Below are positions 1 through 64,000 of a stretch of 64,000 nucleotides of DNA, one piece after another (positions within the stretch are counted from its first letter, which is position 1; each line of letters begins with the position of its first letter). Below the pieces are notes generated by a model, which saw only the letters and a program-made list of their open reading frames with translations, searched no databases and was not told where the DNA came from. The stretch comes from Gemmatimonas sp. (lineage in GTDB: Bacteria; Gemmatimonadota; Gemmatimonadetes; Gemmatimonadales; Gemmatimonadaceae), in assembly GCA_965279375.1 (NCBI GenBank), contig OZ257156.1, positions 3,456,001 through 3,520,000 on the forward strand. Reading direction: 5' to 3'. Position numbers and translations under genes: made by a program.

Positions 1-2041
1 CATCAAGGAAAACGCGACGTCGTACATCGGTGAATTGAACTCGCAGATCGGTTCGAACATGTCGAACCAGATCATCGCCGGTTACACCACGAACGACGAA
101 AGCCGCGAGTCGAAGGGCACGCTCTTCCCGCTCGTGGACATCAACAACAACGGCACGAACTACCTCTCGTTCGGCTTCGAGCCGTTCACGCCGAACAACG
201 TGCTGAAGTACAACACGTGGCAGTTCCAGGACAACTTCACCATCTACACCGACAAGCACGACCTCACCTTCGGTGTGACGGCGCAGCGCTACAAGTCCGA
301 CAACGGCTTCTCGCCGGGTCTGCAGAGCGCGTACGTGTACAACTCGCTCGCCGACTTCTACGCAGACGCGAATGGCTTCCTGGCGAACCCGACGCGCACG
401 ACGTCGCCGGTCTCGCTCAGCCGCTTCCAGGTCCGTTACAACAACATCCCGGGCCTCGACGCACCGATCCAGCCGCTGCGTGTGAACACGTACGGCGCCT
501 ACGCACAGGACGAATGGCGTGCGACGCGCAACCTCAAGGTCACGATGGGGCTGCGTATCGACGTGCCGATGTTCGAGAACACGGCGTTCAACAACTCGCA
601 GGCCAACGCGCTGACGTTCCGCGACGAGACCGGCGCGGCCGTCAAGTACAACACTGGCAAGCTGCCGGACGCCAACCCGCTGATCTCGCCGCGCGTCGGC
701 TTCAACTGGGACGTGCAGGGCGATCGTCGCACGATCGTCCGCGGCGGTACCGGTATCTTCAGCGGCACGCCGCCGTACGTCTGGATCTCCAACCAGCTCG
801 GCAACACCGGCGTGCTGACCGGCTTCGACCAGCGCGACAACACCACCACGCGCCCGTTCAATCCGAACCCGGATACGTACAAGCCGACGACGGTGACCGG
901 CGCGCCGGCTCCCACGTACGAGCTCAACGTGACGGCGCAGGACTACAAGTTCTCGCAGGTGTGGCGCACGAACCTCGCCGTTGACCGTCGCCTCCCGTGG
1001 GGCTTCATCGGCACGTTCGAAGGCCTCTACAGCACCGAAGTGAACGGCCCGTACTACATCAACGCGAACCTCCCGGCCGCCAACTCCGCCTTCACGGGCG
1101 CTGACAAGCGTCCGCGTTGGACCGCTGGCAACAACCGTATCAACAGCAACGTCAGCGCCGCGTACGTCATCAGCAACGCGACCACGGGCTACTCGTACAA
1201 CCTCTCCGGCTCACTCGCGAAGTCGTTCACCAACGGCTTCTTCGCCAAGGCGGCCTACGCCTATGGCGTGTCGAAGAACTCGTACGATCCGGGCTCGACG
1301 GCCGCCACGAACTGGACGGCGAACGCGCAGGCCGGTGACCCGAACAATCCGGGCGTGCAGTTCTCGCAGTACTCCCCGGGACACCGAGTCTTCCTCGCGC
1401 TGTCGTACCGCAAGGAGTACTTCAAGTTCGGCGCGACGTCGATCTCGCTCTTCACGGAAGGCCGCACGCAGGGCAACACGTCGTACACGTTCAGCGCGGA
1501 CGCCAACGGCGACGCCGCTGCCGCGAACGACTTGATCTACATCCCGCGCAACGCCTCGGAAATGAACTTCCAGCAGTACGGCGTGAACGCGGCCGGCACG
1601 GTCGTCACGACGAACCCGGTGCGCGTCTTCACCGTCGCCGAGCAGCAGACGGCATGGGAAGCGTACATCCAGCAGGACAAATACCTCTCCTCGCGCCGCG
1701 GCCAGTACGCCGAGCGTGGTGCGGTCTTCCTGCCGATTCTCTTCCGCAGCGACCTTGGCGTCACGCAGGAAATCTTCCAGAACGTCGGCGGCAAGCGGAA
1801 CACGATCGCGATCCGCTTCGACATCCTGAACCTCGACAACTTGCTCAACAAGAAGTGGGGCGCGGGTGACCGCCTGGTCTCCAGCACGCCGCTCCTGCCG
1901 CAGGGTGCGGATGCCAACGGCGCGCTGCTCTATCGTCTGCGCAACTTCGGCACGAACCTCATCAACACCACGTACCAGCACACGGCCGGTATCTCCGACG
2001 TGTGGCGTATGCAGTTGGGCGTGCGGTACACGTTCAACTAA
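1..2041 (+). CDS. TonB-dependent receptor, Oar-like (5'-truncated by window edge)
   Basis: Open frame runs from the window start to TAA at 2039-2041. It has beta-barrel-like N/G/T/Y-rich sequence, 'YAQDEW' and 'SPRVGFNWD' motifs, a C-terminal 'QLGVRYTFN' OMP signature and strong codon bias. Confidence 0.9.
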   Translation, partial: IKENATSYIGELNSQIGSNMSNQIIAGYTTNDESRESKGTLFPLVDINNNGTNYLSFGFEPFTPNNVLKYNTWQFQDNFTIYTDKHDLTFGVTAQRYKSDNGFSPGLQSAYVYNSLADFYADANGFLANPTRTTSPVSLSRFQVRYNNIPGLDAPIQPLRVNTYGAYAQDEWRATRNLKVTMGLRIDVPMFENTAFNNSQANALTFRDETGAAVKYNTGKLPDANPLISPRVGFNWDVQGDRRTIVRGGTGIFSGTPPYVWISNQLGNTGVLTGFDQRDNTTTRPFNPNPDTYKPTTVTGAPAPTYELNVTAQDYKFSQVWRTNLAVDRRLPWGFIGTFEGLYSTEVNGPYYINANLPAANSAFTGADKRPRWTAGNNRINSNVSAAYVISNATTGYSYNLSGSLAKSFTNGFFAKAAYAYGVSKNSYDPGSTAATNWTANAQAGDPNNPGVQFSQYSPGHRVFLALSYRKEYFKFGATSISLFTEGRTQGNTSYTFSADANGDAAAANDLIYIPRNASEMNFQQYGVNAAGTVVTTNPVRVFTVAEQQTAWEAYIQQDKYLSSRRGQYAERGAVFLPILFRSDLGVTQEIFQNVGGKRNTIAIRFDILNLDNLLNKKWGAGDRLVSSTPLLPQGADANGALLYRLRNFGTNLINTTYQHTAGISDVWRMQLGVRYTFN

Positions 2042-2065
2042 GGCCTCGCGCCGATCGCTGTTCGC

Positions 2066-2109
2066 AACGAGCCGCCACCGATTCCGGTGGCGGCTCGTTT
2101 GCTTTTCCT
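2066..2109 (+). terminator. Intrinsic terminator
   Basis: 15-bp perfect stem AACGAGCCGCCACCG-attc-CGGTGGCGGCTCGTT followed by TGCTTTTCC, just downstream of the receptor gene. Confidence 0.8.
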
Positions 2110-2234
2110 CGCGCGTCGCCTCGCGTGTACGGCTTGACACGATTCGTCGCGCACATCAGTCTGACGTCCTGGCCGTCGCGCCGGCCGAGCCCTCACGGCG
2201 CCTGCGCATTCCGACTCTTCCACTGCCCGCATCC

Positions 2235-3242
2235 ATGTCAATCGTTTCGGCCGCGCACTGGCACGCTGCTCGCCGTTTCCTCGTTGCGGGGACGGTGCTC
2301 GCGACTGCCTGCGGTGGTGAACCCAAACTGCCGCCCATCGAAAGCGCGGCGCACCTGAGCGAGTGGAATGCCTGGAAGGCGAAGCGCGTTGCGTTTCTCT
2401 CGACCCCAGGGCGTCCGATGTCCTACACGGCGCTCACCTGGATCGCGGAAGGGCCAACGACCATTGGCGGCGACTCGAGCAATACGGTTCGGCTGGTCGG
2501 ACGCGATGTACCGCCCAAGCTTGGCACGCTGATTCGCACCGGCACCACCGTGCGATTCGAGCCTATGGTGGGTGTCACGGCGACGATCGACAGTCAGCCC
2601 GCGGCGGCGACCGCGCTGCGCACCGATGCGGTGCCCAACCCGTCCATCGTGTCGGCGGGGACGGCGGGCTTCCGCATCGTGCAGCGTGTGGACTCGATGG
2701 GCGTGCGCGCGTGGGATGCGGACAAGGTCACCCCCGAGGCGATCGCCAAGCAGATCGCGCCGCTCGAGTACTTCGAACTCAACCCCGCGTGGCGCATCGC
2801 CGGGCGCTTGGTGGAGCGTGAAAAGCCAGAGACATTGGCCGTCGCCACCAGCGCAGGCGTGGCCGAGGTGCACATCATCGTTGGCATGGTCGCGGCGAGC
2901 GTTGGCGGACAGCCGGTGAATCTCACGGCCTACGCGGGCGCCAACCCCACGGACCTGTTCTTTACCTTCAGCGACGAGTCGAGCGGCGAAGACACGTACG
3001 GCTTTCGCTTTCTGCACGCGGCGCTCGATCCGAAGACGAATATCGTCACCCTCGACTTCAACTTCGCCTACAACCCGGATTGCGCCTTCTCAGCGTACAC
3101 CACGTGTCCGCTCCCGCCCGACGAGAACCGCATCGGTGTGCGCATCCCCGCCGGCGAACGCGCGGTGCGCTATCTCGCCGATGAGTCCAACGGTGCTCGT
3201 GCCAAAGCGCTGGCCGACAAAGTGCGCGGAAGCAAGCCGTGA
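2235..3242 (+). CDS. DUF1684 family exported/lipoprotein
   Basis: ATG at 2235, lipobox-like 'LATACG', and the C-terminal 'LDFNFAYNPDCAFSAYTTCPLPP.EN' motif typical of DUF1684. Confidence 0.8.
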   Translation: MSIVSAAHWHAARRFLVAGTVLATACGGEPKLPPIESAAHLSEWNAWKAKRVAFLSTPGRPMSYTALTWIAEGPTTIGGDSSNTVRLVGRDVPPKLGTLIRTGTTVRFEPMVGVTATIDSQPAAATALRTDAVPNPSIVSAGTAGFRIVQRVDSMGVRAWDADKVTPEAIAKQIAPLEYFELNPAWRIAGRLVEREKPETLAVATSAGVAEVHIIVGMVAASVGGQPVNLTAYAGANPTDLFFTFSDESSGEDTYGFRFLHAALDPKTNIVTLDFNFAYNPDCAFSAYTTCPLPPDENRIGVRIPAGERAVRYLADESNGARAKALADKVRGSKP

Positions 3243-3793
3243 GTGCTCGATTGCGCCCAGCGGTTGTGGTGGTCGCTGCGCTCGTTTCGGCATTGGCTAC
3301 GGCGTGCGGCAAGTCCGCCAGCGACGAGCGGAGCGCTCCCACCACGCGCAAGCCGCCCGTGGCGACGGGCTCGATCGCGCCAGCGTACACCGACACGGCG
3401 TTGACCGGTGCCGCGGTGGCGTTCGGCGGTGCCACCAGCGAACTCACGCTGGTGAACGTCTGGGCCACGTGGTGTCGCTCCTGCAAGGAGGAGTTCGCCG
3501 AACTCGAACGCATACGGCTCGCGCATGAGGGGCAGGGGCTGCACGTCGTCGCCGTCAGCGTGGATCAGGGCGGCTCCGCCAAGGTGCAGAACTTCGTTGC
3601 TGCGCAGGGGAGTCGTTTTCCCGTCGTGCACGACAAGAAGGCGCGCATCTCGTCGGAGTACGGTGTCAGCGGATTGCCGTCCACCTATCTGATCGGCCGG
3701 GATGGCCGTGTGCTCTGGTCGCTGACAGGGAGCTTTCTCGAAGACAGTGCCGCGATGTACGCGGCTATTCGGAAAGCCGTCGCGGCGCCGTAG
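3239..3793 (+). CDS. TlpA-family thiol:disulfide oxidoreductase (lipoprotein)
   Basis: 'NVWATWCRSC' CxxC motif, 'GLPSTYLIGRDG' cis-Pro loop and lipobox 'LATACG'. GTGA overlap with the upstream gene. Confidence 0.85.
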   Translation: MSARLRPAVVVVAALVSALATACGKSASDERSAPTTRKPPVATGSIAPAYTDTALTGAAVAFGGATSELTLVNVWATWCRSCKEEFAELERIRLAHEGQGLHVVAVSVDQGGSAKVQNFVAAQGSRFPVVHDKKARISSEYGVSGLPSTYLIGRDGRVLWSLTGSFLEDSAAMYAAIRKAVAAP

Positions 3794-3828
3794 CACCGCT
3801 CCCACAGCGCTGCAGACGTGCGTTGGTC

Positions 3829-4539
3829 CTATCGCGGGCCGCGACCGGGAGCAGGGTTGCCTAGCGCGGGCTTGGTCACGCGAAACGCGAAGCTCTGCTC
3901 AACAAGCTGTGGCACCACGCGCCCGCGCAACCAGGCGGGTTTGAACTTCATGCGCGGCAGCGCTGCTCGCACCGCGGCCGTGAACGCGCTATCGGTGGAC
4001 TGCGCGACCTTGAAGGACTCGAGCGTCACGCGACCCGTGGTGTCCACGACGAACTGCGCCAACACCACGCCCTCCACCTGCTTCGCGAGCAACTCGGGAG
4101 GGTATGCCGGCCCTTCGCTCATCGGATCGGTTTCCACGAGTGAGTCGACCTCGATTTCCGAGAGCGCACGCTGCGGATCACTGGGAGTCTGAGCGGGCGA
4201 CGAGAGCGCGGCGGGATTCTCCACCATCGGCGCTGCTTCCGAGATCTGCTTCGTTGGCACCTTGGACGACACCGCCGAAGGCGGCACGGGTGCTCCGGCA
4301 ATGCCGACGAAGTGCAACTGCTCCTGGGCTGCACGCGCAGGGCGTTGGTCCTTGGGGGCCAAAAAGAACGGACGCTTCTCGGGGTCCTGGTCGGGGGAGT
4401 CGTCCGGCAGGTTGGCCACACCGACCGCGCCCACGATCAGCAACACTTCGGCGACGGTGCCGAGCGTGATCTGCGAGAGCTGTCGCATGAGGTAGTGTCG
4501 CGACGACTCCAGAAGTGTCAGTCCATGATGTGCAGGCAT
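3829..4539 (-). CDS. tonB: Energy transducer TonB family protein
   Basis: N-terminal hydrophobic segment, Pro-rich linker and TonB_C motifs 'PAYPPELL..QVEGVVLAQFVVDTTGRV' and 'MKFKPA'. Start is uncertain (4539 or 4488). Confidence 0.75.
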   Translation of the reverse strand: MPAHHGLTLLESSRHYLMRQLSQITLGTVAEVLLIVGAVGVANLPDDSPDQDPEKRPFFLAPKDQRPARAAQEQLHFVGIAGAPVPPSAVSSKVPTKQISEAAPMVENPAALSSPAQTPSDPQRALSEIEVDSLVETDPMSEGPAYPPELLAKQVEGVVLAQFVVDTTGRVTLESFKVAQSTDSAFTAAVRAALPRMKFKPAWLRGRVVPQLVEQSFAFRVTKPALGNPAPGRGPR

Positions 4540-4719
4540 GGGGAGTATCTCGGGGCGGCGCGACGCAGACGGACGTCCGTGGATGTTGGACAACGAGACA
4601 GACGGAATGTGTGCACCAGTACGGCGGGGCGCGACCCGTGCCCCCCTTGCCCTCTGAGAGACGCTCCACAGGTTCAGGGTATTCCTTCCGCCGCCTCCTC
4701 CCTGTCTCAACACCTCTCC

Positions 4720-5274
4720 ATGCTGCTTCGTCACCTGCTCATCCCCGCCGTCGTCGCGGCTGCCCCCTTCGCGCCAAGCATTCACTCGGCGACTGCGTCC
4801 GTGGTGCAGTCCACGGTCACGCTGCTGGAATACCAGGCGGCGGTCCCCAAGGGGTGGAGCGCTCGCGCCGCGTCGTCGAGCATGCGACTGGCTGAGTTCA
4901 CCACGGGGACGGCGTCCGTGCCGGGCGCGGAAGTCATCGTGTACTTCTTTGGCCCGGGCCAGGGCGGGCCGGTGGATGCGAATCTCGCGCGTTGGAAGGG
5001 ACAGTTCACCAATCCGGCGGGAGGCGCGGTCTACGAGAAGGTCACCACAGACAAGTCGGGCGCATTCCCGCTGACGCTGGCCGAGTACCGCGGCACCTAT
5101 GCGCGCGGCGTTGGCAACGGCTCGAGCGCGGAGGCCGCCCGTCCGAATCATGTCCTTGTGGCGGCAGTGGCCGAGACGCCCAAGGGAACGCTGTTCTTCC
5201 AGCTCTTCGGCCCGGCAGCTGCCGTTGAAGCGCAGCGCGCGGCATACGTCGCCTTCGTGAAAAGCCTTAAGTAG
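4720..5274 (+). CDS. Hypothetical exported protein
   Basis: ATG 4720 with a signal-peptide-like N-terminus, conserved-looking 'GQGGPVDANLARWKGQF' and good codon usage. Confidence 0.7.
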   Translation: MLLRHLLIPAVVAAAPFAPSIHSATASVVQSTVTLLEYQAAVPKGWSARAASSSMRLAEFTTGTASVPGAEVIVYFFGPGQGGPVDANLARWKGQFTNPAGGAVYEKVTTDKSGAFPLTLAEYRGTYARGVGNGSSAEAARPNHVLVAAVAETPKGTLFFQLFGPAAAVEAQRAAYVAFVKSLK

Positions 5275-5356
5275 TCGGCATCGACACCCGCAGTAGGCGC
5301 CCACGTTCCGCTCCGGTATCTCGACTCCTCACGTCTTCACGACTGAACCAATCGCC

Positions 5357-6292
5357 ATGCTACGCTCACTCGTTCGCGCGTCGTTCGCCGCGCTTTGCCT
5401 CGCCACTGCCGCCCACGCGCAGCCAATGGCGCAGGCCAAGATCATCGGACGCTGGGACTTCACCGTACAGGGGACCGATGGTCCGTTCCCGTCGTGGCTC
5501 GAGGTGAGGCTCTCCGGCAATCGCACGTTAGTCGGCTCGTTCGTCGGCCGTGGTGGAAGCGCGCGCCCGATTTCCAAGATCGACTACGCGGACGGCGTCG
5601 TGAAGTTCGCCGTGCCGCCGCAATGGGAGCAGGGCACGCTCGACTTCAAGTTCGAAGGAAAGCTCGACGGCGACGCGCTATCTGGCTGGATGACTGACGC
5701 CGACGGCGCAAAGATGAATTGGACGGCGGTGCGCGCACCGTCGCTCTGGCGCACTGCGGAGCCGGTATGGGGCGCGCCGATCGCGATTTTCAACGGCAAG
5801 GACACTAGCGGCTGGGACGCGTCGGGCCCCAACAATCAGTGGACGGTCATCAACGGCATCCTGACCAATCCCAAGCCGGGCGCCAATTTCTTCACCAAGC
5901 AGACCTTCAACGACTTCAAGCTGCACGCGGAATTCCGCTACCCGAAGGGTGGCAACAGCGGTGTTTATCTGCGTGGTCGCTACGAGGTACAGATCGAAGA
6001 CAGCAAGGGGATGGAGCCGGGCAGCCTGCATTTGGGCGGCGTGTATGGATTTCTCACGCCGAACGAAAACGCAGCGTTGGCTGCCGGCGAGTGGCAGACG
6101 TACGACATCACGCTCGTGGGACGTCTCGTGACGGTGGTGCTCAACGGAAAGACGGTGATCTCTCGCCAGAACATCCCGGGCATCACCGGTGGTGCGATGA
6201 GCAGCGCGGAAGGAACTCCCGGTCCGATCATGCTGCAGGGTGACCACACGGCCGTGGAGTTCCGGAAGATCGTGCTGACACCCGCCAAGTAG
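5357..6292 (+). CDS. DUF1080 / 3-keto-disaccharide hydrolase family protein
   Basis: Signal peptide plus 'IFNGKDTSGW', 'NSGVYLRGRYEVQI', 'GEWQTYDI' and 'GPIMLQGDH..VEFRKI'. Confidence 0.85.
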   Translation: MLRSLVRASFAALCLATAAHAQPMAQAKIIGRWDFTVQGTDGPFPSWLEVRLSGNRTLVGSFVGRGGSARPISKIDYADGVVKFAVPPQWEQGTLDFKFEGKLDGDALSGWMTDADGAKMNWTAVRAPSLWRTAEPVWGAPIAIFNGKDTSGWDASGPNNQWTVINGILTNPKPGANFFTKQTFNDFKLHAEFRYPKGGNSGVYLRGRYEVQIEDSKGMEPGSLHLGGVYGFLTPNENAALAAGEWQTYDITLVGRLVTVVLNGKTVISRQNIPGITGGAMSSAEGTPGPIMLQGDHTAVEFRKIVLTPAK

Positions 6293-6338
6293 CGTTGTCG
6301 GACCACGCAGGCTGAACGTGATATCCAAGTCCGCCCGA

Positions 6339-7532
6339 ATGCTCGGCAGGTCAGTCGCCAGAAAGGTGGCGGCACTTTCGCTGATCTGTGCGTCTGCGGT
6401 AACCACCGCAGACGCTGCAGCGCCGGCGACCGAGTCGCGCACGGTGCGCATCGATTCGAAGATTCTCGGGGATTTCCGCACGCTGCACATCAGCCTCCCG
6501 CCAAACTACCGGCTGGCGAAGCAGCGCTACTCCGTGGTCTATGTGCTCGACGGACACGTGCGTCCGTTTTTCGAGATGACGGTCGCAGCGGCCGGGTACG
6601 ATCTGCTCGGCGACTATCACGACTATGCGATGCCGCCGCAGATCGTCGTGGCCATCGAACACAAGGATCGTGGCGCTGACTTGGGCCGCAACGCCGAGCA
6701 GTTCACGCGCTTCCTGGTGCAGGAGCTGATCCCGTACATCGATCGCGAGTATCGCACGGTGCCTTATCGAACGCTGATTGGGCACTCGCTCGGCGGACGC
6801 TTTGCGTTGCAGACATTCTGTCGCGCGCCGGAGCCGTTCCCGGCCATCGTGGCGATCAGCGCGGCGCTTCCCGACTCGTCAATGACGGAAGTGCAGGGGT
6901 GCATGAAGCGCGACTTCGCCAGTGGTCGCTCGCGCATTCGACAGGTCGTGCTGTCCGCTGGCTCGCGCGAAACGCGGCTCATGACCTCCACGCAGAAGAT
7001 GCACGCGTTTCTGCGCGACTCGGCGCCAACCACCTGGCGCACGCTCCTGGTGGACGGCGACGGACTGGGACACACCGATACGCCCTTTGCCACCATTCCA
7101 CCAGCGCTGCGCTTCGTGTTTGATCGCGCGGTCTGGGAGATGCCGATCGCGGCGGCCGACAGCATGATCGAACGCTGGGGCGATCCGCTCGCGCGACTGG
7201 AGCGGCATCGCGTGGCGCTCGCCTCTCGCGTGGGCTACACGCCGGCGCCGAGTGCGAAGTGGCTGGAGTTCGTGGCGAAGACCGCGCTTGCGCGCGTAGA
7301 TGCCGACGGCGCGGTGATGGCTGCCAAACGATTGGTGGAGCTCTACCCCGAAGAGATCATCGGCTTCACGCTGCTCGCCGATGCGTACGTGCAGCAACGC
7401 GATTACGACGGCGCGCGTCGCGCAATCAACGACGCGCTGGCGCTGCTCGACCGGCGTGAGACGTTCGACGAGGGGCAGCGCGAGGTGCAGCGCACGTGGC
7501 TCAGGAGTTCGTTGGCGGGGCTGGCGAAGTAG
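6339..7532 (+). CDS. Exported alpha/beta-hydrolase (IroE/BesA-like esterase) with C-terminal TPR-like helices
   Basis: 'YSVVYVLDG', 'FLVQELIPYID' and nucleophile elbow 'GHSLGG'. Start is 6318 or 6339. Confidence 0.75.
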   Translation: MLGRSVARKVAALSLICASAVTTADAAAPATESRTVRIDSKILGDFRTLHISLPPNYRLAKQRYSVVYVLDGHVRPFFEMTVAAAGYDLLGDYHDYAMPPQIVVAIEHKDRGADLGRNAEQFTRFLVQELIPYIDREYRTVPYRTLIGHSLGGRFALQTFCRAPEPFPAIVAISAALPDSSMTEVQGCMKRDFASGRSRIRQVVLSAGSRETRLMTSTQKMHAFLRDSAPTTWRTLLVDGDGLGHTDTPFATIPPALRFVFDRAVWEMPIAAADSMIERWGDPLARLERHRVALASRVGYTPAPSAKWLEFVAKTALARVDADGAVMAAKRLVELYPEEIIGFTLLADAYVQQRDYDGARRAINDALALLDRRETFDEGQREVQRTWLRSSLAGLAK

Positions 7533-7614
7533 CTGAACCGAAGTCCGTCGCGGTCGGGCAATGACGGTTCGCCGTCGACCGACGGATGTCTGCGCACTCA
7601 CATCCCCAATGCAA

Positions 7615-7646
7615 ACGCGCGCCGCTGAACATTCAGCGGCGCGCGT
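7615..7646 (-). terminator. Hairpin/terminator between convergent genes
   Basis: ACGCGCGCCGCTGAA-ca-TTCAGCGGCGCGCGT inverted repeat with a short T-run on the minus strand. Confidence 0.6.
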
Positions 7647-7668
7647 CGTCGTGTGCTAATCGTGCGAA

Positions 7669-8964
7669 TCAGTTGCCGGGAGGCCGCGGCTGTGCGGTGC
7701 GACCCGAGCCGCCACTCGACGCGCCCGCTGACCCGCTGCTGGACGCGCCGCTCGAGGAGGAGCTGGAGCCGCCGCTCGAGCCGCCGCTGGAGTATCCGCT
7801 GCGCGAATCAGCGCGGCCCGACGGACTCGTCGTGCGCGATGAACCGCCGTCATACGGCCGCGTGTAGCCAGCGCCGTTCACGGCACGACCCTGCGGCGGC
7901 TCGGCGCGCGGCGCGATCACCACGGGGGTCACGCCTGAGTAGTAGCCACCGAAGCCGTAGTATGGGTTTCCCCATAGCCCGTTGCCGTAGAATCCATTGC
8001 CGAAAAACGCGTTTCCGTAGAACCCATTCCGGTAGTACGAATTGCCGTAGAGTCCGAGGCGCATCATGTCGAAGTAGCTGAGCATGCCCCATCCCATCCC
8101 CCACATCGGGAAATCGATCGGCATGTAGCCGATGCTGCTGATCGGCATGCGGCCCCGGTTGTTGGAGGCCACGCGCGTTTGCGGCTGCGCGTCTACGCCA
8201 CCCACCATGCCGTCGGGCGTCTTGCGCACAACGAACATCTTGGGGTTGGACAGTGCGACCATCAGGTCGATAACCCGCGGTTGCATTCCGGCGTCCGACA
8301 GCTTGACGAGGCTATTGGCGTCGAGCTTGAACGGCTGCCCCACATCCGTGAGCCACGCTTCGGCGACGGGGGTGTCGACGGACTTTGCCACTTCGAGGAC
8401 GTCGTCGAGGGAGATCGGGGCGCTCGCCGCGAGGCGCGTGGTCTGCCGGGCGAAGCCGGTGGAGTCGCTCTGCTGCGGAGAAAACGCAGCAACGCGAATC
8501 GAGGAGCGGTCCGCCACAGTCATGCCGTGGACCTGCAGGAATTCACCGGCCGGCGAGATGCCGAGGAGGCCGCTTGAGCGGCGGACGGTGCCGCCCGGGC
8601 AGGTGAACTCCGAGCGTAGAAACACGCGACGGGCGTTGCGCGACCACGAGGCCTGCTCCCAACCCGTGCAGCCGTCGCGGGTCTTGCTGACTTTGCCGCC
8701 GGCCACGTCGAGCGTGTCCGTCTGCACGGTCTTGCCGTCGACGATCGTGAAGATCTCGACGCCGCTGCCCGTGGCCGCTGGCCCGACGCAGACCTCGTTC
8801 TTGGCGGATGGCGAGCCGTCGAGATTGCGCGGCGCGGCGGACTCGGCGCTCCAGCAGCCGAGCCACGGCTGCCAGCGCGCGTCAGCCGATTGTGCGCCTG
8901 CAGGCGCCGAGAATACCGCGGCGGCCGCGAGCGAGCCCATGAGACTACGAACCAGAGTACGCAT
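7669..8964 (-). CDS. Hypothetical exported protein with Gly/Tyr/Asn-repeat and Gly/Ser-rich C-terminus
   Basis: ATG 8964 with signal peptide ('AVFSAPAGAQ'), four Cys in the N-domain and a low-complexity tail. Confidence 0.7.
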   Translation of the reverse strand: MRTLVRSLMGSLAAAAVFSAPAGAQSADARWQPWLGCWSAESAAPRNLDGSPSAKNEVCVGPAATGSGVEIFTIVDGKTVQTDTLDVAGGKVSKTRDGCTGWEQASWSRNARRVFLRSEFTCPGGTVRRSSGLLGISPAGEFLQVHGMTVADRSSIRVAAFSPQQSDSTGFARQTTRLAASAPISLDDVLEVAKSVDTPVAEAWLTDVGQPFKLDANSLVKLSDAGMQPRVIDLMVALSNPKMFVVRKTPDGMVGGVDAQPQTRVASNNRGRMPISSIGYMPIDFPMWGMGWGMLSYFDMMRLGLYGNSYYRNGFYGNAFFGNGFYGNGLWGNPYYGFGGYYSGVTPVVIAPRAEPPQGRAVNGAGYTRPYDGGSSRTTSPSGRADSRSGYSSGGSSGGSSSSSSGASSSGSAGASSGGSGRTAQPRPPGN

Positions 8965-8974
8965 GGCGTGACTC

Positions 8975-9712
8975 CTAGAACCGAAGGGAAAGGCCAACAC
9001 TGGCGGAGAGCCCCGACAGGTCGATGCGATCAAAGCCTTCAAACACTGAACTCATCGTGGCGCGCGACCGATCGTAGCGCGCTTCGGAGATCAGGCCGAG
9101 CCGAGTGGTGAGGGAGTAGTCTACGCCGCCGGCGGCGTAAGCCATTGGCGACCACCCTTTGGAGGAGAGCTTTGTTGGGAAAACGTCGAGCGTCTGGAAA
9201 TCGACGAAGTCCCCCTCCTGCCGGAAACGATATCCCATCGCGCCCACGCCCGCCGAGACGTATGGCGTGACTTTGGCCGGAACCCATGCCAGCCGGCTGA
9301 TGGAGCGGCCTGGCGAGGTGAGATAGTACTTGGCGCCCAATGTTACCGCTGTGCGACGGAACCCCGTCTGCTGCTCGATCGGGAGGTTGTTATTGTCCAC
9401 CCAATCGCGGAACTCGGAGTTGATATTGCGGTCGCTGAAGCTGAAGCCGAATTGCACATCGACCCGGTCCGCGACTCGAACGCCCAGGTCCGTCACGACG
9501 GTACCGCTGCCAAAGTCGCCCTTGCCGAGGGTGAGCTGCTTGGCGGCGAACGAGAAGACATCGCTGTTGGCCGTGGGGCTGGCAAAGCCGCCGCGGATGG
9601 AGAAGACAGCGGAGGGACGACCGAACAGGAAGCCGTTACCGGCTGTCTGTGCGTGAACTGCGGCGGGCGCTGTCAGCAGACAGGTCAGTGCCGCGGCAAT
9701 GCGGGTGTTCAT
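8975..9712 (-). CDS. Outer-membrane beta-barrel protein
   Basis: Signal peptide ('AAVHAQ'), amphipathic strands ('PYVSAGVG', 'AGGVDY') and C-terminal 'VGLSLRF'. Confidence 0.8.
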   Translation of the reverse strand: MNTRIAAALTCLLTAPAAVHAQTAGNGFLFGRPSAVFSIRGGFASPTANSDVFSFAAKQLTLGKGDFGSGTVVTDLGVRVADRVDVQFGFSFSDRNINSEFRDWVDNNNLPIEQQTGFRRTAVTLGAKYYLTSPGRSISRLAWVPAKVTPYVSAGVGAMGYRFRQEGDFVDFQTLDVFPTKLSSKGWSPMAYAAGGVDYSLTTRLGLISEARYDRSRATMSSVFEGFDRIDLSGLSASVGLSLRF

Positions 9713-9806
9713 TGGGTGCCTCGCGAAGGCGGGGGGAACGGCGCGTGCCGAACGAACCGGCGACCCTAACGATACCAATCCTCAACCGAAAAAGGTTCCA
9801 CGCAAG

Positions 9807-11159
9807 ATGAATTTGTCGCCCCTTCGTCGGTGCCGATTGCTGATCGCCGCGGCCGCGCTCGCGCTTGGTCCCCAACCGGCCGACTCGCAGGCGCTGCGCA
9901 CTGCCCCCGCTATGCCGATCATTTTCGTGCACGGAAACGGCGATCATGCGGGCCTCTGGGACGCGACGATCTGGCGGTTTGAGTCGAACGGCTATCCCGC
10001 AGATCGACTGTTCGCCGTCGACCTCCCCCATCCGCTCGCGCAGGCGAACGTCCGTGTCGCGGAGGAGAACCGATCGAGCCCGGAGGACCAGACTGCCGCA
10101 CTGGCGGCCTTCGTCACGCGTGTCCTGCTCAAGACCGGGGCCTCGAAGGTGGCACTCGTTGGCAGCTCGCGTGGCGGCATGACCATCCGGAACTACGTGC
10201 GTTTCGGTGGTGGAGCGGCGCACGTCTCGCACGTGATTACCTGCGGGTCCCCCAATCACGGCGTATTCGCTAACCCGGCGTTTCAGCCGCTCAACGAGTT
10301 CAACGGCGCTGGCGAGTACCTTCGCACGTTGAACGCCGGACGCGAGGTGGTCGCCGGGGTTCGCTATTTGACCCTGCGCAGCGACTCGGCGGACAAGTAC
10401 GCGCAGAGCGATGGCGCCGCGCTCGGCACTCCCGGCGTTCCCACCAACGTGGATGCCCGTGGTCCGGCGCTGCGCGGTGCCGTCGATGTGGTGCTGTCGG
10501 GGGCGGATCACCGCGAGACCGCATTCTCGGCGCAGGCGTTCGCCGCGCAGTACCGCTTCCTTACGGGACGCACGCCCGCTCGCCTGACCGTTACCCCCGA
10601 TTCCGTCGCAGTGCTCGGAGGGCTGATCAGCGGCGTGGGCAACGGGTCGCCCACCAATCTGCCGATGCCGGGAGCGTCCATTCGCGTCTACGAGGTCGAT
10701 CGTGAATCCGGACGCCGTCTTGGGGGCGCGGCGCACGCGCAAACCGTGGGCGTGGATGGCCGTTGGGGGCCGTTTCGCGCCCGCCCGGATGCGACGTACG
10801 AGTTCGAGGTGGTGCCAAGTGATAGCGCGGTCATCCTCGACTTCTTCCGCGCGCCACTGCCGAGGAGCACCTCGCTCGTCAACTTCCGGGTACCTGCCTC
10901 GGTCACACGCAGCGACAGCACCACCGTGCTCATCGTGCGCCCGCGAGGATATCTGGGTGCACGTCGCGACACGGTGCAGTTCGACGGCGAGCCGGCGCGT
11001 GGTATTCCGGCAGGCGTACCGTCAATCGATCGCGTGAGTAAGCGATACGGAGGTCCTGATCGGAGCGTGACCACGCGCCTGAATGGCGAACGAATCGTCG
11101 TTCGCACGTCGCCTGGCGATGCGCGCCGCGTGGTGATCGCGGAGTTCACCGGGCTATAG
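9807..11159 (+). CDS. Exported alpha/beta-hydrolase (Lipase_2-like) with C-terminal beta domains
   Basis: 'PIIFVHGNG' oxyanion motif, '[10 protein letters not shown]' nucleophile elbow, 'GSPNHG' and a signal peptide. Confidence 0.8.
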   Translation: MNLSPLRRCRLLIAAAALALGPQPADSQALRTAPAMPIIFVHGNGDHAGLWDATIWRFESNGYPADRLFAVDLPHPLAQANVRVAEENRSSPEDQTAALAAFVTRVLLKTGASKVALVGSSRGGMTIRNYVRFGGGAAHVSHVITCGSPNHGVFANPAFQPLNEFNGAGEYLRTLNAGREVVAGVRYLTLRSDSADKYAQSDGAALGTPGVPTNVDARGPALRGAVDVVLSGADHRETAFSAQAFAAQYRFLTGRTPARLTVTPDSVAVLGGLISGVGNGSPTNLPMPGASIRVYEVDRESGRRLGGAAHAQTVGVDGRWGPFRARPDATYEFEVVPSDSAVILDFFRAPLPRSTSLVNFRVPASVTRSDSTTVLIVRPRGYLGARRDTVQFDGEPARGIPAGVPSIDRVSKRYGGPDRSVTTRLNGERIVVRTSPGDARRVVIAEFTGL

Positions 11160-11419
11160 AACGAGTCGGCGACGTTCGCGTCGCCAATCGACCAACGCAC
11201 GGCCGCGCTGCGCAAGAGAGTCACGTCGGCGTATCCGCTGCCGGCGCTGCAAAGCAGCATGCCGACAGGGCGCTGGCCTGGATGCCAATGACCGTTTCAG
11301 CGTGGGAACTGGACATCATGTCCAGGATGTGCGCGCTATCACGAAGATGACCGAAGTCGCGCGTACTCGTCCATCGGACAGTACGCGTGACTCGGCTTCG
11401 AAGCGCCTCTCACATTGCC

Positions 11420-13009
11420 ATGCCACAACTTGATCGTGTTTTGCCGCGCCTCGACGGTGGTGCGGCCAGTGAAGTCGTTCTGGAAGCGGACGCGCCCATT
11501 CGTTGCCTGACAGCGGCCGGTCCGCAGGCCGTGACGCAGCAGGTGCTCAATCGGCAGCAAGTGCTCGCGCTGGTGGCAGAAGTTGCGCCGCCGGCGGACC
11601 GGGCCAGTATCGCTGCGGGCGTGAATGTGCACTTCGGCTACGTGCTGAACGGTCACATGTATCAGATCGCACAGGACACGTCGGCGCCCGCGCTGCGCAT
11701 TGCGATTCGTCGCGGTGCCGACGCTGATGTCGCTCCGTTGGATCCGGCTCACGCGCCGCCCGTGCTGTCGGTGACGCCCCGCGACCCGCGCGCGACCGAC
11801 ATCGATCCAAACGCCACGCCTGGTGCGCCGCCCGAAGGCTCTGGAGAGCGCCGTGCGTGGCGCCGTCGCGCCAGCGACCAGCCGCTCGGTCCGTACGAAA
11901 ATGCGAGCGCGGCGCGTGAGGCGATGGAGAAGCTCCTGCGACTGCAGGTCACGCGGAAGGCGGCCGATTTGCATCTACGCATCGGCGAGCCGCCCATCCT
12001 CCGCAGTGGCGGTGATCTCGTGCGCGTCGAGGGCGAAGCGCCGGTCGACGAGGGCACGTTGCTGGCGATGCTGTATGCCATCATGCCGGACAAGAACAAG
12101 GCGGAGTTCGAAGCGCAGTGGGACACTGACTTCGCGCACGAAATCGCCGGCGTCTCGCGCTTCCGCGTGAACGTCTTCAAGGATCGGAACGGCGTGGCCT
12201 CCGTCACGCGCACCATCGCCACCGAAACGGTGACGGTGGAGCAGATGGGTGTCTCGACAGAGGTGCAGCAGCTGTGCAACCTCACCAAGGGACTGGTGCT
12301 CGTCACCGGACCGACGGGATCAGGCAAGTCCACCACGCTGTGCGCGTTGATCGATCTGGTGAATCGGTCTCGTCAGGATCACATCATTACCATCGAAGAT
12401 CCGATCGAGTTCGTCCACCAAAGCAAGAAGTGTCTGATCACGCAGCGACAGGTCGGCGTGCACACGCAGTCGTTCAAGAGCGCATTGCGTGCGGCGCTGC
12501 GCGAAGACCCTGACATCATCATGGTTGGCGAGCTGCGTGACCTCGAGACGATCGCCATCGCACTCGAGACGGCAGAGACCGGGCATCTCGTGTTCGGCAC
12601 GTTGCATACTTCCACGGCCGCGTCCACGATCAATCGTATCGTCGATCAGTTTCCGGCGGATCGTCAGGATCAGATCAAGGTCATGTTGGCGGAGTCGCTC
12701 AAGGGCGTGATTTCGCAGACGCTCTGCCGCAAGATCGGTGGCGGACGCGTGGCTGCACGCGAGATCCTGTTGGTCAACAAGGCGGCCAGTGCGCTGATCC
12801 GCGAAGGCAAGACGGTGCAGATCAACAACATCATCCAGACGCAGAAGAAGCTGGGCATGGAAACGCTCAACGACGCGCTGCTGACGTTGGTGAAGAAGGG
12901 CGACGTCGAGCCGGTGGAAGCGTACAACAAGTCCGTGGAGAAGAAGGACATGGCGCTCAAGCTGCGCGCGCTCGGCCACGACATGTCGGCGTACGCGAGC
13001 GAGGAATAG
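11420..13009 (+). CDS. pilT: PilT/PilU-family type IV pilus retraction ATPase with N-terminal extension
   Basis: Walker A GPTGSGKST, Asp box TIEDPIE, Walker B DIIMVGE, His box GHLVFGTLH and AIRNLIRE-like 'AASALIRE'. Confidence 0.88.
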   Translation: MPQLDRVLPRLDGGAASEVVLEADAPIRCLTAAGPQAVTQQVLNRQQVLALVAEVAPPADRASIAAGVNVHFGYVLNGHMYQIAQDTSAPALRIAIRRGADADVAPLDPAHAPPVLSVTPRDPRATDIDPNATPGAPPEGSGERRAWRRRASDQPLGPYENASAAREAMEKLLRLQVTRKAADLHLRIGEPPILRSGGDLVRVEGEAPVDEGTLLAMLYAIMPDKNKAEFEAQWDTDFAHEIAGVSRFRVNVFKDRNGVASVTRTIATETVTVEQMGVSTEVQQLCNLTKGLVLVTGPTGSGKSTTLCALIDLVNRSRQDHIITIEDPIEFVHQSKKCLITQRQVGVHTQSFKSALRAALREDPDIIMVGELRDLETIAIALETAETGHLVFGTLHTSTAASTINRIVDQFPADRQDQIKVMLAESLKGVISQTLCRKIGGGRVAAREILLVNKAASALIREGKTVQINNIIQTQKKLGMETLNDALLTLVKKGDVEPVEAYNKSVEKKDMALKLRALGHDMSAYASEE

Positions 13010-13135
13010 CGCGCTTCCATTCAGCCGTCACTGTCACGGAATCATGACGAGTGGCTGAAACCGCGGCTGGCGGGTAATCGTTGGGCGGTCGGGCCGACAT
13101 CTCAGTCGGTCCGACTTATCGATTCCTGCGGCAAG

Positions 13136-13723
13136 GTGGGCGGCCTGACGACGCTGCGCGATGTGCCTGACATCTCCGTACTCCCTCTCGATGCCGTCGC
13201 GCAGATTCGCGACGGCAATCTCGCGGCGTTCGAGGTGGTCTATCGCGCGATGCATGCACCGCTGGTCACCTTTGCCATGCGATATGTAGGCGACGGGGCG
13301 CGCGCTGAGGAGCTGGTGCAGGATCTCTTCGTGGAGCTGTGGCAGCGGCGCACCGCGTGGACTGTGCAGGGTAGCCTCCGATCGTACCTGTTCGCCGCCG
13401 CGCGCAACCGCGCGCTCAATCTCCGCCGGCGCGATGCGGTGGAGCGCGACTGGGCCGATGACGAAGCACACGACGCGGTACGTGCGCTGCATCCGGCGCC
13501 GACTCGGCCCGACGTGGCACTGGAACAGGAAGAGTTGCAGGCGCGATTGGCACGCGCGCTGGCGTCGCTGCCGGAGCGATGCGCCTTGGTGATGCACCTG
13601 CGGTGGCGCGACGGGCTCAGCTACGGAGAGATCGCCGAGGTCATGGGGATTTCCACCAAGGGCGTCGAGAACCAGTTGGGGCGAGGACTCAAGGCGCTTC
13701 GCGAGAAACTCAGCGACGGATAG
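13136..13723 (+). CDS. ECF RNA polymerase sigma-70 factor (FecI-like)
   Basis: Region 2 'AEELVQDLFVELW..YLFAAARNRALN' and region 4 'LPERC..GLSYGEIAEVMGIS'. Precedes a FecR-like gene. Confidence 0.9.
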   Translation: MGGLTTLRDVPDISVLPLDAVAQIRDGNLAAFEVVYRAMHAPLVTFAMRYVGDGARAEELVQDLFVELWQRRTAWTVQGSLRSYLFAAARNRALNLRRRDAVERDWADDEAHDAVRALHPAPTRPDVALEQEELQARLARALASLPERCALVMHLRWRDGLSYGEIAEVMGISTKGVENQLGRGLKALREKLSDG

Positions 13724-13792
13724 CTGGCCGAAAAGTCGGTTGTGGGGATTTCGCGATCCCCCGTGTCTTGGAAGCGACCCTTTCCACAGACC

Positions 13793-14878
13793 ATGACGTC
13801 ACCCGACCCGCTCGACCCACAACTTCTCGATCGCTACCTCGCCGGTATCGCCACGGACGCCGACGTTCGTGCGGTCGTCGATTGGATGGCGCGTGACCCG
13901 CGGAACCGGGCGCTGATCGAGGGGCTCGCGCAGCAAGCGTCCCCCGCCTTGCCGCTCACCACCGACGAGTCTTGGCGTGCTGTGCAGGCGCGACTGAGCG
14001 ATGTGCCCGCGGGCGTGGCTGGGGAATCGCAGCACGTGCAAGACGGCACAGCTGCCGACCGTGCATCTGTCGTGTCGATCGGGACGCAGCGGGCGAAACG
14101 TCGCGTTGCCGCAGAGAAGAGTGCGCGCCGTATTGGAGGCGGTGTCCTCCCAATGGTGTTGCGCATAGCGGCGGCGCTGCTGCTGGTGGTGGGCGGTACA
14201 GCGACGTGGCGCGCCACGCGCGCACCGGAACAACACGAAGTGGTCGCCGCGCTCGGCAAGTCCACCACGCTTTCGCTCGCTGATGGATCGCGGGTGACGC
14301 TTGCACCGGGCAGTCGCATTACGTGGACGGGCGAGTTCGGATCCGCATCGCGAGAGCTAACGCTCGTTGGCGAGGCGTACTTCGCGGTTGTGCACGACAG
14401 CGCACGACCGTTCCGCGTGCGAGCCCAATCGGGCATCGCGGAGGATATCGGCACGCGCTTTGTCGTCCGTGCCTGGTCGAGCAGTGCGCCGTTAGACGTC
14501 GCCGTGGAGGAGGGTGCGGTTGCGCTCTCCGATACCACGGAGGCCGCGAGACTCGTGGCAACGACACTGCGTGTCGGAGACCGCGGGCAACTCGGGCGTG
14601 ATGGCGTGGTCTCCGTCTCGCACGACGCCGAGCTGATGCTGGCGTGGACTCGCGGCGAGCTAGTGTTCGCCGACACGCCGCTTGCCGACGCGCTGGTCGA
14701 GATCTCGCGTTGGTACAACACAGACCTGCATGCCTCGCCAGCGCTTGCCGCGCGGCGACTCAATGCGCGCTTCCTGTCGCAGCCACTGCCGGAGCTCATC
14801 AACTCGCTCGCGCTAGCGCTGGATGCCAGCGTCGTTCGTGACGGACCGCGTGTCACACTGGTGCCCAAGACCCCATGA
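13793..14878 (+). CDS. FecR-family anti-sigma factor
   Basis: N-terminal anti-sigma helix, TM segment 'IAAALLLVVGG', 'LADGSRVTL', 'GEAYFAV.HD..RPFRV', 'IGTRF' and 'AWTRGELVF'. Confidence 0.9.
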   Translation: MTSPDPLDPQLLDRYLAGIATDADVRAVVDWMARDPRNRALIEGLAQQASPALPLTTDESWRAVQARLSDVPAGVAGESQHVQDGTAADRASVVSIGTQRAKRRVAAEKSARRIGGGVLPMVLRIAAALLLVVGGTATWRATRAPEQHEVVAALGKSTTLSLADGSRVTLAPGSRITWTGEFGSASRELTLVGEAYFAVVHDSARPFRVRAQSGIAEDIGTRFVVRAWSSSAPLDVAVEEGAVALSDTTEAARLVATTLRVGDRGQLGRDGVVSVSHDAELMLAWTRGELVFADTPLADALVEISRWYNTDLHASPALAARRLNARFLSQPLPELINSLALALDASVVRDGPRVTLVPKTP

Positions 14879-17679
14879 TCATGATTGCAATTTCAACACG
14901 TCTCCTGTGCCGCCGCCTCGCGATGCTCACCGCCACTGGCGCGTTGTGTGCGCTCTATGCGGAAGGTCTCCGGGCTCAGGCGCGAAGTGCAGCACCCGGT
15001 AGCGTCTCTACAGGCGCCGCGACGCCCTTCGCCACACTCGATCGCAGCGGTGCGACTGCGGGCCCGTTGGCCGTGATGGTGTCAGTCGATGCGCGCAGTC
15101 GCGCCCGCGGAGAGGTCCTCGCGGACATCGCGAGGCAAGCCCATGTCTCCTTCGTGGCCGATCGGGCGCTGCCGGCGCTCCAGCAGCGTGTCACGCTGAC
15201 GATGCCTCGTGTCTCTGCGGGTGAAGCGTTGATGCGCGCGACCGATGGCGCGCCGCTGACGGTATTGGTCGGCCCTGGCGGTCAGATCGTGATCAAGGAC
15301 CGCCCGGCAGTCGCACCGGTGAAGCCGGATGCAGAGGGCCAGGAGCGACTGCGCATGACGGGATACATCCGCAACGCGGCCACACAGGAAGTGGTACGAC
15401 ATGCCTTCGTCGCCGCCGATGACGACGTTCGCCGTGAGAGCAATGAGGAGGGCTTCTACTTTCTCACGCTGACCGCTGGCGTGCATCGCATTCGGGTTCG
15501 CGCGCTCGGCTTCGCGCCGTTCGATACCACGCTCACGCTGCGTGACAACATCACGGTCGATCTGCAATTGGGCGCTGCCAACGTGACCCTCAGCGCGGTG
15601 AAGGTTCAGGCCAACAAGGGCGAACGCGCCGACCTCGACCCGCAGCTGCCGGACATGAGCGTCGTGCGTCTGGACCTCAAGACGGCAAAGAACGCGCCCG
15701 TTATGCTTGGTGAACCCGATGCCATTCGCACGCTGATGCTGTTGCCGGGCGTCTCCGCCGCGAGCGACGCGTCCACCAGCTTCAACGTGCGCGGTGGTGG
15801 CGCGGATCAGAATCTGATTCTGCTCGACGAATCCACGATCTACAATCCGGCGCACATCCTTGGCTTTCTCTCGGTGTTCAACTCCGACGCCATCGACGAC
15901 GTGACGCTGTACAAGGGAGCGATTCCTGCGCGTTTCGGCGGACGACTCTCGTCCGTGGTCGACATTCGGCAGCGCGAAGGCAATGCGAAGCAGTTCGTCG
16001 GCAATGCGTCAATCGGTCTGCTGTCCAGTCGCGCGTCGTACGAAGGCCCGCTGCCGGGCAATCGTGGCGCGTTCATGGTCGCCGCGCGGCGATCGTATGC
16101 CGATCTCTTTCTCGGCTTGGCCACCGACTCCACGCTGAAGGAGTCGGTCGCCTACTTCTACGACGTCAACGCCAAGGCGAGCCTGCGACTGGGCAAGAGT
16201 GGCGCACTGCTGCTCTCGGGCTATGGCGGGCGTGATCGATTCGCGCAGGGACGAGAGGTCTCCACCGGCTGGGGAAATCGCGCGGCCACGCTCCGATGGA
16301 ATCAGGCGATTGCGGGCCGTCTCTTCTCCAAGGTGACGTCAGCATGGAGCGACTACGACTATCGCCTCACCTTTCCCGTCGTGACGCGCGATACCGTCTC
16401 GTGGGTTGCGGGCATTCGCAGCCTGGATGTGAAAGTCGACGAGGTGCTCAATCTCACAGATCGCAATCGACTGGAGTTCGGTGCGGAGCTCATAGGGCAG
16501 GAGTTCCGCCCCGGTGAGATCGGTCCCACCGGCCGTTCCACGGTCAAGCGTGACTCCATCGAGACGCGGCACGGCCTCTCCAGCGCGTACTACCTTGGCC
16601 AGGAGCTCGATCTCGGCGACCGCGTGTCGGTGCGATACGGATTGCGCTACGCCAGCTTTGCGCGTGTCGGCGCGGCCACCATCTACCGCTACGCCAACAA
16701 CGCACCGGTCACGTACAATCGTGTGCTCGGCCGTTATGAGCCCAGCAAGCCGATCGACAGCACACGATACGCCGAGGGGAAAACTGTCTCGAGCGACGAC
16801 GGATTCGAGCCGCGATTCTCCGCGCGATTCTCGCTCTCACCGCAGACGAGTCTCAAGGCGTCGTACGCCCGCACGCGGCAGTATCTGCAGCTGGCTTCAC
16901 GCACCAACTCGCCCACGCCACTCGATGTGTGGGAGCCGGTGGGGCCTTACATCCAGCCGCAACAGTCCGATCAATACGCCATCGGCTTGAGTAGCGCGCG
17001 TACCGGATGGGAGCTTTCCGCCGAGGCGTATTACAAGCACTCGGACAACGTCATCGATTTCATCGACGGCGCCGACATCATCTTCAACAAAAAGCTCGAG
17101 ACGCAGTTGGTGCAGGGCGACGGTCGCGCGTACGGTCTCGAACTGTTTGCCCGACGTCAACGCGGTCGCCTCACCGGGTGGCTGAGTTACACGTTGAGCC
17201 GCGCCGAGCAGCGCGTGGTTGCCCCGATAGCCAGCACCAACGGCGCGCGAGAAGGGATCAACGGCGGTCGCTTTTATGCGTCGCCGTTCGACAAGACGCA
17301 CAATCTCTCCGCGGTCGGTGTGTACACGCTCAGCCCCAAGTGGACCGTCGGTGCGACGTTCTCACTCGCCAGTGGATTGCCGGCCACGTTTCCGGTCTCG
17401 AGATACGTGGTGGACGGACTGCTCGTCGCAGAGTTCGGCGAGCGCAACGCGAACCGCTTGCCCGTCTACCATCGACTCGATCTGAGCGCCACGCGAAAGC
17501 TCGGCCGCGGCGAGCTGCAGTTCGGCGTCTTGAACGCGTACAACCGATTCAATGCGCAGTCGATTCGCTTTCGTCAGGCGGAGCGCGACGCCCGCGTCGG
17601 CGAGGCGGTGCAACTGTCCGTGTTCGGCATCGTGCCGAGCATCAGCTATCAGTTCCGATTCTCGGGGAAGCCGCAATGA
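14875..17679 (+). CDS. TonB-dependent receptor with STN-like signalling domain and carboxypeptidase-regulatory-like domain
   Basis: Plug motifs 'LLPGV..FNVRGG..DQNLILLD' and 'GGRLSSVVDI', barrel 'YHRLDLS' and a C-terminal aromatic strand. Confidence 0.9.
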   Translation: MIMIAISTRLLCRRLAMLTATGALCALYAEGLRAQARSAAPGSVSTGAATPFATLDRSGATAGPLAVMVSVDARSRARGEVLADIARQAHVSFVADRALPALQQRVTLTMPRVSAGEALMRATDGAPLTVLVGPGGQIVIKDRPAVAPVKPDAEGQERLRMTGYIRNAATQEVVRHAFVAADDDVRRESNEEGFYFLTLTAGVHRIRVRALGFAPFDTTLTLRDNITVDLQLGAANVTLSAVKVQANKGERADLDPQLPDMSVVRLDLKTAKNAPVMLGEPDAIRTLMLLPGVSAASDASTSFNVRGGGADQNLILLDESTIYNPAHILGFLSVFNSDAIDDVTLYKGAIPARFGGRLSSVVDIRQREGNAKQFVGNASIGLLSSRASYEGPLPGNRGAFMVAARRSYADLFLGLATDSTLKESVAYFYDVNAKASLRLGKSGALLLSGYGGRDRFAQGREVSTGWGNRAATLRWNQAIAGRLFSKVTSAWSDYDYRLTFPVVTRDTVSWVAGIRSLDVKVDEVLNLTDRNRLEFGAELIGQEFRPGEIGPTGRSTVKRDSIETRHGLSSAYYLGQELDLGDRVSVRYGLRYASFARVGAATIYRYANNAPVTYNRVLGRYEPSKPIDSTRYAEGKTVSSDDGFEPRFSARFSLSPQTSLKASYARTRQYLQLASRTNSPTPLDVWEPVGPYIQPQQSDQYAIGLSSARTGWELSAEAYYKHSDNVIDFIDGADIIFNKKLETQLVQGDGRAYGLELFARRQRGRLTGWLSYTLSRAEQRVVAPIASTNGAREGINGGRFYASPFDKTHNLSAVGVYTLSPKWTVGATFSLASGLPATFPVSRYVVDGLLVAEFGERNANRLPVYHRLDLSATRKLGRGELQFGVLNAYNRFNAQSIRFRQAERDARVGEAVQLSVFGIVPSISYQFRFSGKPQ

Positions 17680-18545
17680 ACAATTGGCATAGTCCGCTGC
17701 GCGGTGCAGTCGCCCTACTCGCGTCGTGCGCGCTGATCGCGTGCGAGCGCGTCGTCAGCGTGGAGACCCCGGAAGATGTCGAGCGGCTGGTTGTGGAGGC
17801 GCGACTCGAGCGCGTGCAGGGTCGCGTGAGCGGCCGACAGCAGATTCGCTTGACCTTGTCGGACAGCTACTTCAGCAACGCACCGCAGCCGGTCGCTCGC
17901 GGTGCGGCCGTGCTGGTGCGCAGCAGTGCGGGGGACTCGGCGCGATTCGCGGAGTCGGCGACGGAGCCCGGCGTCTACGAGACCTCGTCGCTGGTGGTGC
18001 AGGCGGGGCGCACCTACACGCTGCGCATCGACTACTCAGGTGACCGCTACGAATCGGTCGAGAAGGCACTGCACGCGCCAGCGATCGACTCGCTGTTCTT
18101 CGCGCCGCGCAAGTCGAGTGTCGGTCCGAAGGAGGGGCTTCGTGCGACGATCATCGCGCGCGACTTTCCGGGCGAGGACAACTGGTACCTGTGGGATCAG
18201 TACGTGGATGGCCGTCGTTTAACCGCTGATGACTCCACGGCACCGAGGCGATCGATCGGTTCAGACCTGCTCATCGACGGGCGCGATGTCCTCGACTTCC
18301 AGCCGTATGAGGCGCAGGTGGTCAAGCCGGGTGAGACGGTGCTCGTGCGGCAAATGGCGCTGTCTGAGTCGCTCTTTCGCTACTTCAGCGCGTTGTCCGA
18401 GCAGACCGGCAACGACGGATCGCCCTTTGGTGTGCCCGCGGCGAGCCTGCGCGGCAACGTCGCCAATCTCACGAATCCTGCGCGTCGTCCGCTCGGATAT
18501 TTCATGGTTACCGAAGTCGCGGAGGCATCGGCGCGCGTTCCGTGA
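17676..18545 (+). CDS. DUF4249-like lipoprotein (TBDR partner)
   Basis: ATGA overlap with the receptor, lipobox 'LIACERV', 'RLVVEA', 'GRTYTLRI' and 'GNV.N....LGYF'. Confidence 0.8.
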   Translation: MNNWHSPLRGAVALLASCALIACERVVSVETPEDVERLVVEARLERVQGRVSGRQQIRLTLSDSYFSNAPQPVARGAAVLVRSSAGDSARFAESATEPGVYETSSLVVQAGRTYTLRIDYSGDRYESVEKALHAPAIDSLFFAPRKSSVGPKEGLRATIIARDFPGEDNWYLWDQYVDGRRLTADDSTAPRRSIGSDLLIDGRDVLDFQPYEAQVVKPGETVLVRQMALSESLFRYFSALSEQTGNDGSPFGVPAASLRGNVANLTNPARRPLGYFMVTEVAEASARVP

Positions 18546-18672
18546 GAACGATGTGATGACACCGGCCGTCCCAGAATCATACGGCTGATGCTATCGCGAG
18601 CGTTGCAAGCTGTGCATAATCTGGGAGGAGTCGCCGTTATTGCTGTGAATGTGCCCTCCACCCCTCCCTCCT

Positions 18673-19533
18673 ATGCCACAGCTGCGTTGGTCCTCGTACG
18701 TCGGCGTGATCGGCTGCGCGCTCGCATCTTCCCTCGGCGCGCAGGCCAAGCCTGCGGCTCGCGCGATGGCGAAGTCGCCTGCAGTTCCGGTGGTTGAAGT
18801 CGAAGCGATGGATTTCGCGTTCAAGGTGCCTGCCACCGCGCCGGCCGGGCTCGTCACCATTCGTCTCAAGAACACCGGTAAGTCGCTGCATCACGTGCAG
18901 CTCGCACGCATGAATCCGGGGCAGACGCTCGCGGATTTCATGACGCAGCTTCGCAAGCAGCCCGGCTCGGCGAATTGGCGTGAAGCGGAGGGAGGGCCGA
19001 CCTCCGCGATCGGTGGACAGGTCCTCGAGACGCAGATGATTCTGGCGCCCGGCACGTATGCCGTGTGGTGCTGGATTCCGTCGCAGGATGGGTCACCGCA
19101 CTACATGAAGGGCATGTACAGCAAGATCGAGGTGACGGGCTCGTCGTCCTCCAAGGCGTCCGTGGGCAAGGGCGATGTGAAGGTGACGCTCTCCGACTAC
19201 GAGTACACGCTCAGTGCCGCGCCGACAGTGGGCATTCAGACGTGGCGCATCGAGAACGTTGGGCCGCAGTCGCACGAGGTGACGCTGGTCAAGCTCGATC
19301 GCGGCAAGACGGCGTTAGATGTGCTCAAGTGGTACGAAGATGGACAGCGTACCGAGGCACCGGGGCGCATGGTTGGCGGTACGTCCACCATCGCAGCTGG
19401 TCGTGCCGTCACGTCGAAGTTCGACCTCGGTCCGGGCGAGTACGCATTGCTCTGCTTCACGCCCGAGCATCTCAACGGATCGGGAAAGCCGCACGCCGAC
19501 ATGGGAATGATGAAGACCATCTCGGTGCGTTGA
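18673..19533 (+). CDS. Exported two-domain cupredoxin-like protein
   Basis: Two repeats, each with 'N.G...H' and 'PG.Y...C..P....H...GM' type-1 copper-like ligand sets, plus a signal peptide. Confidence 0.7.
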   Translation: MPQLRWSSYVGVIGCALASSLGAQAKPAARAMAKSPAVPVVEVEAMDFAFKVPATAPAGLVTIRLKNTGKSLHHVQLARMNPGQTLADFMTQLRKQPGSANWREAEGGPTSAIGGQVLETQMILAPGTYAVWCWIPSQDGSPHYMKGMYSKIEVTGSSSSKASVGKGDVKVTLSDYEYTLSAAPTVGIQTWRIENVGPQSHEVTLVKLDRGKTALDVLKWYEDGQRTEAPGRMVGGTSTIAAGRAVTSKFDLGPGEYALLCFTPEHLNGSGKPHADMGMMKTISVR

Positions 19534-19542
19534 ACTGACGCA

Positions 19543-19854
19543 CTAGCGCGCACCGAAGTCGCGTTTACGCTCGGCGGTGTAGTGCCACCAGGGATGCGGC
19601 GGTGCGCCTTCCATGAAGCGCACCGTCGCGATCAAGACATCGGCGACGCACGGATCCTGACGCGTGTTAGTGAGCACACACAGTCGGTCGTACAGCGCGT
19701 ACGGATCCTGTCCGATGAGTGCGGCCGGCGACTCGAAGCCCAGCTGCCGAAAGTCCCCGGCGGAGGCAGGCCCGATGTTGGGCAGATCTTCGAAGCGCGT
19801 GATGCTGGTGCGGTCCTCGGGATACGTGCGTCCCGCTTTGCGTCGCGTAGCCAC
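19543..19854 (-). CDS. Small helix-hairpin-helix protein (Cdd1/'mitomycin resistance' family)
   Basis: 'EDLPNIGPASAGDF..LG', 'DPY.LY..LC', 'DPCV.D' and 'WWHYT.ERK'. Confidence 0.8.
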   Translation of the reverse strand: MATRRKAGRTYPEDRTSITRFEDLPNIGPASAGDFRQLGFESPAALIGQDPYALYDRLCVLTNTRQDPCVADVLIATVRFMEGAPPHPWWHYTAERKRDFGAR

Positions 19855-19886
19855 CTGGCCTCCACTGGTTGAGCGTGAGATAGACG

Positions 19887-19920
19887 AAGGGCCGCCTCGG
19901 CATGCCGAGACGGCCCTTTT
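19887..19920 (-). terminator. Stem-loop terminator
   Basis: AAGGGCCG-C-CTCGGCA/TGCCGAG-A-CGGCCCTT. The one mismatch (C.A on +) becomes a G.U pair on the minus strand. Confidence 0.65.
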
Positions 19921-19962
19921 GTCCTGTGCCAGCTCGAGACGATGCCCGAACCGGAACCCGAA

Positions 19963-20028
19963 TTACCGGGCGTCGATCAGGAGATCGTTTGCCCAGGCCG
20001 AGCCGGCAAAGGGACGGGATTTAGACAA
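19963..20028 (-). CDS. Putative 21-aa small peptide MSKSRPFAGSAWANDLLIDAR (TTG start), or an sRNA
   Basis: Perfect extended Shine-Dalgarno AGGAGGTGAT, with AGGAGG 7 nt before TTG. TAA at 19963-19965 is followed by the terminator hairpin. Confidence 0.45.
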   Translation of the reverse strand: MSKSRPFAGSAWANDLLIDAR

Positions 20029-20411
20029 TTGATCACCTCCTGATAAAAAAGGGTGGGACTTCGGGCGGAAACCGAGATCCAGCAGGTCGTACAACGGCAG
20101 CTACAACTGCAACAGCACGCGGCGCTCCTCCGCGATGAGGCCAGAGTATGAAGATCGTCGGCTCTTCGCAAGTCGGAAGTTTCCGACATTGCAGCCATCT
20201 CGCACTGCTTTGTGATGTGCCTCGCATCCAGTCCCCACGGGTCATGCTGCGTTGCCGCGCGGATGGTTGGCGCACAACATTCTGCGCGACGGAAACGCTC
20301 CCCGCGCCGACGCCACGTCGGCTCCGCCGCTGCCTGTACCCTGAGACATCGCTGAGACCCCCACCTATGCACACAGTTCATTCGGCGCATGAACCGCGCG
20401 TCATCCGCTTG

Positions 20412-22634
20412 ATGCACGCGCGTTCGCTCGCTGGTCCCGCCGCGGCCCTGATCGCGGCCGCGCTGGCAGCACCACTTGCTGCACCGCTGCACGCGCAGTC
20501 CAAGGCACCGCGCCCGATGGCGCTCGCTGATTGGTATCGTGTGAACACCGTCAGTTCTCCGACCATCTCGCCCGACGGCAAGCGCATCGCGATGACGGTG
20601 ACCAGCGTGAAGGAATCGGAGAATCGTCGCCACAACGAGGTGTGGGTGGTGGGCGTGAACGGCGGCGCGCCGGAGCGCTGGACGTCGCCGAGTACGGAGA
20701 GCGCGAACCCACGATGGTCGGCGGACGGCAAGTATCTGTTCTTCACCTCGCAGCGACCGGGTGGGAAGGGGAATACGTGGGCCGTGCGACTCGATCAGCC
20801 GGGTGGCGAAGCGATCCAGCTGGAGACGTACCCCAACGGCTCGATGCCATCGAATGGTGCATTCGCCGTGTTCTCTGAGCCGGCCAGGCTCGACAGCGCT
20901 CGAAGCGCGCCTGATCCCTTCGCGCGCATGCAGCCGATGGCACATCCGACGTACGACGCGATCACGCGCCCGGCCGATGCCGCGCGGTTCGACGGACGTC
21001 ACGTGACGGACATGTCGTACAAGGTGAACGGTGCGGGCTTCGTGCCCGGGCGTCGTGTGGCGCGGAGCTGGCGTCCGCAGCAGCTGTGGCGTCAGACGGT
21101 TGGCGACACCGCCAAGCGCATGCTCACCAACACGAAGTACTCGCATCGGTCGGCCACGGTATCGCCGGACGGATCGTTGATCGCGTTTCTCGCGGACGCG
21201 AAGCTGCGTCCCGATTCGGTGGTGGATCTCGAGCGTGATTCGTTGGCGAAGCTGCCGTACAACAAGGTGCGCGACGAGGCGGAACGAAACGACGTGGACA
21301 TCTACGTCATGAGCGCCAACGGCGGTGAGCCGCGCAAGGTGACGGAGTGGATGGGCGCGGAGTCGAACCTCGCGTGGTCGGCGGACGGCAAGACGCTGGC
21401 GTTCGTTGGGCGACCGGGCCGTGTGCAGTCATCTCGCCTGTACACGGTGAGTGTCGATGGCGGCGCGCCCAAGAATCTGATTGGCACATGGCAGTACGAG
21501 CCGAGCGACTTCGAATGGCTGCCGAATGGCCGGCTGATGTTCGCCGCGGAGATTGGCGGACGCACGGCGCTTCTCGAAGCGGATCTGACTGGCAAGGCGG
21601 CGCCGAAGGAGATCGTGGGAGGCCGGCGGCAGTTGCGCGGCATGGCGTTCGATCCGTCGGGCAAGCTGATGGCGTACACCAGCACGTCGATGACCAAGCC
21701 GACAGAGCTGTTCGTCGCGAATGCGGATGGAACGGGCGAGCGTCAGCTCACGAACTTCAACGCCGACGTGAACGCTGAGGTCGCGTGGAGCGACGCGGAG
21801 CGCTTCACGTACAAGAGCGTCGGGAACCTCGAGATCGAAGGCTGGCTGATGAAGCCGCACGGCTACGAGGCGGGAAAGAAGTATCCGATGGTGATCTACA
21901 TCCACGGCGGTCCGCACTCATCGTATGGCGAAGGCTGGTTCGACGAGTTCCAGAATCTGGCGGCGCAGGGGATGTTCGTGCTCTTCACGAATCCGCGCGG
22001 CTCGAGCGGCTACGGCGCACCGTTCACGTACAGCACGCGCGGCCGCTGGGGCATGGAAGACTATGAAGACCTGATGAAGGCGGTGGACATCGTCGCCAAG
22101 CGTCCGGACGTCGACTCCACCCGCATGGGCGCGACCGGTGGCTCGTACGGCGGCTTCATGACCACGTGGCTGGCGACCAAGACACAGCGCTTCAAGGCGA
22201 TCGAGACCGACCGCACGATCACCGACTGGACGTACTGGTACGGCTCGAGCGATGCGCAGGGGCTGACCGAGTTCGAGTTCTACGGCAAGCCGTGGGACAA
22301 CCAGAAGCTCTACGACACGCTCTCGCCCATTCGCTACGTGAGCAAGGTGAAGACGCCGATGTTGCTGGTGCAGAGCGAGGAAGATCATCGCACGCCGATG
22401 GGCAGCGCGGAGATCTGGTTCATGTCGCTCAAGAAGCAGGGCGTGCCGGTGGAAATGGTGCGTTACCCGCGCTCCACACATGACCTGTCGCGCACCGGCG
22501 AGCCGTGGCTGCTCGTTGACCGTCTCGGCCGCATCCGCCAGTGGTTTGCGTACTGGCTGCAGGGCGAGAAGCCCAAGGATCCGCCGGTCACGCGCGCGCG
22601 GCGGCCGGGGCCTCGCAGCCGTAACGGCGGATAA
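20412..22634 (+). CDS. S9 family (S9C-like) exported serine peptidase
   Basis: Beta-propeller repeats 'SPDG/WSADG', 'IHGGP', and catalytic 'GGSYGG', 'EEDHR', 'STHDL'. Start is 20367 or 20412. Confidence 0.9.
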   Translation: MHARSLAGPAAALIAAALAAPLAAPLHAQSKAPRPMALADWYRVNTVSSPTISPDGKRIAMTVTSVKESENRRHNEVWVVGVNGGAPERWTSPSTESANPRWSADGKYLFFTSQRPGGKGNTWAVRLDQPGGEAIQLETYPNGSMPSNGAFAVFSEPARLDSARSAPDPFARMQPMAHPTYDAITRPADAARFDGRHVTDMSYKVNGAGFVPGRRVARSWRPQQLWRQTVGDTAKRMLTNTKYSHRSATVSPDGSLIAFLADAKLRPDSVVDLERDSLAKLPYNKVRDEAERNDVDIYVMSANGGEPRKVTEWMGAESNLAWSADGKTLAFVGRPGRVQSSRLYTVSVDGGAPKNLIGTWQYEPSDFEWLPNGRLMFAAEIGGRTALLEADLTGKAAPKEIVGGRRQLRGMAFDPSGKLMAYTSTSMTKPTELFVANADGTGERQLTNFNADVNAEVAWSDAERFTYKSVGNLEIEGWLMKPHGYEAGKKYPMVIYIHGGPHSSYGEGWFDEFQNLAAQGMFVLFTNPRGSSGYGAPFTYSTRGRWGMEDYEDLMKAVDIVAKRPDVDSTRMGATGGSYGGFMTTWLATKTQRFKAIETDRTITDWTYWYGSSDAQGLTEFEFYGKPWDNQKLYDTLSPIRYVSKVKTPMLLVQSEEDHRTPMGSAEIWFMSLKKQGVPVEMVRYPRSTHDLSRTGEPWLLVDRLGRIRQWFAYWLQGEKPKDPPVTRARRPGPRSRNGG

Positions 22635-22648
22635 AGCGGATAGAAACA

Positions 22649-22786
22649 GACAACAGCCGAACTGCGGTCACGGATAAGAGCTGATCTTTACCACGGAGCG
22701 CAGGGATCTGTCCCGTGTGTCGGAAAGATCCCTGCGCTCCGCTCTGAGAATCAGTTGTTATCCGCGACCGCAGTTCGGCTGTTGTC
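22649..22786. repeat. Long nested inverted repeat (REPIN/MITE-like or structured RNA)
   Basis: Perfect 21-bp outer arms 22649-22669/22766-22786, perfect 16-bp inner arms 22694-22709/22726-22741, and CGGATAA/TTATCCG and CTGAT/ATCAG pairs between them. Confidence 0.8.
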
Positions 22787-22816
22787 CGTTCGTATCGCAG
22801 TTAAAATCCGGTGCAC

Positions 22817-25324
22817 CTACGGGCGGATGACCTCCACGGTCTCCGCCCGTTTTGTGATGGCGGCCTTGCTGTACGGCAACGGCGCGTACGTCCCGCGTGT
22901 CCACGGCAGGAACAAGTCGCGATAGTGCGCCGTGCGTGGATCGCCGCTCTGGCCAGGTGTGTTGGTGACGGTTGCGGTCTCCCAGTCAGCGAGATCCATG
23001 ACCACGCGCAGACTCGCGCCGGCTGTCTGGTTGTCCGTGTTGCCCGTCGCATTGAGCGTGTTGCCGTACCCACCACGAGGGGCAGGGCCCGGCGACAGCC
23101 AGCTTCGCAGCGAATCGTTGACGGCGCCGTCGAGCGGGTGCGCGATGCGCACGTGATGAAAACCAGCCTGGCCGTAGTTCCAGCCTGACATCGACGGACC
23201 GAATCGCAGAATGAGCGTGGTCACCGCATCTGCGAATGAGCGCGCGAGCAGCGCATCGCGCGTGTTGGCCGATGAACCTCCGTTCGCGCTGCCCAGCACC
23301 GTGTCCGCGCTCGCCAACCACTCCGTCATCCGACTCAACGGCACGCTGCGCATGACATCGCGCACACGTGCCGGCACTGCGGCTGCGCTCACCATGCGTG
23401 TGAGAGAGCGCTCCCACATTGCGTAGATGCCGGCGCCCACGGAGTTGGCGGCCAGCACACCATTCCACGCACGCAGTGAGTCGAGCGCCAGCTTGGCCAC
23501 GCCGCCTTCCACCATCCCATCGCGCAGCATCGGCACCAGCGCTCGCGCAGCCACTGGCGTCTCGTCATGCTGCAATCGTTGCGACGCGATCACGTCGGCC
23601 TTGCGCGTGGTGTCCAACACTTCGGTCAATCGCTGCAGCCGCCATGGCTCCGCCCAGCTCCGCGCGATGGCGTCGTTGTGTGCATAGCTCGGCGGCACGT
23701 TCCACGCATTGGCCGTCCCGAAGAAGCTGATGTCCGGCGATGCTGCATGCGGCAACTCCGCGACGGGCAGATAGCCACTCCACTCGAAGCGTCCGTCGCC
23801 AGGAACTGGCACCAGTCCGTCCCATGCCTTGCGTACCGGCGCGATCCCCGCCGACTGCCAGCCGATCGCGCCAGAGGTATCGGCCCACACCCAGTTGAGC
23901 GTTGGCATGTGTGCGTAGCCCAACGCCGAGCGAAACTCCTTCCACGTGCGCGCCTGATCGATGCGCAGGCTCGCGAGATACGGCGCACCACCTGCCTCGG
24001 CCCATGCGGCGCGCAGCGCGACTGCGACATGTTTGGTGGAATCCTCGAACAGCACCGGCCCGTGTCGAGTGAAGTGCAGCGTGACGGCCACTGGCGCGCC
24101 GCCGCGCACCCGGATCGTGTCGCGCTCCACCCGCATGCGCTCCAAGCGCCCGCGATAGCGATAGGCCAACGGATCGCGTGCGTCGATCGAGTACGTATAC
24201 AAGTCCTCGGTGTCGATGCCGAAGATCGTGAGTCCCCACGCGCCATGTTCGTTGTGCCCGATGGCGACACCGGGAATCGCCGGCTCGCCACCGCCGATCA
24301 CATTCCACCCCGGCGCCGTGAGATGCACGAGGTATCGCAACGACGGAGTGGTGATCGTGCGATGCGGATCGTTGGCGACGATCGGACGTCCAGAGGCCGT
24401 CTTGCTCCCCGCGATCACCCAGTTGTTGCTCTGCCACGGATCCGCCGGCTCGGCATTGGCCGATGTCAGATCGAGCGCATCGTTGGGAGCACTCGCCGCC
24501 CCGGTCTCAGTGCTGCTCGCCCCGGACGCCCGTCGTACCGATGCCACCACGTCCTCGGCGCGAAAGGCCGGCGCGTTCTTGAACGCATCGTAGACGGCCA
24601 TCAACGCGTCGTCGGTTCCCGCATCGAGCAGCGCGGTGATCGCTGAATCGATCGCCAGCTTGGCAGGGCCCGGCTCGTATCGCCGACGCCGCGCCACAGC
24701 CGCGTCGCCAATGGCACGTACGGCGCGCGCGGTGGCCGTTTCCTCGCGCGCGTTGGAGGCCAGCGCATTGTGACGCGAGATGACGATCGCCGGTGTCCAC
24801 AGGCCGGGGGTGATGCCGAGCCATCCCAACTCGGGCGGCAACAGGGTGCTGTCGCGCTGTACACGACGCACGTACGCGTTCACGCCATCCACGAACGCGC
24901 CGATGATCGCCACACCACGCGGATGATAGTGCGAGAGCTCTTTCGTCATGTCGCCGCGGTAGCGCAACAAGCGCGACGCACGGTCCCGCGCCACCCAGCG
25001 CGGTCCCAGCGCTTCCGCCATCGTGCCCGTCGCCTGCCGTCGCCAGAGCTCCAGCTGAAAGAGTCGATCACGGGCTGCGCTGTACCCCTGCGCGAAAAAC
25101 AGATCGTGCTCGTTGCGCGCATCGATGTGCACGATGCCCGCCGAGTCGCGTGTCATCGTCACCGGTGCCCGCAGTCCGGCAACGCGCAGTTCCGGACTGC
25201 TTCCCTGTCCACGCAATGTCGCGGGGGCCACGAGCACCCCGAGGCACGCCGTGATGAGCGCGACCGTCTGCCGTGTCGAGTGGGCGCGCCGTGGCGAACG
25301 TGCGTTGGAGCTGAACGCGATCAT
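22817..25324 (-). CDS. Penicillin acylase family (peptidase S45) Ntn-hydrolase
   Basis: 'FAQGY..ARDRLFQLELWRR', beta-chain start 'SNNWVI.G', 'ANDPH' and C-terminal 'PGQSGDP...HYRD'. Confidence 0.92.
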   Translation of the reverse strand: MIAFSSNARSPRRAHSTRQTVALITACLGVLVAPATLRGQGSSPELRVAGLRAPVTMTRDSAGIVHIDARNEHDLFFAQGYSAARDRLFQLELWRRQATGTMAEALGPRWVARDRASRLLRYRGDMTKELSHYHPRGVAIIGAFVDGVNAYVRRVQRDSTLLPPELGWLGITPGLWTPAIVISRHNALASNAREETATARAVRAIGDAAVARRRRYEPGPAKLAIDSAITALLDAGTDDALMAVYDAFKNAPAFRAEDVVASVRRASGASSTETGAASAPNDALDLTSANAEPADPWQSNNWVIAGSKTASGRPIVANDPHRTITTPSLRYLVHLTAPGWNVIGGGEPAIPGVAIGHNEHGAWGLTIFGIDTEDLYTYSIDARDPLAYRYRGRLERMRVERDTIRVRGGAPVAVTLHFTRHGPVLFEDSTKHVAVALRAAWAEAGGAPYLASLRIDQARTWKEFRSALGYAHMPTLNWVWADTSGAIGWQSAGIAPVRKAWDGLVPVPGDGRFEWSGYLPVAELPHAASPDISFFGTANAWNVPPSYAHNDAIARSWAEPWRLQRLTEVLDTTRKADVIASQRLQHDETPVAARALVPMLRDGMVEGGVAKLALDSLRAWNGVLAANSVGAGIYAMWERSLTRMVSAAAVPARVRDVMRSVPLSRMTEWLASADTVLGSANGGSSANTRDALLARSFADAVTTLILRFGPSMSGWNYGQAGFHHVRIAHPLDGAVNDSLRSWLSPGPAPRGGYGNTLNATGNTDNQTAGASLRVVMDLADWETATVTNTPGQSGDPRTAHYRDLFLPWTRGTYAPLPYSKAAITKRAETVEVIRP

Positions 25325-25326
25325 CG

Positions 25327-26376
25327 TCAGAGTGGAGTGGGGGAAGTGGAGGCATACCGAACTGGCGATGCAGCCTCGAGTGAGGATAGCGACCCAAAGG
25401 CCGCGGCAAACTCGGCGACGATCTCTGCGGCGGGACGAATGTCGTCGATCGCATCGACGCTGCGTCCGGCCTGCCAGTAGTCCTGATTGCTACCGGCAAC
25501 GCTCGACTGCTTGAGCTGCCGCAGCGAACGCAGCGCGTAGAAGGTGCGAATCCAGTGCTTGAAGCGACGATGGCGAAACATCCATCGTGAGATCGGACCC
25601 ACGCTCGTGCCCAGTCGCTCCACGTATGGCGTACGCAGCACCGACACCGGCACGCCGGTAAGTCGTTCGGTAAGGACGACATCGTTGGCGTGCGCGCTGA
25701 CAATCGCGCGTTTGTAGGCTTCGTCCGCGTTGCACTCAGTCGTGGCGATGAAGCGCGTTCCCAGTTGCACTCCCGCGTATCCCATTGCGAGGATGTCCCG
25801 CAACTGCGACGCCTGCCCAATGCCGCCCGCAGCGACGATCGGCAGACCCAGATCTCCCACTTCGTCGAAGAGCGCCTGCGCACTGCGTGAGCCGGTGTGT
25901 CCACCGGCCTCGCGATTGACTGCCACGAGCCCATCCACGCCGCCATCGCGCCCCTTGAGCGCCCATTTGCGCTCGGTGATGTCGTGGTAGACCACACCGC
26001 CGACCGCGTGCACCCGGTCGACCACCCAGCGCGGGTTGCCCAGCGACGTCAGAAAGAATCGCACACCTTCTTCAAGCGCGATCTCGACCCAGCGCACCAT
26101 GCGATTGTGATACGTGGTGCTCGATGCTTCGATGAGTGCGTTGAACCCGATCGGGCGTCCACCGGAGATCTCGAGAATGCGGCGCAGGCCAGCGCGGAAT
26201 TCGTGGCCGTGTACATACGTGAGTGAGATCGGCTGCACGACGCCCAAGGCGCCCGCACCACTCACCGCACCAACTAACTCTGGATTGCTGCAGGGGTACA
26301 TCGGGCCACAGATGAGCGGTACCGAGATGCCGGTATGGCGCATGAGCGCGGTCGACGAGACCGGTGCGCTCGGCAT
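25327..26376 (-). CDS. Nitronate monooxygenase / 2-nitropropane dioxygenase-like flavoprotein
   Basis: 'PELVGAVSGAGALG', 'EAGGH', 'AAGGI' and 'GVQLGTRFIATTE'. Confidence 0.88.
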   Translation of the reverse strand: MPSAPVSSTALMRHTGISVPLICGPMYPCSNPELVGAVSGAGALGVVQPISLTYVHGHEFRAGLRRILEISGGRPIGFNALIEASSTTYHNRMVRWVEIALEEGVRFFLTSLGNPRWVVDRVHAVGGVVYHDITERKWALKGRDGGVDGLVAVNREAGGHTGSRSAQALFDEVGDLGLPIVAAGGIGQASQLRDILAMGYAGVQLGTRFIATTECNADEAYKRAIVSAHANDVVLTERLTGVPVSVLRTPYVERLGTSVGPISRWMFRHRRFKHWIRTFYALRSLRQLKQSSVAGSNQDYWQAGRSVDAIDDIRPAAEIVAEFAAAFGSLSSLEAASPVRYASTSPTPL

Positions 26377-26966
26377 CAACCCGCCGCCGCGGCCGCGGCC
26401 GCCGCAGCCGAGACGATGGCTGCGGTGGTGGCATCGCTGTCGGTGGGCGAGGCACCGTCCGACGACGCGTCTGCGCGCTCTGACGCCGCAGGTGACAGCC
26501 GCCACTGCACCGTGCACGTTGCCACCACGTCGCCCGCCGCATCGCTGATCGTCGCCGTGACCGCTTGCGTGATCGTTTCGCTGATCGACAGTGGCGGCGT
26601 CGCGCGCGTCACCGCGACGAGCGTGCCACGCGCCTTCTTGACGTACTCGATCGAGAGCCCCGTGACGATGCCGCGCACGCCTGCCGGCAGTGCAGTCATG
26701 AGCGCGACGCCACTCGTCATTTCGGCGAGGTTGACCAGCGCGACCGCGTGAATCGACGCGAGGTGGTTGCGCACCGACTTTCGGTCGCGGAGCTCCACGC
26801 GCGCGTAGCCGGGCGCGATGTCGGTGAACACACCGCCGATCGTACCGGTGTATGGCGCCGTGCGGCCGACGACCCAACTGAACAGACGCTTCCCGAAGGG
26901 GAGGCGGGCGAGGCGTTCCCACTGGCGCAGCAACTCGCGACCGGGTGACGGGTTGGCGCGTGCCAT
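26376..26966 (-). CDS. Hotdog-fold thioesterase (DUF4442/PaaI-like)
   Basis: 'APYTGTI', 'VRNHLASIHAVAL.NLAE' and 'IEYVKKARG'. Confidence 0.8.
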   Translation of the reverse strand: MARANPSPGRELLRQWERLARLPFGKRLFSWVVGRTAPYTGTIGGVFTDIAPGYARVELRDRKSVRNHLASIHAVALVNLAEMTSGVALMTALPAGVRGIVTGLSIEYVKKARGTLVAVTRATPPLSISETITQAVTATISDAAGDVVATCTVQWRLSPAASERADASSDGASPTDSDATTAAIVSAAAAAAAAAG

Positions 26967-27075
26967 GGAGGGCGAGATGTGGGGAGGCGGTGGGAACGCT
27001 GCGATCTGCGGCGAGATTAGGTTACCAGCCGCGCCCGTTGGTTGCCAATCGACCGGATCCGAGAAAGACTCACGC

Positions 27076-28527
27076 ATGACCGTGCTCATCACCGGCGCAA
27101 CCGGATACATCGGCGGGCGCCTGACGTCGCGTCTGGTCGAGCGGGGCATCAAGGTGCGCCTGCTCGTGCGTGATGCGCGGCGTATTCGCGGTCGCTGGTG
27201 GGAGCACGACGTCGAAGTCGTGACGGGCGATCTCTTTGACGCGGCGTCGCTGGAGCGAGCGCTCGACGGCGTGGAGCAGGCGTACTACCTCGTGCACAGC
27301 ATGACGGACGCCGATGACTTCGCCGAACGCGATCGCATCGCGGCGCGCAACTTCGTCCACGCTGGCCGCCACCTGCGACACGTCATTTACCTTGGCGGGC
27401 TGGTGCCGGAGGCCGCCGACGTCTCTCGGCATCTGCAAAGCCGCGGCGAGACGGGGGCGATTCTGCGCGGTGGACTGCCCACCACGGAGTTCCGCGCGGG
27501 ACCCATCGTGGGATCAGGATCGGCGTCGTTCGAGATGGTGCGCTATCTGACCGAGCGTCTGCCGTTCATGGTCGCCCCCAAGTGGATCGTGAATCAGGTG
27601 CAGCCGATCGCGGTGCGCGACGTGCTGACGTATCTGATGGCAGCGCGTGAGCAGGAACCGTCGGGCATCGTCGAGATCGGTGGCGCCGATCGGCTGTCGT
27701 TTCGCGACATGCTTCAGGGGTACGCCGCCGTGCGCGGCCTGCGGCGCACCATCCTCCCGATCCCGGTGCTCGCGCCAGCGCTGGCCGCGCTCTGGATCGA
27801 CCGCATCACCCCGATTCCGCGTCGCCTCGCCGAACCGCTGGTCGAGGGCATCGCGCACCCGGTACTGGCGGATACCACCAAGGCGCGCGAGCTCTTCCCG
27901 GACATTCACCCGATGCCGTACGCCAAGGCCGTCGAGCGGGCGCTGGCGCGCATGAACGAGCATGCCGTGGAGTCGCGCTGGAGCGACGCGTTGGGCGACC
28001 AAACGGGCTATGAGCTGCGCGATCGGGAGGGCGTGCTCGAAGAGACGCGCTCCATCTATGTCGAGGCGCAGCCGGATCAGGTGTTTCGCGCGTTCTGCCG
28101 ATTGGGTGGCGAACAGGGGTGGCTGGTGTACGATGTCCTCTGGCGCATTCGCGGCTTCATCGACCGGCTGGTGGGCGGCCCGGGACTGCGGCGCGGTCGT
28201 CGCGATCCGGCGTGGCTCTACCTCGGCGAGGCGGTCGATTTCTGGCGCGTCGAGATGGTCGAGCGACCGCGCATTCTGCGGCTGCGCGCCGAGATGAAGA
28301 TCCCTGGCCACGCATGGCTGCAGTTCACCGCGGTGCAAGAGGGAAGCGGCACGCGTCTCATTCAGACCGCGCTCTTTGCCCCGCGTGGGCTCTTCGGTTT
28401 GGCGTACTGGTATGCGATGTTTCCGGCCCACCTTTTCATCTTTGGCGATATGGCGAAGGCAGTGGCGCGGTTGGCGCTCAAGGAACCCGTGACCGCGATC
28501 GAACCGAGACTCGGGGCGACCGCGTAA
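27076..28527 (+). CDS. Atypical SDR oxidoreductase with C-terminal DUF2867 (YbjT-like)
   Basis: 'ITGATGYIG', 'AYYLVHSM', 'GSGSASFE' and 'LRAEMKIPG.AWL.F'. Confidence 0.88.
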   Translation: MTVLITGATGYIGGRLTSRLVERGIKVRLLVRDARRIRGRWWEHDVEVVTGDLFDAASLERALDGVEQAYYLVHSMTDADDFAERDRIAARNFVHAGRHLRHVIYLGGLVPEAADVSRHLQSRGETGAILRGGLPTTEFRAGPIVGSGSASFEMVRYLTERLPFMVAPKWIVNQVQPIAVRDVLTYLMAAREQEPSGIVEIGGADRLSFRDMLQGYAAVRGLRRTILPIPVLAPALAALWIDRITPIPRRLAEPLVEGIAHPVLADTTKARELFPDIHPMPYAKAVERALARMNEHAVESRWSDALGDQTGYELRDREGVLEETRSIYVEAQPDQVFRAFCRLGGEQGWLVYDVLWRIRGFIDRLVGGPGLRRGRRDPAWLYLGEAVDFWRVEMVERPRILRLRAEMKIPGHAWLQFTAVQEGSGTRLIQTALFAPRGLFGLAYWYAMFPAHLFIFGDMAKAVARLALKEPVTAIEPRLGATA

Positions 28528-29732
28528 TGGCTGGCGTCGATCCGTTCCGCGTCGCTGGCTTGGCGCTGTTGGCGCTCCAGGTGCCGGCGCTGCTGCTGCT
28601 CCTATCGCGCCTGATGCCCGGCCGCACGCGACGTCCGCCCGTGGAGCCGCTCCGTACACCGCGCCGCGACACCACGGTCACCGTCGTGGTGGCCACGCTC
28701 AACGAGGCCAAGCGTATCGGTCCGTGCCTCGAAGGGCTGATGGCGCAAACCGACCCGATGCTCGAAGTGCTCGTGGTCGACAGCCGCTCCACCGATGGCA
28801 CGCGCGAACTCGTGCAATCGGCCGCTGAGCGCGATCCGCGCATACGTCTGCTCACCGACGATCCGCTGCCGGAAGGATGGGTTGGAAAGGTGTGGGCACT
28901 CGACACGGGGCTGCGCCACGCCAAGGGCGAGTGGGTGCTCGGTATCGATGCGGACACGATGCCTGAGACAGGCCTCGTTGGTGCGGTCGTAACGGCGATG
29001 GAAGTCGACCGCTACGATGTGGCGTCGTTCGCGCCGCGCTTCATGAACCAGAGTTCAGGCGAGCGCTTCGTGCAGCCGGCGATGTTGGTGACGCTCGTCT
29101 ATCGTTGCGGCGCCGCCGGTGCCACACAACCGCCGCCGGATCGCGTGCTGGCCAATGGGCAGTGCTTCATGGCTCGGCGTTCGTTGCTCGAGCAGCACGG
29201 CGGCTATGCGCCAGCCCGCGCGTCGTTCTCCGATGACGTCACGCTCGCCCGCCATCTCGCGGCGCGTGGTGCTCGGGTTGGATTTCTCGACGGCTCGCGC
29301 ATCATCTCGGTGCGGTCGTACTCGTCGCTCAGCGAAATGTGGCGCGAGTGGGGACGCAGCTTCGACCTCAAGGACGCCACGCCGATGTGGCGGCGGTGGG
29401 TGGACGTGGTGATGGTCTGGTGCGTGCAGGCGCTGCCGGTGCCGATGCTGCTCGTGCTGAGCGTGCTCATGCTCGTGACCTACGCGCCGGGCGCCTCAGG
29501 CGCCAACTGGCCGCTCCTGCAGGCGCTGGTGCTGGTCAACGCGTCGGCGCTCTCCGTCCGGCTGATGTTGCTCTACGCTCTCCGCGGCTGTTACGCGGAG
29601 CGCGGGGCGCCGTTCTGGTTCTCGTGGCTGGCCGATATTCCTGCCGCGTGGCGCCTCACGCAGAGCACGGCCAAGGTGCCCAAGAGCTGGCGCGGACGTG
29701 TGTACCCGGCAATGGCCGTCGGGGACCGCTAG
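28527..29732 (+). CDS. Membrane glycosyltransferase family 2 (CruG/CrtQ-like)
   Basis: 'LNEA.RI', 'VVDSRSTDGT', 'GWVGK.WA', DxD 'IDAD', 'ANGQC' and 'SDD', with N- and C-terminal TM helices. Confidence 0.82.
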   Translation: MAGVDPFRVAGLALLALQVPALLLLLSRLMPGRTRRPPVEPLRTPRRDTTVTVVVATLNEAKRIGPCLEGLMAQTDPMLEVLVVDSRSTDGTRELVQSAAERDPRIRLLTDDPLPEGWVGKVWALDTGLRHAKGEWVLGIDADTMPETGLVGAVVTAMEVDRYDVASFAPRFMNQSSGERFVQPAMLVTLVYRCGAAGATQPPPDRVLANGQCFMARRSLLEQHGGYAPARASFSDDVTLARHLAARGARVGFLDGSRIISVRSYSSLSEMWREWGRSFDLKDATPMWRRWVDVVMVWCVQALPVPMLLVLSVLMLVTYAPGASGANWPLLQALVLVNASALSVRLMLLYALRGCYAERGAPFWFSWLADIPAAWRLTQSTAKVPKSWRGRVYPAMAVGDR

Positions 29733-30250
29733 CGCCCCTGCGTCTCGAGCACGTGCAGCATCGCCCGAGCGAACGCGGGCAGGTCCTTGGGTACGCGCGC
29801 ACTCACGATGTTCCCGTCGATCACGGCTTCCTCATCGCGCCAGATCGCGCCTGCGTTGACCACGTCGTCTCGAATGCCCACGGTCGACGTCAGCGTGCGG
29901 CCGCGCAGAATGCCCGCTGAGATGAGAATCCACGGGCCGTGGCAGATCGTGGCTACGAGTCCGTTGGCGGCGTGGACCTGCCGCACGAGCTCCAATACCG
30001 CCGGGTCGCGCCGCAGTTTGTCCGGTGCCCATCCGCCGGGGGCCAGCACGCCGCAGAGCGTCGACGGGTCGACGTCGGCCACCTGACGATCCATTGCGGC
30101 CGGATAGCCCCACTTGCCGAGGTACTTGGCGTCTCCCATGCCGACGAGGGGCGTGTCGAATCCCGCCTCTTCCAGACGGAGTTTGGGATACCAGACCTCG
30201 AGATCTTCGTACTCGGGTCCGACGAGGATCGCGATCGTTCCGCGGGACAT
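29729..30250 (-). CDS. PfpI/DJ-1 family protein
   Basis: 'YEDLE.WYP', 'PGGWAPDKLR' and catalytic 'ICHG'. Confidence 0.9.
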   Translation of the reverse strand: MSRGTIAILVGPEYEDLEVWYPKLRLEEAGFDTPLVGMGDAKYLGKWGYPAAMDRQVADVDPSTLCGVLAPGGWAPDKLRRDPAVLELVRQVHAANGLVATICHGPWILISAGILRGRTLTSTVGIRDDVVNAGAIWRDEEAVIDGNIVSARVPKDLPAFARAMLHVLETQGR

Positions 30251-30428
30251 GATGACGTGGGCAGGGGATGGAAAGTGCGACGACAGGACCAATTCCAATG
30301 CTGGCCTGCGCCCGGTCGATACCGCAGAGCGACGTGTCAATGTACGTTGCAAATGTTGCGCCCCGCACGGACGTCCCGCCGTCCGTGCCCGCCAACCACT
30401 CCTCTTCCACACGTTCAACGGGAGCGAC

Positions 30429-30842
30429 ATGAAACTCATCATCGCGATCATCCGGCCTGAGAAGTTGGCCGACGTCAAGCGGGCCCTGTTCCAAGTGGGA
30501 GTGACGGGGATGACTCTCTCCCGCGTCAGCGGCCATGGCGGCGAACGCGATGTCGTTCAGCGCTACCGCGGCGACACGGTCGTGCTGGAGTTCCATGAGA
30601 AAGTACGCCTCGAGATGGCGTGCTCCGAAGAGTTCGTCGATCGGACGATCGACGCGATCTGCAACGCCGCCCGGACGGGCGATGTCGGCGACGGCAAGAT
30701 CTTTGTGCTGCCGCTCGATCACACCGTGCGCATTCGCACGGGCGAACGCGACAACAGCGCGCTGACGGCCGTCAACGCCGATGAGATCATGCGCAAGACG
30801 CAGCTCGAGGTTCCCATTCCCTCGCTGGAGGCTCTGCGATGA
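30429..30842 (+). CDS. glnK: P-II nitrogen regulatory protein
   Basis: 'MKLIIAIIRP', T-loop 'YRG', 'ARTG.VGDGKIFV' and 'RIRTGE'. Adjacent to amtB, with a GGGAG SD. Confidence 0.92.
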   Translation: MKLIIAIIRPEKLADVKRALFQVGVTGMTLSRVSGHGGERDVVQRYRGDTVVLEFHEKVRLEMACSEEFVDRTIDAICNAARTGDVGDGKIFVLPLDHTVRIRTGERDNSALTAVNADEIMRKTQLEVPIPSLEALR

Positions 30843-32215
30843 TCAGTGCGCTGTCCATTTTCCCGCTCCTTCGCGCCGCAGATCCGGTACCGCTCTCGTC
30901 GGGCGATACGGCGTGGGTGCTCATCAGCACCGCGCTCGTGCTGCTCATGGTGCCCGGACTGGCGTTCTTCTACGGAGGCTTGGTCCGCAGCAAGAGTGCG
31001 CTCAACACGATGCTCATGAGTTTGGGCGCGCTGGCGATCGTCTCAGTGCAGTGGGTGCTCTTCGGCTACAGCCTCGCCTTCGGACCGGGCTCGCACTGGA
31101 TCGGCGGTTTCGAGTGGATTGGATTCCGCGGCGTCGGGGCGACGGCCAACCCCACGTACGCCGCCGCGCTGCCGCATCTGATCTTCGCCGCGTTTCAGGC
31201 GATGTTCGCCGGCATCACGGTCGCGCTCTTCTCGGGCGCCGTGGTCGATCGCATGCGCTTTTCGGCGTATCTGGCGTTCGGCGTCATCTGGACCACGCTC
31301 ATCTACGATCCACTCGCCCATTGGGTGTGGGGCGACGGCGGATGGTTGCGCACGCTGGGCGCGCTCGACTTTGCCGGCGGCACGGTGGTGCACATCAGTG
31401 CAGGTATCACCGCGCTCGTGCTGGCGATGGTCGTGGGACCACGTCGCGACTTCAAGCGTGTCCCGAACGTGCCGCACAACGTGCCGTTCGCGCTGCTCGG
31501 TGCCGGATTGCTCTGGTTTGGATGGTTCGGCTTCAACGCCGGCTCGGCGCTCGCGGCCGACGGCATCGCCGCGAACGCCTTCGTCACCACGCATGTGGCG
31601 GCCGCGTCGGCGCTGGTCACGTGGCTGCTCTGCGAACTGTTCAAGAACGGCCGGGCGACGGCGGTTGGCGCAGCGACTGGCGCTGTGATTGGGCTGGTGG
31701 CGATCACTCCCGCGGCGGGCTTCGTGACGCCGCTCTCCGCCATCGCGATCGGCGTGCTGGCGGCACCATGCTCCTTCTTCGCGCTCAACTTCCGCGCGAC
31801 CACGCGCCTCGACGACACGCTCGACGTCTTCGCGTGTCACGGCGTGGCGGGCATCACGGGCGCGCTGCTGACGGGCGTGTTCGCGACCAAGACGGTCAAC
31901 CCGAACGGTGCCGACGGACTGCTGGCGGGAAATGCGTCGCTCATCGGCGTGCAGGCCGTGGCAGTGCTGGCCACGATCGCGTTCGCAGGCATCGGCACGC
32001 TCGGCATCGCGTCGGCGCTTCGCCTTGTGATGCCGCTGCGCATTCCGGTGGACGCCGAAGTGGCGGGCATCGACATCAGCGAGCACGGCGAAGAGGCCTA
32101 CCACAGCAGCGATCTCAGCGACCTGACCGGCCGAAGCACGGCACTCGGCGACTCGGTCGTGCTGTCGGCGAGCGAAATCTACGGCACTCCGGTGCCTCGC
32201 AGCGCGAACGCGTAA
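30839..32215 (+). CDS. amtB: Ammonium transporter
   Basis: 'GDTAW', 'PGLAFFYGG', 'DFAGGTVVH', 'WFGWFGFN' and 'DDTLDVF.CHG' (twin-His intact). Confidence 0.95.
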   Translation: MISALSIFPLLRAADPVPLSSGDTAWVLISTALVLLMVPGLAFFYGGLVRSKSALNTMLMSLGALAIVSVQWVLFGYSLAFGPGSHWIGGFEWIGFRGVGATANPTYAAALPHLIFAAFQAMFAGITVALFSGAVVDRMRFSAYLAFGVIWTTLIYDPLAHWVWGDGGWLRTLGALDFAGGTVVHISAGITALVLAMVVGPRRDFKRVPNVPHNVPFALLGAGLLWFGWFGFNAGSALAADGIAANAFVTTHVAAASALVTWLLCELFKNGRATAVGAATGAVIGLVAITPAAGFVTPLSAIAIGVLAAPCSFFALNFRATTRLDDTLDVFACHGVAGITGALLTGVFATKTVNPNGADGLLAGNASLIGVQAVAVLATIAFAGIGTLGIASALRLVMPLRIPVDAEVAGIDISEHGEEAYHSSDLSDLTGRSTALGDSVVLSASEIYGTPVPRSANA

Positions 32216-32250
32216 CGCGTTCGCGCTCTGCGTCCGCGCGCTGCGGAGAC

Positions 32251-32286
32251 AAAAAAGGGGCGATCCGCGAGGATCGCCCCTTTGTC
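32251..32286. terminator. Bidirectional intrinsic terminator
   Basis: AAAAAAGGGGCGATCC-gcga-GGATCGCCCCTTT between amtB and a convergent small ORF. Confidence 0.8.
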
Positions 32287-32306
32287 ATTCGTGCTGCGCG
32301 GTGGAC

Positions 32307-32465
32307 TCAGCGCTTCGCGAACTTGTCCTGCGCCCACGTCATCGGAATCATGAACAACGGCGACAAGAACAGCCCGAGCAGGATGTTGATCCAGATCAGG
32401 GCGCAGTAGTAGGCCGTCATGCCAAGCGAGGCCCAGATGGTGCCGAAAGTTCCGTGCGATTCCAC
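32307..32465 (-). CDS. 52-aa small membrane protein (absent from ORF track)
   Basis: GGAG SD 7 nt before GTG. Sequence MESHGTFGTIWASLGMTAYYCALIWINILLGLFLSPLFMIPMTWAQDKFAKR, with mostly G/C third positions and a terminator downstream. Confidence 0.7.
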   Translation of the reverse strand: MESHGTFGTIWASLGMTAYYCALIWINILLGLFLSPLFMIPMTWAQDKFAKR

Positions 32466-32597
32466 AGCAAATCTCCGGAGTGCGAAGTGCGGACGAGGTT
32501 CGGAGTGATTGTAGCGATGTCAGCGCCGGGAAGGTAGGGGGGCGCGAAGACGGTTCCGGCAGTTGACGTAACGGCAGCCTGAGGTGATTTGTCCTCC

Positions 32598-34004
32598 ATG
32601 GCCACCGAGGTAACGCCCGACGACCTGCTCCCCGTTCCAGACGACGCGGTCCCCACCGCGACACTATTGCGTGCCTCGCTGGACGTCGCGCTGGCCAACG
32701 CGCCCGGTCCGCTGGTGCTCGCCGTCTCGGGCGGTCGGGATTCGATGGCGCTGCTGCACGCGATGGCGCGTTGGGCGCCGGAGCGGTTGGCCGCCGTCGC
32801 CACGTACGACCACGCGACGGGCGGGTACGCGACCGACGCTGCGGCGCTGGTGGCCGCCGAGGCTCGCAAGCTTGGCCTGACGGTGGTTCGTGAGCGCGCG
32901 CGGGTCGCTGGCGTTTCCGAGGCCGCCTGGCGTAGCGGTCGATGGAGCTTTCTGCATCGGGTGGCGCGCGCGTACCGCGGACGGATCGCGACGGCCCACA
33001 CGCGCGACGATCAGGTGGAGACCGTGGTCATGCGCCTGTTGCGCGGCGCTGGCGCGCGCGGTCTGGCGGCACTGGCTGCGCCGTCGCCAGTCGTGCGGCC
33101 ATGGCTCGCCGTCTCGCGCGCGGAGGTCGCAGCGTGGGCGCGCGCGGAGGCGCTCCAGTACCTCGAGGATCCGACCAACGCGACGCTGCATTTCCTGCGC
33201 GGGCGGATGCGGCACGATCTGCTGCCCGTGCTGGAGGCAGCGCATCCAGGGTTCGCCGATGAGATGCTGCGCGTCGGGGATCAGGCTGCGCGCTGGCGAC
33301 AGGAAGTCGAGGCATTCGTCGACGCGCTGCCGATCGTCTCGCTTGGCGCCACGCGCCTGCAACTTCCCACCCGGCCGCTCGTGCAGACCACCGACGAGGG
33401 TCGCGCGGTGCTCTGGGCAGCCCTCTTTGGTCGGGTCGGTGTGGCGATCGATGCACACGGAACTCGTGCGTTGGTTCGGTTTACTGACGGGGACCGAATC
33501 GGCGCGTATCTCTCGATTGCTGGCGGAGCGACGGTCATTCGTCGTCGGATCGAGCAGATGGACGTGTTTGAAGTGCGGGGGCCGAGTGTGGGCGCGGTTG
33601 CGCCGACGGTCGTCACGAGTGCGAGCACGGCCGCCTTGCCGGCGCGATGGGGGCGCTGGCGTTTTCGAGAAGCCGGGGGATCGAGCGGTGCGGTGTCGCG
33701 GAACACGGCAGAGGAGCGTAGTCAGAGCGCGTGGCACTGTCCCGTGCCAAGTCAGGCGCCGCTCACCGTGCGCGCGTGGAACCCGGGCGATCGCATCCGT
33801 ACGGCTGGTGCACGCGCGGGGAGACGTGTGACGCGGTATTTTGCAGAAGCAGGTGTGCCCGCACTTGACCGGCCGGGTTGGCCGGTCGTCCTGCAGGCTG
33901 AGGAGATCGTGTGGGTTCCCGGAGTTTGCCGCAGCGTCGCGGCCCCGAACCGGCCCGGAAGGTCGGATTTGATCTGGTACCGGTGTGAGCGCGAGCGCGA
34001 CTGA
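32598..34004 (+). CDS. tilS: tRNA(Ile)-lysidine synthetase
   Basis: PP-loop 'AVSGGRDS', '[11 protein letters not shown]' and 'DPTN', with tilS-hpt-ftsH synteny. Confidence 0.9.
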
Positions 34005-34572
34005 GCACGAACAGCAGGGCAACCCCGAGCAGCCCGCCGACCCGCGTCTCGATGGACGAGCGGTCAAGCGGATCGTGTACGACGCCGCGACGATTCAGCA
34101 GCGCGTGCGCGAACTCGGCGCAGAAATCACGGCCGCGTATCCCGATGGCGACCTGCTCGTTCTCGGCTTGTTGAAGGGCAGCTTCATTTTTCTCAGCGAC
34201 CTCGTGCGCGACATCGCGCGGCCGCTTCAGGTCGATTTTCTCGTCGCCTCATCGTACGGCGACGCGATGGAATCGAGCGGAGTTGTACGTTTGCTCTACG
34301 ATCCGGAAACGGAATTGGAGGGCAAACACATTCTTCTCGTTGAAGACATCGTGGATTCCGGGCGGACGCTCAATCGCCTCATTGAACTGCTGGGCGAGCG
34401 GAAGCCGCGGTCACTCGAAATCTGCGCGTTGTTGCACAAGCACATTGCCACGGAGCTGTCGCACCCTACACAGTTCATAGGGTTTGACGCTCCACATGAA
34501 TTTCTGGTCGGATATGGTCTCGACCACGCAGAGAACTTCCGGCACCTCCCGTACGTCGCAAGCCTGCAGTAA
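33985..34572 (+). CDS. hpt: Hypoxanthine phosphoribosyltransferase
   Basis: '[11 protein letters not shown]', '[10 protein letters not shown]' and 'FLVGYGLD'. Confidence 0.95.
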
Positions 34573-34584
34573 CCAGGTCACACG

Positions 34585-36573
<1,989 letters not shown>

Positions 36574-36676
36574 CCGCCGATTGCAGTGCCCGTAGTGATG
36601 CCCGTACGCGAGCGGGTCCGGAGACAGCTGATCCGGACCCGCTCGTCGTTTCCCCTCTGCCCATCGCCTATTCCGC

Positions 36677-37477
36677 GTGAACGACCTCGAACTGCTGCGC
36701 GCGTTGCACTTCACCTGGCGGGACGGCCTCGAGATCGCGGTCGTCGCCCTGATTTTTCATCGAATCCTGCGATTGATCGAGGGCACTCGCGCGCTGCAGA
36801 TGCTGGCCGGGATCGTGGTACTGGTGGGCGCGTATGCGGTGGCGTGGTTTCTCAAGCTGACGATGATCACCTACCTGCTTGGGCTGGTGTTCACGTACGG
36901 TGCGTTCGCGCTGCTGATCATCTTCCAACCGGAGCTGCGCGCCGCGCTCGCGCACTTGGGGCAGGCGCAGGTCACGCGCTTCTTCCGGCGTCTCGATCAG
37001 GGACCCATCGAGGAGGAGATCGCCGATGCCGTGGAACGGCTCTCACGCTCGGGCATCGGTGCGATCATCGCCGTCGAGCGTGATGTGCCGCTCAGTGATT
37101 TCGTGGAGAGTGGTTCCGCAATGCAAGCCAAGCTCACCGCCGATCTGTTGGCGACGATCTTCACGCCATACTCGCCGCTGCACGATGGCGCCGTGATCGT
37201 GCGCGGGGACAGCATCGTTGGCGCGGGGTGCATTCTGCCGTTGTCGCAGTCGGTGGTCGCCGATCGGTCGCTCGGCACGCGGCATCGCGCCGCGCTGGGA
37301 TTGAGTGAAGAGAGCGACGCACTGGTGATTGTGGTGTCGGAGGAGTCGGCGAGCGTGTCGATCGCGCAGGGTGGCGTACTGCGCCAGCGACTCACCTCCA
37401 CACAGGTGCGCGATCTGTTGGCGGGTCGAGAGCCTCGTCCGACCGCGGAGTTCGCTGTCGCGGGCCGCGTGGCGTGA
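36677..37477 (+). CDS. cdaA: Diadenylate cyclase CdaA
   Basis: Three N-terminal TM helices, 'IFQPELR', and catalytic 'LHDGA' and 'GTRHRAA'. Confidence 0.92.
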   Translation: MNDLELLRALHFTWRDGLEIAVVALIFHRILRLIEGTRALQMLAGIVVLVGAYAVAWFLKLTMITYLLGLVFTYGAFALLIIFQPELRAALAHLGQAQVTRFFRRLDQGPIEEEIADAVERLSRSGIGAIIAVERDVPLSDFVESGSAMQAKLTADLLATIFTPYSPLHDGAVIVRGDSIVGAGCILPLSQSVVADRSLGTRHRAALGLSEESDALVIVVSEESASVSIAQGGVLRQRLTSTQVRDLLAGREPRPTAEFAVAGRVA

Positions 37478-39333
37478 GTGCGTTGGCTCAAGCGGCGCCG
37501 CGCGGACGCGCCCGTCGCAAGCTTCCGGCGTTGCCATCGTCGCTCGTTGCCGGCGTAGTCACCTTCGTCGTGTTGCTCGCGACGTATCTGCGCACTGCGG
37601 CGCCAGATCTCTCCTTCTGGGATGCGTCGGAGCTGACGACCGCCGCACACACCTTCGGCATTCCACATCCGCCGGGCACGCCGCTTTGGGTGGCGCTGGG
37701 GCGCGTCGCTGCGCTGGTCTTTTCGGCCGCGGGGCCTGCGCGCGCCGTGACTTTGCTGTCGGTGTGGGCCACGGCCGCGGCAGGTGCGTTGGGTGCGGCG
37801 ATGGCCACGCGATGGATTGGCGCGCGGGGCGCGGTGGCAGCGGCCGTAGGCGCCGGCACAATGATGTCGGTGTGGGCCAACGCCACGGAGACTGAGGTCT
37901 ACGCAGTCTCGCTGCTGCTGTCTGTGGCGATGCTCCTTGCCGGTGAACGGGCGGGGCGCACAACGCTCGATAAAACCGACCGCGCACGCTGGCGTGCTCT
38001 GCTCGCGTTTCTGGCAGCGCTGTCGGTGCCGGTGCATCTGAGCGCGCTGGTGGCGTTGCCTGCCGCGATGGCATTGGCATGGCATGGTCCTCGCCCGACG
38101 CGTCGTGAGGTGGCCACGTGGGTTGCGCTAATGGCGCTCGCGCTCTCTGCCGTTGCGATCCTGCCACTGCGCGCGCAGCACGCGCCTTTGCTGAACTCCG
38201 GGCGGCCCGTGTCGCTGGATGCGCTGCTCGCGGTGCTGCGCCGCGATCAATACGCCGTGGCCGGCTTGTGGCCACGTTCCGCGCCGCTGTGGCTGCAACT
38301 CGGCAACGTCTTCGAGTGGGCGGACTGGCAAGTGGCGTTCGGATTGCACCCCGTCGCGCCGCCCGCGTTCAGCCGTACCGCGTTGAGCGTGGTGTGGGGC
38401 TGGCTCTCGCTGTTGGGCGCGCGCACGCTCTGGCAACACGACCGTCGAGTGGCGCGCGGCATGGCGCTGTTGGTGCTAAGCGGAACGGTGGGCGTGGCGC
38501 TCTGGCTCAACCTCAAGGCGGGTCCGTCTTTCGGAGACGGGGTGCTGGCCTTGGGAGCAGCTCATGAAGCGCGCGAGCGCGACTACTTCTTTGCGCTGGG
38601 GTTCTGGGCGTGGGGACTGCTCGCGGGCATCGGACTGAGTGGAATCGCCACGCGCTTGCTGCGGAGCGTTCCCGCGGCCATCGCGCCGGCGATGCTGCTC
38701 GTGGCCGTAGTCCCCATGCTGGCCAACTCGCCGGTGATGGACCGCGGGCGTGAGCCGGCGTCGGTGCTGCCGCGTGCGTACGCGCGCCTGCTGCTGGACG
38801 CCGTGCCGAACGGCGGCGTACTGCTGTCGGCGGGCGACAACGACACGTTCCCGCTCTGGTACCTGCAGCAGGTGGAGGACTACCGCACCGATGTGACCGT
38901 GGTGACGGTCCCGCTGCTCGGCGCAGCTTGGTTCCGAGAGGAGCTTGCCGCGCGCTATCGACTGTTGGACTCGAGTGAGATCACGCGGTCCGGCGCGTTT
39001 GGCGCGGCCGTGGTTCGTCGGGCGGTGCGCAACGGACGCGCGGTGCGCGTGAGCGCGCTGCTGAGCGGAGCTGATCGCCGTGCGCTCGATGCGAATGCAG
39101 GGTGGGTGCTGGAAGGGCTCGTCTACGCGCCGAGTGCAGACGTCCCAATCGGGAGTGTTGGGCTGGATCTATCGCGGCTCCGGCAGGCCAGGGACAGGGT
39201 GCCGCCGGGACTGCTGGCGCCACTGGCGCCGGGAACCGATCCGGCCGGCGAGCAGCTGCAGTCGTTGTTGCGCTGCGCGACCGTCGTGCGGCTCGACGAC
39301 CCTTTACTTGTGTCCTCCTGTGGGGGCGCGTAA
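37474..39333 (+). CDS. DUF2723 / TMEM260-like membrane protein (GT-C-like)
   Basis: 'FWDASE', 'GIPHPPG.P', 'ETEVY', 'ARERDYFF' and 'GDNDTFPLWY.Q.VE'. Confidence 0.82.
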   Translation: MSALAQAAPRGRARRKLPALPSSLVAGVVTFVVLLATYLRTAAPDLSFWDASELTTAAHTFGIPHPPGTPLWVALGRVAALVFSAAGPARAVTLLSVWATAAAGALGAAMATRWIGARGAVAAAVGAGTMMSVWANATETEVYAVSLLLSVAMLLAGERAGRTTLDKTDRARWRALLAFLAALSVPVHLSALVALPAAMALAWHGPRPTRREVATWVALMALALSAVAILPLRAQHAPLLNSGRPVSLDALLAVLRRDQYAVAGLWPRSAPLWLQLGNVFEWADWQVAFGLHPVAPPAFSRTALSVVWGWLSLLGARTLWQHDRRVARGMALLVLSGTVGVALWLNLKAGPSFGDGVLALGAAHEARERDYFFALGFWAWGLLAGIGLSGIATRLLRSVPAAIAPAMLLVAVVPMLANSPVMDRGREPASVLPRAYARLLLDAVPNGGVLLSAGDNDTFPLWYLQQVEDYRTDVTVVTVPLLGAAWFREELAARYRLLDSSEITRSGAFGAAVVRRAVRNGRAVRVSALLSGADRRALDANAGWVLEGLVYAPSADVPIGSVGLDLSRLRQARDRVPPGLLAPLAPGTDPAGEQLQSLLRCATVVRLDDPLLVSSCGGA

Positions 39334-39344
39334 CCTTATGTGCT

Positions 39345-40061
39345 ATGCGAATTTCGGACCTTCCAACGGATGTCGCGTCCGCGTATGACGCGACCGTGGC
39401 TGGTCGTGTGGCGGAGGTGCGCGAGCGCATGGATGCCGCGCGAGTTCGCGGCGGCCACGGCCAGTCGCTGACGCTCGTAGCGGTGACCAAGACGCACGGC
39501 CCAGAGGCGGTGCGCGCGGCGTTCAACGCCGGAGTTGCCGACGTGGGAGAGAACCGCGTCCAGGAAGCCGAATCCAAGATGGCCGTCGTCACGGAGCCCG
39601 TGCGCTGGCACCTGATCGGGCACCTGCAGCGCAACAAGGCCAAGTCGGCGGTGCGGTTCGATCTGGTGCACAGCATGGACAGCGAACGGCTCGCTGAGGC
39701 GCTGTCCGCGGCGGCTGTGGGCGCCGGACGCGTGTTGGACGTCCTCCTGCAAGTGAACGTGAGCGGCGAAGGCACCAAGAGCGGTGTCGCGCCAGCGGAT
39801 GTCGCCCCACTGGCCGACCGCCTGCGCGTGCTACCCGGACTTCGCGTCGTGGGTGCGATGACGATGGCCCCGTTCGATGCGCCCGAAGTCGTGCTGCGGG
39901 AAGTGTTTACGGGTGCGCGCGCGGCGTTGGCACTGCTCGCCGCCGCGGGTCATCCGGCGTCCGTGCTGAGCATGGGGATGTCCGGTGATTACGAGCTCGC
40001 CATCGAAGAGGGGGCCACCCACGTGCGACTCGGTACCGTGTTGTTCGGCGATCGGGGCTAG
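39345..40061 (+). CDS. yggS: PLP homeostasis protein YggS
   Basis: 'VAVTK', 'GENRVQEA', 'WHLIGHLQRNK', 'LSMGMSGD' and 'GATHVRLGT.LFG'. Confidence 0.93.
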   Translation: MRISDLPTDVASAYDATVAGRVAEVRERMDAARVRGGHGQSLTLVAVTKTHGPEAVRAAFNAGVADVGENRVQEAESKMAVVTEPVRWHLIGHLQRNKAKSAVRFDLVHSMDSERLAEALSAAAVGAGRVLDVLLQVNVSGEGTKSGVAPADVAPLADRLRVLPGLRVVGAMTMAPFDAPEVVLREVFTGARAALALLAAAGHPASVLSMGMSGDYELAIEEGATHVRLGTVLFGDRG

Positions 40062-40126
40062 CACTCGTTTATGTTTGGCATGCTCTCTCGCCCACACGCT
40101 CGCGGCCGCCATTTTCTGGAGTCTGC

Positions 40127-40765
40127 ATGACGGACGACGCCTTCCACCTGACAGCGCTGGATGTCCGGCGCTACGACTTCGGCAATGCCCTCCGGGGCTA
40201 CGACCGTGCGCGCGTCGATCAGTTCCGCGATCAGGTCGCGGAAGAGCTGGAGCGCCTGTCGCGCGTCAACCAGGAGCTCGAGACCAAGGCGCGCAACTTT
40301 CACGAGCAGCTCAAGGCATTTCGCGAGCGTGACAAGGCGCTCAACGAGGCGTTGGTGAGCGCGCAGCAGCTGCGTGGCGAAATTCGTCAGCAGGCGGAGC
40401 GTGAAGCGCAGCTGATCGTGCGAGAGGCGCAGGCGGAAGCGGGGAATGCGGTGCAGCAGGTACGCGAAGATGTGCGTCGCGCCGAGGAAGAGCTGCAGCA
40501 GCTGTGGCGCGCACGCCGGACGTATCTGGCGCAGTTGCGGCATCATCTCGAACGGCAGCTCACTGAACTTGCTGCAGCGGAAGACGAACCGGTTCCGGCG
40601 TTCGGGCAGATGCGTGAGCCGAGCAGTCGCGCGACGCCACGCGAAGCCGCTCCGACGCTGCCGCCTCGGTCTGCGCCCGAGACGACTGAAACTCCCTCTG
40701 AGCGCGACTCGTCGCGGCCGCGTATTGCGACGCCCTCGTGGCTGGACGTGGTGGAGGAAAATTGA
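40127..40765 (+). CDS. divIVA: DivIVA domain protein
   Basis: 'LTALDV...DF...LRGYD...VDQF' N-domain followed by a long coiled coil. Confidence 0.88.
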
Positions 40766-41660
40766 GAACGCCCGAGACGTTTCCTCAGCTGCAGTACACG
40801 CAGGAGCACAAGGCCGTCGGCCTCGCGCATCCCGCGCTGGGGCTGCACGCACGTGAGCGGATCGAGGCCTGCGCGCAGGCGGTGCGTGCGCGATTCAACA
40901 AGCCGCTCGACGCCGCGATCATCCTCGGTACTGGGCTCGGTGGGCTCGTCGACGAAATCGCCGTGGAAACGGTGATCGAGTACAGCGATCTCCCCAATTT
41001 CCCGCTCTCCACGGTGGAGTCGCACAAGGGGCGACTGCTGTGCGGAACGCTGTCGGGTAAGACGGTGATCGCCATGCAAGGGCGCTTTCATCGCTACGAG
41101 GCTATTCGCTGCAGCAGGTGACGTTCCCGGTGCGCGTGCTGCGCGCGCTGGGTGCGACCACGCTGGTGGTGAGCAACGCGTGCGGCGGCATGCATCCGTT
41201 GTGGGCGCCGGGCGATCTGATGCTCATCGCGGATCATCTCAACCTGCTGGGCGACAATCCGCTCATCGGCCCCAACGACGACGCACTCGGCCCGCGCTTT
41301 CCGGACATGAGCGCGCCGTACGACGCCGGTTTGCGCAGCATCGCACGCGAAGTGGCGACCGCCAACGGCATCATGATGCGCGAAGGAGTGTATGCAGCGG
41401 TGCAGGGGCCTAACCTCGAAACGCGTGCCGAGTATCGCTTTCTGCGCGCGGTCGGTGCGGATGTGGTGGGGATGTCCACCGTACCTGAGGTAATCGTGGC
41501 GCGACATGGCGGCATGCGCGTGCTGGGGCTCTCGATCATCACGGATCAGTGTCTGCCCGACGCGCTTGAAGAGGCGAGTCTGGAGCAGATCATTGGTGTT
41601 GCGCGCGGAGCGGAGCCCAAGCTGTCTGCGGTGGTGAAGGGCGTGATTGCCCGTCTGTAG
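40762..41660 (+). pseudogene. punA: Purine-nucleoside phosphorylase (trimeric family), interrupted by a 1-nt frameshift near 41100 (possibly a sequencing error)
   Basis: GGAGG SD and TTG at 40762. The first frame gives '[25 protein letters not shown]'. The next frame continues '[32 protein letters not shown]'. Confidence 0.85.
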
Positions 41661-41737
41661 GACGTGGTTAAGGTATTTCGAACTAAGCACATCCTGACGC
41701 GCCGATTGCGGCGCACTCGTTTCTCTCTCGCTCGTCC

Positions 41738-44700
41738 ATGACAGAACCGCTGTACCCGCTGCTTCCTGATGTCGGTGCCGATGCGTTTGAGTCGGAGTTG
41801 CTGGCGCACTGGGAAGAAGAGAAGCTGTTCGAAGCCACCCTCGAGGCGCGCAAGGATGCGCAGCCGTGGGTGTTCTTCGAGGGCCCGCCGACGGCCAATG
41901 GTCGCCCTGGCATTCATCACGTCTTCGCACGCACGATCAAGGATCTCTTCTGCCGCCACCGTGCGATGCAGGGGCACTTCGTGCGTCGCAAGGCTGGCTG
42001 GGATACGCACGGCCTGCCGGTTGAGATCGAAGTCGAGAAGGAGCTGCAGCGCGAAGAAGCGGAGCGACAGGGTGTGGACGTGTCGCAGATCGCCAAGCTG
42101 GGTGGCAAGCAGCTGATCGAGCAGACGGGCGTGGCGGAGTTCAATCGCCGCTGCCGCGAGAGCGTGTGGAAGTATCGCGGCGAGTGGGAGAAGCTGTCGC
42201 AGCGCACGGCGTATTGGCTCGACTACAGCGATCCGTACGTCACGTACCACAATGACTACGTGGAAAGCGTTTGGTGGGCGCTGCGCACGCTGCACGACAA
42301 GGGGATGCTCTTCAAGGGGCACAAGATCCTGCCGTACTGCGCGCGCTGTGGCACGGCGCTCTCCAGTCATGAAGTCGCGCAGGGTTACGACGACGTCGAA
42401 GATCCGAGCGTGTACGTGGCGCTCGATCTGCTCGATGCCAACGGACAGCCCACGCCCGGCGTGCGTCGCCGCATTCTCGTGTGGACCACCACGCCGTGGA
42501 CGCTGGTGTCCAATACCGCGCTGGCCGTGCACCCCGAGCTGCACTACGTCGAGCTGCGCAAGAAGAATACTGAACCCCGTGATACTGCGTGGACGATCAT
42601 CCTCGCGGAAGCACGCGTGCCGGCAGTGCTCGGCGGAGACTGGGCCGATCGCTGGGAGCAGGTGGGCGCGCACTATGGTTCGGCGCTCGTTGGGCTTCGC
42701 TACACGCGTCCGCTCGACTGGGTGCCGTATCCGGAAGAAGGCCGACACGAAGTGATCGTCGCCGAAGACTTCGTCTCGGCGGAGGACGGTAGCGGCATCG
42801 TGCACATGGCGCCGGCGTTCGGTGCGGACGACTACGCGGCGGGACAGCGCCATGGCTTGGCGTTTCTGCAGCCGGTGAACGCGCGCGGCGAATTCACGGC
42901 CGACATCCCCGAGGTGGGCGGTGTGTTCGTGAAGCAGGCCGACGCGCGCATCATCGAAGTACTCAAGGCGCGCGACGTGCTGTGGAAGGCGACGACCTTC
43001 GTGCACTCGTATCCGCACTGCTGGCGCTGCGGCACGCCGCTGCTGTACTACGCGCGCGGCTCGTGGTTCGTGCGCACGACGGCGGTGAAGGACGACTTGA
43101 TGGCGCGCAACGCGCTGGTGAACTGGAACCCCAGCGAAGTGGGCTCCGGTCGCTTCGGCGAGTGGCTGGCCAACAACGTGGACTGGGCGGTGTCGCGCGA
43201 TCGCTATTGGGGCACGCCGTTGCCGGTGTGGGTGAACGACGAAGATCCCTCCGAAATCGACGTCATCGGAAGCTTTGCCGATCTCGCCAAGCGACTCGGC
43301 CGCGAGTTGTCCGACGACTTCGATCCGCACAAGCCGCACATCGATTCGTACACGTGGCCTTCGCCGAGCGGCAAGGGCACGATGCGTCGCGTGCCGGAAG
43401 TGATCGACACGTGGTTCGATTCGGGCTCCATGCCCTTTGCGCAGTGGCACTATCCGTTCGAGAACACGGAGCTGGTGTCGCGGCAGTTCCCGGCGGATTT
43501 CATCGCCGAAGGCGTGGACCAGACGCGTGGCTGGTTCTACTCGCTGATTGCGATCGCGACCGGGTTGGGCGATGCGCTGCCCAACAACGGAGCCGGTACC
43601 GCAGCGCCTTACAAGGCCGTGGTGGTCAATGACCTCGTGCTCGACGCGACGGGACAGAAGATGTCCAAGAGCAAGGGCAACGTCGTCAATCCGTGGGAGG
43701 TGCTCTCGCGCCATGGTGCGGATGCGGTGCGACTGTTCCTGGTCGCATCAAGTCAGGTGTGGGTGCCGCGTCGTTTCGACGAGAACGCCATTCGCGAAAC
43801 CGCAGGGCGTTTCTTGCTCACGTTCCGGAACGTCTACAACGGCATCTTTGCGCAGTATGCCAACTTCGGTTGGACGCCGAGCGACAAGGATCCCGCTGTG
43901 GCGGATCGTCCCGCGCTCGATCGGTGGATTCTGTCGCGTTTGGCGCGCGTGGAGCGCGAGGCCGACCAGCATCTGACCAACTTCGACGCGACAATGGCCG
44001 CGCGTCGCGTGATGCAGTTCATGGACGACGACGTCTCCAAGTGGTACGTGCGGCTGACGCGTGCGCGCTTCTACGAGGTGGAGACGGCGGACAATCGTGC
44101 GGCCTTCGCCACGTTGCATGAAGTGCTGGCCGTGACATGTCGCCTGCTCGCTCCCTTTGCGCCGTTCATGACGGATGCGGTCCATCGTGCGCTCACCGGA
44201 ACGTCTGTGCACCTGGCGGACTATGTGCGCAAGACGCCGGCGCAGACGGACGATGCGCTCGAGACGGCGATGCAAGACATCCGCACGCTGGCCGGACTGG
44301 CGCGCGCCGCTCGCGACGTGGCGGATGTGAGTGTGCGGCAGCCGTTGCTGTCGCTGCAGTGCGTGGTGCCGGGCGATGCGACGGCGACCGCGGCGCTCGG
44401 CGATCTGCTGGCGGCGGAGCTGAACGTGAAGTCCGTGGAGTTCGTGACGTCCACCGACGCATTGGTGTCGCTGGAAGCCAAGGCGAACTTCCGCGCGCTG
44501 GGAAAGAAATTCGCGAAGGAAACGCCGCTCGTGGCGGCGGCCGTGCCGGACATGCCGGTCGATCTGCTGCGCAAGCTGGCGGCGGGGCGATCGGTCACGA
44601 TCGAAGTTGCCGGCGCGTGGCGCTTGATCGAGCCGGACGACGTCACCATCATCCGGCGCGCGTCGGGCGCCGCGGTGGTGCAGGAAGACGGTGGGTACGG

Positions 44701-45034
44701 GGTGGCGCTCGACCCGACGATCACGCCCGAACTGCGAGCCGAAGGATTGGCTCGTGAGATCGTCAGCCGGGTACAGCGTTTGCGAAAGGAAGCACAACTC
44801 GCGGTGAGCGATCGGATCACGGTCGCCGTGGCGGGTGATGAAGAGTTGGAAAGCGCCGTGGCCGCCCATCGGGGCCGCATCGCCGAGGAGGTCCTTGCCG
44901 TCGCGTTGTTCGTCGGTGAGGAGGCGGGCTCGCCATTCCGCGACAACGGGGATGGCTCCACGTGGACAGCGACACAGGTGGCGGACGTTGAAGGACGTCC
45001 CGTCCGACTCGCGCTCTCTAAGGAAGGAATGTGA
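41738..45034 (+). CDS. ileS: Isoleucine--tRNA ligase, type 2 (eukaryote-like clade)
   Basis: 'EGPPTANG.PGIHH', 'GWDTHGLPVE', 'WTTTPWTL', 'SRDRYWGTP', 'EGVDQTRGWFY' and KMSKS. The C-terminal 'EGLAREIV.RVQ.LRK' region has no Zn finger. Confidence 0.96.
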   Translation: MTEPLYPLLPDVGADAFESELLAHWEEEKLFEATLEARKDAQPWVFFEGPPTANGRPGIHHVFARTIKDLFCRHRAMQGHFVRRKAGWDTHGLPVEIEVEKELQREEAERQGVDVSQIAKLGGKQLIEQTGVAEFNRRCRESVWKYRGEWEKLSQRTAYWLDYSDPYVTYHNDYVESVWWALRTLHDKGMLFKGHKILPYCARCGTALSSHEVAQGYDDVEDPSVYVALDLLDANGQPTPGVRRRILVWTTTPWTLVSNTALAVHPELHYVELRKKNTEPRDTAWTIILAEARVPAVLGGDWADRWEQVGAHYGSALVGLRYTRPLDWVPYPEEGRHEVIVAEDFVSAEDGSGIVHMAPAFGADDYAAGQRHGLAFLQPVNARGEFTADIPEVGGVFVKQADARIIEVLKARDVLWKATTFVHSYPHCWRCGTPLLYYARGSWFVRTTAVKDDLMARNALVNWNPSEVGSGRFGEWLANNVDWAVSRDRYWGTPLPVWVNDEDPSEIDVIGSFADLAKRLGRELSDDFDPHKPHIDSYTWPSPSGKGTMRRVPEVIDTWFDSGSMPFAQWHYPFENTELVSRQFPADFIAEGVDQTRGWFYSLIAIATGLGDALPNNGAGTAAPYKAVVVNDLVLDATGQKMSKSKGNVVNPWEVLSRHGADAVRLFLVASSQVWVPRRFDENAIRETAGRFLLTFRNVYNGIFAQYANFGWTPSDKDPAVADRPALDRWILSRLARVEREADQHLTNFDATMAARRVMQFMDDDVSKWYVRLTRARFYEVETADNRAAFATLHEVLAVTCRLLAPFAPFMTDAVHRALTGTSVHLADYVRKTPAQTDDALETAMQDIRTLAGLARAARDVADVSVRQPLLSLQCVVPGDATATAALGDLLAAELNVKSVEFVTSTDALVSLEAKANFRALGKKFAKETPLVAAAVPDMPVDLLRKLAAGRSVTIEVAGAWRLIEPDDVTIIRRASGAAVVQEDGGYGVALDPTITPELRAEGLAREIVSRVQRLRKEAQLAVSDRITVAVAGDEELESAVAAHRGRIAEEVLAVALFVGEEAGSPFRDNGDGSTWTATQVADVEGRPVRLALSKEGM

Positions 45035-45453
45035 TGGCTGGATCTACGCCGGCGAAGAAGCCCAAGGCGATGCCCAAGAAGCAGCTCGCGCACTTCGAGA
45101 AGCGTCTCCTCGAGGAGCGCAAGCGCGTCCTCAAGGAGCTCGGCCACCACGGCGATACGTTCGGCCCGAACGGCGATGCGTCCGACGGAGACTCGGGCGC
45201 GTACTCGTTCCACATGGCCGATCAGGGGACCGATGCGATGGAGCGCGAGAAGGCGTTCCTGTTCGCGTCGCAGGAAGGGCGCTTTCTCTGGCACATCGAT
45301 CAGGCGCTGCGTCGGTTGTACAAGACGCCTGAGGCCTTCGGCAAGTGCCACCAGTGCGGCGAGGATATTGCTTTCGATCGCCTCGATGCGCTGCCGCATG
45401 CCCGTTTCTGCTTCGCATGCAAGACGCGCGAAGAAGAGGCGAAGAAGGGCTGA
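45034..45453 (+). CDS. DksA/TraR-family C4 zinc-finger protein
   Basis: Coiled coil with 'HMADQGTD', 'CHQC' and 'RLDALP.A..CFAC'. Confidence 0.88.
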   Translation: MAGSTPAKKPKAMPKKQLAHFEKRLLEERKRVLKELGHHGDTFGPNGDASDGDSGAYSFHMADQGTDAMEREKAFLFASQEGRFLWHIDQALRRLYKTPEAFGKCHQCGEDIAFDRLDALPHARFCFACKTREEEAKKG

Positions 45454-45465
45454 CGTGAGCGCACT

Positions 45466-45999
45466 GTGAAGGCACTCGTTTCCTTGCCGGTCATCATCAC
45501 CGTCCTCCTGCTCGACATCATCTCGAAGCAGGTGGCGGTGAATGTGCTGGCACCGTCCGGCATGCCGCAGTCATTTCTGGGTGAAGTCGTGCGCTTCGCG
45601 CTCGTCTACAATCCGGGTGCGGCGTTCGGACTGTACCTCGGTGGCTACTCGCGATGGATTTTCATGGCGCTGACCTTTGGCGCGCTGATCATTCTGTGGC
45701 GCTTGTATCGCGCGGCCGAGAGCACCGATCTGCGTCGGGTGCTGGCCGTGTCGCTGGTGGCGGCCGGTGCGATGGGCAATCTCGTTGATCGTATTGCGTC
45801 GGAACTTGGCGTCGTGGATTTCATCGACGTCGGTTTCGGTGCGCATCGCTGGCCGACGTTCAACGTGGCCGACATGGCGGTCAGCGTCGGTGCGTTTTTG
45901 CTGGCGTTGGTACTGTGGCGTGAGGAGCAGCACGGTGCTCAGCAGGCCGCTCCTGCGGTCGACGCAACGGTGGCCGACGCCGTGGGGGAGTCGCGATGA
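45466..45999 (+). CDS. lspA: Lipoprotein signal peptidase II (copy 1)
   Basis: 'DIISK', 'NPGAAFG', 'GNLVDR', 'VVDFI' and 'FNVAD'. Confidence 0.93.
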   Translation: MKALVSLPVIITVLLLDIISKQVAVNVLAPSGMPQSFLGEVVRFALVYNPGAAFGLYLGGYSRWIFMALTFGALIILWRLYRAAESTDLRRVLAVSLVAAGAMGNLVDRIASELGVVDFIDVGFGAHRWPTFNVADMAVSVGAFLLALVLWREEQHGAQQAAPAVDATVADAVGESR

Positions 46000-46532
46000 G
46001 TGCAACGACGACCACGGGTGAGTCGCCTGCCGCGCCGCTCGGTCGCGCGGCGTCCTCTACGCCGCAGTTCTGGGTGGTCGTGGCGATCGTGACAGTGATC
46101 GACTTCATCACCAAGGCCATCGCCGCTGAGCGGTTGGTGCCGCGTCATGTGCCGCACCCGATTATCGGCGACTTTCTGCGCTTCACGCTAGCTTACAATC
46201 CGGGTGCGGCATTCGGCATGCACCTCGGACCGGCGTCGCGTTGGATCTTTGCGACGTTGAGCGTCATCATCGTCGTCGTGCTGCTGCGCGCGACGGCCGA
46301 CCTCACGCGCGAGTCGCGTCTGGCTGCGATCGGAGTGCCGATCGTCATTGGCGGAGCGATCGGCAACTTGCTCGATCGGATTCGTTATCGGGATGGCGTA
46401 GTGGATTTCATTGACATCGGAGTGGGCGACGTGCGGTTCTGGACCTTCAACGTGGCCGACTCTGCGGTGACCGTCGGGGCAGTTTGTCTGGTGCTGGCGC
46501 TGTGGCGTCAGGACCAAGACGCGCAATCATGA
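45996..46532 (+). CDS. lspA: Lipoprotein signal peptidase II (copy 2)
   Basis: 'DFITK', 'NPGAAFG', 'GNLLDR', 'VVDFI' and 'FNVAD'. Confidence 0.93.
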   Translation: MSATTTTGESPAAPLGRAASSTPQFWVVVAIVTVIDFITKAIAAERLVPRHVPHPIIGDFLRFTLAYNPGAAFGMHLGPASRWIFATLSVIIVVVLLRATADLTRESRLAAIGVPIVIGGAIGNLLDRIRYRDGVVDFIDIGVGDVRFWTFNVADSAVTVGAVCLVLALWRQDQDAQS

Positions 46533-47554
46533 GCGCCCCCGACACCGTCTACACGTTCGACATCAGCGAAGAGGCAGGAGAACGCCTCGACCTCGTGGTC
46601 GCTCGTCACTGCGACACCTCCCGCACGCAGGCTGCCACGCTCATCGCGAACGGCAACGTGCTGGTCAACGCGAAGGCGTTCAAGGCGTCGTATCGCACCG
46701 AGCCGGGCGATGCGGTGCAGGTAACCGTGCCGGCCCCGCCCGGACGCGACATCGAGCCCGAGGACATTCCGCTCAACGTCGTCTTTGAAGACGAGCATCT
46801 CGTCGTCATCGACAAGGCCGCTGGCATGGTGGTGCACCCCGCGCCCGGCAACTGGTCGGGGACGCTGGTGAACGCGCTGATGGGTCGTGGGGAGCCGTTG
46901 GCCGAAGGTGGCGGTACGGATCGTCCCGGCCTCGTGCATCGGCTCGACAAGGAAACGTCCGGGCTGTTGGTGGTGGCCAAGACCGACGCCGTTCATCGCA
47001 AGCTCAGTGCGGCCATCGCGGCGCGTCGCGTCACGCGGCGCTACGCGCTTTTGAGCTGGGGACACCTCAAGGCCGATACGCTGCGCGTGGACAAGCCGAT
47101 CGATCGCGATCCCAAGGACCGGACGCGCATGGCGATCGTGGACGGTGGCAAGCAGGCACGCACCGACTTCATGCGGCTGGCCCGCTTTGATTCCGTGGAC
47201 CTGCTGCGCGCGCATCTGCACACCGGGCGGACGCACCAGATTCGCGTCCACCTGTCGTCGGTGGGGCATCCGGTGGTTGGTGACGATACTTACGGCGGGG
47301 GCGGAGGTCGGCGACTCGCGGAGTTGCCGCCCAAGCGGTTCTTCCTGCATGCGGCGTGGCTGCGCTTTCGCCATCCGGTGACGGGAGAGCTGATGGACCT
47401 GCGCTCCCCGCTTCCCGACGACTTGCGGCGCTCCATCGCGGCCATGAGCGGGATGCCGGAACTCGCCACGACGGATGCACCGCTCGATGTCTTCCGATTC
47501 TTCCAGGCCGACGAGCCTGTCGTTCCCGAACCGACCGACGACGAACTCGAATGA
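46529..47554 (+). CDS. rluD: RluA-family pseudouridine synthase (RluD-like, S4 domain)
   Basis: N-terminal S4 'GERLD', 'HRLDKETSG' and 'TGRTHQIRVH'. Confidence 0.9.
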   Translation: MSAPDTVYTFDISEEAGERLDLVVARHCDTSRTQAATLIANGNVLVNAKAFKASYRTEPGDAVQVTVPAPPGRDIEPEDIPLNVVFEDEHLVVIDKAAGMVVHPAPGNWSGTLVNALMGRGEPLAEGGGTDRPGLVHRLDKETSGLLVVAKTDAVHRKLSAAIAARRVTRRYALLSWGHLKADTLRVDKPIDRDPKDRTRMAIVDGGKQARTDFMRLARFDSVDLLRAHLHTGRTHQIRVHLSSVGHPVVGDDTYGGGGGRRLAELPPKRFFLHAAWLRFRHPVTGELMDLRSPLPDDLRRSIAAMSGMPELATTDAPLDVFRFFQADEPVVPEPTDDELE

Positions 47555-47585
47555 GGGCGTGCCGGGCGCGTCCGCGCGCTCGGCC

Positions 47586-48002
47586 ATGTTGGACGACGAA
47601 GATCGGGCTTATGACGTGGTCGTGCGTGTCGCTGACCAACGCTACGGCATCCCGGTGTCGCAGGTCCGGGAGGTGCTGCGCCCGGGAGTGATCACGCGCG
47701 TGCCCGGCGCCCCCGAGATCGTGGTGGGTATCGTCAACGTGCGGGGCGCTGTCGTCACCGTGCTGGACCTTTCCGCACTGTTGACGGGAGAACGTGCCGT
47801 CACAGCGGCCTCGATCGTCCTGCTTGAGCACGGGACCCGCCTGGTTGGGCTGGCCGTGCAATCGGTGCGCGATGTCCGCACGATCCCGAGCGATGCTGAA
47901 GCCAGCAGCCTGGAGGTCGGCGCGGACGAGGACGTCGTACCGTTGGATGCGGCCGCGTTATGTGCGCGGCATCTGCTCTCTTCCGAGGAGATGCGACAGT
48001 GA
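47586..48002 (+). CDS. cheW: Chemotaxis adaptor CheW
   Basis: 'YGIPV.QVREV', 'ITRVPGAP..VVGIVNVRG.VV.V.DL' and 'GLAV'. Alternative GTG start at 47559. Confidence 0.85.
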   Translation: MLDDEDRAYDVVVRVADQRYGIPVSQVREVLRPGVITRVPGAPEIVVGIVNVRGAVVTVLDLSALLTGERAVTAASIVLLEHGTRLVGLAVQSVRDVRTIPSDAEASSLEVGADEDVVPLDAAALCARHLLSSEEMRQ

Positions 48003-48364
48003 GCCGGACGGTACTGATTTGCGACGATGCGATCTTCATGCGCACGATGGTGGGGGATATCCTCACGCAGGCGGGCTTCGAGATCATTGGCGAAGCGGAA
48101 ACGGGTGTGCAGGCGGTCGAGAAGTATCAGCAGCTCCGTCCTGATCTGGTGACGATGGACATCGTGATGCCCGACATGGGTGGCATCGACGCGGTCCGCG
48201 AGATCACCAAGCACGATCCGACGGCGCGCATTCTCATGTGCAGCGCGATGGGCCAGCAGGCGCTGGTGGTCGAAGCGATTCAGGCCGGCGCCAAGGACTT
48301 CGTCGTCAAGCCGTTTCAGCCGAGCCGAGTGCTCGAGGCCGTGACGCGCGTCCTCGCCGCGTAA
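47999..48364 (+). CDS. cheY: Chemotaxis response regulator CheY (Thermotoga/Bacillus-like)
   Basis: 'VLICDDAIFMR', phosphoacceptor 'VTMDIVMP', 'CSAMGQQ' and 'DFVVKPF'. Confidence 0.92.
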   Translation: MSRTVLICDDAIFMRTMVGDILTQAGFEIIGEAETGVQAVEKYQQLRPDLVTMDIVMPDMGGIDAVREITKHDPTARILMCSAMGQQALVVEAIQAGAKDFVVKPFQPSRVLEAVTRVLAA

Positions 48365-48398
48365 GCGGCAATCGCTCCGTCGTACCGGGACGCACGCG

Positions 48399-50306
48399 AT
48401 GGACCAAGCCCGATACGCGGAGCTCTTTCGCACCGAGTCGCGCGAGCATCTCGGCGAGATCGATGCGGCGCTGCTCGAGCTGGAACAGACGACCGATCGC
48501 ACGCGCCAGAGTGCCGCGATCGCCACACTGTTTCGCGGCACCCACACCATCAAGGGGATGGCGGGGGCGATGGGCTACGCAGTCGTCGAGCAGGTCGCGC
48601 ACGCACTGGAATCACTGCTCGAACGCATGCGGTCTGCCGGTGCATCGGTTGATCGTGCGCTGACTGCGCTGCTGTTCGATGGGAGCGACGCATTGCGTGT
48701 GGCGCTCGACGAAGCCGGCGCGGGGGATGCCCCCTCGAGTTCAGTGATCGAGGTGCTGGCACGGCTGCGCAGCACTGCGGGCGCGTCCGGTGCCGCTTCG
48801 GCCGCGCCGACGCCTGCGCCCAGTGTACCCTCGCTCGAGTCCGCGTCATCCTCGCCGACTGCAGAGACGGCCGCGATCGAGTCGCGCGTAGTCGACGTCG
48901 CACTGACTGCCGATTGTCCGCTCAAGGGCGTGCGCGCGATGCTGGTGATGGCGAGACTGCGCGCCGTGGCGACGGTGCACGCGGTGCAGCCGCCCGAAGA
49001 ACGCTGGGGCGACGAACGCTTTGACGGGGTTTTCGCCGCAAGCTTCTCCGGCGCGATCGATGCGACCGAACTCGAGGCAAGCCTGCGCGCGGCCGGTGAC
49101 GTTGCCAAGGTCCGCATTCGCGCCGCCGACCAAACGAACTCATCGCGCGCCGACAATGCGGCCATGCGCACAGTTCGTATCGACTTGCGTCGTCTCGACA
49201 CGCTGCTCGATCTGGTCGGTGAGTTGGTGATCACGCGCGACCGTTTGCTGCGCGAGACCGAACGCGCGATCGACTCGGGAGCAAACCGAGCGCTCGCGCG
49301 CGCTGCGCAGGACACGGCGCGACTGGTGAGTGCGTTGCAGGACGAAGTGCTGCAGGCGCGCATGGTGCCCGTTGGCCAGGTGTTCGACCGCTTCCCGCGT
49401 CTCGTGCGTGACGTGGCGCGCGAACTGGGCAAGGAAGTGCACTTCACCACAGAAGGGCGCGACCTCGAACTCGATCGATCACTCATCGATGCCATCGGTG
49501 ATCCGATCGTGCATCTGCTGCGCAACGCGCTCGATCATGGCATCGAGGAGCCCGCGCAGCGACGGGCGGCGGGAAAGCCGTCTACGGGTGAGTTGGTGCT
49601 ACGCGCCGGCCGTGACCGCGCAACAGTGGTGCTGCAGGTGGAGGACGACGGTGGTGGCATCGATCGCTTGGCGATTCTCGCGCGGGCGCAGGAGCAGCAG
49701 ATCGTAAGCGCAGACCTGACCACCCTCGACGACGATCAGCTGCTGATGGTTCTCGCACACCCGGGCTTCTCGACGGCGCGCGCGGTCACGGCGATCTCGG
49801 GACGAGGCGTGGGTGTCGATGTCGTCATGACGCGGGTGCGCGCGCTGGGCGGCACGCTGGAGGTGGAGACGCTCGAAGGGCAGGGCACCGTGTTCACGTT
49901 GCGCCTGCCGGCAACACTGGCCATCACGCGCGCGCTGCTGGTGCACGTAGGTGACGAAACGTACGCATTGCCTGCCGCACATGTGATCGAAGTCGCAGAA
50001 TACACGCCCGGCACGATCGTCACGGAGCAGGCGCACGAGCGCATGATGTGGCGTGATGAAATGCTGCCAGTGGTCCACCTTCGCGAGCGTTTCGGACACG
50101 CGCGCGCCGAACGTGAAACGTTTGTTGCCATCGTCGAATCGGCGGGACGACGCGCGGCATTGTTCGTTGATGCATTGCTCGCGCAACAGGACATCGTGGT
50201 CAAGCCGCTCGACGTGGTGCGTGGAAGTAGCGCGCTGTTCAGCGGCGCGACTGTGCTCGGTGACGGTAGCCCCGCACTCATCGTCGATGTAGGCGCGTTC
50301 TGCTGA
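48399..50306 (+). CDS. cheA: Chemotaxis histidine kinase CheA
   Basis: Hpt 'FRGTHTIKG', P2-like domain, 'LDLVGELVI', N-box 'HLLRNALDHG', 'DDGGGID', 'SGRGVG.DVV' and a C-terminal CheW domain. Confidence 0.95.
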   Translation: MDQARYAELFRTESREHLGEIDAALLELEQTTDRTRQSAAIATLFRGTHTIKGMAGAMGYAVVEQVAHALESLLERMRSAGASVDRALTALLFDGSDALRVALDEAGAGDAPSSSVIEVLARLRSTAGASGAASAAPTPAPSVPSLESASSSPTAETAAIESRVVDVALTADCPLKGVRAMLVMARLRAVATVHAVQPPEERWGDERFDGVFAASFSGAIDATELEASLRAAGDVAKVRIRAADQTNSSRADNAAMRTVRIDLRRLDTLLDLVGELVITRDRLLRETERAIDSGANRALARAAQDTARLVSALQDEVLQARMVPVGQVFDRFPRLVRDVARELGKEVHFTTEGRDLELDRSLIDAIGDPIVHLLRNALDHGIEEPAQRRAAGKPSTGELVLRAGRDRATVVLQVEDDGGGIDRLAILARAQEQQIVSADLTTLDDDQLLMVLAHPGFSTARAVTAISGRGVGVDVVMTRVRALGGTLEVETLEGQGTVFTLRLPATLAITRALLVHVGDETYALPAAHVIEVAEYTPGTIVTEQAHERMMWRDEMLPVVHLRERFGHARAERETFVAIVESAGRRAALFVDALLAQQDIVVKPLDVVRGSSALFSGATVLGDGSPALIVDVGAFC

Positions 50307-50395
50307 GCGAACACGCGCCTGTAGTCCAGCTGGATTCCGAACGACTACCGATCTGACGTGATCGTTGCGCTGCCCGAACTGAAAGCGGAGTGAAG

Positions 50396-51016
50396 ATGGA
50401 GGCGATTCGGTCGCTCAAGACGATACAGCTCGATGCGCTGCGCGAAACGGCGAACATCGGCGCGGGGCACGCCGCAACGGCGCTGTCGCAGATGACGGGC
50501 AGCACGATCATGATCAAGGTGCCCGCGATCAGCATCGCCAGCATCGATGATCTCCCCGCGCAGTTCACGGACGAAGAGGAGCCGGTCGCCGCGGTGCTCA
50601 TGCACATGCTCGGCGATTTGAGTGGACGCACCCTGCTCGTCTTTCCGCGTCCGACGGTGATGCGTCTTGCGGAACTGATGCTGCGTCGTCCCGTGGGCTC
50701 GTCGCTCGCGCTCGGTGAGCTGGAGACCTCGGCCATCAAGGAAGCGGGCAATATTCTCAGCGGCGCGTACATGAACGCGCTCAGCGACTTCCTCGGCATG
50801 CTGCTCCTCCCGTCACCGCCCACGCTGGTGATCGACATGTCCACGGCCGTGTTGAGCAGCGCCTTCGCCGAGTTTGCACCGGACCCGGACGCGATCATTT
50901 GCGTCGAGAGCGAGTTCATGCTCACCGAGACCGGTCACACGCTCCGCGGATTCTTCTTGCTTTTGCCGGACCCCGCGTCGCTGCAGGTGATGTTGCGCGC
51001 ACTGCGTCTCGCGTAA
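50396..51016 (+). CDS. cheC: CheY-P phosphatase CheC
   Basis: Two ExxN motifs: 'DALRETANIGAGHAATALS' and 'SAIKEAGNILSG.Y..AL'. Confidence 0.9.
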   Translation: MEAIRSLKTIQLDALRETANIGAGHAATALSQMTGSTIMIKVPAISIASIDDLPAQFTDEEEPVAAVLMHMLGDLSGRTLLVFPRPTVMRLAELMLRRPVGSSLALGELETSAIKEAGNILSGAYMNALSDFLGMLLLPSPPTLVIDMSTAVLSSAFAEFAPDPDAIICVESEFMLTETGHTLRGFFLLLPDPASLQVMLRALRLA

Positions 51017-51039
51017 CCCGCAGGTCAGGCGCAGTGCAG

Positions 51040-53676
51040 ATGGAGCCGATGGCCCCCGGAGGACGCGACGCCGAGCTGCTGCGCGCGATGCTGACGCGCA
51101 TCGATCAGCAGGACCCGGGTGCGTTCAACAACCTCGGCGTGCTGTATCACAGCAAGGGACTCTACGCCGAGGCGGTGGACGCCTTCCTGCGCGCGCTTGC
51201 CCTCGATCCTCGCATGCGGACGGCGGCGCGCAACCTCGAGATTGCGGCGACACGCGACGGTGCCTGCGACTCGCGTCTTGCGAGTTTAGCGGCCCGGCTG
51301 GAGATCGATGCAGACGACGTGGTGGCGCTGCGTGAGCGTGCGCGGCTGCTGCGACTCATCGGCCGCCACACGGAGGCCTCGCAACAACTCGACGCGCTGA
51401 TCGCGGCCGATCCCGACGATACCGCCTCACTCTTCGAGCGCGGACTGATCGAGCAGCGTGCGGGCGACCTGCGTCGCGCGCAGCGGTGGTTCGAGCGCGC
51501 AGTGAACGTGTCCTCCGGTGATCCGATTCCGCGGCTGCATCTCGCCGAGGTGCTGTACCAGCGAGGGCAGAACGAGCAGGCGCTGGAGGCGCTCGAGTCG
51601 CTGTTGACGTTGTGGCCGAACATGGCCGATGCGCACCTGCTGCACGGCTTCGTGCTCGGCGACATGGGGCGCCACGAGGCCGCACGCGATGCGTCGCGCA
51701 AGGCCTCTGCGCTCAACCCGTCGTTGCAGACACTGCAGCCCGATCTCTCGCTCGACGGTGGTGTGGCTCCGATTCCGTACGCACCCGTTCAGCGCGATGT
51801 CCCCGCTGAAGGCGCGTTGGCACGCTACGGACTTGGTCTGGCGTTTCGTCAGCGTGGCTACTTCGACGAAGCCCGCCGCGAGTTCGAGCGAGCGCTCGCG
51901 CAGGGTGAGGATGCGCGCCTTGCACGACACGCGATTGCCGAGCTCGATCTCGTCGCCGGTCGTTTCGCGGATGCTCGCGCCGCGTACGAACAGCTGCTGC
52001 AGGAGCAGGCCGACCAGCCGCGGCTCTGGAACGAGCGCGGCGCGGCGCTGCATCAGGGCGGTGATGTCGAAGGCGCGGCGGAGAGCTATCGACGTGCGCT
52101 GCGCATCGATCCGCGCTACGCAATTGCGTACAACAATCTTGGCGTCGCGCTTTCCGATCTCGGCGAGGCGTCGGCCGCGCGCGAGGCACTCTTGCGTGCG
52201 GTGGAGCTGGATGCTGCGCTCGCACGCCCCAAGCTGAATCTGGCACGCTGGTACGTGCGCCATCGCGATCCACTGGCCGCGCTGTCGTTGTTGCGCGAGT
52301 TCGTGGCGTTCCACGCGGACAATGCTGACGCGTGGCATGACCTGGGTGTCGTCTTTCAGCTGCTGCATCGCACCGATGAAGCCCGCGATGCGCTGGCGCG
52401 TGCCATCGAGCTGCGTCCCGATCACGCCGAGGCGCGGTACGCGCTGGCGCAGGTGCTGGCATCGTTGGGAGATGACGATGGCGCGCTGCGCGAGACGCAG
52501 CGTGCGTTGGGGCTCGCCCCGGTTCGTGTGGAGCCGCGACTGATCATCGTGATCGCGTTGCAACTCGAGTGTCCTGAAGCGGCTGGTCTGCTGGATCTGC
52601 TGGCGATCGCCGCGGATGTGCCGCTTGCCGGTGTGTCGCTCGACGAGCAGACGGTCGCCGGGTTGCTGCCGCAGTTGGAGCCAGTCGCGCCAATTGCCAT
52701 CGTCGACGATGTGGCCGCGCGAATCACGCGATTCTGCGAAGAGGGCGATGCCTTCGCCGCGCGGCGACTGCATGGCGAGGCCGGCGATCGTTACGCAGCC
52801 GCGCGCGGCTTACTGGAGGGCGAAGGGCTTCCTGCGATCAGCGGCGACGGCTCGCTGGGGCCGCTGTGGCATCGTGCGGTCGTTGGCGAGGCGCGCTCGC
52901 TCTGCCTGCTTGGCTCGGGACATCATGCGATGTCGCGACTGCGCGGTCTCGCGGCGCAGTATCCGGAGGACGCCGAAGTTGTGGCGCTCTTCGCGTCGAG
53001 TGCTGCCGCGGCTGCAGCCCGTCAGGAGGCACCGGCTGAGGTCGTACCAGTGCTGCTGCGTCGGCTGCTGCGGCTGGAAACCGACAGTGCGGCACTGCTG
53101 CACTTCGCAGGCGACACGGCGGTGAGTATCGGAGATGGCGTCCTCGCGCTCGCCTGCTACCGGCGTGCGCTCGCGATCGACCCAACTCGGCCATCGCCGC
53201 GCGTGGCCATCGCGCGCGTGTTACGTCATCGGGGCGATCTGCAGGCCGCACGGCTGGAGCTCGTAGCGGCGCTGGCGACTGCGCCGGAGTTCCGCGATGC
53301 GCTGTTGGAGTTGGCGCGCGTGAACCTCGCGACGCGAACGGTGCGCGAGTCTGTCGCCGGACTCACGCGACATCTCGCTGCCGTACCGACAGACCTCGAC
53401 GCGCTCGTGCTGCTGATCGAACTGCTCGTGGCAGTTGACCGTGATGCTGACGCGCGTGTGGCGGTCAGTCGCGTGCTCCGGCATGACGCAGAGCATGTCG
53501 GTGCGCTCTGGTTTGACGGGGTTTTGCTCGCTCGACAGTCGCGCATGCGCGAAGCCGTCGATCGGTGGATGCGGGTGCAGCGTTCTTCCGATGACGAATT
53601 CGCGCCGCGTGCGACGAAGGCATTGGCGAAGGTCGAGGAACGTGAGCAGCTGAGCGATCTGCGGAAGGCTTCGTGA
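51040..53676 (+). CDS. Large cytoplasmic TPR-repeat protein
   Basis: Many TPR motifs ('AFNNLGVLY', 'AYNNLGVAL', 'AWHDLGVVF') and no signal peptide. Confidence 0.88.
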   Translation: MEPMAPGGRDAELLRAMLTRIDQQDPGAFNNLGVLYHSKGLYAEAVDAFLRALALDPRMRTAARNLEIAATRDGACDSRLASLAARLEIDADDVVALRERARLLRLIGRHTEASQQLDALIAADPDDTASLFERGLIEQRAGDLRRAQRWFERAVNVSSGDPIPRLHLAEVLYQRGQNEQALEALESLLTLWPNMADAHLLHGFVLGDMGRHEAARDASRKASALNPSLQTLQPDLSLDGGVAPIPYAPVQRDVPAEGALARYGLGLAFRQRGYFDEARREFERALAQGEDARLARHAIAELDLVAGRFADARAAYEQLLQEQADQPRLWNERGAALHQGGDVEGAAESYRRALRIDPRYAIAYNNLGVALSDLGEASAAREALLRAVELDAALARPKLNLARWYVRHRDPLAALSLLREFVAFHADNADAWHDLGVVFQLLHRTDEARDALARAIELRPDHAEARYALAQVLASLGDDDGALRETQRALGLAPVRVEPRLIIVIALQLECPEAAGLLDLLAIAADVPLAGVSLDEQTVAGLLPQLEPVAPIAIVDDVAARITRFCEEGDAFAARRLHGEAGDRYAAARGLLEGEGLPAISGDGSLGPLWHRAVVGEARSLCLLGSGHHAMSRLRGLAAQYPEDAEVVALFASSAAAAAARQEAPAEVVPVLLRRLLRLETDSAALLHFAGDTAVSIGDGVLALACYRRALAIDPTRPSPRVAIARVLRHRGDLQAARLELVAALATAPEFRDALLELARVNLATRTVRESVAGLTRHLAAVPTDLDALVLLIELLVAVDRDADARVAVSRVLRHDAEHVGALWFDGVLLARQSRMREAVDRWMRVQRSSDDEFAPRATKALAKVEEREQLSDLRKAS

Positions 53677-54842
53677 GCCTCGAAGGACGCATCCGCGACC
53701 TCGGCCTGCCGGAGGTCTGCCAGCTGCTCGGGGCGAGCCGCAAGACCGGCACGCTGCGCGTGCTCGCACCTCTTCGAGCCCGCGACGCCGAGATTCGGTT
53801 CATAAGTGGACAGATCGCCGACGCCCGACAGTGGCAGACTGACGTGCCTCTGAACGAGCTGCCGGCGTCGGTGCCTACGCCCGATGCTCGTGCGGTCGAG
53901 GCGTGCGTGCTCGAAGTCCTCACTTGGGGGGATGGCGAGTTCCAGTTTGTGGCCGAGAAGGGAGCTACCCGATCGGCCAGTCCGGTTCGATTGAACGTGG
54001 AGCCGCTGCTCGTTGAGGCGGCGCAACGCGCCGAGGTGTGGCAGCGCGTGCGCGATCGCATCGCGGGCCCGCAGGCAGTGCCTGCCTTCGTCGACATCGA
54101 TCCGCAACAGCTCCCATTGCTACGGCTCGTGCCGCAGGAGTGGGAAGTGCTCACCCGGGTCGATGGTGCGCGGGATCTGCAGGCGCTCGCCGCGGTGCTG
54201 GGGCGCAGTTTGCTCGACGTCGCGCAGATCGTGCACGCGCTCGTCGGCGCGGGCGTGCTCGCCATTCGCGATCTGACCATCGCGCCACGGCGACACCCCA
54301 CGCCGCCGACGCAGTTGGCCGTGCCGTCATGGCCGGACGCGTTCGATCCCGACGACGATGAGCGTGTGCTCGACGCCGGTGACCTTCTCGCCGACGCGTT
54401 CCGCGCCGACGCGCTCGACGCCGGAGATTCGAGTGACATCGACGACGCCGTCTTCGATCCGATTGCCGCTGGTGTGACGGATGCGGACGGAATTCCCCGT
54501 CGACTAACGCCGCGCACCACCGACGTTATCGCCGTTTCGGATCGAGTATTGCAGGCGGCGTCGACGCTCGAATTCCCCAGTGAAAATGCCGTTGCGTCCT
54601 CGCCAGTGCAGCAGTCCTTGTCGCAGGAGACGCGGCAACGTCGTGCCAGCGGGGTGAGCGCAGTGACGCTGTGCCTGCATGGTGACGATGCCGCCCGACA
54701 TGGTGACTTGGCGGGTGCGTTGACGTGCTGGAGTGCGGCGCTACGTGCCGATGCGACGTCCATCGACGCGGATCGGGTGCGCGAGGCGATTGCGCTTGCT
54801 GCTCGTCTGCACGCGTTGCTGCACCCGTCGGGACGAAGCTAG
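53673..54842 (+). CDS. DUF4388 (PatA-N-like) protein with winged-helix-like segment and acidic linker
   Basis: 'LEGRIRDLGLPEVCQLL..SRKTGTL', 'LTWGDGEFQF', 'LLVEAA.R..W' and 'EWEVL..VDG.R'. Confidence 0.8.
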   Translation: MSLEGRIRDLGLPEVCQLLGASRKTGTLRVLAPLRARDAEIRFISGQIADARQWQTDVPLNELPASVPTPDARAVEACVLEVLTWGDGEFQFVAEKGATRSASPVRLNVEPLLVEAAQRAEVWQRVRDRIAGPQAVPAFVDIDPQQLPLLRLVPQEWEVLTRVDGARDLQALAAVLGRSLLDVAQIVHALVGAGVLAIRDLTIAPRRHPTPPTQLAVPSWPDAFDPDDDERVLDAGDLLADAFRADALDAGDSSDIDDAVFDPIAAGVTDADGIPRRLTPRTTDVIAVSDRVLQAASTLEFPSENAVASSPVQQSLSQETRQRRASGVSAVTLCLHGDDAARHGDLAGALTCWSAALRADATSIDADRVREAIALAARLHALLHPSGRS

Positions 54843-54867
54843 AACGCAGTCAGAGAGGAGCGGGCGA

Positions 54868-55506
54868 ATGCCCATCGTAGATCACGCCACGCGGCTGATC
54901 ACATGCAAGCTGGTCTACTACGGACCGGGTCGATCGGGAAAGACGACGAACCTGACCTACCTGCACTCGGCGTTGCCGAGCGGGCAGGTGGGCTCGCTCA
55001 CGTCACTCGCGACTCGCCGCGACCGCACGCTCTTCTTCGACTACCTGCCGGTGGATCTCGGAACGGTCGGCGCGTACAAGGTGCGCTTTCAGCTCTACAC
55101 CGTTCCCGGCCAGCCGTACTACCGCAGCATTCGCCAGCTTGTGCTGCAGGGCGCTGACGGCGTCGCGTTCGTTGCGGACAGCCAGCGCCATCGCTGGGAA
55201 GACAACATCGACAGCATGCAGGACATGCACGCGAACCTGGCCGAGCACGGCATCGACGCGCGCGCGCTCCCGATGGTCATGCAGTACAACAAGCAGGATC
55301 TTCCGCCATCGCTGGCGGCCACCGTCCCCGAGCTGTCGCGCGCGCTGAACTTTCGCGGCGTTCCTGAGTTCGGCGCCGACGCTCCGAATGGCATCGGCGT
55401 GTTCGACACGCTGCGCGCACTCGGCATGCGCGTGCTGCGTCGCCTTGGCGCCGACAGCGCAGCGGAAGACGAACGGCATGACGGCATCACGGCAGGTGCG
55501 GCATGA
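54868..55506 (+). CDS. mglA: MglA-family small GTPase
   Basis: 'KLVYYGPGRSGKTTNL', 'DRTLFFDYLP', 'LYTVPGQ', 'FVADSQ', 'QYNKQDL' and 'GVFDTL'. Confidence 0.92.
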   Translation: MPIVDHATRLITCKLVYYGPGRSGKTTNLTYLHSALPSGQVGSLTSLATRRDRTLFFDYLPVDLGTVGAYKVRFQLYTVPGQPYYRSIRQLVLQGADGVAFVADSQRHRWEDNIDSMQDMHANLAEHGIDARALPMVMQYNKQDLPPSLAATVPELSRALNFRGVPEFGADAPNGIGVFDTLRALGMRVLRRLGADSAAEDERHDGITAGAA

Positions 55507-57467
55507 CACCGCACCCGGAGGAGCCGGCCTACCGCTTCGACAACTTCGTGGTGGGCGCGTCAAACCGACTCGCGTCGTCCGCAGCCATGGCCGTGGCCGA
55601 TGCACCGGGGGCGGCGTACAATCCGTTGTTCGTCTACGGGGACTCGGGGCTGGGCAAGACGCATCTCGTCGCGGCGATCGCCCATCGCGCGCTGGCGTCG
55701 CGTCCGGAGTTGCGTGTCGAACTGAGTAGCGGTGAGGAGCTGGCCGAGCGATTGCACCAGGCGATCGCGACCGGGCAACAGGAGCAGTTCACCGAGCGCT
55801 ATCGACAGGTGCAGCTGCTGGTGCTCGATGACGTGCAGTTTCTCGCCGGCCAGCGGGAGACGCAGAGTGAGTTGCTGCGGCTGTTCAATCTCATGCAGGG
55901 CGCCGGCCGTCAACTGGTGATGACCAGTGATCGACCACCCAGCGAAATCCCGGACGTCGATCAGCGCCTGCTGTCGCGCTTCTCCGGTGGGTTGATCGTG
56001 GATGTGGGCGCGCCCGATTACGAGATGCGTCTGGCCATTCTGCGAAACGCGGCCGACGTACGTGCCCTGCAGTTTGGCGACGGCGTGCTCGAGGAAATGG
56101 CGCGACTTGCCTTCGGCAACGTGCGTGAACTCAAGGGCGCGCTGAACAAGATCACGGCATTCCAGCAGCTCGATGGCACGGTCATCACGCCCAATGACGT
56201 GCGCGCCGTGCTGGGCGAGCGCGCGTCGGTGGCGTCCGCTCCCGACCGTCGCGACGTCGCGCCGACGATGCTTGGCGCGGAGTATGAAGGCTTCCTCGCC
56301 GATGTGCTGCAGGAGGTCGAGACGCGCGTGGAGAAGTGGCGCGTGGTGTTGGGTGAAGCCTGCAGCTATTGGCGTGCGGAAGGGTTTGTCACGCAGGTAT
56401 TGGAGCGTGCGGTCGCGCATCCTGTCCAGCCCGACGTGAACGGACTGCTCGCCACGTTCAGCGCGGCGGTCGAGCATCTGCGCGCGATCGAGGCGCAGGC
56501 GGTGCTCCTCGATCCTGCGCTCCGCGGCCACAGTGCCTTTCGCAATCCCGAAGCGGTGGCGGAAGCGCAGGCGTTGCTCGATCGTGCGATGGCGACTGCC
56601 ATTCCGCTGCCTGCGCCCAATGCGGCGTTTACACGAGATGCTCTTGAAGTGGGCAGCGCCAATCAACTGGCGCTCAAGGCCTTCGACGCCGTGGTCGAGC
56701 ATCCGGGCGCGCGCTACAACCCGCTCTTCGTGCACGGCCCGAGTGGAGTGGGGAAGACGCACGTGCTGCACGCATTGGGCAATGCCATGCGCGCGGCGTG
56801 GCCCGAGAAGGCGATCGCGTGCGTGACCGGCGTGGCCTTCGGGGACGAATTGGTGCAGGCGCTGCAGGAGGGCGGGGTGGAGCGGTGGCGTGCGCGCTAT
56901 CGCGCCGCTGACGTGCTGCTGGTGGACGATGTCCATTCTCTGCGCGACCTCGAGCGGACGCAGGAAGAACTCTTCCACCTCTTCAATCACGTGTACGATC
57001 GCGGGGGGCAGATCGTGCTCACGGCCGATCGTCCTCCGCGTGAGTTGACGGGCTTTGCCGATCGACTGCGGTCGCGATTCGAAGGCGGCCTGGTGGTGGC
57101 GATGCATGGCCCCGATCGCGCACTCCGCGAACGACTCGTCTCGCGCTGGCTCGCTGAAGCGGCTGCTGAGCCCACGCAGGAGTTGGTCGCGATGCTCGCT
57201 GATCGCGACGTCAGCAGCGTGCGCGAGCTCAACGGACTCTTCAAGCGCATCGAAGCCGCCTCCGATCTGAACGGTTTTGCGATCAGCCTCGAGTCCGCGC
57301 AGCGCGCACTCGGCATTCAGCCGACGCGCGTCACCCGTCGTGTGCCCACACGTGTCCTATCCACCGGCGCGGACGGAGTGTCCATCGACGACTTCTTTCT
57401 CGATCGCGAGAAGATGATTCTCGATTGGCCCGAGATCGGCGGACGCGTGATCGAGGAGCTGCGCTGA
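55503..57467 (+). CDS. Protein with two tandem DnaA/Hda-type AAA+ modules; no DnaA domains I, II or IV
   Basis: Module 1: 'YRFDNFVVGASNRLA, YNPLFVYGDSGLGKTHL, LDDVQF, TSDRPP, RLLSRF, NVRELKG'. Module 2: 'YNPLFVHGPSGVGKTHV, VDDVH, TQEELFHLFN, TADRPP, RLRSRF, SVRELNG'. Confidence 0.9.
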   Translation: MTPHPEEPAYRFDNFVVGASNRLASSAAMAVADAPGAAYNPLFVYGDSGLGKTHLVAAIAHRALASRPELRVELSSGEELAERLHQAIATGQQEQFTERYRQVQLLVLDDVQFLAGQRETQSELLRLFNLMQGAGRQLVMTSDRPPSEIPDVDQRLLSRFSGGLIVDVGAPDYEMRLAILRNAADVRALQFGDGVLEEMARLAFGNVRELKGALNKITAFQQLDGTVITPNDVRAVLGERASVASAPDRRDVAPTMLGAEYEGFLADVLQEVETRVEKWRVVLGEACSYWRAEGFVTQVLERAVAHPVQPDVNGLLATFSAAVEHLRAIEAQAVLLDPALRGHSAFRNPEAVAEAQALLDRAMATAIPLPAPNAAFTRDALEVGSANQLALKAFDAVVEHPGARYNPLFVHGPSGVGKTHVLHALGNAMRAAWPEKAIACVTGVAFGDELVQALQEGGVERWRARYRAADVLLVDDVHSLRDLERTQEELFHLFNHVYDRGGQIVLTADRPPRELTGFADRLRSRFEGGLVVAMHGPDRALRERLVSRWLAEAAAEPTQELVAMLADRDVSSVRELNGLFKRIEAASDLNGFAISLESAQRALGIQPTRVTRRVPTRVLSTGADGVSIDDFFLDREKMILDWPEIGGRVIEELR

Positions 57468-59188
57468 TGGCCATCCGCGGCAACTTGAATGAGGCGAGTC
57501 TCGCCGACGTGCTGCAGCTCCTGGCCCTTGGTCAAAAGACCGGATGCCTCAGCGTGGCACGCGAAGGCAGCTTCGGCACCATCCACTTCGACGGTGGACG
57601 CATCGTCTTCGCGTCCATCGTCAACCGGCGCGATCGCCTTGGCGATCGGCTGGTACGCAACGGTGCTATCGCCGCCGATACGCTGGCGCGACTGGTGGGC
57701 ACCGCAGCGCCCAACGACGATCGAGCACTCGCTGTGGCGTTGCTCGATCGCGGTCTCGTGGACTTCGACCAGCTCGAAGCGATCTACCGGGTACACGTCG
57801 AAGAGTCGGTCTACTTCCTGCTCGGTTGGACACAGGGGACGTTCACCTTCGAGGCTGCGCCGCGCGCCGACGAGTCGGACATCCTCGTTTCCATCAGCGC
57901 AGATTCGCTGCTGCTGGAGGGGGCTCGTCGCGTCGACGAGTGGACGCTGGTCGCGAAGAAGATCCCGAGTCTCGATCTGATCTTCGAAGCGGACATCACG
58001 CGTCTCGCCGGCCGCGAGGCGCCGCTGAGCGCGACGCAGGAGAAGCTGCTGCCACTGCTCGATGGCACGCAGGACGTCAACAGCATCATCGAACGTTCTG
58101 GGCTCGGCGAGTTTGAGGTAGGCAAGGCGCTCTTCGGCTTGCTGACCGCGGGATACGTGCAGCGTGTCGGGCGCAGCGCGGCACGGCGTCCGCCGCCGCC
58201 AGAGAGCCGTGTGGCGGAGCACCGAAACCTTGGCGTCGCGTTCTATCGCACGGGGCTGTACGACGAGGCGCAGCGGGAATTCCGCCGCGTGCTCGAACTG
58301 CGCGACAGCGACAGTGCGGCGCGATTCCACTTGGGTCTCGTGCATCTGCGTCGCGGCGAGTGGGATGAAGCCGTCTCGGTGCTCCAGCGAGCCACCGCGG
58401 AACCGGACGCGCCGGCCGCGGCCTTTCACAATCTCGCGTACGCCTGCGAGCGGCTCGGACGATTGGACGATGCCCGAGCCATGCTGGCCGAGTCGGAGCG
58501 TCGTCAGACCGCGGGCGACCCGCGCACCCAGCTGTCGTTGGCAATCGTCGCGCTGACGGCGGGTGAGTTGGTGGCGGCGGAATCGCACTTGGCGTCGGCG
58601 CGCGAGCTCTGGGGCGCGCGCCAGCCGTCGGCGGCGTGGTTTCACGCGGCGGGGCTCACGGCGGCGCTCGCCGGCGACTTGCCACGCGCCACGCGCGTGC
58701 TGGAGGAAGGGATCGGCATGCACCCCCATGCGGCGACCTTGCACAACAATCTCGCGGTGGTGCACGAACGCCGTGGCAGCTACGAACTCGCTGCTCGTAC
58801 CATCGAGCACGCGCTGCTGGAGGACGCCAACGCTGCGCATCTGCACAAGAACCTTGGCGACTATCTGTATCGAGCGCAGAGGTACGACGAGGCGTTCGAG
58901 GCATTCACACGCGTCGTGCGCCTCGACGCCACGCACGGCGCCGATGTGCACCTCAAGCTTGGCAACATTCTCTATCGCCGCGGGGAGCTGCGTGACGCGC
59001 AACTCGCCTGGGAGCGGGCACAAGTGATCGAGCCACACAACGCTATCGTGCGAGCCAATCTCGACGCATTGGGACGTGCCGACCTTCGCGAGTCTTCGCG
59101 CGGGAGCCGGGCCACTTCACCCGCGCTGCGCACGGTCACTGATCCGTCGCCCGCGTCAACGACAGCGATGGCCGAGGAAGCGGCATGA
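57467..59188 (+). CDS. DUF4388 (PatA-N-like) + winged-helix-like + TPR protein
   Basis: 'IRGNL.EASLADVLQLL..GQKTGCL', 'W.QGTFTF', 'LLLEGARRVDEW' and C-terminal TPRs ('HRNLGVAFY', 'LHNNLAVV', 'LHKNLGDYLY'). Confidence 0.85.
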   Translation: MAIRGNLNEASLADVLQLLALGQKTGCLSVAREGSFGTIHFDGGRIVFASIVNRRDRLGDRLVRNGAIAADTLARLVGTAAPNDDRALAVALLDRGLVDFDQLEAIYRVHVEESVYFLLGWTQGTFTFEAAPRADESDILVSISADSLLLEGARRVDEWTLVAKKIPSLDLIFEADITRLAGREAPLSATQEKLLPLLDGTQDVNSIIERSGLGEFEVGKALFGLLTAGYVQRVGRSAARRPPPPESRVAEHRNLGVAFYRTGLYDEAQREFRRVLELRDSDSAARFHLGLVHLRRGEWDEAVSVLQRATAEPDAPAAAFHNLAYACERLGRLDDARAMLAESERRQTAGDPRTQLSLAIVALTAGELVAAESHLASARELWGARQPSAAWFHAAGLTAALAGDLPRATRVLEEGIGMHPHAATLHNNLAVVHERRGSYELAARTIEHALLEDANAAHLHKNLGDYLYRAQRYDEAFEAFTRVVRLDATHGADVHLKLGNILYRRGELRDAQLAWERAQVIEPHNAIVRANLDALGRADLRESSRGSRATSPALRTVTDPSPASTTAMAEEAA

Positions 59189-59664
59189 GCGAAATCCAGG
59201 TTCGTATTGCCGACTATGCGGTGGCCGGCAGTGAGTCGGTGCTCGTGACCAACGGCATCGGCTCGTGTGTCGCGATCGCGCTGTATGAGCGCGAGGCGCG
59301 GGTGGGAGCGCTGGCGCACATTCTGCTCCCCAACGAGGTGCTCACCGCGTCGCAGGAACCGCCGGGCAAGTGCGCATCATCGGCGATTCCGGTGATGGTG
59401 CGGCGCATGCGTGAGCTCAAGGGCACTGGTGAGATCCAGGCGCGGCTGATTGGCGGCGCCAGCATGTTCGCGCCTTTGCTGATTCCCGGTGCGCTCTCGC
59501 TCGGCGCGCGGAACATCGCAGCCGCGCGGGCCGCACTCGCTGCGGCGGACATTCCCGTGGTGGGCGAAGACGTCGGCGGCGATCACGGACGGTCGGTGCA
59601 CTTCGCGCTCGAGGATGGCAGTCTGTTGGTCAGGTCCGTGGCGAAGGGCGATGTCCGACTCTAG
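59185..59664 (+). CDS. cheD: Chemoreceptor glutamine deamidase CheD
   Basis: 'GIGSCVAI' (Cys), 'LAHILLP' (His), 'GGASMF', 'GARN' and 'EDVGG..GRSV'. Confidence 0.9.
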   Translation: MSEIQVRIADYAVAGSESVLVTNGIGSCVAIALYEREARVGALAHILLPNEVLTASQEPPGKCASSAIPVMVRRMRELKGTGEIQARLIGGASMFAPLLIPGALSLGARNIAAARAALAAADIPVVGEDVGGDHGRSVHFALEDGSLLVRSVAKGDVRL

Positions 59665-60793
59665 CGCTCCACTTCGTCGCGTCGGCGAGGGCTCCCGGCC
59701 ACGCGTGCTCGTCGTGGACGACAGCGCGTTCATGCGTCGCATCGTCAGTGATGTCGTTGCATCGAGCGGCGAGTTCGAAGTGGTGGGGACGGCGCGCGAC
59801 GGCGTGGATGCGTTGCGACAGGTGACGCGCCTCGATCCAGACATCGTCACGCTCGACGTGGACATGCCCGAGATGGATGGCTTGTCCGTGCTGCGCTGCA
59901 TCATGCAGGAGAATCCGCGCGCCGTCGTCATGCTCAGTGCAGGTGGAGCAGATGGCGGGGCTGATGCGACGCTGCGCGCGCTGGAACTCGGCGCCGTGGA
60001 GTTCGTGCGCAAACCGTCGGGAGCGATCAGTCTGGATCTCGAAGACGTGTCGGAGCAGCTGCTCGACGCACTCCGCGCCGCCGCGTGCATCAACCTCGAT
60101 ATTCTTCCGCGCCCGGTCGATCGCGGTGCTATCGCCGTGGAGTTGCCGCCGCACCAGCAGCACTCAGGACGTCGGGCCACGCAGCTCGTGTGCATCGCGG
60201 CCTCCACGGGTGGCCCTGCGGCACTGGCCAAGGTCATTCCCAAGCTGCCGCGGTTTGCGCAGACGGCGGTTGTGATCGTGCAGCACATGCCCGCCGGATT
60301 CACCGCGAGCTTCGCCGCACGGTTACGCGGCGCCTCGCGCCTGCCGGTGCACGAGGCGCGCAATGGCGATGCGTTGTTTGCGGGGCACGTCTATGTCGCG
60401 CCGGGCGGCTTTCATCTGCGTGTGGGCGGTCCGGCCGGTCTGCCGGCGCTCTTTCTGGACTGCGGCCCGACGGAATGGGGCGTGCGCCCTGCCGCCGATC
60501 CGCTGTTCAAGTCTGCGGTGCCGTACTTCGGCGCGGCGATCATTGGCGTGGTCATGACCGGCATGGGCTGCGACGGCGCGGCTGGCTTGGCCGCCGTGCG
60601 CAACGCTGGCGGTCTGGCGCTCATTCAGCAGCGCGATACGGCCGTGATTCCCGGCATGCCCGATGCCGCGCTGCGCACCGCAGGTGCCGATCGCATTGTC
60701 ACGCTGGACGAAATGGCAGACGCGATCGTCGAGTGCAACGCTCTGCGCGAGTCGAGTGCGAGCGATTCGTCGCTCTTCGAGGTCGCGTCGTGA
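59651..60793 (+). CDS. cheB: Protein-glutamate methylesterase CheB
   Basis: Receiver 'VLVVDDSAFMR..TLDVDMP' and triad 'ASTGGP', 'VQHMP', 'MTGMG.DG'. Confidence 0.94.
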   Translation: MSDSSAPLRRVGEGSRPRVLVVDDSAFMRRIVSDVVASSGEFEVVGTARDGVDALRQVTRLDPDIVTLDVDMPEMDGLSVLRCIMQENPRAVVMLSAGGADGGADATLRALELGAVEFVRKPSGAISLDLEDVSEQLLDALRAAACINLDILPRPVDRGAIAVELPPHQQHSGRRATQLVCIAASTGGPAALAKVIPKLPRFAQTAVVIVQHMPAGFTASFAARLRGASRLPVHEARNGDALFAGHVYVAPGGFHLRVGGPAGLPALFLDCGPTEWGVRPAADPLFKSAVPYFGAAIIGVVMTGMGCDGAAGLAAVRNAGGLALIQQRDTAVIPGMPDAALRTAGADRIVTLDEMADAIVECNALRESSASDSSLFEVAS

Positions 60794-61323
60794 GCACCGG
60801 TCAGTTCCGCTCGACGACCATGTTCGCGCCCCGCGCCCGCGCATCGGTTCCAGCGGTGGATCGCGCGACGTTCGTTGTCTTTGCGATGGCCGATCGGCGC
60901 TTCGCCGTGCCGGTCGAATCGGTGGAGCGGGTGCTGCGGGACTCGGTGGCGGCAGGTCCGGCGACCACTGCTGCGTCGGTGAACTACGGTGGCCAGTCGT
61001 ATGCCGTGGCCGATCTGGCCAGCGCGCTCGGTGTGGAGTTTGCACCCACGGCGGCGTCGCGTGTGCTGGTGCTGTCGGGCGGTGGAGAGCATCGCGCGGT
61101 GATCGTGGATCGGGTGCTGGAAGTCGCCACGATCGATGCCGGTATCGTGGAGGCGGCGGACGCGGTGCACGACGGGATCGCGGCGCTGCCGAACGCGGGC
61201 GTGCGCGGCGTCTTCACACGCAATGGCGCAGCGGTGATTGTTCTCGATGTCTCGCGCCTCCTCGACGAGACGTTGCACACCGCCCACGGCCCCGCCGCTT
61301 TCCGCAAGGAACGTTCGTCATGA
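60790..61323 (+). CDS. Divergent CheW-like protein
   Basis: 'FVVF.MADRRFAVPVESVERV', 'AVIVDRV' and 'VRGV....IVLDV..LL'. Confidence 0.75.
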   Translation: MSTGQFRSTTMFAPRARASVPAVDRATFVVFAMADRRFAVPVESVERVLRDSVAAGPATTAASVNYGGQSYAVADLASALGVEFAPTAASRVLVLSGGGEHRAVIVDRVLEVATIDAGIVEAADAVHDGIAALPNAGVRGVFTRNGAAVIVLDVSRLLDETLHTAHGPAAFRKERSS

Positions 61324-62180
61324 CGAGCAGCCCGCTGTCCGAACTGCAATCGCTGCGCGCACGACAGGCCGCGATCGCGTCGGCCTTGTCGGCCAGCCCC
61401 AGCGCGGAATCGCGAGCACAACTCAAGCAGGACATCATCGCGCTCTTTCGCGAGACCGATGCGGTCTACGCAGCGCTGGGCGAGCTAAAGTCCGACGTGA
61501 AGGCGTTGGCGGAGACGTGGAAGCAATTGGACGGCCGAAGCGCATCCAGTCCGCACGCCGGCGTCTCATCGCGGGTCGATCACTTGGGCGCGTCGACCTT
61601 CGTCGAGAAGGGGTGGTCCAAGCTCTCGCTCGGCGATGCGGCAGGCGCTGAAGTGGCGCTGCGGCGCGCGTTGGAACTGGCGCCGGCGGATGACGAAGCG
61701 GAAACGCTGCTCGGCTGGGCGCAGATGCTCCAGGAGCAGTATGACAGTGCGTTGCTCACGTTCCACAACGTGCTCATGCGCGACCCGCAGAACACGCTTG
61801 CCCGCACGAACGTGGGATTCATCTGTCTGCGCAAGAAGAGCTACGGCGAAGCCATCGAACATCTTTCGCGCGCCATTCGCATCGACAGCGATCGCAAGGC
61901 CACGCTGTACGCTCATCTCTATCTCGGCATGGTCTACCGCGAGCGTGAGATGTACGCCGACGCAGAACTGTTCTTCCGCAAGGCGATCGAGCTCGGACCG
62001 AATCTGATTCAGGCGTGGTACGAATTGGGTCGTGCCCGCTGGTTCGCCGGGGAGCACGCCGGTGCGCGCGATGCGTGGCGTGCCGGTGCGGAGGCCAACA
62101 AGTTCAATCCATGGGGAAAGCGCTGCGCCGAAACGCTGGAGTCGGTCGATCGTGGGGAGGCTCCGCCGCGCGACGCGTAG
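61320..62180 (+). CDS. TPR protein with N-terminal coiled coil
   Basis: Heptad-like N-terminus and TPRs ('ARTNVGFI', 'AHLYLGMVY', 'AWYELGRA'). Confidence 0.85.
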   Translation: MTSSPLSELQSLRARQAAIASALSASPSAESRAQLKQDIIALFRETDAVYAALGELKSDVKALAETWKQLDGRSASSPHAGVSSRVDHLGASTFVEKGWSKLSLGDAAGAEVALRRALELAPADDEAETLLGWAQMLQEQYDSALLTFHNVLMRDPQNTLARTNVGFICLRKKSYGEAIEHLSRAIRIDSDRKATLYAHLYLGMVYREREMYADAELFFRKAIELGPNLIQAWYELGRARWFAGEHAGARDAWRAGAEANKFNPWGKRCAETLESVDRGEAPPRDA

Positions 62181-62194
62181 TTGCCTCGCTCGCG

Positions 62195-63223
62195 ATGGTG
62201 GCGGGCCTGGCTTTCACCGCGATGTCTCAAGAGCCGATCGCCTTGCGCGGCGGCGTCCAGCTGAGTCGTGGCCGCTTTACCGTAGTGGCCGACCAGCGCG
62301 ATGCGCGACTCGCACAGTCGCTGCTCAATTCCGCGCTCGCGCAGGACAGCTTTCCGGGGCTGCCGCGCCCCAAGGCTCAAGTCCTGATCGGCGTCGCGCC
62401 CAACGCGGCGCGCTTTCGCTCCTGGGTGGGACCCAACGCGCCAGAGTGGGGCGCTGCCATCGCGTTCCCTTCGCAGCAGCGCATCGTGATGCAGGGCAGT
62501 GGAGCCGGGAGCGACGCGGGCGATCCACTGGTGGTGCTGCGCCACGAACTGGCGCATCTGGCGCTGCACGAGGCGCTGGGCCCTCTGCCGCCGCGCTGGT
62601 TCGACGAGGGCTACGCCAGTGTGAGTGCGCGTGAGTGGAGCCGAGAGCGCACCATCGAGACGTCGAGCGGGATGGTGTTCAAGTCGCTCCCCAATCTTGA
62701 GGCACTCGAAGAGGGCTTCGCGGGGCACGAAGGCGAGGCGAACTGGAGCTATGCGCTGGCCTATCGCGCCGTGGATGAGCTGGCTGCACTCGATTCCCGC
62801 AACGGCCTGACGAATTTTTTCGCCGAGTGGAAACGCTCAGGGACGTTCGAGCGGGCAGTGCGTAGCGCGTACGGGATGACGGGCGAGCAGTTCGACAAGC
62901 ACTGGCGCACGCAGACTCGGCGCCGGTACGGTGCGCTGGCCGTGCTGACGGATGCGTCCGCGGCCATCGGGTTCTTTGGGCTGCTGCTGGGGCCGCTGTT
63001 CTGGATGCGTTGGCGTCGGGACCGCCGCCGGCTGGAGGCGATGCGGGTGGCGGATCGAGCGCAGGAGCGCGCGGCGCGGGAGAGCGCGCTGGAGGCGATT
63101 TTGGCCGGTGAGACCGGTGACCAACCGGTGGGTTCGACGAGTTCGGTGAGTGAAGGCACGTCGGCGGAGGGACCGTCGGCGGAGGCCGGGTCGGCGCCTT
63201 CGAGCACGCCAATTTCCCACTGA
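62195..63223 (+). CDS. Peptidase MA-like (gluzincin) membrane-anchored protein
   Basis: HEXXH 'HELAH' with downstream 'PRWFDEG' and a C-terminal TM helix followed by an Arg-rich stop-transfer. Start uncertain. Confidence 0.75.
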   Translation: MVAGLAFTAMSQEPIALRGGVQLSRGRFTVVADQRDARLAQSLLNSALAQDSFPGLPRPKAQVLIGVAPNAARFRSWVGPNAPEWGAAIAFPSQQRIVMQGSGAGSDAGDPLVVLRHELAHLALHEALGPLPPRWFDEGYASVSAREWSRERTIETSSGMVFKSLPNLEALEEGFAGHEGEANWSYALAYRAVDELAALDSRNGLTNFFAEWKRSGTFERAVRSAYGMTGEQFDKHWRTQTRRRYGALAVLTDASAAIGFFGLLLGPLFWMRWRRDRRRLEAMRVADRAQERAARESALEAILAGETGDQPVGSTSSVSEGTSAEGPSAEAGSAPSSTPISH

Positions 63224-63272
63224 TCCTGCGCTGCCCTTGTTGGGGTGGGGGCGGGTCGGGTATCCTCCCTCC

Positions 63273-63443
63273 ATGACCTCTTCCGAAAAGAACCGCTCGC
63301 GCGCTTTCCTGTACTGGGGCGCCGCTGCAGCCGCGATGGTTGGCGGCTACGTCGATCTGGCGCGCGGCGGCGAAACCGTTGCGCCCATTTTGCTCGTGGT
63401 GGGGTATGTCGTTCTGGTACCGCTGGCCATCTTGAAGGGATAG
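63273..63443 (+). CDS. 56-aa two-TM small membrane protein
   Basis: MTSSEKNRSRAFLYWGAAAAAMVGGYVDLARGGETVAPILLVVGYVVLVPLAILKG; the 'APILLV.GY' segment resembles DUF3098. Confidence 0.65.
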   Translation: MTSSEKNRSRAFLYWGAAAAAMVGGYVDLARGGETVAPILLVVGYVVLVPLAILKG

Positions 63444-63462
63444 GCTGCGCGGTACCCGGTCC

Positions 63463-63536
63463 GGGCGAATAGCTCAGTTGGTTAGAGCGCCTGTCTTACA
63501 CACAGGATGTCGGGGGTTCGAGTCCCTCTTCGCCCA
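63463..63536 (+). tRNA. tRNA-Val(TAC)
   Basis: GGGCGAA/TTCGCCC acceptor stem, D-arm AGCTCAGTTGGTTAGAGC, anticodon arm CCTGT-CTTACAC-ACAGG and T-loop GGTTCGAGTCC. CCA is not encoded. Confidence 0.97.
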
Positions 63537-63735
63537 TCCGGTCACACTCTCTGGCGGAGAACGTCTTGCGATGATTTCCGGCGGGAAGCAAGTTCTGTCT
63601 TCGTCCTCGAGTTCCCTCGACTCGCGTGGCTTTCGCACGGCCACCGAGTTGTATTCGCCCCCGACAGCACATCGCGCCGCCGCGCTGTGGACTTGTCGGT
63701 CACTACGGCTCCTCTGTGCGGAGGTTACGACATTG

Positions 63736-64000
63736 ATGTCACGGAATTTCCAGGCGCTGTCTGGGATCGGTCTCGCGCTCGGCGGCATCGTGCTGACGCC
63801 AACGCTGGCGTCCGCGCAGTACAACCGCGTGCCGGATCCCAACGCAATTCGCGTCATGGTCTCGGTCTTCAAGGCCGGGGAGAAAGGACTCGGCGTGCAG
63901 GCGGCTGATGCCGTCCGCTCGCACATGACCTCAGAATTTCCGTTCAAGCAGGTGTATGTCCTGCCCAAGCAGGACATCAATGCGACCCTCGAGGCGTCGG
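63736..64000 (+). CDS. Exported protein, 3'-truncated by window edge
   Basis: GGAGG SD and ATG 63736. Reads MSRNFQALSGIGLALGGIVLTPTLASAQYNRVPDP... (signal peptide) and is open to the end of the window. Confidence 0.75.
   Translation, partial: MSRNFQALSGIGLALGGIVLTPTLASAQYNRVPDPNAIRVMVSVFKAGEKGLGVQAADAVRSHMTSEFPFKQVYVLPKQDINATLEAS

Follow-up and report, generated by a model that had tools for sequence, protein, structure and literature searches.

What might a bacterium control with an operon in which chemosensory genes enclose an MglA GTPase, PATAN-type proteins, TPR scaffolds and a tandem ATPase of the DnaA type? Such a string lies at 47586..62180 of the 64,000-nucleotide stretch of Gemmatimonas sp. 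DNA that we analysed (the window), and the first-pass annotation took it for a self-contained polarity/motility or cell-cycle switch with its output running through MglA and a repurposed DnaA-like ATPase. Part of that interpretation stood, namely the conserved gene order, the non-initiator ATPase, the intact MglA and the PATAN proteins; the self-containment did not, and MglA as output is conjectural. Our best reading is a polar hub with a presumed output in type IV pilus or surface behaviour.

Gene content of the operon

All 13 co-oriented ORFs are real and carry by Pfam the domains first read for them, in the order CheW, REC, CheA, CheC, TPR, DUF4388, small GTPase, two Bac_DnaA, DUF4388 with TPR, CheD, REC-CheB, CheW and TPR. 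Read from the sequence, 8 of the 12 junctions overlap as first stated, with GTGA at 47999, 53673 and 60790, ATGA at 55503, 59185 and 61320, TGATG at 57465-57469 (ATPase/DUF4388-TPR) and 14 nt shared between the cheB ATG (59651) and the cheD stop (59664). The four other junctions are gaps of 34, 83, 23 and 25 nt. The features are as follows.

47586..48002, + strand: cheW (PF01584, E 8e-24; start ATG 47586)
47999..48364, + strand: cheY, stand-alone receiver; acceptor Asp, Ser and Lys intact, 75-96% identity across the order
48399..50306, + strand: cheA, Hpt-P2-dimerisation-HATPase-CheW without receiver (Pfam); Hpt His intact
50390..51016, + strand: cheC phosphatase, both E-x-x-N motifs present
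51040..53676, + strand: TPR1, TPR scaffold of 878 aa (Pfam), in 51/65 stretches
53673..54842, + strand: DUF4388a, PATAN-type domain (PF14332, E 1e-14), conserved ~85-aa domain and low-complexity tail
54868..55506, + strand: mglA-2, Group 1 MglA paralogue (PDB match and motifs)
55503..57467, + strand: tandem DnaA-type AAA+ ATPase, 654 aa, with D1, helical repeat, D2 and conserved tail in this order (Pfam Bac_DnaA twice)
55521..56222, + strand: ATPase D1, aa 7-240; Walker A/B, sensor I, Arg finger and sensor II intact
56298..56618, + strand: ATPase linker, aa 266-372, a single unit of a helical repeat of ~100 aa
56619..57302, + strand: ATPase D2, aa 373-600, motifs intact in this genome
57357..57464, + strand: ATPase C-terminal tail, aa 619-654; has a conserved Trp and is of low confidence when modelled alone
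57467..59188, + strand: DUF4388-TPR, PATAN-type domain (PF14332, E 3e-31), ~85-aa domain and TPR array (aa 250-535), in 62/65 stretches
59185..59664, + strand: cheD, catalytic Cys and His positions conserved
59651..60793, + strand: cheB, REC and methylesterase; Ser/His/Asp motifs intact, NCBIfam match above cut-off
60790..61323, + strand: cheW2, divergent CheW, 25-43% identity to relatives
61320..62180, + strand: TPR2, N-terminal helical part and strongly conserved TPRs, in 51/65 stretches
62195..63223, + strand: peptidase-MA gene, flanking backbone downstream of the operon, kept where the operon is lost (L093)

The operon itself holds neither an MCP nor cheR, and no pilus genes were found within the locus. 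A recent insertion was rejected, since GC is that of the window (0.65-0.68) and the flanks are fixed, with a divIVA-like gene and ileS-lspA-rluD on one side and rsmH-ftsI-mur-ftsA-ftsZ on the other (names by inspection of translations). A promoter scan of the locus returned 0 sigma-70-like sites (1.8 expected) and 12 terminator-like sites (9.7 expected).

The product of mglA-2 matches MglA in the PDB (E 6e-64), and its alignment to M. xanthus MglA (5ymx) displays the Group 1 motifs G1, switch Arg-Thr, TVPGQ and NKxD; together with the two PF14332 matches this supports the MglA and PATAN-type proteins first noted, the MglA with its motifs intact. MglA-2 carries about 19 genus-specific changes and is an orphan here, with no adjacent roadblock gene. 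A canonical mglB-mglA pair lies elsewhere (C1:3060364-3061596), and its MglB was the only MglB match of a genome-wide search. TPR1 is a candidate MglA effector, by analogy with SgmX.

Conservation, losses and chemosensory class

We compared 65 stretches, most of them picked for carrying the ATPase; L095 and L096, which had been located through a weak match of ftsA-like type and which missed or lacked the locus, were counted as misses. Of the 65, 49 combine the Che core with mglA and the ATPase/DUF4388-TPR pair, mglA adjoins the ATPase in 51 and the ATPase adjoins DUF4388-TPR in 57/57 of the stretches that bear it, co-occurrence counts that this choice inflates. The cheY-cheA-cheC string was found in 54 stretches. 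The order recurs in four families of Gemmatimonadota (f1-f4) at protein identities of 35-60%, so the grouping is not due to chance, and the neighbourhood comparison thus bears out the conserved gene order.

Most relatives possess four additional genes, three roadblock (MglB-like) genes before mglA and cheR before cheD. The roadblock genes are upstream of mglA in 42 of 54 stretches and absent from the window and 9 others. Judging from these neighbourhoods, this genus has lost the three roadblock genes and cheR that most relatives keep, so MglA-2 would have to borrow MglB in trans or act as an orphan.

Each of the three blocks, Che, MglA and ATPase, has been lost independently of the others, so their coupling is not obligate. 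Che genes persist without an operon mglA in L050, L092 and L094, mglA without Che genes in L078 and L083, and the ATPase with neither in L071-L075, which are of family f7 and reduced to rluD-ATPase-DUF4388TPR-peptidase. The ATPase gene is missing from the locus in L083, L085, L088 and L092-L094. DUF4388(PATAN)-TPR is the most constant gene (62/65) and stays with whichever block survives, which points to DUF4388-TPR as the hub, and as such we propose it; output through MglA is conjectural. Nor is the operon self-contained, its receptors being encoded elsewhere and MglB-like genes and cheR being missing from this genome's copy.

By its gene and domain content the Che part appears to be of the F1/Dif-like chemosensory class. 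CheA has P2 and no fused receiver, and CheC and CheD are both present, the combination that defines the F1 class. The nearest NCBIfam models are CheY_Halo for cheY and CheA_Halo for cheA, both below cut-off. Candidate receptors occur in trans, as 2 of the 14 MCPs of the genome carry long arms of the 44H type. One of them can be aligned to T. maritima 2ch7, itself a 44H-class receptor, over 178 aa with no gap. Genomes with the Che core have an orthologue of this MCP in 39 of 48 cases, those without it in 1 of 9. A 44H-type MCP lies 4 kb from dnaA. Beyond these, the genome encodes 12 MCPs of shorter classes and a further two che clusters.

FliM gave no match in 24 of 43 operon carriers, including the near-closed G141 (1 contig) and G040 (3 contigs), which bears out a non-flagellar output and led us to reject a flagellar pathway as the general role; this genome itself has FliM. 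In 19 of these 24 the operon CheA is the sole CheA dimerisation match, so that in many non-flagellated Gemmatimonadota it is the only chemosensory kinase found. PilM is present in 42/43 carriers but also in 71/74 genomes searched and is therefore not discriminating.

The tandem ATPase and its predicted TPR partner

The ATPase resembles DnaA domain III in fold (8bv3, TM 0.94 of target, rmsd 1.5), its PDB matches are confined to that domain and no Pfam match to domain I or IV appears among the best 25 of 27 families. TIGR00362 (NCBIfam) passes its cut-off only with two stretches of the protein, which has two AAA+ domains, and the Hda model TIGR03420 scores 162.6 vs a cut-off of 194.8. Canonical dnaA lies elsewhere, at C1:1198743, and in an AAA+ tree the ATPase is a separate clade outside a narrow initiator group of 17 matches (those with names being from Bacillota and Omnitrophota) and the DnaA of this genome, a placement open to long-branch attraction. 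With no DNA-binding domain, a canonical dnaA elsewhere and a separate clade, a replication initiator was rejected and the claim of a repurposed DnaA-type ATPase is upheld; the protein seems rebuilt as a signalling scaffold. At the positions of B. subtilis I190/K222/T225 the window has H/Q/T in D1 and V/L/T in D2, and K222Q is reported to block unwinding by B. subtilis DnaA (10.1101/2022.03.18.484894). Family-wide, D2 mostly keeps the ssDNA residues of DnaA (I/V 44, K 27 and T 26 of 48), so that it may bind nucleic acid; it retains its Walker A Lys in 41/48 and its Arg finger in 47/48, even where Walker A is dead.

Complex modelling, carried out on the ATPase and DUF4388-TPR pair, passed: the C-terminal tail is predicted to sit in the TPR groove with a score of 0.84 vs 0.00 for the best control, the mark being reached by 116/157 solved complexes vs 2/215 mismatches. 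The runs share at least 49% of contacts, with partner pLDDT of at least 76. This pass may reflect likeness, because peptides bound by TPRs are frequent among solved structures. DUF4388-TPR is shortened (425-476 aa) in 5/5 loci without the ATPase, from three genera, vs 1/56 with it; the erosion of the TPRs is 0.56 at modelled contacts vs 0.55 in other TPR columns and so is not contact-specific.

The ~100-aa linker repeat recurs 4-18 times in large proteins, among which a taxon was assigned only to L097, P0274 and an Atlas cluster. In Thermoplasmatota members of this set, eight repeats lead directly into a terminal DnaA-type domain. In the archaeal fusions a PATAN-like N-domain, the repeat and the DnaA-type domain, with its ssDNA residues largely kept, form a single chain. 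The PATAN likeness is weak (best E 3e-4, probability 40%; an earlier hhalign of 6 sequences only gave E 0.013-0.043). With the archaeal N-domain plus first repeat as query, which barely tests the N-domain itself, Foldseek found no match at E 0.001 and VIA gave a best Z of 7.5, to generic helical bundles; an ESM Atlas search with the linker yielded no usable match. No che or mglA neighbours were seen in the 20 archaeal regions examined, and no roadblock match in the single archaeal genome searched. That the DnaA AAA+ core was recruited, outside replication, into ATP-switched signalling scaffolds with a helical repeat and a PATAN partner, fused in Thermoplasmatota and split in Gemmatimonadota as a junction of Che kinase and GTPase, is a possible but rather doubtful reading.

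Readings of the operon and known systems

We tentatively favour a PATAN-TPR hub that sets the place and time of type IV pilus or surface activity and on which a non-flagellar F1/Dif-like pathway, the MglA switch and the DnaA-derived ATPase converge. Orphan 44H-type receptors and CheW, paired on receptor class and co-occurrence, would control phosphorylation of CheY by CheA; CheC and CheD would reset CheY, and CheB, with CheR where kept, would provide adaptation, the components and motifs being present. The ATPase may bind DUF4388-TPR through its tail, as the model and the co-loss suggest, and D1 and D2, given their motifs, could form an ATP-gated DnaA-like oligomer with the D2 Arg finger acting in trans, as a scaffold and no initiator. 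The PATAN proteins, which lack a receiver, would be the target of CheY-P, much like a PatA split in two, and the assembly might be toggled by MglA-2 and its roadblock partners via TPR1 or DUF4388a. The PATAN domains may in turn act on the pilus motor PilB/PilC, by analogy with Synechocystis only, in which PATAN is reported to bind PilB1 and PilC (10.1101/2021.06.11.447907).

An alternative that we consider unlikely is that the Che genes work like Dif in Myxococcus and govern exopolysaccharide or biofilm matrix; pili would supply the input, while MglA and the ATPase would position or gate the signalling complex. The order cheW-cheY-cheA-cheC matches difC-D-E-G. The operon is non-flagellar, its CheW, CheY, CheA, CheC and CheD, with CheR in relatives, are the components described for Dif-like clusters (PMC2577667) and its candidate receptors are 44H, as is DifA (PMC3945109); yet the cluster has no MCP, no EPS or EpsW-like gene is adjacent and the 57/57 linkage of ATPase and hub would go unexplained. 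A conventional F1 chemotaxis system for flagella, helped by localisation factors, is already disfavoured and very improbable: the closest NCBIfam models are of archaeal and Thermotogales motility systems and this genome has FliM, but the FliM-less carriers include near-closed genomes, and the additional che clusters and shorter-class MCPs of this genome speak against it.

It appears decidedly unlikely that the operon is a cell-cycle or division switch in which the ATPase, under Che and MglA, acts on DnaA or ssDNA (Hda-like or as co-polymer) or marks the pole for division or budding. The division and cell-wall genes at its flanks, the D2 Arg finger, the ssDNA residues kept in D2 and the archaeal domains and the MCP near dnaA would fit such a role, whereas the ATPase gene is dispensable, the window departs from DnaA at I190 and K222 in D1 and at K222 in D2, the Hda model is below cut-off and the tail was modelled on the TPR protein, the only pair examined. 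Equally improbable is mere neighbourhood, in which an ancient pair of ATPase and DUF4388-TPR, a cassette of MglA, roadblock and PATAN genes and the F1 Che genes gathered at one housekeeping site and work largely independently. The separate losses, down to the f7 remnant, and the PATAN-MglA-MglB cassettes without che genes that are common in Table S2 of PMC4316618 agree with it; against it, Che genes stand on both sides of the other blocks, their stops and starts overlapping, the string persists across four families despite the divergence of its proteins, and DUF4388-TPR is nearly constant.

If the hub reading is true, a replication initiator ATPase has been rebuilt for signalling, with an interface open to testing, formed by a 36-residue tail and a TPR groove, and with a domain in common with uncultured archaea. 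The database label 'chromosomal replication initiator DnaA' on the ATPase and the archaeal proteins is misleading. In Myxococcus the genes lie scattered, and the chemosensory route to MglA polarity control is only partly understood; the operon sets candidate parts side by side in bacteria that can be cultured, and natural deletions exist for each block. Our literature searches found no description of this system. One row in print, 'PATAN>MglA>-PATAN>' for G. aurantiaca GAU_1409 in Table S2 of Wuichet and Sogaard-Andersen 2015 (PMC4316618), gives the arrangement seen here and names neither che genes nor the ATPase.

The operon resembles the Frz - MglA/MglB/RomR - SgmX pathway of M. xanthus in its chemosensory input, Group 1 MglA motifs, roadblock partners in most relatives and large TPR proteins. 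The Frz kinase is a CheA-receiver hybrid of the FrzE type, whereas the operon CheA lacks a receiver and is accompanied by CheC and CheD; a second canonical mglBA pair elsewhere and the inclusion of the DnaA-type ATPase and PATAN proteins also set it apart. M. xanthus mglA is not near its partners according to PMC4316618, whereas here all form one string. Gene content (CheW, CheY, CheA, CheC, CheD, with CheR in relatives), receptor class and non-flagellar nature are shared with Dif of M. xanthus and the Dif-like system of Geobacter; unlike Dif, the cluster has no 44H MCP, has CheB and carries the MglA, roadblock, PATAN, TPR and ATPase genes between cheC and cheR/cheD. In M. xanthus, sofG may lie near dif. 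The PATAN proteins, unlike cyanobacterial PatA-type regulators, have no fused receiver by Pfam, and one bears a TPR array. The ATPase shares fold and Walker, sensor and Arg-finger motifs with DnaA domain III and Hda and differs in its tandem AAA+ domains, the helical repeat between them, the modelled TPR-binding tail and the lack of domains I and IV. The uncharacterised repeat-rod proteins of Thermoplasmatota (e.g. the L097 ORF and P0274) likewise place the ~100-aa repeat before a DnaA-type domain without a DNA-binding domain, and differ in having eight repeats, one ATPase domain and zinc ribbons or DUF835 at the end.

Conservation of the gene string and loss of its blocks

The 13 co-oriented genes described in the first-pass annotation were borne out by the Pfam domains read in the window, and eight of the 12 junctions overlap just where it had placed them; the other four are gaps of 34, 83, 23 and 25 nt. 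The string has a host-like GC content and is set in a backbone of housekeeping genes, with ileS-dksA-lspA-lspA-rluD upstream and, downstream, a peptidase-MA gene, tRNA-Val and the rsmH-to-ftsZ cluster. The genome consists of a single 5.31-Mb contig and has a completeness of 99.95%. The named relatives of the tandem DnaA-type ATPase are Gemmatimonas and Gemmatimonadaceae records. Upstream, lspA (signal peptidase II) occurs twice in tandem at 45466-46532 and once in several relatives. At 40127-41660 a divIVA-like ORF, named by inspection, precedes a purine nucleoside phosphorylase-like gene made of two overlapping frames here and of one in L072 and L073.

With the ATPase as query, 301 genomes of the phylum gave at least 150 matches (E 1.6e-109 or better), most of which cover both domains; the unpublished genomes G156, G057, G181 and G097 enter this tally and no other claim. 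We retrieved 64 regions, each no longer than 20 kb (48 by ATPase, 11 by operon-type mglA and 5 by position), giving 65 stretches with the window, one of them without any match. In this set, where kin are not independent and sampling is biased toward the ATPase, cheY-cheA-cheC and mglA are each present in 54 stretches and the ATPase in 57, DUF4388-TPR (a PATAN-type domain with a TPR array) being the next gene in 57/57. The three blocks stand together in 49/65. Elsewhere mglA is missing beside the Che genes (L050, L092, L094), the Che core beside mglA (L078, L083) or the ATPase beside both (L085, L088), and L071-L075 have only the ATPase and DUF4388-TPR. DUF4388-TPR is retained in 62/65 stretches amid these separate losses and is therefore the likeliest hub, and the modular loss speaks against a strict line from CheY through MglA to the ATPase. 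Genus g39 (L067, L068, L091) has a degenerate operon MglA (33-36% identity, motifs altered in L067) and has lost cheR, cheD and cheB. In L083 (genome G113) an ORF of at most 272 aa between mglA and DUF4388-TPR keeps the ATPase tail motif and has neither AAA+ domain nor repeat.

TPR-roadblock, roadblock and roadblock genes precede mglA in 42 of the 54 mglA-bearing stretches (Pfam Robl_LC7 in 11/11 genes tested, 3 of these below cut-off), and cheR comes after DUF4388-TPR in 41. All four genes are missing from the window and from each of the six genus relatives retrieved. The window thus holds a reduced copy of a string whose usual form has 17 genes, and in that form cheD adjoins cheR, not cheC. 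Roadblock queries against the host genome matched only the canonical MglB; outside the string this genome also has its canonical dnaA and a canonical mglB-mglA pair (46% identical). The operon paralogue, MglA-2, retains G1, the switch Arg-Thr, TVPGQ and NKxD, with about 19 fixed changes specific to this genus. A candidate MglA-2 partner in trans is encoded in this genome at G000 C1:3663238-3664346, where an orphan roadblock gene immediately precedes a stand-alone receiver gene.

The tandem ATPase and its predicted contact with the proposed hub

In the AlphaFold model two DnaA domain III folds, D1 and D2, flank a helical domain (pLDDT 89.9, pTM 0.54). D1 motifs are retained in 45-48 of 48 sequences. 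D2 keeps the Arg finger in 47/48 even though it has the Walker A Lys in only 41/48 (lost in family f7), which suggests that D2 acts in trans within an oligomer. At the B. subtilis DnaA ssDNA residues I190, K222 and T225 (10.1101/2022.03.18.484894) the window has H/Q/T in D1 and V/L/T in D2; because D2 often retains these residues across the family, nucleic-acid binding may occur. In an unrooted tree with a narrow outgroup (70 rows, 18/48 loci), D1 and D2 each form one group, and these two groups jointly stand apart from the remaining rows (99/94); the 18 initiators, host DnaA included, are all separated from the domains of Gemmatimonadota and archaea (99/96). In L084, L090 and L046 the ATPase reading frame is broken in two (assembly error or real fission), the break in L084 and L090 lying between D1 and repeat-D2-tail. 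Five genus relatives (L031-L033, L035, L036) have a shorter ATPase of about 580-600 aa, with D2 lid and sensor II missing and the tail kept.

A complex model of DUF4388-TPR (1-535) with ATPase 258-654 scored 0.84, the best of three controls scoring 0.00; the score mark, reached by 116/157 solved complexes and 2/215 mismatches, is approximate here as our own alignments were used. Contact agreement between runs was at least 49% and partner pLDDT at least 76, and the confident contacts exclusively join ATPase tail residues 619-654 to TPR residues 283-493. The model supports binding of the tail to the hub TPR, with a score that may be raised by likeness to solved complexes, among which TPR-peptide binding is common. 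Independently of the model, the hub is shortened (425-476 aa) in 5/5 loci without the ATPase, from three genera, versus 1/56 with it, a decay that does not single out the contact columns.

Receptors, output and rival readings

CheA has P2 and no receiver, the Che catalytic motifs are intact, and the nearest NCBIfam models of CheA, CheY, CheC and CheD are from halophiles and Thermotogales, all below their cut-offs. None of the host genome's 14 MCPs and none of its four cheR genes lies inside the string. Two of the 14 MCPs have class-44H long arms, and one of these aligns gap-free to the T. maritima receptor structure 2ch7; its orthologue (E 1e-45) is found in 39/48 genomes with the Che core versus 1/9 without. 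In L059 cheY-cheA-cheC is retained with a CheA lacking the CheW domain, cheW/R/D/B are missing, and its genome (G039, 99% complete) gave no MCP match, leaving a receptor-less kinase set. The second 44H-type MCP, with no recognised periplasmic sensor domain, lies 4 kb past dnaA-dnaN (L079:8151-9920).

Beyond the parts, motifs and gene order found, the route that we hold most likely, at somewhat less than an even chance, is inferred. Receptors, CheA and CheY-P, together with an MglA-2 cycle, would converge, perhaps at a pole, on the PATAN-TPR hub, itself tethered to an ATP-gated DnaA-like scaffold. By analogy with cyanobacterial PATAN domains, which regulate the type IV pilus motor (10.1101/2021.06.11.447907), the output might be that motor; PilM is found in 42/43 carriers, yet in 71/74 genomes overall.

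Dif-like control of EPS is unlikely, if the strongest of the rivals. The Che set resembles the Dif-like clusters described in PMC2577667 and PMC3945109, which however carry their own MCP. Somewhat less probable still, and equally so, are a cell-cycle or division role and a set of neighbours of convenience. Flagellar chemotaxis is very improbable. The spread is non-flagellar, a FliM match being missing in 24 of the 43 carriers searched; these have one CheA dimerisation match in 20 cases (19 inside the fetched operon), two in 3 and none in 1.

Archaeal relatives and known systems

The linker profile matched 538 cluster representatives, with 4-18 copies in 28 of the best 150; the best single-copy repeats score 21-46 bits versus maxima of 11.4 for reversed and 6.4 for shuffled controls. 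Five of the 28 multi-copy proteins end in a DnaA-type domain, and others begin with a DUF835 or KaiC-like domain. One repeat plus DnaA-type gene (L097) comes from a contig titled Thermoplasmata archaeon, and a related domain (P0274) from a 3.58-Mb Thermoplasmata contig. An N-domain-plus-repeat profile matched 39/121 genomes of the phylum Thermoplasmatota, and 6/20 fetched archaeal regions encode N-domain, repeats and ATPase in a single frame; mglA, cheY and DUF4388 profiles had no matches in these six. The N-domain matched two DUF4388 profiles (E 3e-4 and 1.5e-3; seven controls 0.039 or worse), and its predicted strand-helix order presumably agrees with PATAN; we take a PATAN-like N-domain as a lead, not a result. 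Thermoplasmatota genes sharing the N-domain, often as tandem pairs (L122-L126, L130, L131), gave no repeat match and mostly no Pfam family. Archaeon G301 encodes a second DnaA-type protein of 426 aa (L129:9517-10794) adjoining a DUF835-SAP gene and a proteasomal ATPase.

The string is real and conserved, and within the literature covered it has not been described as a system. In agreement with the first-pass annotation, which knew of no characterised system of such composition, no description of it or of repeat-linked ATPases was found in literature whose coverage mostly excludes subscription journals, nor in PMC11580455, PMC5847659, PMC10782961, PMC6876712 and PMC11016934. It represents chemosensory-GTPase signalling with an undescribed kind of component. 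PATAN genes are reported near Group 1 MglA in PMC4316618, which lists G. aurantiaca GAU_1409 as PATAN>MglA>-PATAN> and there names neither che genes nor the ATPase; the Gemmatimonas string adds both to that arrangement.

Follow-up and report, generated by a model that had tools for sequence, protein, structure and literature searches.

What is a protein built from two DnaA modules doing between mglA and a PATAN/TPR gene in a chemosensory operon? The question is raised by a 64,000-nucleotide stretch of Gemmatimonas sp. DNA (the window), in which the operon is laid out as follows.

47475..51016, plus strand: cheW, cheY, cheA, and cheC
51037..53676, plus strand: large TPR protein, start uncertain
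53673..54842, plus strand: upstream PATAN (DUF4388) protein
54868..55506, plus strand: second MglA paralogue; its stop overlaps the tandem-gene start (ATGA)
55503..57467, plus strand: tandem DnaA-domain-III protein, 654 aa (M1, helical linker domain, M2, C-terminal tail)
57467..59188, plus strand: PATAN (DUF4388)/MshEN-type RLG insert/TPR protein; its start overlaps the tandem-gene stop (TGATG)
59185..62180, plus strand: cheD, cheB, a cheW-like gene, and a small TPR protein

Within the tandem gene, these parts can be told apart.

55521..56222, plus strand: AAA+ module 1 (M1), aa 7-240, ATP site and lid intact
56274..56339, plus strand: linker helix 1, aa ~258-279, motif E-F-x-x-F-L-x-D/E, retained in mini-proteins
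56289..56600, plus strand: helical linker domain, aa 263-366, no Pfam family and no clear fold match
56607..57317, plus strand: AAA+ module 2 (M2), aa 369-605, Arg-finger face kept
57390..57464, plus strand: C-terminal tail, aa 630-654, motif E-K-x-x-x-x-W-P...R-x-x-E-E, predicted TPR-groove ligand

From sequence comparison, and with modest confidence, we propose that the tandem-DnaA protein is a DnaA paralogue recruited to a chemosensory/cell-polarity pathway, in which it serves as an accessory ATP switch. A sequence-only reading had described two DnaA domain III modules in a 654-aa open reading frame, and Pfam Bac_DnaA indeed matches two stretches (E = 1.8e-105). The motifs it named are present: GLGKT and GVGKT (K52 and K418), DD (109-110 and 475-476), TSDR and TADR, VREL twice, and the box VII arginines in RLLSRF and RLRSRF (R159 and R525). 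Both modules correspond to DnaA domain III (E = 1.9e-57 to 8bv3; rmsd of 1.4 Å over 231 columns). Identity to the DnaA of the same genome is 107/233 and 92/231 for the two modules, and identity between them is 86/234. Domains I and II are absent, with residue 7 aligning to B. subtilis DnaA residue 112 (8btg), but nine residues come before the YRFDNF at which the protein was said to start. A genome-wide search for domain IV (Bac_DnaA_C, PF08299) matched only the canonical dnaA (C1:1199859), apart from a subthreshold match (E = 0.4), and nothing in the tandem gene. Residues 586-654 match no Pfam family, and the predicted model is coil after residue 602. A short tail does stand in place of domain IV, but it extends 11 residues beyond ...LDWP to ...IEELR. 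The protein would almost certainly be unable to bind DnaA boxes and to act as an initiator. Even so, public sources name tandem-DnaA proteins chromosomal replication initiators. This systematic misannotation would be explained by the TIGR00362 model, whose cut-off the protein passes only when its two stretches are summed. A full-text literature search, with subscription papers largely outside its coverage, found no description of a tandem-DnaA protein.

A misassembly or recent fusion of two genes was ruled out by the divergence of the modules, by their separate clades, and by stop-free homologues. In a quick tree, copies of M1 and copies of M2 fall into clades of their own, both apart from canonical DnaA (SH-aLRT of 91, 91, and 92), and none of the 150 homologue matches listed has an internal stop. 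The region between the modules, described earlier as a ~130-aa helical linker, consists of ~23 disordered residues and a folded helical domain of ~105 residues (263-366; pLDDT mostly >95). No Pfam family matched this domain at cut-off, and an ESM Atlas search gave no usable match. A fold search of 48,161 chains returned background helical matches only (best Z of 6.0, rmsd of 7.5, and 109 residues aligned). In a weak, word-based search for longer linker-bearing proteins, PF00308 was present in all 120 matches listed of 168, with no other architecture seen among them.

The linker domain occurs in 102 of 151 sampled Gemmatimonadota genomes, all of which are among the 109 with DUF4388. The tandem gene also occurs in WOR-3/TA06, again inside a che-MglA-PATAN/TPR operon. 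The order mglA, tandem gene, PATAN/TPR gene was found at 40/40 loci picked from the homologue list, which span four families. In the linker scan, which is mostly WOR-3/TA06 and in which many WOR-3 loci are close kin, the PATAN/TPR gene comes next at 20 of 23 loci. Two of the exceptions lie at contig edges, and one (L074) is different. The L074 protein has both modules intact and an N-terminal Q-L-x-L-F clamp-like motif, and it has no che context. The coupling to mglA proposed earlier is real, but it is not the tightest link: mglA is absent at L102, L103, L104, L133, and L136, and the downstream PATAN/TPR gene is the neighbor that almost never changes. The only two DUF4388 genes of the window genome are the upstream and downstream PATAN genes of this operon. 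That genome also has a canonical mglBA elsewhere (C1:3060364-3061593) and lacks the operon's cheR. Its second mglA has no Roadblock gene beside it, whereas many relatives carry one upstream of mglA (18/40 by weak tblastn).

Nature has made a deletion series of the protein. M2 is missing from L105, L106, and L109 and, counted over the 72 tail-bearing representatives, from 7; L133 has M1 and the tail only. Among the 22 linker-scan proteins, the M1 Walker A is lost in 10 (L080 keeps an intact Walker A variant) and the M2 Arg-finger motif is absent from 21, these being WOR-3 forms, many of which retain only Walker A/B in M2. At eight loci in four genera, both modules are gone, and a 60- to 73-aa open reading frame occupies the same slot. 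The mini-protein that it encodes consists of one linker helix and a W-x-W-P...R-x-x-E-E tail. Clean loss of the gene in L099 to L103 was considered and rejected, since the mini-ORF is retained there. L102 and L103 differ by seven synonymous and no amino acid changes, and L102 and L136 have 15, 13, and 44 differences at codon positions 1, 2, and 3. Therefore, the mini-ORF looks to be under selection as a protein. It counts against the proposal that helix 1 went undetected in 20 of the 72 tail-bearing representatives and that the tryptophan-containing tail pattern matches just 11/22 linker-scan proteins.

These deletions bear on what the AAA+ modules are for. They could be passive spacers or nucleotide platforms, leaving the helix-and-tail adaptor as the only essential function. 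This would agree with the loss of both modules at eight loci, with the many WOR-3 forms reduced to Walker A/B in M2, and with the fact that the decaying module, M1 or M2, varies by lineage. However, M1 keeps its full catalytic motifs in 57 of 61 Gemmatimonadota-type proteins over family-level distances, and M2 retains R260/R264 in 59 of 61. Such retention would be difficult to account for if this lineage had no active composite site, and we regard the passive role as rather unlikely.

For the tail itself, we favor a role as a tether: it would quite probably lie in the TPR groove of the PATAN/TPR protein encoded by the next gene, as complex prediction suggests. The tether with one linker helix would then be the part that survives the loss of both ATPases. 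The modeled pair is the mini-protein of a relative (L102), not the window protein, and its own PATAN/TPR protein. It scored an ipSAE of 0.81, compared to 0.02 for the best of three controls. The ipSAE mark is reached by 116/157 solved pairs and 2/215 mismatched pairs and is a rough guide for our own alignments. At least 90% of contacts were in common between runs, with a partner pLDDT of at least 69. The first expectation was that the tail would bind the RLG insert or the PATAN core, but the model places it in the groove of the TPR domain. Conservation is higher at the polar interface residues than at the remaining polar positions of the TPR domain (0.65 [n = 16] versus 0.42 [n = 62]), and these interface residues map to N322, N427, N428, and N462 of the window PATAN/TPR protein. 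However, a peptide in a TPR groove is a common solved binding mode, and many TPRs have conserved groove asparagines; both count against the docking.

We compared the two modules using the B. subtilis DnaA filament-interface residues of PMC6669920, counting in the 61 Gemmatimonadota-type proteins. M1 keeps the nucleotide-face equivalents of F218, G317, and R/K321 (for M1 and M2, F218 53 and 9; G317 58 and 26). The Arg-finger face was kept by M2 instead (R202 29 and 57; R206 1 and 57; H231 0 and 35), which in the window protein has R463, R467, H492, R525, and L530. M1 lacks the single-stranded DNA (ssDNA) residues I190 and K222, whereas M2 across the family keeps I190 (39/61), K222 (43/61), and E228 (61/61). 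At the I190 and K222 positions, the window protein has H85 and Q117 in M1 and V451 and L483 in M2, and neither of its modules holds I190, K222, and both filament faces. Filament residues divided between the modules are consistent with a closed dimer that has a single composite ATP site, and less so with an open filament. The M2 Arg-finger face may well pack on the M1 nucleotide face in this way, with K52 and D109 forming the predicted site together with R525. AlphaFold gave the tandem protein a pTM of 0.58, and a fold search with the full model matched only one module (TMq of 0.35), so the M1-M2 geometry is something that we infer. Furthermore, M1 retains its own Arg finger in 58/61 proteins and M2 its Walker A lysine in 61/61, which counts against a strictly closed dimer, because that would need neither.

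That two complete modules are a family trait is weakened by these counts: the full motif set is present in 57 of 61 M1 modules but only 14 of 61 M2 modules, the window protein being one of the 14 in which both are full. M2 sensor I/II and the lid vary over the family, with gaps in the lid in 13 to 14 of 61. The earlier proposal of a head-to-tail AAA+ pair acting as a signaling switch or filament fares unevenly. A covalent pair in signaling holds up, given the complementary filament faces and a chemosensory-MglA operon in two phyla, but the filament is weakened because the outer faces have decayed. ParA/ParC-type ATPases provide a model for polar positioning, and by analogy the protein could polymerize through both faces into an ATP-dependent filament or ring that puts the chemosensory/MglA complex at the pole. 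The 14 proteins with both motif sets full, the window protein included, and the M1 Arg finger (58/61) would suit such a factor. Against it, the filament-interface residues R206 and H231 are gone from M1, and E183 and F218 from M2, and the M2 lid has the gaps noted above; on this evidence, we consider polymerization very improbable.

Does the protein act on replication? Hda, a DnaA-derived AAA+ protein, lacks domain IV and presents an Arg finger. In the same way, M2 might serve as an Hda-like or filament cap that offers its Arg finger to true DnaA, coupling initiation to the MglA/Che state. M2 does keep the DnaA Arg-finger face and ssDNA residues family-wide. PF00308 has three matches in the window genome, which are DnaA and the two tandem modules, leaving no separate Hda-like protein. 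L074, with its intact modules, clamp-like motif, and lack of che genes, also fits. However, an N-terminal clamp-binding motif was found in 0/61 Gemmatimonadota-type proteins, which had two internal chance-type matches, and in 1/22 linker-scan proteins (L074). The window M2 has L483 at the K222 position. M2 lacks its Arg-finger motif in 21/22 linker-scan proteins and is deleted in several lineages, and 49/151 genomes have no linker domain. A canonical dnaA-dnaN locus was found elsewhere, as the sequence-only reading had anticipated (C1:1198743-1201507, with the GC-skew minimum near 1.22 Mb), and the tandem gene lies ~2.3 Mb from it. The suggested modulation of true DnaA is thus not supported, since no N-terminal clamp motif was found in the 61 proteins and both ATPases have been lost, with the tail kept, at eight loci, and the WOR-3 forms weaken it further. 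We judge a replication link improbable.

Returning to the accessory-switch reading, the MshEN-type c-di-GMP insert of the PATAN/TPR scaffold might gate the ATPase, a step that we put forward tentatively. The motif is degenerate in the PATAN/TPR protein of the window (19.2 bits against an NF053729 cut-off of 38), and in relatives L034, L057, and L084 it passes (52.1, 47.2, and 48.4 bits). The insert is deleted at seven of the eight mini-protein loci and at no examined locus that retains an AAA+ module. Repeated co-loss was rejected: all seven loci that lack the insert fall in a single clade, which makes the loss one event, and the tree did not establish an independent origin for L132 (p-AU of 0.457). 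In a separate lineage, MshEN is fused to tandem DnaA modules (P0059 and P0060). If this MshEN-DnaA-DnaA fusion is second and independent, the same recruitment happened twice.

As for output, the complex could perhaps tune the signal from Che to MglA/Roadblock and on to a surface-motility machine, with type IV pili the foremost candidate. Flagellar chemotaxis is disfavored: a flagellin-type match was found in only 26/102 linker-positive genomes and in none of the other 76, and che genes are absent at L066, L067, and L135, where the core is retained. At 16 linker-scan loci, mglA is closely preceded by a PilT-type gene, and at 12 of them directly. PilT is nearly universal (147/151 genomes), and its co-occurrence therefore does not discriminate.

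Taken as a whole, a DnaA ATPase core may have been duplicated once, before Gemmatimonadota and WOR-3/TA06 split or with transfer between them, to give a self-capped ATP switch, gated by c-di-GMP and plugged through a short linear motif into a PATAN/TPR scaffold, that works beside MglA; we regard this complete scheme as speculative and, in all its parts together, doubtful. If true, bacterial signaling enzymes would gain a new class, one derived from DnaA. DnaA-clade ATPases have roles in replication and its control, and a two-phylum family moved to a chemosensory-MglA pathway would widen the roles of the fold and bring an ATPase into the small-GTPase polarity toolkit. With the deletion series, the problem comes down to three testable pieces: the tail of 25 residues, the TPR groove named above, and the single composite ATP site that is predicted.

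Compared to DnaA (PF00308, TIGR00362; PDB 8btg, 8bv3, 2z4r, and 2hcb), the likeness is the domain III fold of each module. However, the tandem protein puts two modules in one chain and lacks domains I, II, and IV, and it has a non-Pfam linker domain and a conserved C-terminal tail. Its filament residues are split over the modules, it is encoded in a signaling operon, and both of its ATPases can be lost. It matches the Hda model TIGR03420 (E = 1e-47) below cut-off (162.6 versus 194.8), and, unlike Hda, it has two modules, no N-terminal clamp motif, and an Arg finger that is lost in WOR-3 forms. As in MshE and PilB, a tandem RLG motif (the motif is that of PMC5013675) occurs next to an ATPase, although it is degenerate in this genome and passes the cut-off in relatives. 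Here, however, a separate PATAN/TPR protein carries the motif as an insert, and the ATPase is of the DnaA type, not a secretion ATPase. Cyanobacterial PixE and PixG share with the scaffold the PATAN domain, which in them is a pilus-motor output domain, and PATAN domains bind PilB1/PilC in Synechocystis (bioRxiv 10.1101/2021.06.11.447907).

The polarity system compared was that of Myxococcus xanthus (Frz, MglA/MglB, and SgmX, with the orphan MglA paralogue SofG). In passages of PMC4316618 and PMC11580455, it joins chemosensory genes, Group 1 MglA, Roadblock, TPR, and PATAN on type IV pili, and no DnaA-derived ATPase appears in those passages. Table S2 of PMC4316618 lists Gemmatimonas aurantiaca GAU_1409 as "PATAN>MglA>-PATAN>," with the tandem-gene slot unlabeled, and "DnaA" is absent from the searched part of its supplements. 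The TPR proteins of the operon match the SgmX model weakly, below its cut-off. The two systems are made of the same kinds of part (chemosensory, MglA, TPR, and PATAN, and in many relatives Roadblock), which here lie in one operon together with CheC and CheD.

The tandem gene (window 55503-57467, + strand) encodes a 654-aa protein with two Bac_DnaA stretches in a Pfam search, as the sequence-only reading had expected, and with every catalytic motif named there. Domains I and II are absent, again as claimed (residue 7 pairs with position 112 of B. subtilis DnaA), and a search of the gene found no domain IV. An AlphaFold model built from 105 sequences (pLDDT 91, pTM 0.58) has two AAA+ modules (M1 and M2), a helical domain at residues 263-366 (the linker), and a less confident tail (the conserved residues 630-654). 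In a fold search with this model, DnaA was matched by one module at a time. The linker matched no Pfam family in the Pfam search and had no clear match in the fold search. Membership tests placed the protein in neither DnaA nor Hda, and we liken it to a DnaA domain-III dimer.

A linker profile search found the tandem gene in 102/151 genomes drawn evenly from the phylum; in public sources, close homologues carry the name Gemmatimonas. Two positive genomes (G056 and G096) and one of the 61 full-length proteins counted below (L029, from G155) are unpublished, and no claim depends on G056/G096 alone or on L029 alone. When GTDB genomes were scanned for the linker, 368 pattern matches came down to 23 loci, mostly WOR-3/TA06 and many closely related to one another. 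In a quick tree that includes several long branches, M1 copies, M2 copies, and canonical DnaA formed separate groups (SH-aLRT 91, 91, and 92). Therefore, the tandem arrangement is old. The homologues P0057 and P0059/P0060 are independent duplications. P0057 (673 aa, on a contig of only 2.6 kb) is a recent one, with tandem DnaA modules followed by domain IV. P0059 (1990 aa) and P0060 (1876 aa) have an MshEN c-di-GMP domain, a DnaA AAA+ module, ~1300 helical residues, and a second DnaA AAA+ module. A family member, P0095 (738 aa), has a response-regulator receiver domain in place of the tail, and one genome has an additional copy with the linker at the end of a contig (L110, G049:C50).

The canonical dnaA-dnaN locus, which the same reading had proposed to confirm elsewhere in the genome, lies at C1:1198743-1201507, close to the GC-skew minimum, with a 472-aa DnaA product. 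A separate dnaA with domain IV was likewise present in 5/5 checked linker-scan genomes. That the tandem protein regulates DnaA seems to us quite improbable.

The window operon runs cheW cheY cheA cheC, TPR, PATAN, mglA, tandem gene, PATAN/TPR gene (57467-59188, +), cheD cheB cheW, TPR. Stop/start overlaps couple the tandem gene to both flanking genes, and the mglA-tandem-PATAN/TPR order recurs in 40/40 loci that we chose from homologue matches. Many relatives have Roadblock genes ahead of mglA and cheR behind the PATAN/TPR gene (cheR in 29/40). The window operon has neither, and its genome's mglBA sits elsewhere; across 53673-55506 and 57467-59664, the TPR-Roadblock gene, two Roadblock genes, and cheR of many relatives are absent, and c-di-GMP motifs are degenerate or absent. 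Among linker-scan loci, the PATAN/TPR gene came next in 20/23 (of the remaining three, two are contig ends and L074 is different), with mglA ahead of the tandem gene at 16 loci and a Roadblock-like gene at 3; at 16, a PilT-type gene lies close upstream of mglA. DUF4388 (PATAN) occurs in 102/102 linker-positive genomes versus 109/151 overall, and a flagellin-type match occurs in 26/102. PilT co-occurrence is uninformative because PilT is present in 147/151 genomes. We conclude that the tandem protein is a real, old, and apparently undescribed DnaA variant within a signalling operon.

Several observations concern these neighbourhoods. The mglA slot of L047, L065, L114, and L122 (one genus-level group plus one further locus) holds a divergent MglA with altered G1/switch motifs, possibly inactive. 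Some operon copies in both phyla have a further, ExeA-like AAA_22 ATPase gene between cheB and cheW (L108:14638-15717, +; L075:15896-16705, +). At L074:9149-11239 (+), a tandem DnaA with M1 and M2 intact and an N-terminal Q-L-x-L-F clamp-like motif, which could be an Hda-like form, has a large TPR gene upstream and no che/mglA operon around it. The window also holds one of its genome's four PilT-family ATPase genes (TIGR01420; 11387-13006, +), ~42 kb upstream of the tandem gene, and, identified by eye between ileS and rluD (45031-46529, +), two neighbouring signal-peptidase-II-like ORFs and a DksA/TraR-like ORF.

All catalytic motifs occur together in M1 of 57/61 and M2 of 14/61 full-length proteins, and in both modules of the window protein. 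Essential B. subtilis DnaA filament residues are listed by Richardson et al. (PMC6669920), where a figure legend orders L269/H231/R206/R202/R264 apart from R321/G317/F218/E183/N187. The first face is kept in M2 (of 61: R202 57, R206 57, H231 35, R264 59) and mostly lost from M1 (29, 1, 0, and 58). The second is kept in M1 (F218 53, G317 58, E/D183 59) and mostly lost from M2 (F218 9, G317 26, E183 outside the top residues). The simplest reading of these counts is a single interface in which the Arg finger of M2 would complete the ATP site of M1. However, M1 has not lost its Arg finger, nor does the model fix the M1-M2 geometry. The single-stranded-DNA residues I190 and K222 (drawn from sections of PMC10721633) are each found in 0/61 M1 copies and in 39 and 43 of 61 M2 copies; window M2 has L at the K222 position. 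That the tandem protein is a localising polymer is in our estimate very unlikely.

The modules can be lost. Among 72 tail-bearing proteins (Met start and tail at the end) of the best 150 representatives, seven lack M2 but retain the linker, and two are M1 plus tail only (one with helix 1, the linker's first helix). In linker-scan proteins, the M1 Walker A is absent in 10/22 and the M2 Arg-finger motif in 21/22. Eight loci in four genera, seemingly without the tandem gene, have in its slot a 60-73-aa ORF of helix 1 plus tail.

Mini-protein ORFs (helix 1 plus tail)
L102:7903-8082, + strand, mini-protein ORF
L099:9927-10145, mini-protein ORF
L100:5827-6042, mini-protein ORF
L101:2097-2312, mini-protein ORF
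L103:6747-6926, mini-protein ORF
L132:9778-9984, mini-protein ORF
L135:7697-7912, mini-protein ORF
L136:7949-8131, mini-protein ORF

The mini-ORF is stop/start-coupled to the PATAN/TPR gene in 7/8 loci, and codon-position differences indicate that the predicted peptide is under selection. The PATAN/TPR gene is present at every mini locus; mglA is lost in L102, L103, and L136, and che genes in L132 and L135. The mini-proteins would escape gene callers and profile searches. L132, the sole mini locus without the overlap, has a short 15-bp tandem repeat between the two genes.

Complex prediction of the L102 mini-protein with its PATAN/TPR protein gave an ipSAE of 0.81 versus 0.02 for the best control; the ipSAE mark is reached by 116/157 solved versus 2/215 mismatched pairs, rates that are approximate with our own alignments. 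Runs shared at least 90% of contacts, with partner pLDDT of at least 69. In the predicted interface, the tail (mini residues 33-60; core 42-60, equivalent to residues 636-654 of the window's tandem protein) lies in the TPR groove, and helix 1 is outside the confident part. The groove asparagines in contact show conservation across the two phyla, and the window's own PATAN/TPR protein has them too. The model supports putative binding of the tail to the TPR groove, with the caveat that TPR-peptide complexes are a common mode among solved structures. We lean slightly towards the tandem protein being a tail-tethered, dispensable ATP switch on the PATAN/TPR scaffold. That it is instead a passive scaffold is unlikely.

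The PATAN domain of the PATAN/TPR protein has a tandem RLG insert matching the MshEN motif defined by Wang et al. (in the portion of PMC5013675 available). The insert scores above the NF053729 cut-off in three relatives and below it in the window genome. It is gone from 7/8 mini loci and from no examined locus with an AAA+ module; the seven insert-less loci form one clade, so this loss is a single event. The MshEN domain fused to DnaA modules in P0059/P0060 is a hint, second and independent, of c-di-GMP.

A full-text literature search, judged from its listings, returned no description of a tandem DnaA-domain-III protein, and a term search of the available text of a phylum survey (PMC10581226) found neither DnaA nor MglA. 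The G. aurantiaca neighbourhood is recorded in Table S2 of PMC4316618, in which, as excerpted, the tandem-gene slot has no label. Judged from the accessible parts of these reports, the window operon resembles the Frz-MglA/MglB-SgmX system of Myxococcus (PMC4316618, PMC11580455), and it can be likened to Synechocystis, in which PATAN is coupled to the pilus motor (bioRxiv 10.1101/2021.06.11.447907).
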